Below are positions 1 to 32,000 of a stretch of DNA of 32,000 bases, piece after piece. The number at the start of each line of letters is the position of its first letter. Within the stretch, counting starts at the first letter, position 1. Source of the DNA: Nitrosococcus oceani ATCC 19707 (GTDB taxonomy: Bacteria > Pseudomonadota > Gammaproteobacteria > Nitrosococcales > Nitrosococcaceae); contig NC_007484.1 of assembly GCF_000012805.1 (NCBI RefSeq), positions 1,020,001 through 1,052,000 of the forward strand. The letters are read 5' to 3'. The notes under the pieces are model-generated. The model did no database searches. It was not told the origin of the DNA and saw only the letters and a list, made by a program, of their open reading frames with translations. Both the position numbers and the translations under genes were made by a program.

Positions 1-765
1 ACGGCGGCTTTTGTGGACGCTGAACACGCCCTTGACCCCCAGTATGCCGAGCGATTGGGCGTGAGTGTTGAGGATCTTCTGGTCTCCCAACCGGATACCG
101 GAGAACAAGCCCTAGAAATTGCCGATATGCTGGTGCGTTCGGGGGCAGTGGATGTGGTTGTTATAGACTCGGTGGCCGCGCTGACCCCAAAAGCGGAAAT
201 TGAGGGGGAAATGGGTGACTCCCATGTGGGCTTGCAAGCCAGACTCATGTCCCAGGCTCTACGCAAGCTTACCGCCAATATTAAGCGTTCCAATACCCTG
301 GTGATTTTTATTAATCAAATCCGAATGAAAATTGGGGTGATGTTTGGTAGTCCGGAGACAACTACTGGGGGTAATGCGCTTAAATTTTATGCTTCTGTAC
401 GGTTGGATATTCGACGGGTGGGAGCGCTCAAAAAGGGGGACGAGATCGTTGGTAACGAGACGCGGGTGAAGGTGGTTAAAAACAAAATGGCGCCGCCTTT
501 TAAACAAGTTTCCTTCGATATTCTTTATGGATCGGGGGTCTCCCGGGAGGGGGAAATTATCGATCTAGGGGTGCGGGAAGGGTTCATTGAAAAGGCGGGC
601 GCTTGGTATAGTTATAACGGTGAGCGGATTGGTCAGGGCCGGGATAATGTACGCCAGTTCCTCAAGGAACATCGGGAGCTCGCCCAAGGCATCGAAGCCC
701 ATATCCGGGAGAAGTTATTGCCGGGCAAAGCAGCGTTAGAGGAAGTCCAGGAAGCGGTAACCTGA
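1..765 (+). CDS. recA: Recombinase RecA, 5' end outside window
   Basis: Frame 1 is open from nt 1 (the track lists 13..765). The translation [13 protein letters not shown]...[16 protein letters not shown]...[11 protein letters not shown]...[15 protein letters not shown] matches the RecA core and C-terminal region. Confidence 0.97.
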
Positions 766-773
766 CTCTTACT

Positions 774-1226
774 GTGGACGACGCAAGCCTAGTAGAGGCT
801 AGAAATCTGTTGCTAGGGATGTTGGCCCGGCGGGAATATTCCTGTTGGGAATTGCAACGTAAGCTTACTGCTCGCGGCTATTCTTCGAGCCTGATTGAGA
901 AGGTACTGAGGGAACTGTGGCAAGATAACTTACAAAGCGATCAACGTTTTGCCGAAAGCTATTCTCGGTCCCGGGCGGAACGTGGTTTTGGACCCCGTCG
1001 TATCGCGGCTGAACTCAAGCAACGGGGTGTTAGCGCAGTGCTGATTACCGAGAGCCTAACCCAGGAGAGAGACTGGGACAGTCAAGTAATGAAAGCCCGG
1101 AATAAGCGCTTTGGGCAAGCGCTTCCCACTAACCCTAAGGAGCGGGCCAGACAGATGCGTTTCCTGCAATACCGGGGGTTTACCCAGGAACAAATTAATC
1201 ATGCGTTAAGCGAAAGGGATAGCTGA
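774..1226 (+). CDS. recX: RecA regulator RecX
   Basis: A 150-aa ORF with a GTG start lies 9 nt after the recA stop, in the conserved recA-recX position. Its helical-repeat sequence (LLGMLARREYSCWELQRKL..., RFLQYRGFTQEQI) is typical of RecX. Confidence 0.85.
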   Translation: MDDASLVEARNLLLGMLARREYSCWELQRKLTARGYSSSLIEKVLRELWQDNLQSDQRFAESYSRSRAERGFGPRRIAAELKQRGVSAVLITESLTQERDWDSQVMKARNKRFGQALPTNPKERARQMRFLQYRGFTQEQINHALSERDS

Positions 1227-1250
1227 GTCGCTCAGCGTAAGCAACTAATC

Positions 1251-3872
1251 ATGAAAAGCAGCGCCGAACTCCGAAAAATATTTCTCGATTATTTTCGCCA
1301 CCAGAGCCATGAGATTGTTCCCAGTGGCCCCTTAGTTCCTGCTAACGATCCGACCTTGCTGTTCACTAATGCAGGCATGGTCCAATTCAAAGAGGTTTTT
1401 CTGGGCAGGGAGGTCCGAGCTTATCATCGTGCGGCAAGCGCCCAGCGTTGCGTCCGCGCCGGGGGCAAGCATAACGATTTAGAAAATGTAGGTTATACCG
1501 CCCGCCACCATACCTTTTTTGAAATGCTGGGTAATTTCAGCTTTGGGGATTATTTTAAGCGCGAAGCTATCGGTTATGCTTGGGAATTGTTGACTGAAGT
1601 GCTTAAGCTACCGCCTGAGCGGCTATGGGTGACAGTATTCAAGGAGGATGATGAAGCTGCCAATATTTGGTTGCAGGAAATTGGGGTAAGTCCGGAACGT
1701 TTTTCCCGCTGTGGTGCCGAAGACAATTTCTGGTCTATGGGGGAGACGGGGCCCTGCGGCCCGTGTTCTGAAATTTTTTATGATCATGGACCGGAAATCG
1801 AGGGTGGTCCCCCTGGCAGCCCGGAGCAGGAGGGGGATAGGTACACTGAGATTTGGAATCTGGTTTTTATGCAGTATGACCGGGGTAAGGAAGGCCGGCT
1901 TTCTCCCTTGCCTCGTCCTTCGGTAGACACAGGGATGGGCTTGGAGCGGTTAGCGGCAGTAATGCAGGGAGTGCATGATAACTACAATATCGATTTATTC
2001 CGCAACCTTATCGCCGCCATTACCGCCCTTTCTGGTATTCAAAATCAAGAACAAACTTCTTTGCGGGTAATTGCCGATCATATTCGATCTTGTGTTTTTT
2101 TAATCGTAGATGGTATTCAGCCTTCTAATGAAGGGCGGGGGTATGTTCTGCGCCGCATTATCCGGCGGGCTATTCGGCATGGGCATAAATTGGGCCTGCG
2201 TGATCCTTTTTTCTACCGCCTAGTGGAGCCGCTGGTCCAGGAAATGGGAGAGGCTTATCCTGAATTGTTTCGGCTTCAGAGCCAAGTAGAGCGGGTGCTG
2301 AAATTGGAAGAGGAGCGCTTTAATGAAACCCTGGAGCAAGGACTCAAAATTCTAGAGCAGGATATTATTGATTTATCAGATGCCGTAATTCCCGGAGAAA
2401 CAATATTTCGGCTCTACGATACTTTTGGTTTCCCGGTGGATTTGACTGCCGACATTGCCCGGGAACGGAAACTCACCCTGGATATGAAAGGCTTTGAGCA
2501 AGCCATGGCCAAGCAGCGTAAACGGGCTCGGGCTGCCAGTCGCTTCAAAATCGAATATGGATCTGAGCTTCAGATGGATTTGGAGACCGAATTTACCGGC
2601 TATGAACAGCTCCGTGGCGAGGGCCAGATTGCCGCTCTATTCCGTCTGGCGGAGACTATGGAGACCGTGGAACAACTTAGCGCTGGCGAAAGTGGCATGG
2701 TGGTGCTGGACCGGACTCCATTTTACGCGGAGGCGGGCGGGCAAGTAGGAGATCGGGGAACGCTACGTGGCTCCAATGGGTTATTCAACGTGACGGATAC
2801 CCACAAGCAGGGCGCCGCCCATGTTCATCTGGGCGAGGTTCGCTTAGGTCAGCTTCGAGTTGGTGATTCAATTCAATCCGAGGTGGATCGAAAATACCGA
2901 ACTCCTACCCGACTCAACCATTCGGCAACTCATCTTCTCCATGCGGCCCTGCGGGAAGTGCTAGGGGAGGGGGTGATTCAGAAAGGCTCCCTGGTGGCTT
3001 CCGACCGCCTGCGTTTTGACTTCTCCCATCTTGAAGCCGTGCAGTCTGGACAATTGCGCCAAATCGAGCATCTGGTAAATGCTAAGATTAGGGCTAATTT
3101 GCCCGTAGAAACACAGATTATGCCTTTGCAGCAAGCCCTAGATGCGGGTGTTATGGCATTGTTTGGCGAGAAATACGGCGAGCAGGTTCGGGTTTTGCGC
3201 ATGGGAGACTTCTCGATGGAGCTGTGTGGTGGTACCCATGTGGATCGGACCGGCGATATTGGTCTTTTCAAGATCATTAACGAAATGGGTGTTGCCGCTG
3301 GAATCCGCCGTATTGAGGCAGTCACGGGAGAGGCAGCGCTATCCTGGGTAGAGGAGGGCGAGGTATGCTTGGAAGCCCTTATGGGTCGGCTTAAGGCCTC
3401 CCGGAATTCAGCGGTTGACAAGCTGGAGCAACTGCAGCAACAGACCCGCCAGCAGGAGAAGGAACTACAGAGACTGAAAGCGAAATTAGCCACTACGGGA
3501 GGAGCGGATTTAAGCATTCAGGCGCAAGAAATTCGGGGCATCAAAGTTTTGGCGGCCCGAATTGATGGGGTTGATAGTAAAACCTTGCGCGCCACGGTTG
3601 ATCAGCTCAAAGGCAAACTTATTACTGCTGCCGTTGTATTGGGCACTGTAGTGGAAGATAAAGTCGTTTTAATTGCTGGGGTGACTAACAATGCCACTAG
3701 CCGGATTAAGGCGGGAGATTTGGTCAACTTTGTTGCTGAGCAGGTAGGTGGCCGGGGTGGAGGTCGTCCGGATATGGCCCAGGCGGGAGGCAGGAATCCG
3801 GATAAATTGGATGCTGCCCTTGATTTAGTGCCGAAGTGGGTAGAGGGACAGTTAACTTCCGGAGCGCAATAA
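1251..3872 (+). CDS. alaS: Alanine--tRNA ligase
   Basis: An 873-aa ORF with hallmark AlaRS motifs: [28 protein letters not shown], the editing-domain HSATHLLH and CGGTHV, and a C-terminal DHHA1-like [12 protein letters not shown]. Confidence 0.97.
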
Positions 3873-3884
3873 CTTGCTTACTCT

Positions 3885-5126
3885 ATGACATTAATTGTTC
3901 AAAAATTTGGTGGGACTTCCGTGGGGACTCTCGAACGTATCGAGGCGATTGCGGATAAACTTGTGGCGTTTCAGCGGAGGGGAGATAGTCTTGTGGCCGT
4001 AGTATCAGCCATGAGCGGCGAGACTAATCGCCTGTTAGCGTTGGCCCATGAAATACACTCCCAGCCTAATCCCCGGGAATTAGATGTCCTGCTTTCTACG
4101 GGCGAGCAGGTAACCATCGCTTTACTGAGTATTGCTATAGAGAAACGCGGGATTCCAGCTCGCTCTTACACCGGATCTCAGGTGTATATCCGTACGGACA
4201 GCGCCCATAATAAAGCCCGTATTCAGGAGATTGATGCCAAACGTATCCATGATGACCTGAGACAAGGGCGAATTGTGGTTGTTGCTGGTTTTCAAGGGGC
4301 AGACGAGAAAGGGAATATTACCACTTTGGGGCGGGGTGGTTCCGATACGACTGCTGTGGCGCTGACTGCAGCACTGGAAGCAGGCGAGTGCCAAATTTAT
4401 ACGGATGTCGATGGCGTTTACACGACTGATCCGCGAGTAGTTCCAGAGGCCCGGCGGTTAGCTCGCCTGACCTATGAAGAAATGCTTGAATTGGCGAGCC
4501 TCGGCGCCAAAGTTCTACAAATTCGGGCGGTTGAGTTTGCCAGCAAGCATCACGTGCCCTTGAGAGTGTTGTCATCATTTGAAAAAGGGGAGGGTACCCT
4601 GATTACATCTGAGGTAGAGGGAATGGAAGAGCCACTAATTTCTGGAATCGCTTTTAATATTGATGAAGCTAAGCTAACCATATTAGGTGTGCCTGACAAG
4701 CCCGGTGTTGCCTATCATATTCTTGGCCCTGTTGCCGATGCTAATATTGGGGTAGATATGATTATTCAAAATGTGGGTAGAGATGGCACGACGGATTTTA
4801 CTTTTACCGTACATCGGAATGATTATTTGAAGGCCCTTGAGATTTTACGCGAATCCGCCTCGACTCTAGGTGCGCGGGAGGTCCGGGGAGATGATAAAAT
4901 CGCGAAAATATCAGTAGTTGGCGTCGGTATGCGTTCCCATGCAGGCATTGCCAGCACTATGTTCCATACGCTAGCACAAGAAGGAATCAATATTCAGACT
5001 ATTTCCACTTCGGAGATCAAAATCTCGGTGGTTATAGAAGAGAAATACTTGGAACTCGGAGTACGGGCTTTACACTCGGCGTTTGAATTAGAAAAAGCGC
5101 CGAGTAGAATATCCTCCTCTCTTTAA
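3885..5126 (+). CDS. lysC: Aspartate kinase (monofunctional, two C-terminal ACT domains)
   Basis: A 413-aa ORF with the N-terminal VQKFGGTSV motif, LGRGGSDTTAVALA-like GRGGSDTTAVAL, DVDGVYTTDPR, and a C-terminal ACT-type region (ISVVGVGMRSHAGIA). Confidence 0.93.
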   Translation: MTLIVQKFGGTSVGTLERIEAIADKLVAFQRRGDSLVAVVSAMSGETNRLLALAHEIHSQPNPRELDVLLSTGEQVTIALLSIAIEKRGIPARSYTGSQVYIRTDSAHNKARIQEIDAKRIHDDLRQGRIVVVAGFQGADEKGNITTLGRGGSDTTAVALTAALEAGECQIYTDVDGVYTTDPRVVPEARRLARLTYEEMLELASLGAKVLQIRAVEFASKHHVPLRVLSSFEKGEGTLITSEVEGMEEPLISGIAFNIDEAKLTILGVPDKPGVAYHILGPVADANIGVDMIIQNVGRDGTTDFTFTVHRNDYLKALEILRESASTLGAREVRGDDKIAKISVVGVGMRSHAGIASTMFHTLAQEGINIQTISTSEIKISVVIEEKYLELGVRALHSAFELEKAPSRISSSL

Positions 5127-5383
5127 GGGGGAGTTCTGCAAGGTGATACCATGAATTAAATTAATTTAGAGATTAGAAGCTATCCAAATAGAGTGCTATA
5201 TATTACAATTCGATAAAAATATAATAATAATGCGTGCCGCAGATAGGGACACGTGTCATGAGCAGAAACAGGGTACGGGTATAAGCCAAAAGCGGGTGCT
5301 TGACCTGAGTCCCTGTTATATGGAGGCTGCGAGACCATGGCCCGCTTGTAGCGAGGCCATTTTTGAGAAGAGGAGAAGGAGCT

Positions 5384-5641
5384 ATGTTGATTTTGACTCG
5401 GCGCGTTGGCGAAGCCTTGATGATTGGAGATCAGGTCACGGTGACAGTGCTAGGCGTAAAGGGTAATCAGGTAAGAATTGGGGTGACAGCACCTAAGGAA
5501 GTCACGGTTCATAGGGAAGAGATTTACGCACGCATTCAGCGTGAAAAGGAGCAAGCTAACGGTAGGGGGCAAGTCAGCGAGTCAGAGTTTACGGAAGAAG
5601 CGTTTCGGGCTGCGCCTGCTATTTCCGGAAGTGGCGAGTAA
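5384..5641 (+). CDS. csrA: Carbon storage regulator CsrA/RsmA with extended C-terminal tail
   Basis: [48 protein letters not shown] is the canonical CsrA fold sequence. I chose the internal ATG at 5384, which is preceded by a GGAGAAGGAG Shine-Dalgarno, over the track start at 5363. The product is 85 aa. Confidence 0.9.
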
Positions 5642-5672
5642 TTACCGGTTATATTTAAAACAAATTTTTCTA

Positions 5673-5765
5673 GGAGAGATGGCCGAGCGGCTGAAGGCGC
5701 TCCCCTGCTAAGGGAGTATGGGGTTAGTAGCTCCATCGAGGGTTCGAATCCCTCTCTCTCCGCCA
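5673..5765 (+). tRNA. tRNA-Ser (anticodon GCU), class II with long variable arm, CCA encoded
   Basis: Folded by hand: acceptor GGAGAGA/TCTCTCC, D-stem GCC/GGC, anticodon stem CTCCC/GGGAG with loop CT-GCT-AA, a 21-nt variable arm, T-arm GAGGG-TTCGAAT-CCCTC, discriminator G and CCA. Total length is 93 nt. Confidence 0.93.
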
Positions 5766-6275
5766 ATAAATTCAATTAACTAACTGAATTAAATAATTAT
5801 TATCTGTTAGTTAAGCGATACGCTTCCCTTATCGGTCCCCGTGTAGGCGTTTCTCTAATTGCTTTGTTCTATCCGAAGCACGCCTGCCGGATGGCGATCA
5901 CGCGAACGTCGACTGCCCGCTGCCGACCAGGCTTCGCGCGTCCGATCGGACTGCGGCCGCGCTCGGTTGCGTGTACGCCGGCGCGACGATCGAGGCGTGG
6001 TACCCGGTCACGCCCGTCCAGTCGCTTTTTTTGCGCAGTCAATTTAAGGAAACTGGACTTCTTGTGATCGCAGCATCACCAGAACCGGGCGATTTGTAGC
6101 GGCGAGCACGCTGCGGGGGAGTAGTCGGCGAGGGCCCCTAACTCAGAGAAAATCCCGATATCAGCGGCTCCACTCCTCCCCTCCGGTCGCCTGGAGGTCC
6201 GGGGCTTCTTGTCAGCGTCGCTGAAGCGATCCACCGGTCCATATAGTAGCGCAGCATGAAATGTCCGCAGTTGGC

Positions 6276-6446
6276 CGATTCTGTTGAAAAACTTTGAGGC
6301 GATGGTGTTCTTGTGAAACGCAGCCCTTCTGTCGCGAAAAGCGGGTGATGTTCAAGAACTGAATGCTGCAGTTTTCGCTACAGCAAGCCGTTGACCACTG
6401 AAGTCATCGCCAGACTTACCGCCTGGAAAGCTTTTCAACAGAATCG
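6276..6446. repeat. Imperfect 21-nt inverted repeat pair (19/21) with 129-nt spacer inside the GC-rich scar
   Basis: The left arm at 6276-6296 is cgattctgttgaaaaactttg. The reverse complement of the right arm at 6426-6446 is cgattctgttgaaaagctttc. The flanks are also loosely similar (aggcgatgg vs aggcggtaag). Confidence 0.5.
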
Positions 6447-6806
6447 ACCCCGAGCGCACGCTGTGGATGCCAGGATTTTTTACATGCGAGTGCCAAGCCT
6501 GCAGCCACCAACACCCTGGGATCGCCGCGTGACCGCACCCGAGAATCACAAGGCGGGAATCTCCTCGTCAAACCCCGCCGTAATAACGCCTCCATTTTCC
6601 TCCTCACCGATGTCAGGATTATTTGTAGTTTTCCGCGTTGTTGAATGGGGTGTGGCGTGCGTCGCCGCACGCGGAATGGTAACCAATTGATTATCCGGTA
6701 AATGGATTGTGAGGGGGCAGGGGTGGCGCGAACTTTGCCTGGGACACTATCGACCAACGAAACCGTAGTAATGGTTACCCGGGCGGGTCGAGGGAGGAAC
6801 AAGCCA

Positions 6807-7022
6807 GTGAAAACAATTCTGTGGTCATCGGCACTGGCGCTGAGCCTGGTGGCGTCGGGCACGGCGAGCGCGACGCTGATATCCCGCCGAGGCGGGCAGG
6901 CCTACTACGATGACGTGCTCGACGTCACCTAGGTCGCCGACGCGAACCTGGCGGCGAGCCATACCTTTGGCGTAAGTCGCGCAAGCCTCAACGCGGACGG
7001 CACGATGAACTGGAGCGCGGCC
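6807..7022 (+). pseudogene. Secreted DUF1566/Lcl-like protein gene fragment, in-frame TAG and 3' truncation
   Basis: A GTG at 6807 follows a GGGAGG Shine-Dalgarno. The product starts with signal peptide KTILWSSALALSLVASGTASA, then TLISRRGGQAYYDDVLDVT-TAG(6930-6932)-VADANLAASHTFGV...ADGTMNWSAA. As I recall this family, the stop occupies the Trp of the usual (I/V)TW(L)xDAN motif. Similarity ends near 7022, where the integrase fragment abuts. Confidence 0.5.
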
Positions 7023-7045
7023 TTGACCTTGTTCTCGATCACGTG

Positions 7046-7432
7046 CGCGAGCGCCGAGACGCTGTTGCTGCCTGAGAGCTCAGCCATGAAGGCGGGGACC
7101 TCCGTATGGGGCACAGCGGGTGGCCTTTTTTACCCGTGAAGGCCACGGCAGCAGCTTGTCCAGGTGGCCGCGCCAGCGAGCAGGGTTCAGGCGTCACGGT
7201 ATTTGTGAGCCGCAGCTTAGTCTAGGATGTTTTCCATCCGTCCTTGCACCCGTTTGGCGGTTTCGGTCTTGGTGGTCCAGATCGGGGAGAGGATCTTTAG
7301 GATGTCCTCGGTCGTGATGGCGTTTACCCGAATCGCTCCGATCACGGGCCGGGCGTAGGTCTTTAAGGTGCTCGCCCACTGCCGGGCGTGTTTGACGTTT
7401 CTCCAGCCGTGGCGATATTGAGTTTCAGCGAT
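7046..7432 (-). pseudogene. P4-type tyrosine integrase remnant (N-terminal SAM-like region only; 5' and 3' truncated, stop and frameshifts)
   Basis: The minus-strand translation reads YRHGWRNVKHARQWASTLKTYARPVIGAIRVNAITTEDILKILSPIWTTKTETAKRVQGRMENILD-TAA. After a frameshift it continues NPARWRGHLDKLLP, and after another, VPHTEVPAFMAELSGSNSVSALA. These are the characteristic blocks of P4-like integrases upstream of the catalytic domain. No catalytic domain is present. Confidence 0.75.
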
Positions 7433-7742
7433 CTATTTCGGTCTTATAAATTTCGTATTCCACTTGCATTGATCGAAGCCAAGGCAATATTCATAGTTTA
7501 GGCAGAAATCTTCAATAGGCATCCTTGATAAATAATCTGCCGCCTTGCGGATGAGAGGCCAGCAGCATTCTGAATTTTATCCGGTATAATTATGGCGGTG
7601 ATGGGCAGTATTCATGGCTTTATTCTTTCATCAAAATGAAAGATGCGCCTTTATATTACGATTTGCCTCACGATGACATTGTTTAAGGCTAGCTAGCCTT
7701 TTAGAATGCATGATTAAGGACGAGCAGCTAGCGAGGTGAGCC

Positions 7743-9056
7743 GTGGGAAATAAAATATCTGATGAAGGCCCGCGTATTTATAACCTTTTCCCCTTGTTGG
7801 CGGGATCGGTTCCTGATTGGGAGCAGCGCCTTCCTGAAATTGCTGCCATGAAGTTTAATTGGGTTTTTCTAAACCCTTTCCATGCACCCGGATTTTCAGG
7901 TAGCTTGTATTCCATCAAGGATTACTATCAATTGCATCCTCTCTTTCGAGGGGAGTCCCGGGAGTCACCGGAGCAATTACTGAGAGGGTTCGTCCGTCAG
8001 GCGGAGAAGCAAGGGTTGGCGGTGATGATGGATTTAGTCATTAATCATACCGCTAAAGATTCACCCTTGGTTTCCCAGCATCCGGAATGGTATCTTCATG
8101 AAGAAGACGGTTCTGTGCATTCTCCTTTTGTGGTAGCTCCCAATGATCCGCAAAACGTTACGGTATGGGGGGATCTAGCTGAGATTGATTACCGGCAGCG
8201 GTCGGCCCGGGAAGAGCTTTTAGCCTATTGGAAAAAACTGCTACAGCATTACATCCGGCTGGGTTTTCATGGCTTTCGCTGTGATGCCGCCTATAAGGTG
8301 CCGGGGGAAGTGTGGGCGGAGTTGATTGAGACCGCCCGGCAGCTTAATCCGGAGATCCGCTTTTTTGCCGAAACCTTGGGGGCACCTCTCCATCAAGTTG
8401 AGCAACTCCATTCCGCAGGCTTCGATTATTTTTTTAATAGCGCCAAGTGGTGGGATTTCCATGCTGGCTGGCTCTTGGAGCAATATGAGCAATTTCGCCA
8501 TATTGCCCCTTCCATTGCTTTTCCGGAAAGCCATGATACGGAGCGGCTAGCAGCTGAAGGGGGGGGGGAGGAGCGGCACTCTCGCACCTGGTATCTGTTC
8601 ACCGCTTTCTTTTCCACAGGGGTTATGTTACCCATAGGCTATGAATACGGTTTTCGGCGTAAACTGCATGTAGTGGAAACCCGGCCGGAAGATTGGGAGG
8701 AGCCAGCGTTTGATCTTACTTCTTTTATTGGCGCGGTCAATGCCATGAAGGTTAATGCGCCAGTATTGAACGAAGAAGGTCCCCAAAGACGTTTCACTCC
8801 TCCCAGTCATCCCCTAGTGGGGTTGTTGCGCCAATCGGAGCACTCAGCTGAAAATGTGGTAGGTTTAATTAATACGGATACCGAACGCAGCCATGATTTT
8901 GGCCTTGACCACTTAAGGGAAGTGATGGGCGTGGAGGTAGAGGCTATCCAGGAAATTACGCCTTTCCACCCAACTAATTCTTTGGCAGGACATCAGCAGA
9001 TTCAGGTTGCGCCTTACAGCATGCGTATTTTCCATGCGCTTGGGCAGAGAAGCTAG
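7743..9056 (+). CDS. GH13 alpha-amylase family protein, GlgE-like catalytic core without N-terminal domains
   Basis: A 437-aa ORF with a GTG start. It carries the GH13 conserved regions DLVINH (I), GFRCDAAYK (II), FFAETLG (III) and FPESHDTERL (IV). The overall layout resembles maltosyltransferase/GlgE-type enzymes, but the specificity is not determinable here. Confidence 0.8.
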   Translation: MGNKISDEGPRIYNLFPLLAGSVPDWEQRLPEIAAMKFNWVFLNPFHAPGFSGSLYSIKDYYQLHPLFRGESRESPEQLLRGFVRQAEKQGLAVMMDLVINHTAKDSPLVSQHPEWYLHEEDGSVHSPFVVAPNDPQNVTVWGDLAEIDYRQRSAREELLAYWKKLLQHYIRLGFHGFRCDAAYKVPGEVWAELIETARQLNPEIRFFAETLGAPLHQVEQLHSAGFDYFFNSAKWWDFHAGWLLEQYEQFRHIAPSIAFPESHDTERLAAEGGGEERHSRTWYLFTAFFSTGVMLPIGYEYGFRRKLHVVETRPEDWEEPAFDLTSFIGAVNAMKVNAPVLNEEGPQRRFTPPSHPLVGLLRQSEHSAENVVGLINTDTERSHDFGLDHLREVMGVEVEAIQEITPFHPTNSLAGHQQIQVAPYSMRIFHALGQRS

Positions 9057-9161
9057 CACGATTACCATAAGTAAAGAACCGCTGCCCAGAAATAAATAGC
9101 AGGGATAACCTTCCAAAGGGCTGCGAGTGATGCTGAAATCCTTGCTCAGTTGGACAAAGAT

Positions 9162-9935
9162 TCATTCGGAGGCTATTTGCACCATTGTTTGGTTCGCTCC
9201 CGTATTCCCTGTGGTTTTGTCGTAGGAGTAGACTATTATTTCATAAATTCCAGGTTCCTTAATTGAGGTCTTACCTTGAAAAAGGTTGGCGGGACCAGCA
9301 AAGGGGAGTGTTATCTCTCGTAACTTCTCGCCATTTTGCGTGAGAATGGCTTTGACTTCCAGTCTATCCGGTGGCCATAGGCCATCCTTCATGATGGGAC
9401 AGCCGCACATCATCGTGATCTTTGCATGGATGTGGACCTGATTATCTCTTGATACGTGAGTCCAAGCATCTACGATAAAGCCAGGTAGATTGATAATAAT
9501 CCCATCGCCAATAATATCTCTACCGGGGATCACCCAAGAAGTTACCGCGGCTTCTTGCTGAGATTGGTGAGCGCCCAAGGGACCCCATATTCGGAAGCGG
9601 AGTAAGCGGGGCCGCTCAATATTTACGGTAGCCAGGTAACCCGCCGTAGCTTCTGTGGCTATTTGTTGGCCCCGCTCAGGAGGGGTTCTCATGAGTAAAG
9701 TAGTGTCGCCAGTGCTCCCCCGGATCTCGCCTTCATCAAGAATAACTCCCGTCTTGGGGTCTTCTACTACAGCCCGCATGCCGCCTACACCGCTGCCAAT
9801 GAATTTAGCATCCACAGCGCGCGCCCGAATCATAATATGGGTTTCCTCGGCAAAGGCAAGGCCGGTTCCTCCTGCTATCGCCAGATACCCCGCTAGGGTA
9901 AGCCAAAACCAAGCCGTTAGAGATAATGTTTTCAT
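9162..9935 (-). CDS. Secreted hypothetical protein (257 aa)
   Basis: I moved the start to the ATG at 9935 (M64 of the track ORF), where a signal peptide begins (MKTLSLTAWFWLTLAGYLAIAGGTGLAFA). The longer track ORF would overlap the upstream gene in another frame. I recognise no family. There is an H-x-H...MMCGCP cluster. Confidence 0.6.
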   Translation of the reverse strand: MKTLSLTAWFWLTLAGYLAIAGGTGLAFAEETHIMIRARAVDAKFIGSGVGGMRAVVEDPKTGVILDEGEIRGSTGDTTLLMRTPPERGQQIATEATAGYLATVNIERPRLLRFRIWGPLGAHQSQQEAAVTSWVIPGRDIIGDGIIINLPGFIVDAWTHVSRDNQVHIHAKITMMCGCPIMKDGLWPPDRLEVKAILTQNGEKLREITLPFAGPANLFQGKTSIKEPGIYEIIVYSYDKTTGNTGANQTMVQIASE

Positions 9936-9945
9936 TGAGATTTCT

Positions 9946-10242
9946 TTAGGTATATTGTTGTAGTAATGCTTGAGCGATGTTTTCCCATTCTGTTTCCAAA
10001 GGCAATTGAGATGGAGTTTGGCCAGCGCGAGAATACCAATAAGCAGCATTTGAAGGGTCTCCCTCCTTTCGATGTAGGTAGGCATGTATCCAAGCTCCGG
10101 CCTTATCTCCAGCTGATTGAGCAAGATGGTGAGCTTGATGCCAATCCCCTTTAGCCTCGTACCATAACGCCTGAAGGGGTAAAGGGAAGTCCTGGGGGGG
10201 CTGGTCCGCGCCCAGTGAGTTTTTAAATTCTTGTAGTCCCAT
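9946..10242 (-). CDS. Small conserved hypothetical protein (98 aa, helical)
   Basis: The ORF ends 10 nt upstream of the next gene's start. The sequence ALWYEAKGDWHQAHHLAQS...AWIHAYLHRKEGDPSNAAYWYSRAG looks like a small family widespread in bacteria that I recall but cannot name. The function is unknown. Confidence 0.6.
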   Translation of the reverse strand: MGLQEFKNSLGADQPPQDFPLPLQALWYEAKGDWHQAHHLAQSAGDKAGAWIHAYLHRKEGDPSNAAYWYSRAGQTPSQLPLETEWENIAQALLQQYT

Positions 10243-10731
10243 TAGATTGTTAAGCCCCTATTTATTTATTAAAAAATTAATACCTATATAGTTCTGGTCT
10301 TGGTGCTAACTATGGGTGCAGCGTTTATTAGACCATGTTATTTAGTAACATACATGGGCTGTTATCAGCAAAATATAGAGTATATAGTTTTGGTAGGGAG
10401 GTTGTAGCCAACCTTTCCCTAATTAAAATTAGAGGTTTCCGGGCCGTGAAAGTTTATGAAAATAGCTGCCTGTAGTGCCCACAACCGTACGATCGCCAAT
10501 TTTTATTGGCGGCTAACCGTGATATTGACCGTGAATTAGTGTTTTTCGAAACACCCTTGCGCAAACTACGCTGCAAAACACCGGTATATTCGAACGGGAT
10601 GGTGTATGCGAGAATGAAGTAACTCTGGAGCTGCTGCGGTGAGGTTAAATGGAATTTTTATGTACAGCCCAAATTTTCCTGCCATGCTTAATCTGTCTTA
10701 CGGCAGTCAAGGATAGGAGCGCCTAGTTCTT

Positions 10732-11709
10732 ATGCTGGCTTATATTGTTCGCCGTATCCTCTATGCTATTCCAATCCTAGTGGGAGTCAATATTTTGACT
10801 TTTGCTTTATTTTTTGGAATCAACAGCCCGGATGATATGGCCCGAATGCATCTTGGTACTAAGCGCGTCACTCAGGAAGCCATAGACGCCTGGAAGCGGG
10901 AACGAGGCTATGATAAGCCCTTATTCTGGAACAGCGATGCGAAGGGAGAGGATAAATTTACTGAAACTATTTTTTTTACTAAATCGATTTCTTTATTTCT
11001 CTTCCAATTTGGCCATGCTGATGATGGGCGAGATATTGGCCACGATCTCCGAACCCGTATGTGGCCCAGTTTAGCCATTGCAGCGCCTATTTTTATAGGG
11101 GGCCTACTAGTGAATACTACCTTTGCGTTATTAATGGTTTTTTTCCGCGGCACCTATTTAGATTTGGGAGGGGTGGTGCTTTGTGTGGCCTTAATGTCTA
11201 TCTCCACACTATTTTATGTGATTATGGGTCAGTACCTGGTAGGTAAGCTGATGCATTTGGTTCCTGTTTCCGGCTATGTGGGTGGATTGGATGCTTTTAA
11301 ATTCATCATCTTGCCCATCATTATTGGGATTATCTCAGGTATTGGGGCTGGCGCCCGGTGGTATCGAACCTTATTTTTGGAAGAGGTGGGTAAGGATTAC
11401 GTCCGTACGGCCCGCGCTAAGGGTTTATCCGAGTTCAAAGTGCTGTTTAAGCACATACTAAAAAATGCTTTGATTCCTATTTTGACGGGGGCTGTGGTGA
11501 TTTTACCTACTCTATTTTTGGGTAGTCTTATTTTGGAGTCTTTTTTTGGCATCCCCGGCCTTGGTAGTTATACCATCGATGCCATCCAAGCCCAAGATTT
11601 TGCCATTGTGCGCGCTATGGTATTTTTGGGATCGGTGCTCTATATCTTGGGTCTGATTCTAACTGATATCTCCTATACTCTAGTAGATCCGCGGGTACGT
11701 CTTAACTGA
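10732..11709 (+). CDS. ABC transporter permease, Dpp/Opp/YejB type
   Basis: A 325-aa ORF with an AGGAG Shine-Dalgarno upstream. The N-terminus MLAYIVRRILYAIPILVGVNILTF is typical of DppB/OppB/YejB. The EAA-loop region is YVRTARAKGLSEFKVLFKHILKNALIPILT. Confidence 0.9.
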   Translation: MLAYIVRRILYAIPILVGVNILTFALFFGINSPDDMARMHLGTKRVTQEAIDAWKRERGYDKPLFWNSDAKGEDKFTETIFFTKSISLFLFQFGHADDGRDIGHDLRTRMWPSLAIAAPIFIGGLLVNTTFALLMVFFRGTYLDLGGVVLCVALMSISTLFYVIMGQYLVGKLMHLVPVSGYVGGLDAFKFIILPIIIGIISGIGAGARWYRTLFLEEVGKDYVRTARAKGLSEFKVLFKHILKNALIPILTGAVVILPTLFLGSLILESFFGIPGLGSYTIDAIQAQDFAIVRAMVFLGSVLYILGLILTDISYTLVDPRVRLN

Positions 11710-11713
11710 AATA

Positions 11714-13126
11714 ATGTCTTTTCAGCCTGTTTTTCTCTGGACCGATATTCTCATCTACCTGTTACTAGCCCTGTTGGCAGTAGCAATAGGCGTGATTTGC
11801 CGACGCAAATACCTGCGCGCAGCCTGGAAGCATGTTTTGCGCAGCCGCCGCGGCCAAATTACCTCGGTGATTCTTCTCGCCTATGCTTTAATAGGTCTTT
11901 TGGATTCGGTCCATTTACGTCAGGCTTTAACGCTTCCCCCAGCTCTGCAGGCAACTACTTCGGTTCAATATTCTTCCGAGGTACTCAGCCTGCTGGATCT
12001 GTGGGTTTTTCATTTACGAGAACAGATAGAGACCACCTATTCGGCTCCCTTTGCTACCCATCTTTATACGAAAGCGTTAGTAACCCTACCAGATGGAGAG
12101 CAGCTACGAGCTTATCCTCGATTGAAATATGGAGGGGTCCATTTAGTCGATCCGGCAGAACGTTGGCGTGATATAACTCAGACAGTATTCCTAGCCGGCG
12201 GAAAAGGTCTCTTTTGCTGGTTGTTTCTCACCCTTTTGGGGCTAGCCTGGTTGGCAAAACGGCGGGGCGTGAGCTATTCCGTTTATCTGGGGTGGGTGTT
12301 GCGGGGTAGTCCAAACGCCCCATGGCGGGTTGCTTGTATCACAGTTGGGATTGTGTTGATATTCGCCTTTATAGCTGCTGCCTTAAGCCAGGATTACCAT
12401 ATTTTTGGAACTAATAAAGTTGGCCAGGATGTTTTTTATCAGAGTTTGAAGAGTATTCGTACGGGGCTTGTGATTGGCACACTGACTACCTTGGTGATGC
12501 TCCCCCTTGCGTTGATGCTGGGAATCGTTGCAGGTTATTTTCGGGGCTGGATAGATGATATTATTCAATATATCTATACTACCCTTAATTCTATCCCCGG
12601 GGTATTGCTGATCGCAGCGGCGATCCTCATGCTGGAAGTCTATATTGGTAACCATCCGGAGAAGTTTGGGACCGTAGCCGAGCGGGCTGATCTGCGTCTT
12701 CTCTTTCTTTGCCTTATTCTTGGAGTGACCAGTTGGACTGGATTATGCCGAATCCTGCGGGGGGAGACCCTCAAGCTTCGGGAAGCCGACTATGTTTTGG
12801 CGGCCCAAGCTTTTGGAGTAAGCCGAAGCAAGATTTTGCTCCATCATATTTTACCTAATGTGATGCATATCGTGTTGATATCGGTAGTGCTGGATTTCAG
12901 CGGGCTTGTGCTAGCCGAAGCGGTATTATCCTATGTGGGGGTAGGGGTTGATCCTTCCACTATGAGCTGGGGCAATATGATCAACAGCGCCCGCCTGGAA
13001 ATGGCTCGGGAACCGATGGTGTGGTGGTCTTTAACAGCGGCTTTCCTATTTATGTTTATCCTGGTTCTCGCCGCTAATCTGTTTTCTGATGTGGTACGGG
13101 AAGCGTTGGATCCGCGAATGGGATAG
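11714..13126 (+). CDS. ABC transporter permease, DppC/YejE type with long N-terminal extension
   Basis: A 470-aa ORF starting 5 nt after the previous gene. The C-terminal half has the DppC-type core (DDIIQYIYTTLNSIPGVLL..., YVLAAQAFGVSRSKILLHHILPNVM). The N-terminal 230 aa or so add extra hydrophobic helices and a loop. Confidence 0.88.
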   Translation: MSFQPVFLWTDILIYLLLALLAVAIGVICRRKYLRAAWKHVLRSRRGQITSVILLAYALIGLLDSVHLRQALTLPPALQATTSVQYSSEVLSLLDLWVFHLREQIETTYSAPFATHLYTKALVTLPDGEQLRAYPRLKYGGVHLVDPAERWRDITQTVFLAGGKGLFCWLFLTLLGLAWLAKRRGVSYSVYLGWVLRGSPNAPWRVACITVGIVLIFAFIAAALSQDYHIFGTNKVGQDVFYQSLKSIRTGLVIGTLTTLVMLPLALMLGIVAGYFRGWIDDIIQYIYTTLNSIPGVLLIAAAILMLEVYIGNHPEKFGTVAERADLRLLFLCLILGVTSWTGLCRILRGETLKLREADYVLAAQAFGVSRSKILLHHILPNVMHIVLISVVLDFSGLVLAEAVLSYVGVGVDPSTMSWGNMINSARLEMAREPMVWWSLTAAFLFMFILVLAANLFSDVVREALDPRMG

Positions 13127-13129
13127 TGA

Positions 13130-13620
13130 ATGTCGGTACAACAAATACCTGTCCTCACACTAAAACAGCGCTGCCAAGGCTTGGCAGGACTAAGGGGTTT
13201 GAGTTATTGCTATTATATTGGCCAACGGGGCAATTTTGGGGCTGGAAATAGCTCTGAGCCTGGAGAGCGAACGTGGTTATTATCTGAAATTAAGCAATCA
13301 GGTCATTATTATCGTTTTTATTGTTGAAGCAGCTTTCAAGATGTATGCGGCTATGCTCTATTATCGTCGCTACTTTGGCAATGGTTGGGGGCCATCTAAT
13401 TTTTTTTGTAATTTTTTCGCTAATCTTTGTGATGGAGCAATTTACCACTATTGCCCGTCTAGCGCGCCTATTATCGGGTGATGCGGCTAATCTTCGTTAT
13501 TGCGGAAATGCTTCTTGTGATCAGCACGCTGGTTCGCTCTATTCCTACTATGGTCTTTGCAATTATTACTTTATTTATTGCTGTGGTCTCGAACAATGCG
13601 GGAGCATTTGGAAGATCTAC
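13130..13620 (+). pseudogene. Voltage-gated ion channel (Ion_trans/NaChBac-like) gene remnant: S1-S5 only, at least three frame changes
   Basis: Splicing three frames gives MSVQQIPVLTLKQRCQGLAGLRG / (TGA 13200-13202) VIAIILANGAILGLE...NQVIIIVFIVEAAFKMYA...NGWGPSNFF / (T8 run 13400-13407) FVIFSLIFVMEQFTTIARLARLL / RVMRLIFVIAEMLLVISTLVRSIPTMVFAIITLFIAVV. This follows the S1-S2-S3-S4 (Arg every third residue)-S5 pattern of bacterial voltage-gated cation channels. No pore loop or S6 follows. Confidence 0.55.
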
Positions 13621-13748
13621 GGCACTCTCCCAAAGCCGAAGAATTGTTTGCCGAACTACTACGGGAGGCCCAAGTCACTTTTTTGGGGTGATTGCAGGTA
13701 CCGCTGGAAGTAGTAACGGGCGCCCACCCCTGGGGGAGAAGAAGGAGC

Positions 13749-15596
13749 ATGCCTTTGACTGAACCCCTACTGCAGGTCGAAGGGCTCAAAACTTGGTTTG
13801 AAACCCTGGCGGGGACGGTACGGGCTGTCGATGGAGTGGATTTTGAAATTAATCCAGGCGAGACTTTTGTGCTGCTAGGAGAATCCGGCTGTGGTAAATC
13901 CATGACGGCGCTTTCGGTAATGAGGCTGATAGCTGTTCCTCCAGGCCATATAGCCGCGCAAAGAATAGTCCTAGAGAATCGTAATCTGCTAGAGTTGCCA
14001 GAAAGAGCTATGCGCAAGTTACGGGGCCGAAAGATTGCGATGATTTTTCAAGAACCCCAGACTTCCCTGAACCCCGTTTTTACCATAGGAGATCAAATCG
14101 GCGAGAGCTTGCGTGTCCACCTTGGCCTGCGGCGTTATTCTCTCCGCCAGCGGGTTTTGGAGCTTTTGGAAGCGGTGGGCATTCCCCATCCTAGGCAGCG
14201 CATCGATGATTATCCCCACCAATTTTCGGGAGGAATGAGGCAGCGAGTTATGATCGCCATGGCCCTAGCCGGAGAGCCCGAGCTGCTGATTGCGGATGAG
14301 CCTACGACTGCCTTGGATGTGACTATCCAAGCCCAAATTTTAGAACTGCTCAAAGGGTTGCAAAGGGAACGGGGCCTCTCTATTCTTTTGATTACGCATG
14401 ACCTAGGGGTTGTGTCCCAGATGGCCGATCGGATCGGGGTGATGTATGCGGGGCACCTGGTGGAACAGGCCAGTCGGGAGCGTTTTTTCGCCGACCCGCT
14501 CCACCCATACTCCCGCAAACTCTTTGAAGCGCTCCCTACCCATGGCAAGCGGGATCAGCGTTTGAATGTTATCCAGGGAAACGTTCCTCCTCTCACTCAA
14601 CCTTTTAAGGCTTGCCGTTTTGCTGATCGTTGTGACTTTGCCTGGGAAGCCTGCCGAATACAGGCCCCTAAGTGGATTTTGGCTGAATCTGGCTACCATG
14701 TTCGTTGTCATCTTTATGATCCAGATATTGCTCCGAGCCGGCCTCCAGCGGGCCAGGATAATTATGCCCGATCGCCTTTGTCAGCGGTACAACCTGCGGG
14801 TCAAGTGCTGCTCAAGGTAGAAGACCTGAAAGTGTATTTCCCTATTCGCAAGGGAATACTACGGCGGATGAGCGGTCATATTAAAGCGGTTGATGGTGTT
14901 TCCCTGGAAATTCGCCGTGCTGAAACGTTGGCTTTAGTGGGGGAATCGGGCTGTGGTAAGACCACCACGGGTAAAGGGATCTTGCAGCTGTTGCCGGTGA
15001 CTGCTGGTAGTGTGCGATTTAACGGTGAAGAATTGACTAGGCTTAAGGGACGCGCCCTGCGCCAGCGGCGGGCTGATTTCCAGGTTATCTTCCAAGATCC
15101 CTTTGCTTCCATGAATCCGCGCATGACGGTTGCTGATATTGTAGAAGAAGGCATGATTGTTCAGCGAGTAGGGGGAAGCGCAGAGGCCCGGCAAGAGCGG
15201 GTTGCTGAATTATTGCAGCGGGTAGGGTTGCCGGCTGAAGCTCGGGATCGTTACCCCCACGAATTTTCTGGCGGGCAGCGGCAACGGATCTGTATCGCCC
15301 GTGCTTTAGCAGTTAAGCCCAAGCTTATTGTTTGCGATGAACCGACCAGTGCTTTGGATGTTTCCGTCCAGGCCCAAATCTTGAATTTGCTGCGGGAAGT
15401 TCAGCATGAGTTTGGTCTGTCCTATTTATTCATTACCCATAATCTGGCGGTAGTTGAATATTTGGCCCATCGGATAGCGGTGATGTATTTGGGCCGTATC
15501 GTGGAAGAAGGAACGGTGACCCAAGTGCTTCAGCGACCTCAACATTCTTATACTAAAACGCTCCTTGCTGCGGTGCCGTCGGTAGAGAGGGATTAA
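13749..15596 (+). CDS. ABC transporter ATP-binding protein, fused tandem DppD/DppF (YejF-like)
   Basis: I set the start at the ATG at 13749, after a GAAGGAG Shine-Dalgarno (the track start at 13692 lacks one). There are two full ABC cassettes: Walker A GESGCGKS twice, signatures FSGGMRQR and FSGGQRQR, and Walker B LIADEPTTALD and IVCDEPTSALD. Confidence 0.92.
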   Translation: MPLTEPLLQVEGLKTWFETLAGTVRAVDGVDFEINPGETFVLLGESGCGKSMTALSVMRLIAVPPGHIAAQRIVLENRNLLELPERAMRKLRGRKIAMIFQEPQTSLNPVFTIGDQIGESLRVHLGLRRYSLRQRVLELLEAVGIPHPRQRIDDYPHQFSGGMRQRVMIAMALAGEPELLIADEPTTALDVTIQAQILELLKGLQRERGLSILLITHDLGVVSQMADRIGVMYAGHLVEQASRERFFADPLHPYSRKLFEALPTHGKRDQRLNVIQGNVPPLTQPFKACRFADRCDFAWEACRIQAPKWILAESGYHVRCHLYDPDIAPSRPPAGQDNYARSPLSAVQPAGQVLLKVEDLKVYFPIRKGILRRMSGHIKAVDGVSLEIRRAETLALVGESGCGKTTTGKGILQLLPVTAGSVRFNGEELTRLKGRALRQRRADFQVIFQDPFASMNPRMTVADIVEEGMIVQRVGGSAEARQERVAELLQRVGLPAEARDRYPHEFSGGQRQRICIARALAVKPKLIVCDEPTSALDVSVQAQILNLLREVQHEFGLSYLFITHNLAVVEYLAHRIAVMYLGRIVEEGTVTQVLQRPQHSYTKTLLAAVPSVERD

Positions 15597-15650
15597 AAAA
15601 TATTGGACTTAGGTCAGCAAGCGGTAAAGCGCCTACATCGGCCAGTCTGT

Positions 15651-15721
15651 TATAACATCGAGGTATGGAAATCGGTGACGGTTATTATTGAGGGAAATAA
15701 CATGTCCCTTTCGATGTTATA
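15651..15721. repeat. 11-nt perfect inverted repeat (tataacatcga / tcgatgttata) enclosing a 5-bp inner stem, in a 345-nt intergenic region
   Basis: Read directly: 15651-15661 against 15711-15721, with an inner aggga...tccct stem at about 15691-15709. Confidence 0.5.
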
Positions 15722-15941
15722 GCGGTCATCGCCGTATCCGAGCGAATTCTAGATGCAGGTGAAATAAGGGATCGGAAGGCCAAATAGAAATCTGGCGATT
15801 ACTCCCCGTTAAGCGTGTTCCTTTTATCAGCAGTGAGAATTAAGCTGGATAAGGCGGTATTCACTGTGCCGAGAGTTACTCCTGATTCTGCTATAATTTT
15901 AATTATTAGTCTATCTTTTCTCAAATCGCCTCTATAAAATT

Positions 15942-17240
15942 ATGTCTCAGCTTGGGCAGGATGCCTGTTCATCCTATAAAACACAAGGAATAGCGTTTCT
16001 GGAGAAAGGGACGGATAGTTGTGTCAGGTGTGGATTGTGTTTGCCCCATTGCCCTACTTACCTCTTGACTGGCGATGAAAGTGAATCTCCCCGAGGCCGG
16101 ATTTCTCTCATTAGGGCATTAGCACAGAATCAGCTGGCGCCTACTCCGCCCTTGTTAGGCCATTTGGAACGCTGCCTAACTTGCCGCGCCTGCGAGTCAG
16201 TTTGCCCTTCTGATGTTCCCTATGGGCGTTTAATTGATACCGTCCGTGCTCAAGTCCGAGTCCAGCAGTCCCGTGGGCAACGGGTTAAAAAACATCTCCT
16301 CCACCAGTGGCTAATCCCTCGTCCAACCTTACTTCGTGGTCTTGGAGGATTGATGAGACTGGCCCAGCGCATAGGGGTTGTAGGGTTAGCTCGGCGCAGC
16401 GGGTTGTTGGAAGCTTTAGGATGGGCTTCGCTAGAGGCTTTGCTGCCTGAATTACCTCCTCGGCAAGGATGGCAGCCCTTTTTTCCTGCTCAGGGCAAGG
16501 AGCGGGGCCAAGTCGCTTTATTTACAGGTTGCGTTACTGATGTGGTGGATCAACCCTCATTAATGGCAACGGTGCAATTGCTAAACCAGGTAGGTTATGG
16601 GGTCCATATTCCTAGGAAGCAGGTTTGCTGTGGTGCTTTGGCTAGACACGACGGTGAATGGGAACGAGCCTTGGCACTAGCGGTTGAAAACATCACAGCA
16701 TTTGCTACTGCGGAAGTCGAAGCGATTCTCTGCACTGCCAGTGGTTGCACAACGAGTCTGGTAGACTATCCTCAGTGGCTGCAAGAGGTGGGAATGGAGG
16801 CTGTCGCTGCTCGCGATTTTGCTGGTAAACTTTGGGATGTTAACCAATTTCTACTTCAAAGGGCTTGGCCGGCAAGCGTAACCCTGAAGCCTCTGGCAAA
16901 ACGGATTGCGGTACAAGATCCTTGCAGCTTGCGCCATGTTTTGCACCAGCACGAGGCGGTATATACTTTATTGCGCCGAATTCCAGAGGCTGATATTTTA
17001 CCGCTCCCAAGCAACGGGCAATGCTGTGGCGCCGCTGGAAGCTATATGCTAACCCAGCCAGAATTCGCCCAATTTCTACGTGCCGAGAAAATAAACGCCT
17101 TACAGAAAATTCAACCTGATATTTTGGTGACCTCTAATATTGGGTGTGCGCTGTATTTGGCTGCGGGGATAAAAGAGGCGGCTCTTCCTATTGAAATATT
17201 GCATCCTGTGCAATTATTAGCTCGGCAACTTAGTTTTTAG
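15942..17240 (+). CDS. glcF: Glycolate oxidase iron-sulfur subunit-like (Fe-S)-binding protein with two CCG domains
   Basis: A 432-aa ORF with two ferredoxin-type motifs, CVRCGLCLPHCP and CLTCRACESVCP, the GlcF-like segment GDESESPRGRISLIRAL, and C-terminal CCG motifs (QVCCGA, QCCGAAGSY). Confidence 0.8.
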   Translation: MSQLGQDACSSYKTQGIAFLEKGTDSCVRCGLCLPHCPTYLLTGDESESPRGRISLIRALAQNQLAPTPPLLGHLERCLTCRACESVCPSDVPYGRLIDTVRAQVRVQQSRGQRVKKHLLHQWLIPRPTLLRGLGGLMRLAQRIGVVGLARRSGLLEALGWASLEALLPELPPRQGWQPFFPAQGKERGQVALFTGCVTDVVDQPSLMATVQLLNQVGYGVHIPRKQVCCGALARHDGEWERALALAVENITAFATAEVEAILCTASGCTTSLVDYPQWLQEVGMEAVAARDFAGKLWDVNQFLLQRAWPASVTLKPLAKRIAVQDPCSLRHVLHQHEAVYTLLRRIPEADILPLPSNGQCCGAAGSYMLTQPEFAQFLRAEKINALQKIQPDILVTSNIGCALYLAAGIKEAALPIEILHPVQLLARQLSF

Positions 17241-17348
17241 TAATAATATATACTTGGAATTTTTGTTTTTGCATGGGGAAGAGATTAAGAATCTTCTTGT
17301 TACCTAAGGTTAAGCAAGACTATTCTTAGGTTAATTGAAAAAGCAATA

Positions 17349-18005
17349 ATGGAGCAGGGAATGGAAGGGAGAAGATTGTCGCAGCTTGACCGTGTCATCA
17401 TTAATTTTGACGATGCTTTACGTACGGTTTTTGGGCAACCTCGGACAACCGAAAGGGCTAGTCCTGCCTCTGGCATTGCAGAAGGAGCATTAAGTGAGAA
17501 AGAACGGAGGCTTTCAGGATGCCTGATGCGGGTCAATCACGCGGGGGAAGTGGCCGCTCAAGCTTTATATCAAGGACAGGCATTAACTGCACGCCTTACC
17601 GAGATTCGAAAGGCTATGGAGAATGCCGCCCGGGAAGAGAACGAGCACCTCGTTTGGTGTCAGCAGCGAGTACAAGAGCTTGGGGCCCATACCAGTTACC
17701 TCGGCCCTTTTTGGTATGGTGGATCTTTTGTCATCGGCGCCTTGGCGGGGATGGCGGGAGACAAGTGGAGTTTAGGCTTTGTGGCCGAGACGGAACATCA
17801 AGTTGTTAAGCACATAGAGCGGCACTTAGATCGTATTTCCGCTCAAGATGCCCCAAGCCGGGCTATCTTAGAGCAAATGAAAGAGGATGAAGCCCGGCAT
17901 GCTACAGTGGCTTTAGAAGCCGGTGGAGTGGAGTTACCTTCTTCCATTAAGGCCTTGATGGGGGCCGCATCGAAAGTGATGACCCGAACGGCGTATTGGA
18001 TATAG
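17349..18005 (+). CDS. coq7: Demethoxyubiquinone hydroxylase Coq7 (di-iron carboxylate)
   Basis: The sequence DRVIINFDDALRTVFG, RVNHAGEVAAQALYQGQ and the di-iron ExxH motifs (EENEHL, EDEARH) identify Coq7. The ATG at 17361 has a better GGAG spacing and may be the true start. Confidence 0.88.
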   Translation: MEQGMEGRRLSQLDRVIINFDDALRTVFGQPRTTERASPASGIAEGALSEKERRLSGCLMRVNHAGEVAAQALYQGQALTARLTEIRKAMENAAREENEHLVWCQQRVQELGAHTSYLGPFWYGGSFVIGALAGMAGDKWSLGFVAETEHQVVKHIERHLDRISAQDAPSRAILEQMKEDEARHATVALEAGGVELPSSIKALMGAASKVMTRTAYWI

Positions 18006-18058
18006 CCTTTCTAACCATTATTTAAGAGTAGCTAATATCAATATAGGAGCAAGAAGCT

Positions 18059-18988
18059 ATGGCCGATTTTAAACGTGGCGATTCTAATTACGTACGGTCC
18101 GCCTATAGGCGGCCAGGTTCTGAACGGCCCGAATATGGGCGTTCTAAAAATCGTGGGCAGATTTGGTCTGTCATCATCGTGCTTTTGCTGATCGTCGTGT
18201 TAGCGGGAGGCGCGGTATGGATGTATCTCAATGGTAAAGGCGAAGAAGAAGCCGTGGCAAGCAAAGAATCGGAAGTTGCTAGCCCGCAAATGGCTGAGTC
18301 AAACACCACCGAGTTGGAACCTTCCCAGCAAGGAGGCACTGAAGAAGAATTTGCATCTACAGCTCCCAGTGAAGAAGATGAGTTTGCATCCTCAACTCCC
18401 AGCGAGGAAGAAGATGAGTTTGCTTCGATTTTAGAGGAATTAGGGGTAGGGAGTGAACCTAACGAAGAAGAAGCTTCCACTCCCAGTACAGTAGAGCCGC
18501 AAGCAGAGGGATCAGCCGTTGAAGGTAATACTGTAATAGGGACTGCGCCGGAGGAGCCTCAGTTCTTCGATGAAGAAGAAGATCAATTTTCTACCGAGGA
18601 ATTTACCATACCTGAACAAGAGCAACCAGAAGAAGCGGTTGGAGAACAAGCTGAGCAAGCTACTGGGCAGTTTAGAGGAACTGAGCGGCAAGTAGAGGAG
18701 ACCCAAAAGAGGGGAGAAGCTAATAATAAGATGAAGGAAGCGGAGGAGGAAGATTTTGCTGCGGTAACTCCATCATTTGAAGAAGCTCCAACCAGATCCC
18801 AGGCTGAAGGATCATTTCCACAGACGGTAACTGTTCAGTCAGGCGATTCTCTTTCCGTTATCGCTGACCGTGTTTACGGTGATGCGGGTAAGTGGCGTTT
18901 AATTTATGAAGCTAACCAGGATCAATTGGAAAATCCTGACCAATTGTTGGTAGGGATGAAGTTAACCGTTCCTGATCCAAATGATTAA
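18059..18988 (+). CDS. LysM domain protein with N-terminal membrane anchor and acidic repeat region
   Basis: An AGGAG Shine-Dalgarno lies upstream. The protein has a TM helix (IWSVIIVLLLIVVLAGGAVWMYL) and a Glu-rich region with repeats of EE(D)EFAS(S)TPS. The C-terminal LysM domain is VTVQSGDSLSVIADRVYGDAGKWRLIYEANQDQLENPDQLLVGMKLTVP. Confidence 0.8.
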   Translation: MADFKRGDSNYVRSAYRRPGSERPEYGRSKNRGQIWSVIIVLLLIVVLAGGAVWMYLNGKGEEEAVASKESEVASPQMAESNTTELEPSQQGGTEEEFASTAPSEEDEFASSTPSEEEDEFASILEELGVGSEPNEEEASTPSTVEPQAEGSAVEGNTVIGTAPEEPQFFDEEEDQFSTEEFTIPEQEQPEEAVGEQAEQATGQFRGTERQVEETQKRGEANNKMKEAEEEDFAAVTPSFEEAPTRSQAEGSFPQTVTVQSGDSLSVIADRVYGDAGKWRLIYEANQDQLENPDQLLVGMKLTVPDPND

Positions 18989-19013
18989 TTACATATTTGG
19001 TAAAGGTTAGCTA

Positions 19014-19054
19014 AAAAAGAAGGGCGAATCGCTAGCGATTCGCCCTTCTTTTAT
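19014..19054. terminator. Bidirectional rho-independent terminator between convergent LysM gene and ccmI
   Basis: A perfect 16-nt inverted repeat, aagaagggcgaatcgc / gcgattcgcccttctt, separated by 2 nt (ta). The central ctag is itself self-complementary, so the folded hairpin would have about a 14-bp stem and a 4-nt loop. It is flanked by an A-run (aaaaaa) on the 5' side and ttttatt on the 3' side. Confidence 0.8.
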
Positions 19055-19072
19055 TGTACAGAGTTTTTGCTT

Positions 19073-20356
19073 TTAAGGTACGCGCTGGTTAATGACCACC
19101 GATACCGGTTTGGAAGAGGTAGCTGGAATAATACCTTCCGCAAATCCTTCGAAATCACCACTTTGAGGTACCGGATTGCCTGACCAAGAAACTCGGGCCC
19201 CGACTTGAAACTCGCTAAAATTCGACATCTTCATGCTCGGCATCATCGCCATGGAGTCATTTAATACCACTGTAAGAGGTAGATCTTTAACCTGGTGCCG
19301 GGCAGCGGCTAAGGGCATGGGAGGACCTTTAGCTGCACGGGCGAAAACGAAGACGGTAGAGCTTTCAGAGACCTCACCCTGCAGGGCAGGATCAAGCGCT
19401 ACTTTCACCTCGATGCGAGGGGCTGGCGTATCCCCTTCTTCCGTGTTGGTAGTGGTTGCCGGGGCTCGCGCTTCGGTAGTAACGCGAGCCTCCGTTGTTG
19501 CTCCACCAGCTGCCATTTCTGGTGCTAATTGCGCTAAATGGGCGCGCACCATACGTTCTTCCTCGCTACCTGGTGGGAGCTGAGAAGCCAGTCGTTGGAG
19601 GTAGGATTTTGCTTCTTCGTCCTGGTTTGTTTGAAGCGCGTTTACCGCTGCCAACCACAATGCTTTGGGATGCTGGGGGGCGAGTTCAAGCGCACGATGT
19701 ACCAGCTTCAAAGGCGCTCCCTGCAGGCGCCGTCCTTGGCTTGCGGCGAGGGCTTCCGCATAATCTAAAATGACATCGGGATTTTGGTCATCTAAAGTAT
19801 AGGCACGGCCTAATGCTTCGGAAGCTTTCGCAAATTCATTGGTAGCCAAATAGGTGCGTCCTAACAATTGCCATCCTCTGACATCTTCGGGGTGTTCCGC
19901 AAGCCGTGCTTTAAGTCCCTCCATGGCGTGACGCATGGTATCCATTTCTTGCTGAGAACCTTCTTCCATGGCCAAAAAACGCGCAACTTGATCGCTTGCT
20001 CCAAGTTGTTGATAGGCCACGAAGGCGAGTGAAGGCGTGAGTAAGAGCAGAAAGAGCGCAGTGATCCAATGCCGCTTTGGTTTGAGTTCAGTAGAAGGTG
20101 TGCTGCCCGTAGCAAGATCGGCAGCCATAGCTTCTTCTAGCTCGCGCCGGGCTAGGGCAAATTGTTCCTCGTTTAGAGTACCATTGCGAAGCTCCGCACG
20201 TAGTTCCCGCAGTCGTTCACGGTAAATCGCGATCTCCGCCGTCGTTTCATCAAGAACCTGTTGATTATGGCGGCGTAATAAGGGGGGGAGCAAAAAACTG
20301 AGTGCAAGAAGCACCATTATTCCTGCAGCTATCCAAAATATTGACAAGGAAGTCAT
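19073..20356 (-). CDS. ccmI: Cytochrome c-type biogenesis protein CcmI (CycH), TPR-containing
   Basis: A 427-aa ORF whose start overlaps the ccmH stop by 4 nt. It has an N-terminal TM helix, a second TM helix, TPR-like repeats (LGRTYLATNEFAKASEALGRAY) and the usual position at the end of the ccm cluster. Confidence 0.85.
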   Translation of the reverse strand: MTSLSIFWIAAGIMVLLALSFLLPPLLRRHNQQVLDETTAEIAIYRERLRELRAELRNGTLNEEQFALARRELEEAMAADLATGSTPSTELKPKRHWITALFLLLLTPSLAFVAYQQLGASDQVARFLAMEEGSQQEMDTMRHAMEGLKARLAEHPEDVRGWQLLGRTYLATNEFAKASEALGRAYTLDDQNPDVILDYAEALAASQGRRLQGAPLKLVHRALELAPQHPKALWLAAVNALQTNQDEEAKSYLQRLASQLPPGSEEERMVRAHLAQLAPEMAAGGATTEARVTTEARAPATTTNTEEGDTPAPRIEVKVALDPALQGEVSESSTVFVFARAAKGPPMPLAAARHQVKDLPLTVVLNDSMAMMPSMKMSNFSEFQVGARVSWSGNPVPQSGDFEGFAEGIIPATSSKPVSVVINQRVP

Positions 20357-20814
20357 GAGTTCTCTTCCTCCAGTAGTTTAGCCATACGGCGATGTTCCGC
20401 TTCAGAAAGGGTAGGGGTCAAGGTTTGGTGGCGTCTTCGCATGGCAACGATGAATACCCCGAATCCCAATAATAAAAGTAATACAGGCCCGAACCAAAGC
20501 AAATAGGTGGTAGGCTGCATCGGTGGTCGGTAAAGGACAAAATCCCCATAACGCTGTACCAGAAAATCAACGATTTCCTCATTGCTGGCGCCCTGTTGCA
20601 TCTTTTGATAAATTTCGCGCCGCAAATCGCCCGCTAGATCGGCATGGGAATCGGCAAGGGATTGGTTTTGGCAGACTAAACACCGCAGTTCTTCAGCCAG
20701 TTGCTGGAATCTGGCTTCTTGACTTGGGTCGTCAAACTTGAAAATGGCAGGATCGGCGGCAAAGACCACCTGTGGTCCCGCCAAGATAACCATCAATAGT
20801 AATGTCCGGATCAT
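20353..20814 (-). CDS. ccmH: Cytochrome c-type biogenesis protein CcmH (CcmL/CycL)
   Basis: A signal peptide followed by the LRCLVCQNQSLADSHADLAGDLRREI motif (the CXXC of CcmH), then a C-terminal TM helix. Confidence 0.9.
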   Translation of the reverse strand: MIRTLLLMVILAGPQVVFAADPAIFKFDDPSQEARFQQLAEELRCLVCQNQSLADSHADLAGDLRREIYQKMQQGASNEEIVDFLVQRYGDFVLYRPPMQPTTYLLWFGPVLLLLLGFGVFIVAMRRRHQTLTPTLSEAEHRRMAKLLEEENS

Positions 20815-20815
20815 T

Positions 20816-21349
20816 TTAACCCCCTTGAGTTTCGAATGACCGAATTAGAGGGAGCAGCTTATCTTCTACAACCTTCCAGGTTAAGGGACCAATCTGCTTA
20901 TAACGAATAACGCCTTCGGGATCGAGGAGAAAGGACTCAGGGACCCCATAAACGCCCCACTCGATGCCCACCTGCCCATCAGTATCGACGGCAATGGCTG
21001 CATAAGGGTCGCCAAGATTAGCTAGCCATTGTAATGCAGCTCCTCGTTCATCTTTGTAGTTGAGGCCAATGATGGGCAACCGGGTTTCTCTCGCTAACCG
21101 CATGAGAACTTCATGTTCTGCCCGGCAGGCAACGCACCAACTGGCCCATACATTGATCAAAGCTGGTTTACCAAGGAGGTCGCTGCGGTAGATTTCTTTG
21201 CTAGGCGTTCTGAGCTGGGAAACCCCCAGCTCCGGAGCTGGTTTATCAATAAACGGCGATGGCACTTGCCGGGGATCCCGCTGTAGGCCAACAGCAAAGA
21301 ACAGGACCAGAGCTGTAAAAATAATTAAGGGAATAGTATAGCGCAACAT
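20816..21349 (-). CDS. ccmG: Thiol:disulfide interchange protein CcmG/DsbE
   Basis: A 177-aa membrane-anchored thioredoxin fold with active site WASWCVACRAEH and GVYGVPESFLLD. Confidence 0.9.
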   Translation of the reverse strand: MLRYTIPLIIFTALVLFFAVGLQRDPRQVPSPFIDKPAPELGVSQLRTPSKEIYRSDLLGKPALINVWASWCVACRAEHEVLMRLARETRLPIIGLNYKDERGAALQWLANLGDPYAAIAVDTDGQVGIEWGVYGVPESFLLDPEGVIRYKQIGPLTWKVVEDKLLPLIRSFETQGG

Positions 21350-23334
21350 TAGATTTCAGCCGCAGCCTCAGGTTTGGGAGGGTTAAGCTTGAAGCGCATT
21401 TTTTGTACGCTCACCCGGTAACGTCGATCACTGGCGGCAACTGCGCCGCCTAGGGCCATCAATAATCCACCCAGCCAAATCCAGCGTACAAAAGGCTTAA
21501 ATTGAATGCGTAGACTCCAAGTATTACTGCCAAGAGATTCTCCCAAGGCAACGAATAGATCCCGGAATAACCCTGCATCAATACCCGCTTCCGTCATGGG
21601 AGAAGTTTGTACTAGGTAAATGCGTTTTTGGGGGTGGAGGGTCGTGATCAAATCTTCACCCTTGAAGACCGATATAGTTCCCTCAATAGCCCGATAGTTG
21701 GGACCATCAACCTCATGAATTTTATCTAGGCGGAACTCATAGGCGCCTAATTCCGCTGTCTCGCCAACGGTAACGCCCACATCCCGGTCCTGTCCATAGA
21801 TAGTGGTTAAAGTGACGCCGACAATAGCGACTGCAAAGCCGGTATGGGCCAAGGACATGCCTATAAAGCTCCGCGATAAGGAACGTGCTCCTGCTACAAT
21901 TCCCCCCCGGTTTCTGAGTCGATTCCAGAGGCCAAGAAGAGTTGTTAGGGCAACCCAGATAGCGACGGTCAGCCCGGCGGCTGCGCTGAAAATATCTCCT
22001 TTATCAACGATATAGGGAACTAGAATTCCAATTGTTAAGCTAATGGCAAAGATAAAACCTAATTTTTTGACGAGTTCCCCTAAGCTTTGCTGCTTCCAGC
22101 GGGATAGGGGGCCAGCTCCTAGCAAGAAAGCTAGGATGACCATTAAAGGCACAAATACGGTATCAAAATAGGGTGGTCCTACCGAGATTTTACCTAACCC
22201 TAATCCTTCGAGAACCAGTGGATAAAGAGTACCTAACAACACACTGCCTGCAGCGACTATGAGTACGACATTGTTCGCCAATAGAAGCCCTTCGCGGGAA
22301 AGAAGATGAAAACGGCCTGTATCCTGTACTTGCGGCACCCGCACGGCATAGAGAAGGAGTGATCCGCCTACGGCAAGTCCTAGCAATATCAGGATAAAAA
22401 CACCCCGCGTAGGATCCGTTGCAAAGGCATGCACGGAGGTGAGTACCCCGGAGCGCACTATAAAGGTTCCAAGCAGGCTGAGGGAGAAAGTAAAAATGGC
22501 GAGCAGTACTGTCCAGCGCTTGAAGGCATCCCGTTTTTCAGTCACGGCAAGGGAATGAATTAGCGCGGTACCCACAAGCCACGGCATAAAGGAAGCATTT
22601 TCAACCGGATCCCAGAACCACCAGCCGCCCCAGCCGAGTTCGTAGTAGGCCCACCAGCTCCCTAAGGTAATCCCAATAGATAAAAATAACCACGCAACTA
22701 CCGTCCAGGGTCTAGACCACCGCGCCCAGGCTGCATCTAGGCGTTTGCCGATAAGCGCCGCAATGGCAAAGCTAAAGGCCACGGAAAAGCCCACATAACC
22801 CATATAGAGCATGGGGGGGTGCATCACTAGGCCGGGGTCTTGCAATAAAGGATTGAGATCTTGTCCGTCTAAGGGGGCGGGGAAAAGACGTAAAAATGGA
22901 TTAGAGGTTAGGAGCATAAATAACAGAAAGCCCACATTAACCATGCCCATGACGGCTAGCACACGGGCCACATAGGCTAATGGTATGCTACGGCTAAATA
23001 AGGCCACAGCTACTGTCCACAGGCCTAGAGTTAGGCTCCACAGTAATAGTGATCCTTCGTGGGACCCCCAGATGGCGGCAAAACGATAGGCTGGTGGTAG
23101 CGCGGAATTAGAATTATTGGCTACATAGGCTACGGAAAAATCATTATTGAGAAAGCTGATAGCCAGGCAGGTGAAGGCAACGATTAGGAAGAAACACTGA
23201 CCGTAAGCGGCAGTTCGTGCTACATTCATCCAGCCTATGATTCCACGCTGAGCGCCAATAAGAGGCAATATTGCCTGGGAGAAGGCTAGGGTGAGGGCTA
23301 AAATCAGTGCGAGTTGTCCAAGTTCTGGAGTCAT
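21349..23334 (-). CDS. ccmF: Cytochrome c heme lyase subunit CcmF
   Basis: A 661-aa polytopic protein with the WWD motif GWGGWWFWDPVENASFMPWL and conserved His residues, in the canonical cluster position. Confidence 0.95.
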   Translation of the reverse strand: MTPELGQLALILALTLAFSQAILPLIGAQRGIIGWMNVARTAAYGQCFFLIVAFTCLAISFLNNDFSVAYVANNSNSALPPAYRFAAIWGSHEGSLLLWSLTLGLWTVAVALFSRSIPLAYVARVLAVMGMVNVGFLLFMLLTSNPFLRLFPAPLDGQDLNPLLQDPGLVMHPPMLYMGYVGFSVAFSFAIAALIGKRLDAAWARWSRPWTVVAWLFLSIGITLGSWWAYYELGWGGWWFWDPVENASFMPWLVGTALIHSLAVTEKRDAFKRWTVLLAIFTFSLSLLGTFIVRSGVLTSVHAFATDPTRGVFILILLGLAVGGSLLLYAVRVPQVQDTGRFHLLSREGLLLANNVVLIVAAGSVLLGTLYPLVLEGLGLGKISVGPPYFDTVFVPLMVILAFLLGAGPLSRWKQQSLGELVKKLGFIFAISLTIGILVPYIVDKGDIFSAAAGLTVAIWVALTTLLGLWNRLRNRGGIVAGARSLSRSFIGMSLAHTGFAVAIVGVTLTTIYGQDRDVGVTVGETAELGAYEFRLDKIHEVDGPNYRAIEGTISVFKGEDLITTLHPQKRIYLVQTSPMTEAGIDAGLFRDLFVALGESLGSNTWSLRIQFKPFVRWIWLGGLLMALGGAVAASDRRYRVSVQKMRFKLNPPKPEAAAEI

Positions 23335-23774
23335 AGCTTATCCTCGGTATTAGCTTTTGTTTTGGCAAGCGAGTCGGCGACCTCGGGTGGCATATATTCT
23401 TCGTCGTGTTTTGCTAACACTTCGCTAGCTTCAAACACCTTGTTGGGTCCTAGCTTACCCATGGCAACGATCCCTTGTCCCTCGCGAAATAAATCAGGGA
23501 GGAGACCGCTATAGACCACGGTTACTGTCTGCGCCATATCGGTGAGGTCAAATTGTACATCTAGATTGCCGCTTTCTCGCTTTACACTGCCATTAACCAC
23601 CACTCCTCCGACTCTAATGCTAGTGTCCGTAGGCACTTCTCCAGCCATGATTTGAGTTGGGTTGTAAAAAAAGAGAATGTTTTCTTGAAAGGCTTTTAGC
23701 CCTAGTCCAGTGGCAATGGAAACCCCTATAACTACCAGTATTACCATCGCAAACCGCCTTTGACGCACAGTCAT
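23331..23774 (-). CDS. ccmE: Heme chaperone CcmE
   Basis: A 147-aa ORF with an N-terminal anchor and an OB fold. The heme-binding region is LAKHDEEYMPPEV. Confidence 0.93.
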   Translation of the reverse strand: MTVRQRRFAMVILVVIGVSIATGLGLKAFQENILFFYNPTQIMAGEVPTDTSIRVGGVVVNGSVKRESGNLDVQFDLTDMAQTVTVVYSGLLPDLFREGQGIVAMGKLGPNKVFEASEVLAKHDEEYMPPEVADSLAKTKANTEDKL

Positions 23775-23929
23775 AACTTATCCTCTCGCTGTAGCTGACG
23801 GGTTATTCGGCGCTGCCGAAGTCGGGCATGTATTATATTGCCCACTAATACGACGGCGGCAATTCCATAGGCTGTCCATACGTAAAGGGCATATCCGCCC
23901 ATATGGAAAAATTCCTGCAATGTATTCAT
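23771..23929 (-). CDS. ccmD: Heme exporter protein CcmD (52 aa; below ORF-track cutoff)
   Basis: Hand translation gives MNTLQEFFHMGGYALYVWTAYGIAAVVLVGNIIHARLRQRRITRQLQREDKL. The EFFxMGGYAxYVW motif matches E. coli CcmD (EFFAMGGYAFFVW). The stop overlaps the ccmE ATG (ATGA). Confidence 0.78.
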   Translation of the reverse strand: MNTLQEFFHMGGYALYVWTAYGIAAVVLVGNIIHARLRQRRITRQLQREDKL

Positions 23930-24161
23930 AACTCAGGAGAAAATTTCAAGGTGGTGATTAAAAATATGTTTAGGTACTATCTCATTTGATAGCCGGTTAG
24001 CGAGTTCTCCGGCTATTATAAAATCTAGTTACGAGGGCTAAAGCACAGCTTAATCCCTATTTCTACAACAGTTTAAGGAAAACCTGCCCGAAGAATGGAC
24101 TCTAGAACAGTCCACTAGTTCATTATTCATTGGTTCGCTAGCAAGATTTAAACAATAGAAG

Positions 24162-24914
24162 TTAAGAAGAACTTAGCACCTGTTTGACCCAACCATTATT
24201 ACGCTCTCGTTCTAGGAGTTCTGAGCGGGTCCGGAGCAGGAGTAAAGTTATATAGTAAGTTGTGAAGGCCGTTGCCATAATGAGCAATGGAATTAGCATG
24301 CTCCAGTGAATAGACGGAGCGTCAAATTTAGTGACTGTAGGGCCTTGATGCAAGGTATTCCACCACTCTACTGAATAGTGAATAATGGGTAAGTCGACTA
24401 CGCCCACCAAGGCAAGGATAGCCGCTGCCCGGGCAGCTTGCCGGGGGTCTTCGATAGCCGACTGCAAGGCCATGTAACCTAGATACAGGAATAACAGAAT
24501 TAGCTCTGAGGTCAGACGTGCATCCCATACCCACCAGGTTCCCCACATGGGTTTCCCCCAAAGCGAACCCGTGATTAACGCTAATAAGGTAAAAGAGGCG
24601 CCCAATGGAGCGCTGGCACTGCCAATGACCTCTGCAACTTTGACTCGCCAGATTAGGGCAATAGCACCTGCCGAAGCCATGACGACGTAGATGAACAAGG
24701 ACATCCAGGCGCTGGGGACATGGATAAATATAATTCGGTAGCTGTCGCCTTGTTGGTAATCCGCCGGGGCGACGACTAACCCCCAATAAAGTCCTACGAT
24801 CATCAAGATTGCAGTAATGCTCGCTAGCCATGGAAGTAGGCGGCCAGACCAGATATAAAAATATTTTGGAGAGGCTAAATGTTGGTATCGATGGTGGAAT
24901 GGTAGATAATGCAT
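24162..24914 (-). CDS. ccmC: Heme exporter protein CcmC
   Basis: A 250-aa polytopic protein with the WWD motif WGKPMWGTWWVWDARLTSELIL. Confidence 0.93.
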   Translation of the reverse strand: MHYLPFHHRYQHLASPKYFYIWSGRLLPWLASITAILMIVGLYWGLVVAPADYQQGDSYRIIFIHVPSAWMSLFIYVVMASAGAIALIWRVKVAEVIGSASAPLGASFTLLALITGSLWGKPMWGTWWVWDARLTSELILLFLYLGYMALQSAIEDPRQAARAAAILALVGVVDLPIIHYSVEWWNTLHQGPTVTKFDAPSIHWSMLIPLLIMATAFTTYYITLLLLRTRSELLERERNNGWVKQVLSSS

Positions 24915-24918
24915 CAGT

Positions 24919-25623
24919 TTAACTCATTCGGATACATAAGGCGGCCGAGGTGGCGATGGGCGCCAAGGTTGCGGCCAATACTAATAAGGCGCCAAGGAGA
25001 TAAAGCTGCCCATCGGCAGGCAGGCCCTGGGCGGCTGTCTCTACAGCGCCAGCGCTGAAGATCAAGATAGGGACATAAAGGGGGAGTAATAGTAGGGTAA
25101 GCAGTAAGCCACCCCGCCTTAACCCTACGGTTAAGGCCACCCCCACTGCTCCCACTAAACTGAGGGCAGGCGTACCCACTAGGAGAGTTATCAACAAGAT
25201 AACCAGAGGCCAACCCGAAATGCCAAATATTAACCCCAAAAGGGGGGCGAGCAAAATCAATGGCAGCCCGGTAGCCAGCCAGTGCGCAAAGATTTTGGCA
25301 AGTACCAGTATAGGCAAGGGATGGGGACTTAGAATAAGTTGCTCCAGGCTGCCGTCATCAAAATCTGAACGGAACATGGCTTCCAAAGAAAGCAAGGTGG
25401 CAAGCAAGGCTGCAATCCAGATGATACCGGGTGCAATTTGTCGTAGTACTCCACTCTCCGGTCCGATACCGAGCGGGAAAATGCTGGCTACCATGAGAAA
25501 AAAGAGGAGTGGATTGGCGGCATCGCTGCGGTGTCTGAGCACTAATAAGAGATCACGTTTGGTGAGCCACCAGCAGGCATGAGAGAGGGTAGATGCATTC
25601 ATCGGTAGGGCTAAACTGGTCAT
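24919..25623 (-). CDS. ccmB: Heme exporter permease CcmB
   Basis: A 234-aa six-helix hydrophobic protein lying between ccmA and ccmC. It contains the CcmB-like segments FPLGIGPE and FSAGAVE. Confidence 0.9.
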   Translation of the reverse strand: MTSLALPMNASTLSHACWWLTKRDLLLVLRHRSDAANPLLFFLMVASIFPLGIGPESGVLRQIAPGIIWIAALLATLLSLEAMFRSDFDDGSLEQLILSPHPLPILVLAKIFAHWLATGLPLILLAPLLGLIFGISGWPLVILLITLLVGTPALSLVGAVGVALTVGLRRGGLLLTLLLLPLYVPILIFSAGAVETAAQGLPADGQLYLLGALLVLAATLAPIATSAALCIRMS

Positions 25624-25631
25624 AAAGGTGT

Positions 25632-26282
25632 CTAGGCAGAAATTTCTAAGGTTCGAGCATGGGCGATATTGATGGCGTGATGACTGGTAAAAATCGCTAT
25701 TCCTCCCGCAGCAGCATGTTCCTCTAGTAGAGTAGCGATGGTTCGTATGGCCACTTTATCTAGAGCGGTAAAAGGCTCATCCAGAAGCCACAACCATGCC
25801 CGGTTGACTAATAGGCGGGCCAGCGCTAAGCGGCGGCGTTGTCCCGCTGAGAGGAATCGGCCGGGGAGTTCCCGTATTGTAGTTAAACCGACGCGTTCTA
25901 GCGCCTGTTCCGGATCTATGCCCCCTCCGTTAAGTGCTCCTGCTATCATAAGATTTTCGTGGGCAGTTAGCTCTCCCTTAATGGCATCGGTATGGCCCAC
26001 ATAGGAAAGTTCGCTGTGGTACAGGGGTCTTATTTTATTGATCGGTTGCCCGCGCCACTGGAGTGTACCTTCTTCAGGTAATAGCAACCCGCACAACAGG
26101 CGTAGCAAGGTAGTCTTGCCTGAGCCATTGTGGCCAGAAACTTCAAGCACTTCTCCCATGTCAACGGTGAAATTCATGTTCTTAAAGAGTAATCGTTCAC
26201 CACGGCGGCCAGCGAGTCCCTCCACTTGTAGTCGTGGTTGTGCTTGGTCCAGCATCGTCTGTTTCTTGTTATCCTTGCCCAT
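25632..26282 (-). CDS. ccmA: Cytochrome c biogenesis ATP-binding export protein CcmA
   Basis: Walker A GHNGSGKTT, signature LSAGQRRR and Walker B WLLDEPFTALD. It is the first gene of the cluster. An alternative start at M10 (26255) is possible. Confidence 0.9.
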   Translation of the reverse strand: MGKDNKKQTMLDQAQPRLQVEGLAGRRGERLLFKNMNFTVDMGEVLEVSGHNGSGKTTLLRLLCGLLLPEEGTLQWRGQPINKIRPLYHSELSYVGHTDAIKGELTAHENLMIAGALNGGGIDPEQALERVGLTTIRELPGRFLSAGQRRRLALARLLVNRAWLWLLDEPFTALDKVAIRTIATLLEEHAAAGGIAIFTSHHAINIAHARTLEISA

Positions 26283-26691
26283 ATTTAGGCTTTTTTTCCT
26301 TTACTGTGGTCTGCTCAACAGAGCATAATAACATGATTCAATTATACCAGTTTACCATTACTTAGTAGCCATGAGCTTGGGATCATAATAACTTATGAAA
26401 GGCAGTTCTTTGGGGCTAAATATCGTCAGACCCATTAAGTATGCTACACTACCAAGCTCATATCTGTGCAGTTTTGCCTTCCTCTGCTCCGTTATCCAAT
26501 AGCCATGTTTCATTGGCTAGCCTGCTATTTATAAAGTGGGTATAAATGATAATTTAGTTCTGCCAAACAAATATCATAAATTATCATGCCCAAGCAATTC
26601 GTCAGAGGCGGGTAACCCATGTTTAAATATCATATCCTATCTTAAATATAGGGACCCAATCACCTTACATTGAGCAAGAAACCGTGGTTTT

Positions 26692-28233
26692 ATGGAACAG
26701 GAAACCCATCGTTCGATTCTCGCTGATTTAGTGGACTTCAGTACACAAATGGATTTGGATGCCGTCATGGAGCCTGGAGATGTGCGTCGCCGTGACCGTA
26801 GTATTGGGCGAGAGCTGGAGCACCTTGCAGATAAGCCTCGGAGCCAGCTTCGCCAATGGCTATGGCGGGTTGCTGAGAACAAACATGATTTCCCTGGTAA
26901 TAATGCCGCTAAAACCCTTCGTTTAGTGATGCTAGTGTTGTTTTTTTTCGGGGTGACTGTCGGCTGGATAGCAGCATTGGGGGTGTTCGCCTATGATGGC
27001 ACGCAGCCGGTCAATGTGGTTAATGTATTGGCGGTATTTGTGGGACTCCAAATTCTGCTTTTACTGATGTCCGCTATTATTGCACTGCCACGGAATATAC
27101 TCCGTTTTATCCCTGGAACACGCTCACTGCAGGATCTTTTTGGTGTGTTGAGTCCGGGACGGTTAGCGCCTACAATCGCACGGTTTTTATCGCCAGATTA
27201 CCGTTTGGCCTTTGAAGCAGCCTTGGGTCGCCAAAAGGCGCACCATATTACGTATGGCCGCGTGAGGAAATGGTTGATACTGCAATTCTCCCAGGTATTT
27301 GCCGTGGCTTTCAATTTGGGAGCATTAATCGGCTGCCTTTATCTAGTTACGATTTCTGATCTAGCCTTTGGATGGAGTACGACATTAACGTTTCAGGCTG
27401 AAAAATTCCATTGGTTAGTACAGCAATTAGCTTGGCCGTGGCGCGATTGGCTTGGGAGCGCTGTTCCTTCCGCCAATCTCATTGAGGTGACCCGGTTTTA
27501 TCGTCTTGACGAAGGCATTTTGCCAAATGCAATGAAGCTAGAGTCTAAAGATGCTTCCATTCTAGGTCAGTGGTGGCAATTTTTGCTTCTAGCAATTATC
27601 TTTTATGGTTTGCTACCACGGCTTTTTACGTTAGCTTTTGCTCGCTGGCGCCTTAACGTTGCGTTAAACAATGCTTTCATCCACGCACCAGGGGCTACTC
27701 AGGTTCTTGATCGCATGAATCATGCGGTAGTTGAAACGGCGGCGGTAGAACCCGAGGCAGGAGCAGTACCGATGCCAGAGGTGGTGCCATCTTTTCATGG
27801 CGAGAATTTCGCTGGAATTAAGGGGTACCTTGTTAATTGGGCTGGAATTAATTTGGATGAAAGTCAGTTAGAAAATACGTTGCGGGCGGCCATGGCGGTA
27901 AAGATCGATCAGGTGTTCCATGCGGGCGGTAAAAGCCCTATTGAGCAAGATCAGCGTATTATCGGAAAGTTGCAAGCGGCGGCGGATACAATGGCTATTG
28001 TAGTTGCTGTAAAATCATGGGAGCCTCCTCTCTTGGAATTTTTAGATTTTTTAGAAGCACTCCGATCTGCATTGGGTCCACAGCGATTAATTACGGTGAT
28101 TCCGTTAGCGCTTAACCATAGGGGTGATCTGGTTTCTGCCGATTCCAGTGATTTAGATATTTGGCGGAAAAAGCTGCAGATTCTTGGAGATCCCCAGCTT
28201 GATTTTCGCCCATTGAATTTTAAGGCAAGCTAA
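26692..28233 (+). CDS. Polytopic membrane protein of unknown function (resembles DUF2868 family, from memory)
   Basis: A 513-aa ORF with a charged N-terminus, at least four hydrophobic helices and a soluble C-terminal domain of about 170 aa. It is translationally coupled to the downstream GTPase gene (TAATG overlap at 28231-28235). Confidence 0.7.
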   Translation: MEQETHRSILADLVDFSTQMDLDAVMEPGDVRRRDRSIGRELEHLADKPRSQLRQWLWRVAENKHDFPGNNAAKTLRLVMLVLFFFGVTVGWIAALGVFAYDGTQPVNVVNVLAVFVGLQILLLLMSAIIALPRNILRFIPGTRSLQDLFGVLSPGRLAPTIARFLSPDYRLAFEAALGRQKAHHITYGRVRKWLILQFSQVFAVAFNLGALIGCLYLVTISDLAFGWSTTLTFQAEKFHWLVQQLAWPWRDWLGSAVPSANLIEVTRFYRLDEGILPNAMKLESKDASILGQWWQFLLLAIIFYGLLPRLFTLAFARWRLNVALNNAFIHAPGATQVLDRMNHAVVETAAVEPEAGAVPMPEVVPSFHGENFAGIKGYLVNWAGINLDESQLENTLRAAMAVKIDQVFHAGGKSPIEQDQRIIGKLQAAADTMAIVVAVKSWEPPLLEFLDFLEALRSALGPQRLITVIPLALNHRGDLVSADSSDLDIWRKKLQILGDPQLDFRPLNFKAS

Positions 28234-29636
28234 TGTCCGCTCCCGTATTTGCGGTGGTGGGTCATCCTAACAAGGGCAAGTCGAGTATTGTGGCTACACT
28301 TGCCCAGGACGATTCGGTCCAAATTTCATTGATACCTGGTACCACTGCTAAATGCCGCCATTTCCCCATGAAGGTGGATGGTGAAGTGCAATATATTTTG
28401 GTGGATACACCAGGGTTTCAGCGAGCACGGCAGGTATTGGCATGGATGAAAGCACGGGCGACAACGGCAGCAGAAAGAACCGCAGTCGTTTGCCAGTTTG
28501 TGGAATCTCATCGCGATACGGGTAAATTCGTTGACGAATGTGAATTGCTTGAACCTCTCATTAAGGGTGCAGGCATTTTGTATGTTATCGATGGCTCTCG
28601 CCCCTATGGCGAGGAGTATGAAGCTGAGATGGAAATTCTCCAATGGACCGGTCAGCCTAGCATCGCCCTTATCAATATGATTGGCCAAGATAGTTATATT
28701 GAAGAGTGGCGCGCTGCGTTAAGCCAGTATTTCAGGATTGTTCGAGTATTTAATGCGGTTACGGCAGAGTTTCACAAGCGTCTTGAATTGCTCAAAGCTT
28801 TTGGGCAATTGCGAGAGGAATGGCGGGTTCCATTAAGCCTAGCAGTAAAAACCCTAGAAGAAGACCGCCGTGCCCGGCGCCAGCGGAGCGCTTCATGTAT
28901 CGCGGAGATGTTGGCCGGAATGATATCGCTTAGGGTGACCAAGCGGCTATCCTCTAAAGAAGACGCCCAATCTCATAAAGCATCATTGACTCAAAAGTAT
29001 CAAGCAAAGCTGCGCAGCTTTGAGCAAAAAGGCCGACGCGCCATTGAAGGCATTTATGATTACCATGAATTAAAATGCCGGGAAAAAGAAATTGAAGTAC
29101 TCGATGAGGATCTGTTTTCTCTTGATAGTTGGAATATTTGGGGGTTAAAACGGCGTCAACTCCTCACCACAGGCGCAGCAAGTGGAGCATTGGTTGGTTC
29201 GGGTGTCGATCTAGCAGTGGGCGGGAGCTCTTTGTTATTGGGTGCAACCATTGGTTCCATGGTGGGAGGGGCCTCGGCCTGGTTCTCTTATAACCGTATT
29301 GCGGACGTTAAAATGCTAGGATTGCCGTTGGGTGGAACAGAACTCCGGGTGGGACCCGCCGGCAACATTAATTTTCCCTACGTGGTGTTGGGACGGGCGC
29401 TTTATCACCATGCCGCCGTGACCCGCCGGACTCATGCTCAACGGGATATTCTTAGCCTTGATAATGCAACTGAAACCGCCAGCGCTCGATCTCTTCCAGA
29501 ACAGCAGCGGAAAAAATTAGAAAAAGTGTTTACCCAACTTCGAAATACGGAGGATAATAATGCCGATCCCACTTTAGTAGACCGCTTAGCGGGAATTATT
29601 GAGAATATTATGGAAGATTCGGATCGAATAGTTTAG
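28233..29636 (+). CDS. Membrane-anchored GTPase of unknown function (resembles GTPase/DUF3482 family, from memory)
   Basis: A 467-aa ORF with G1 GHPNKGKSS, G2 PGTT and G3 DTPG. The G4 position reads NMIG rather than NKxD. A charged helical middle region is followed by a C-terminal glycine-zipper hydrophobic hairpin, GAASGALVGSGVDLAVGGSSLLLGATIGSMVGGASAW. Confidence 0.75.
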   Translation: MSAPVFAVVGHPNKGKSSIVATLAQDDSVQISLIPGTTAKCRHFPMKVDGEVQYILVDTPGFQRARQVLAWMKARATTAAERTAVVCQFVESHRDTGKFVDECELLEPLIKGAGILYVIDGSRPYGEEYEAEMEILQWTGQPSIALINMIGQDSYIEEWRAALSQYFRIVRVFNAVTAEFHKRLELLKAFGQLREEWRVPLSLAVKTLEEDRRARRQRSASCIAEMLAGMISLRVTKRLSSKEDAQSHKASLTQKYQAKLRSFEQKGRRAIEGIYDYHELKCREKEIEVLDEDLFSLDSWNIWGLKRRQLLTTGAASGALVGSGVDLAVGGSSLLLGATIGSMVGGASAWFSYNRIADVKMLGLPLGGTELRVGPAGNINFPYVVLGRALYHHAAVTRRTHAQRDILSLDNATETASARSLPEQQRKKLEKVFTQLRNTEDNNADPTLVDRLAGIIENIMEDSDRIV

Positions 29637-29690
29637 GGCTCTTGGTTTAAACTGCGATCATATATGGCTATTTTCTAGTACGGGATAAAA

Positions 29691-30521
29691 CTATCTCCGA
29701 GAGGATTCAATATCAGGATGAGGGATATTCTTACCATAGAAAATTTCCAGCATTTCGTTCTTTACTCGATCAGCAATTGCTTGCTGCTCCTGGGAGGCAA
29801 GGTCACAAGCATTTCCTCCAAATAGGTAATCATCAAGCTCAAAATCCTTAAGCATCATCTTGGTGTGAAAGATATTTTCCTGATAAATATTCACATCGAT
29901 CATATGGTACCGTCCCTTGGTGTCTTCAGCGATGAAATTTTGAATGGAATTGATGGCGTGATCAATAAAATGCTTTCCTCCATACACGTTGCGGGTAAAG
30001 CCCCGCACCCGATAATCCATAGTGACGATATCCGATTCTAAACTATGAATAAGATAGTTTAGAGCTCGTAATGGCGATACCCGGCCGCAAGTGGAAACAT
30101 CGATGTCTGCGCGGAATGTACTAATCCCGTTTTCCGGGTGACTCTCCGGGTAAGTATGGACGGTGAGATGGCTCTTATCTAAGTGACAGACGAGACTTTC
30201 CGGCAGAGGTCCCGGTTCTTCCGCGTTGGTAAATTGCTGATGTATCTCAGTCTCATCCTCAGCAATCAGCATGGTCACGCTGGCCCCCTGGGGTTCATAA
30301 TTTTGCCGGGCAACATTCAAGATGTTAGCGCCAATAATTTCGGCAACCTCAGTGAGGATATGAGTTAGCCGCTCAGCATTATATTCTTCATCGATATATT
30401 CAATATATTCTCGGCGCTGCTGGAATGTTTGAGCATAACAAATATCATAAACATTGAAGCTCAACGTCTTGGTTAAGTTATTGAAACCATGTAACTTAAT
30501 TTTGTTAAAGGCACGGGTCAT
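29691..30521 (-). CDS. speD: S-adenosylmethionine decarboxylase proenzyme (E. coli-type, pyruvoyl-dependent)
   Basis: [22 protein letters not shown]..., [23 protein letters not shown] and the self-processing site [14 protein letters not shown] closely follow E. coli SpeD. Confidence 0.92.
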
Positions 30522-30594
30522 CGCTGGTGTCCCTTTCCTTCTGGCTGGCTAATGATGCTATTATTAACTCCTCTAGCGGGCCGCGCATTATCCA

Positions 30595-30993
30595 CTATTT
30601 TGCAGTAAAAGAGGAGTGGTAAATAAGCTGCAGGATTGTGCCGGCAGGATCGGTACAGTAGAAACTACGCGCGCCATCCCGATGAGTGCGCGGCATTGTT
30701 TTTATGGGAACATGCTGGGCCTTGAGATACTCATACCAAGCGTCTATCGCCTCAGGAGTACGAATAGCAAAGCCCATATGATCCAATCTCTGTGGTCCTT
30801 CCGGGAGTTGATCCGGAGGCGTTCGGTGTAATGCTAGACTATCGTTTCCCGAAGTAAGATATACATTATCTGGATCTGGACGCCATTCGACTCGCATCCC
30901 AAGGAGTTCTACATAGAAATTTTCGCAGGCATCAAGATCGCTTACGAATAAGGCCACATGGCGCAGACCGGCTGTCGCTGGAGGTTTATTCAA
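30595..30993 (-). CDS. VOC (glyoxalase/bleomycin resistance/dioxygenase) family protein
   Basis: A 132-aa ORF. LRHVALFVSDLDACENFYVELLGM..., LDHMGFAI and FYCTDPAGTILQL are typical of the VOC beta-alpha-beta-beta-beta module. Confidence 0.8.
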   Translation of the reverse strand: MNKPPATAGLRHVALFVSDLDACENFYVELLGMRVEWRPDPDNVYLTSGNDSLALHRTPPDQLPEGPQRLDHMGFAIRTPEAIDAWYEYLKAQHVPIKTMPRTHRDGARSFYCTDPAGTILQLIYHSSFTAK

Positions 30994-31106
30994 TAGTCGC
31001 TATCCTCTCAAAAATTACCTATAAACTTAAGTTCTACCATTACGGCGGCTTCTAATACAACCCCATTGTTTTAGTTTAGGTATAGATTAGGCATTTTTTC
31101 TTCAAG

Positions 31107-31526
31107 CTAGTCGATATCAATAATCTCGTAATCATGGCTAATAGAAGCGACTTTACCCAACATGATAGAAGCGGAGCAGTATTTTTCGCTAGAGAGTTTA
31201 ATGGCTCTTTTGACATGATGTTCTTTGAGTCCGTGGCCAGAAACTTTAAAATGGACATGAATATGGGTAAATACTTTGGGTATGGTTTCCGCCCGCTTGG
31301 CCGAAATCTCTACCACGCAGTCGGTAATGGGCTGCCGGCTTTTCTGTAAAATTTGCACAACATCAAAGGCGGTACAGCCACCCAGACCTAGCAAGAGCAT
31401 TTCCATGGGCCGAACGCCTCGGTTGTGCCCACCGTTCCCAGGAGGTCCATCCATCACTATGGTATGGCCACTTCCTGATTGGCCGGTAAAGCTGCTTTTC
31501 TCGATCCATTTAATACGGGCTTTCAT
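31107..31526 (-). CDS. OsmC/Ohr family (YhfA-like) protein
   Basis: I set the start at the ATG at 31526 (M16 of the track ORF), which has a GGAG 8 nt upstream. RPMEMLLLGLGGCTAFDVVQIL and KYCSASIML carry the two conserved OsmC-family cysteines. Confidence 0.8.
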   Translation of the reverse strand: MKARIKWIEKSSFTGQSGSGHTIVMDGPPGNGGHNRGVRPMEMLLLGLGGCTAFDVVQILQKSRQPITDCVVEISAKRAETIPKVFTHIHVHFKVSGHGLKEHHVKRAIKLSSEKYCSASIMLGKVASISHDYEIIDID

Positions 31527-31645
31527 AAACGATAGCTCCAGGGTAATTAAAGATGTTCCTATTGTTGCCAATACTACTATAGGTTGAGTTCACTATAGGA
31601 TAAGAGCGCTGAGTCATGATTGGGTCTAGGCTAGAAAGGACTACC

Positions 31646-32000
31646 ATGGGACGGAATTTGCCCCTAGCGGGACAGGATTCCATCGAGTGTTTCCTTGAGT
31701 ATTGTCATATTAAGAATTTTTCTGCTAAGGTACCCATTCTTCGCCCTGGAGACCCAGCGGATACGCTGTATTATATTCGCAAGGGCTCTGCAACCGTCTA
31801 TATAGAAGACGAAGAGGGCAACCAGCTTATCTTGGCCTACCTTAACCAGGGAGATTTTATCGGTGAGATGGGGTTGTTCGCCGAGATTCAGAATCGGAGT
31901 GTGCTCATACAAGCCCGAACTCCCTGCCAGTTAGCGGCAATCACCTATGAGCGACTGCGGTATTTATCCCAAGGGCCGCTGGCAGAGCATTATCATCGGA
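31646..32000 (+). CDS. crp: cAMP receptor protein Crp/Vfr, 3' end outside window
   Basis: This gene is not in the ORF track because there is no stop inside the window. Hand translation gives [78 protein letters not shown]..., which aligns residue for residue with E. coli CRP (TLEWFLSHCHIHKY...[38 protein letters not shown]). An AAGGA Shine-Dalgarno lies 8 nt upstream. Confidence 0.9.
   Translation, partial: [118 protein letters not shown]

Follow-up and report, generated by a model that had tools for sequence, protein, structure and literature searches.

A conserved gene pair of Nitrosococcus oceani encoding a DUF2868 inner-membrane protein and a GTPase/DUF3482 protein

What task might be shared by a polytopic inner-membrane protein and a membrane-anchored GTPase that are encoded by overlapping genes? 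This question is raised by a gene pair in the window, i.e., the 32,000-nucleotide stretch of Nitrosococcus oceani ATCC 19707 DNA analyzed here. The first-pass annotation described the pair as a translationally coupled module, matched it to the combination of DUF2868 and GTPase-DUF3482, and considered it experimentally uncharacterized. The literature agrees with the latter point: DUF2868 and DUF3482 are rarely mentioned, and none of the mentions found was an experiment on the function of either.

The gene pair and its conservation

The two open reading frames, of 513 and 467 aa and sharing a TAATG, are present as first annotated:

26692-28233 including the stop codon, + strand: gene 1, DUF2868-family inner-membrane protein of 513 aa (open reading frame; Pfam PF11067)
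28233-29636 including the stop codon, + strand: gene 2, GTPase/DUF3482 protein of 467 aa (open reading frame; MMR_HSR1 and DUF3482)
28231-28235, + strand: TAATG stop/start overlap (sequence)

In the junction sequence gcTAATGtcc, the TAA stop codon (28231-28233) and the ATG start codon (28233-28235) overlap by 1 nt, and an AAGG Shine-Dalgarno-like element is located 10-13 nt 5' of the ATG of gene 2. Pfam searches place both proteins in these families, far above the cut-offs. Gene 1 matches DUF2868 (PF11067) over residues 170-500 with 286.3 bits (cut-off 26.8; E = 4.8e-85), while gene 2 matches MMR_HSR1 with 54.1 bits (cut-off 21.9; E = 2e-14) and DUF3482 (PF11981) over residues 160-442 with 254 bits (cut-off 29.2; E = 2.6e-75). 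This order, a G domain followed by DUF3482, fits the NCBI name "GTPase/DUF3482 domain-containing protein." The gene 1 product is 100% identical to a protein of N. oceani P0121, and that of gene 2 shares 96% identity with its counterpart in N. watsonii. Since the homologues number in the thousands, with E-values down to 1e-295, both are real genes rather than chance open reading frames. It is near certain that they constitute a two-gene operon of N. oceani.

The DUF2868 gene is the directly upstream, same-strand neighbor of the GTPase/DUF3482 gene in 79 of 79 testable loci from several diderm phyla, an arrangement seen also in Thiodictyon, Neisseria, Pseudomonas aeruginosa, Psychrobacter, and Bergeriella. 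Stop and start codons overlap in 68 of 77 orthologous junctions, 55 of them as ATGA or GTGA, which supports the proposed translational coupling. The wide conservation claimed earlier for the Proteobacteria stands, but the distribution reaches beyond them into Verrucomicrobiota, Planctomycetota, Campylobacterota, Myxococcota, Desulfuromonadales, and Spirochaetales. The pairwise identities of the two proteins correlate (r = 0.93; Mantel 0/999), and conservation is higher in the GTPase than in DUF2868 (mean pairwise identities of 0.495 and 0.335). The architecture is constant, as no fusions or alternative domains were found among the best 150 of 613 clusters, and no third gene is conserved beside the pair among the neighbors of the orthologous loci. 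A link with cytochrome c maturation, suggested in the first-pass annotation, is not conserved: ccmB, ccmC, and ccmF were found beside the pair in none of 80 other loci.

Moraxella is the exception to the conserved neighborhood. Four species of this genus carry the GTPase without an adjacent DUF2868 gene and with all motifs intact. Residues W71, W138, and A319 of the GTPase are altered only in this unpaired lineage and are candidate contact sites with DUF2868.

The DUF2868 protein

The following features can be discerned in gene 1, all on the + strand:

26692-26919, + strand: cytoplasmic N-terminal helical domain, aa 1-76 (AF2 helices 9-25, 28-41, and 49-61)
26791-26799, + strand: RDR motif with invariant R34-D35 (alignment)
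26920-27084, + strand: TM1 (aa 77-100), short periplasmic turn YDGxxPVN, and TM2 (aa 109-131) (hydropathy, AF2)
27085-27273, + strand: cytoplasmic loop, aa 132-194 (positive-inside analysis; family net charge +6.2)
27274-27351, + strand: TM3, aa 195-220 (hydropathy peak 2.08)
27352-27567, + strand: periplasmic loop, aa 221-292 (net charge -3.0; 5.9 K+R per 100 aa)
27355-27387, + strand: invariant aromatic motif SDLAFGWSTTL in the periplasmic loop (alignment)
27568-27642, + strand: TM4, aa 293-317 (hydropathy peak 1.87)
27604-27624, + strand: invariant YGLLPRL motif in TM4, with an Arg within the hydrophobic stretch (alignment)
27817-28206, + strand: cytoplasmic C-terminal (beta-alpha)5 domain, aa 376-505 (AF2, pLDDT about 85)

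A topology with four transmembrane helices and both termini in the cytoplasm is predicted from the sequence and the AF2 model and is near certain. Of the earlier description, the charged N-terminus of about 75 aa (here about 76, with 16.4 K+R per 100 aa) and the soluble C-terminal domain, an alpha/beta domain spanning residues 376-505, are borne out; the "four or more" helices are exactly four. The family hydropathy peaks of TM1 and TM2 are 2.24 and 2.60, and the corresponding AF2 helices comprise residues 68-99 and 109-131.

Conservation is concentrated in a few elements. In the N-terminal domain, R34 and D35 are unchanged even in the copies of Neisseria and Thiodictyon. G91, G103, and N108 are invariant in the TM1-TM2 region, as are Y305, G306, P309, R310, and L311 in TM4, and the polar residues Q201 and N208 are conserved mid-membrane in TM3. 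The periplasmic loop also carries PW and TRYFR motifs, and its residues F226, W228, L232, and P259 are invariant in all DUF2868 subfamilies. The AGG and WEPP motifs of the C-terminal domain are kept in the main subfamily only and are lost in Neisseria. No significant fold or sequence match was found for this domain, and no G domain is detectable in it. Likewise, the DUF2868 fold has no match in the PDB and no likeness to known transporter or channel folds. The pTM values of the AF2 models of the two proteins are 0.79 and 0.78.

Architecture of the GTPase/DUF3482 protein

Gene 2 encodes, in this order, a G domain, a stalk, a membrane hairpin, and a cytoplasmic C-terminal part:

28233-28757, + strand: G domain, aa 1-175, of the Era/Der/MnmE/FeoB (TEES) class (Foldseek, profile searches, motifs)
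28260-28283, + strand: G1 motif GHPNKGKS, residues 10-17 (sequence)
28335-28346, + strand: G2 motif PGTT, residues 35-38 (sequence)
28404-28415, + strand: G3 motif DTPG, residues 58-61, followed by Phe (sequence)
28425-28562, + strand: three-helix insert after switch II, aa 65-110, within the G domain
28665-28685, + strand: degenerate G4 motif ALINMIG, with NMIG at residues 148-151 (sequence)
28758-29144, + strand: charged helical stalk, aa 176-304 (AF2; long helices 180-231 and 246-274)
29145-29294, + strand: double glycine-zipper membrane hairpin, aa 305-354 (hydropathy, column composition)
29208-29210, + strand: invariant Asp326 at the hairpin tip (alignment)
29295-29633, + strand: post-hairpin cytoplasmic region, aa 355-467, with a beta-hairpin, a basic/His helix, and C-terminal helices (AF2)
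29373-29444, + strand: conserved basic/His helix GRALxHHxxxxxRTHAxR (gene 2 alignment)

The four G motifs, including the non-canonical NMIG, had all been recognized correctly at the outset. The protein combines a G1 motif of the GxxxxGK[ST] type, a switch-I Thr, a DxxG motif as G3, and a Ras-like fold nearest to Era, Der, and EngB, which are the features of the TEES (TrmE-Era-EngA-YihA-septin-like) class. Residues 1-175 find their best sequence and fold matches in Era, Der (EngA), EngB, and MnmE: a Foldseek search of the PDB with the gene 2 model gave Era, Der, and EngB from 1.9e-6, and a profile search of PDB sequences gave Der at 2e-16 as well as MnmE, FeoB, and Era. With these GTPases, gene 2 shares the P-loop Asn and a hydrophobic residue after DxxG, which replaces the catalytic Gln. 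In contrast to them, it has no KH or other RNA-binding domain, its G4 motif lacks Lys and Asp, and it possesses a membrane hairpin and a membrane partner.

The GHxNxGK[ST], TT, and DTPG motifs and N148 are invariant among homologues down to 25% identity. N13, the fourth P-loop residue (GxxNxGKS), is an Asn as is typical of K+-stimulated GTPases and is invariant as well, including in Neisseria, Thiodictyon, and Moraxella. In G4, only Asn148 is kept across the family, as LIN[M/P]I; a Lys or Asp is fixed nowhere nearby in 52 homologues, nor in the very divergent copies of Neisseria and Thiodictyon, nor in Moraxella. A canonical [NT]KxD motif, the hallmark of guanine specificity, is absent, its Lys and Asp being lost family-wide. 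Because of the loss of the G4 Asp, the label "GTPase" is itself an assumption.

The stalk contains 16.7 K+R per 100 aa and is modeled with pLDDT values of 84-95 over residues 180-280. As anticipated in the first-pass annotation, it is followed by a glycine-zipper hairpin that should insert into the membrane: residues 309-354 form the sole stretch of transmembrane-grade hydrophobicity in the protein. Ladders with i+4 spacing are present on both arms, G314-G318-G322 on the first and G337-G341-G345-A349 on the second. Residues G318, G322, D326, G331, G341, and G345 are found in 52 of 52 sequences and are also kept in Neisseria, Thiodictyon, and Moraxella. With a borderline hydropathy peak of 1.62, the hairpin may be embedded in a single leaflet instead of crossing the membrane; it is the least confident region of the AF2 model (pLDDT < 50). 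In the C-terminal part, R388, R399, and H401 are kept in every lineage compared.

Possible modes of action

The explanation tentatively favored here is that the pair forms an inner-membrane machine driven by nucleotide, in which the GTPase would be the engine and DUF2868 a dedicated, co-evolving membrane partner. The overlapping stop and start codons would result in coupled, roughly equimolar synthesis of both proteins. The hairpin would anchor the GTPase in the inner membrane, where its small-residue faces could pack on the four-helix bundle of DUF2868 and/or on other hairpins. As in the nearest relatives of the GTPase, nucleotide binding and hydrolysis would probably be activated by a monovalent cation and by dimerization of the G domain, and the stalk would pass the resulting movement on to the part embedded in the membrane. 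The GTPase is assigned the role of engine because it is the more conserved partner and persists with intact motifs where DUF2868 is not adjacent. The parts of this proposal differ in strength. A heteromeric membrane complex in the paired lineages is quite probable, and the chances of mechanochemical coupling to the membrane part are about even. Gating or a conduit as the actual output is rather doubtful.

The favored output would be a small conduit or transducer in the membrane that opens or is rearranged under nucleotide control, i.e., the logic of FeoB split over two polypeptides. FeoB couples a K+-activated G domain of the Era/Der/MnmE/FeoB class to a permease. The gating idea was put forward because of the ladders on both arms of the hairpin, the invariant Asp326, the conserved polar residues in the transmembrane helices of DUF2868, and R310 in TM4; glycine zippers are reportedly enriched in channel-forming helices. 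The G domain of gene 2 is of the same class as that of FeoB, and hhalign gave a probability of 82% with E. coli FeoB over residues 2-152, with LINMIG aligned on LNMLD of FeoB. Both have a GxPNxGK[ST] P-loop, whose Asn serves in K+ activation, a VVD strand, and a G4 motif starting with "NM." In FeoB, the GTPase is physically coupled to inner-membrane helices via a helical domain, to which the arrangement of gene 2, known from predicted models, can be likened. However, FeoB unites its G domain and a large permease domain in one polypeptide and has kept the Asp in G4 (NMLD), whereas the membrane part of the pair consists of a two-helix glycine-zipper hairpin and a separate four-TM protein of unmatched fold. 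Gene 2 is not a FeoB: FeoB_N scores 23.0 bits against a cut-off of 27, there is no match to the permease domain in Pfam, and analysis of the neighboring genes of the loci revealed no iron-related genes near the pair. Several observations argue against a FeoB-like conduit, i.e., the similarity to FeoB ends with the G domain (residue 152), the fold of DUF2868 is unlike those of known transporters and channels, and substrate-related genes are not conserved near the pair. The GTPase of Moraxella also argues against a conduit that depends on DUF2868, unless these genomes encode DUF2868 at another site.

Alternatively, the pair could remodel membranes in the manner of atlastin, mitofusin, or bacterial dynamin-like proteins, although this is unlikely. 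G domains on the same or apposed membranes would dimerize upon nucleotide binding, with the hairpin as a wedge and DUF2868 as an adaptor, and the complex would respond to stress by tethering, bending, fusing, or repairing the inner membrane. The order of the parts, i.e., N-terminal G domain, helical stalk, two-helix hairpin, and helical tail, parallels that generally described for atlastin and mitofusin and is found also in BDLP and LeoA. The borderline hydrophobicity of the hairpin would suit a wedge, and the GTPase can apparently stand alone in Moraxella. PADLOC gave weak matches to the dynamin-like LeoA (1.8e-6) and to LeoBC (0.0025). With respect to stress, the Thiodictyon DUF2868 protein is more abundant in the dark phase, together with stress proteins, and NMB1644 is slightly up alongside dnaK in a meningococcal ptsH mutant. 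However, chains of dynamin, atlastin, mitofusin, and BDLP are absent from the Foldseek matches in the PDB (E <= 0.001) and from the PDB profile search (E <= 10), Dynamin_N, with 17.7 bits, stays below its cut-off of 27 and covers only the P-loop (residues 7-38), and the LeoA match spans residues 5-86 only. Homology with these proteins is not detectable, the G domain of gene 2 is Era-like and not dynamin-like, and the whole protein is about half their size. The stalk is short for a remodeling machine, and known remodeling GTPases can do without a polytopic partner of this kind, with its conserved periplasmic loop, whereas the partner of gene 2 is almost obligatory.

The analogies with dynamins and with YcjX/YcjF offered in the first-pass annotation as inference are not homologies. 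In E. coli, YcjX, a P-loop NTPase, and YcjF, a DUF697 membrane protein, are linked to the Psp response and are likewise encoded by a two-gene overlapping operon for an NTPase and an inner-membrane protein, an analogous gene-pair logic. However, the order is reversed, with the NTPase gene first, and YcjX has no membrane hairpin of its own. In hhalign comparisons, the two NTPases align with a probability of 0.2% and the two membrane proteins with one of 0.4%, and Pfam revealed no matches to DUF463 or DUF697.

Less likely still is a signaling switch, in which DUF2868 would sense a cue at the periplasmic face or in the membrane and act as exchange factor, GAP, or effector for the GTPase, which would relay its state to cytoplasmic targets. 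DUF2868 indeed has two cytoplasmic domains and, in its conserved periplasmic loop, invariant aromatic motifs. Its invariant RDR motif might extend as far as the catalytic site of the GTPase, which has no catalytic Gln of its own, and the two proteins strictly co-evolve. Yet, the loop comprises only about 70 aa and has no recognizable sensor fold, no downstream partner or regulator gene is conserved near the pair, and GTPases of this class usually have a low nucleotide affinity and do not need an exchange factor. Moreover, the elaborate, invariant glycine-zipper hairpin exceeds the needs of a simple anchor.

It is improbable that gene 2 is a membrane-tethered ribosome or translation factor, i.e., an Era/Der-like GTPase that would bind ribosomal subunits at the membrane, e.g., to aid particular membrane proteins in their assembly or co-translational insertion. 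Its nearest relatives in sequence and fold are the ribosome-assembly GTPases Der, Era, EngB, and Nog1, and infB adjoins the pair in Neisseria, but this adjacency is not conserved across loci and the similarity to Era and Der is limited to the G domain. Pfam searches revealed none of the RNA-binding KH domains by which these proteins are defined, and NCBIfam gives 44 bits, far under the cut-offs of 237 for Era and 306.7 for Der, which rejects an orthologous relationship.

A role in anti-phage defense, LeoABC-like, or as prophage-encoded or other mobile-element cargo is close to refuted: the PADLOC matches, a match of the GTPase to phrog_8900, and its presence in 14 "Moraxella phage Mcat" records and in "Pseudomonas phage Y10" would fit, but the phage records include host DNA (Y10, marked UNVERIFIED, has thyA and lgt around the pair, and in the Mcat records the GTPase gene lies beyond the prophage end beside a host UbiB kinase, with the same host flanks in a non-lysogen), DUF2868 has no PHROG family, the pair occurs in only 3 of 72,556 plasmid records (two chromosome-sized N. 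gonorrhoeae records of 2.17 Mb and one 485-kb megaplasmid), the genes flanking this chromosomal pair are ordinary housekeeping genes, and both proteins tightly co-diverge across phyla. Kinship with the E. coli cryptic-prophage GTPases YfjP, YeeP, and YkfA was also rejected. These have an MMR_HSR1-type G domain like gene 2, but the hhalign match (85% probability) is limited to the first ~60 residues, and YfjP has no DUF3482, hairpin, DUF2868 neighbor, or phrog_8900 match.

The nucleotide-driven inner-membrane machine remains the favored explanation. With somewhat more reserve, the pair may be regarded as the founding example of an undescribed class of such machines in diderm bacteria. It would combine an Era/FeoB-class G domain without guanine specificity, maybe using ATP as well as GTP, with a self-associating glycine-zipper hairpin with a conserved acidic tip and a four-TM partner whose fold has no counterpart among solved structures, and its action, either gating of a conduit or remodeling of the membrane, would be unrelated to that of FeoB, dynamins, or YcjXF.

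The gene pair and its surroundings

The DUF2868 gene (gene 1) and the GTPase/DUF3482 gene immediately 3' of it (gene 2) were located, together with other features of the window, as follows:

26692..28233, + strand: gene 1, DUF2868 protein (ORF of 513 aa; Pfam)
28233..29636, + strand: gene 2, MMR_HSR1 domain and DUF3482 (ORF of 467 aa; Pfam)
25632-26282, − strand: ABC ATPase of a ccm-like cluster (translation)
24162-24914, − strand: product with a Trp-rich WGxxWxWD motif, same ccm-like cluster (translation)
5673-5765, + strand: tRNA-Ser (anticodon GCT), the sole Rfam or ARAGORN match in the window

Both open reading frames agree exactly, in coordinates, strand and length, with those of the first-pass annotation, which a model had made from the sequence alone, and the TAATG junction that it had described was seen, with one base common to the stop codon of gene 1 and the start codon of gene 2. 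The family names that it had given were recovered by Pfam: gene 1 matches DUF2868 (E = 4.8e-85), and gene 2 matches MMR_HSR1 (2e-14) followed by DUF3482 (2.6e-75). In NCBIfam, gene 1 has no match, and gene 2 has matches to Era, Der and MnmE in the G domain only, far below threshold. Separate Pfam scans of the glycine-zipper hairpin of the GTPase, the N-terminal domain, the periplasmic loop and the C-terminal domain gave sub-threshold Gly-zipper matches at most. Scans for promoters and terminators at the pair were uninformative, giving nothing above chance. Both proteins are already catalogued as sequence families (the Pfam DUFs; 'GTPase/DUF3482 domain-containing protein' at NCBI), of which the N. 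oceani locus is a typical member; the product of gene 1 is 100% identical to an N. oceani protein.

The minus-strand ORFs at 19073-26282, divergent from gene 1, form a ccm-like cytochrome c maturation cluster as judged by their translations. A functional link to this cluster, which the divergent arrangement had suggested, was rejected, since none of 80 other loci has ccmB, ccmC or ccmF beside the pair. Elsewhere in the window, at 10001-13000, the G+C content drops to 0.44-0.49 and the AT skew is strongly negative (to -0.28) compared with the rest.

Distribution and genetic coupling

When one genome per species was scanned, the module was found in at least 585 species with confirmed relatives, of which the 80 best loci were used to analyze the pairing. 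The wide conservation in proteobacteria that had been described holds, and the range extends further: these loci belong to Gammaproteobacteria, Desulfuromonadales and other 'delta' lineages, Myxococcota, Verrucomicrobiota/Kiritimatiellia, Planctomycetota, Campylobacterota and Spirochaetales, all of which are diderm. Among the carriers are Neisseria meningitidis, N. gonorrhoeae (NMB1645/NMB1644) and Pseudomonas aeruginosa; Moraxella catarrhalis has the GTPase without an adjacent DUF2868 gene.

In an HMM search of six-frame ORFs, 79 of the 80 loci had DUF2868 directly upstream of the GTPase gene and on its strand, which answers affirmatively whether the two are conserved neighbors; the single exception is a contig that starts inside the GTPase gene. 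The genes overlap at 68 of 77 junctions, by ATGA or GTGA in 55 of these, and several apparent gaps with an ATGA at the stop codon are probably start-codon miscalls. The overlap measures 8 nt in P. aeruginosa, and Thiodictyon retains both the arrangement and the overlap; gaps of 61, 73, and 311 nt are found in Psychrobacter, N. gonorrhoeae and Bergeriella, respectively, where the arrangement is likewise retained. Over 71 genomes, the pairwise identities of the two proteins are correlated (r = 0.93, Mantel 0/999), with the GTPase evolving more slowly (mean identity 0.495 vs. 0.335 for DUF2868). A third conserved gene was not found, the top flank cluster consisting of generic ABC ATPases present in 11 of the 80 loci.

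Natural fusions were sought as well. An exhaustive search with only the DUF3482 part yielded 613 clusters at 50% identity, and the best 150 of these contained neither a DUF2868-GTPase fusion nor any other N-terminal domain on DUF3482. Full-length members measure 450-500 aa, and their DUF3482 domain begins around residue 180. The Psychrobacter proteins, of 510-570 aa, exceed the rest of the family by ~80-100 aa. On the Thiodictyon megaplasmid pTs485, where the pair adjoins the pufBA light-harvesting genes, the DUF2868 protein (2884-4995) has 703 aa, with Pro/Ala-rich insertions totaling ~190 aa, located both inside the C-terminal domain and between it and the membrane part.

In M. catarrhalis, Moraxella sp. 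FZFQ2102, M. lacunata and M. caviae, no DUF2868 gene was found within 6-8 kb of the GTPase gene, whose neighbors vary by species (a 4HBT thioesterase, FabH, or a MiaB-like enzyme). Of 56 positions that are conserved where the pair is present, the Moraxella GTPases retain 47, among them all catalytic motifs, the glycine ladder and D326. Genus-wide, non-conservative changes affect W71 (to F/Y), W138 (to G/N/S/I) and A319 (to M), and comparison of these sequences, which represent one evolutionary event, faintly suggests the three residues as candidate contact points with DUF2868. The 'Mcat' prophages of M. catarrhalis (KR0936xx) end ~130 nt upstream of the GTPase gene, with an AlpA-like gene last, and the GTPase measures 466 aa in a lysogen vs. 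454 aa in a prophage-free strain; hence, the Mcat attachment site is apparently located at the 5' end of the GTPase gene. As deposited, the prophage sequences also contain the host genes for the GTPase and the UbiB kinase.

A role of the pair in defense or on mobile elements was rejected on the extent of the PADLOC matches, the rarity on plasmids and the host DNA in phage records. The PADLOC match of the GTPase to LeoA is limited to residues 5-86, and that to LeoBC is marginal. Only 3 of 72,556 plasmid records contain the pair, i.e., two of 2.17 Mb from N. gonorrhoeae and one megaplasmid of 485 kb; the former, NZ_CP119142.1 and NZ_CP119140.1, are as large as a chromosome despite their plasmid label. 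In PHROGs, the GTPase matches phrog_8900, which is the GTPase/DUF3482 family itself (1.2e-132 for the Neisseria protein) and not the YfjP family, as YfjP lacks DUF3482 and does not match phrog_8900; DUF2868 has no family in PHROGs. This entry probably reached PHROGs via prophage records with host flanks. In 'Pseudomonas phage Y10' (OQ572411.1, UNVERIFIED), the DNA surrounding the match comes from the P. aeruginosa chromosome and contains thyA, lgt, a glycerophosphodiester phosphodiesterase gene and the DUF2868/GTPase pair. In 14 Moraxella Mcat records, the GTPase gene lies just beyond the prophage end, marked by the AlpA-like gene, and beside the host UbiB kinase gene, and a prophage-free M. 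catarrhalis strain has the same host genes downstream of it.

Full-text searching found four papers that name DUF2868 or DUF3482, none of them with functional data, in agreement with the earlier description of the pair as experimentally uncharacterized. The observations found are limited to three: a DUF2868 protein of Thiodictyon increases in abundance in the dark (PMC6413534), the transcript of NMB1644 is up 1.49-fold in a meningococcal ptsH mutant (PMC5031443), and the P. aeruginosa pair has received a purely in-silico description (PMC12864544). Searches for NGO1284 gave no tie to the pair, and those for the locus tags PA0345/PA0346 returned antibody catalog numbers only. PA0344, a 50.5-kDa hypothetical protein with a pI of 6.8, is scarcer in a small-colony variant of P. 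aeruginosa (PMC3240657). Its gene belongs to the thyA region, to which the pair also maps, and neither the GTPase (computed 49,980 Da, pI 6.27) nor the DUF2868 protein (49,628 Da, pI 6.85) fits it cleanly.

Architecture of the two proteins

Motif conservation in the GTPase was assessed in an alignment of 52 homologs, together with the Neisseria and Thiodictyon copies at 25-31% identity. Throughout this set, G1 is invariant as G-H-x-N-x-G-K-[ST], including the Asn at P-loop position 4, a residue that coordinates the activating K+ in MnmE, FeoB and Era-type enzymes. Invariance extends to the TT of switch I (G2) and to the DTPG of G3, and the Phe that follows DTPG assigns the protein to the class of GTPases with a hydrophobic residue instead of the catalytic Gln. 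The non-canonical G4 (NMIG) noticed earlier is real and a property of the entire family, since only Asn148 is kept, as LIN[M/P]I, and none of the subfamilies has a fixed Lys or Asp.

The AlphaFold2 model of the GTPase (pLDDT 79.5, pTM 0.79) predicts a G domain of six strands, into which three helices (aa 65-110) are inserted after switch II, and a stalk of long helices (180-231 and 246-274). Confidence is low at 316-354, and a small β-hairpin and further helices come next. Residues 309-354 constitute the sole stretch of transmembrane grade (family-mean Kyte-Doolittle peak 1.62), and small-residue ladders with i+4 spacing are present on both arms (G314-G318-G322 and G337-G341-G345-A349), with Asp326 between them. 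The Gly-zipper hairpin described earlier is borne out, and its insertion in the membrane is predicted. All 52 aligned sequences have G318, G322, D326, G331, G341 and G345, as do the proteins from Neisseria, Thiodictyon and Moraxella. A conserved basic/His helix (R388, R399, H401) follows the hairpin.

The AlphaFold2 model of the DUF2868 protein (pLDDT 82.8, pTM 0.78) contains four long helices with predicted hydrophobic cores at 77-100, 109-131, 195-220 and 293-317. Charge statistics over 54 homologs assign the protein an N-in/C-in topology, with the 132-194 loop (net charge +6.2) in the cytoplasm and the 221-292 loop (net charge -3.0) in the periplasm. Several elements are kept in all subfamilies, i.e., the RDR motif (R34, D35) of the cytoplasmic N-terminal domain, G91, G103 and N108 flanking the first periplasmic turn, the periplasmic motif F226-x-W228-xxx-L232, P259, and YGxxPRL in TM4, with its Arg within the hydrophobic stretch. 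Conservation is lower in the C-terminal (βα)5 domain (376-505), and the loss of its AGG and WEPP motifs in Neisseria disfavors a catalytic site there. Neither the fold (best E = 0.086) nor the profile of the protein has a significant match in the PDB, and Foldseek found no match in a viral structure library. The idea that the C-terminal domain is a cryptic G domain or pseudo-GTPase was not supported (hhalign of the two family alignments, 0.3%; best PDB sequence CheY, E = 1.1).

Relation to known systems and possible mode of action

The assignment of an Era/EngA-like G domain was confirmed: Foldseek against the PDB returned G-domain matches only (Era, Der/YphC, EngB, Nog1, Ras), and the family profile against all PDB sequences found Der (2e-16), then MnmE, FeoB (4e-5) and Era. 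The alignment with E. coli FeoB (hhalign, 82% probability, residues 2-152) places LINMIG on LNMLD and ends there. The likeness to dynamins and YcjX/YcjF, which had been offered as an analogy, does not extend to homology. Pfam, PADLOC, Foldseek and the PDB profile give matches only at the level of the P-loop or G domain, no dynamin-family protein is among 39 Foldseek matches at E ≤ 0.001, and hhalign against the E. coli YcjX and YcjF proteins gave 0.2% and 0.4%. Membership tests placed the pair outside Era/Der and FeoB, with which its GTPase has the G-domain class in common and nothing more, and outside the dynamins, YcjXF, LeoABC and YfjP, the last of which lacks the DUF3482 of the pair's GTPase. 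As a system, the pair belongs to no characterized family; by sequence, it appears to be of the membrane-coupled P-loop GTPase type.

The anatomy, topology, conservation and genetic coupling of the pair being established, a mode of action can be proposed. The two proteins would form a roughly equimolar inner-membrane complex, in which the G domain would cycle as in its relatives, with activation by K+ and dimerization. Its nucleotide may not be limited to GTP, since the specificity Asp is missing. The stalk would pass movement to the hairpin, which would pack by its glycine faces on DUF2868 helices or on other hairpins. By analogy with FeoB, the favored output would be gating or transducing, because of the conserved polar residues inside the DUF2868 transmembrane helices, the buried Arg310, the acidic tip of the hairpin and the fact that glycine zippers are enriched in channel helices. 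Membrane remodeling, as by atlastins and mitofusins, is favored by the Moraxella GTPases that have no adjacent DUF2868 and by the borderline hydrophobicity of the hairpin, and the evidence does not clearly separate it from gating. Less likely are a role as a sensor or switch and one linked to the ribosome.

The analysis makes two DUFs testable, as it supplies a topology map, invariant residues (K16, N13, N148, D326, R34/D35, R310), three residues as candidates for the interface (W71, W138, A319) and genetically tractable hosts, with Moraxella as a natural comparison lineage without the adjacent partner. If the loss of the G4 Asp does mean relaxed nucleotide specificity, this would bear on how nucleotide preference changes in P-loop GTPases. 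To our knowledge, membrane-wired GTPases are rare in bacteria, and each characterized example (FeoB, the SRP receptor, dynamin-like proteins) defined a mechanism; the pair is a well-defined, broadly conserved and pathogen-relevant case.
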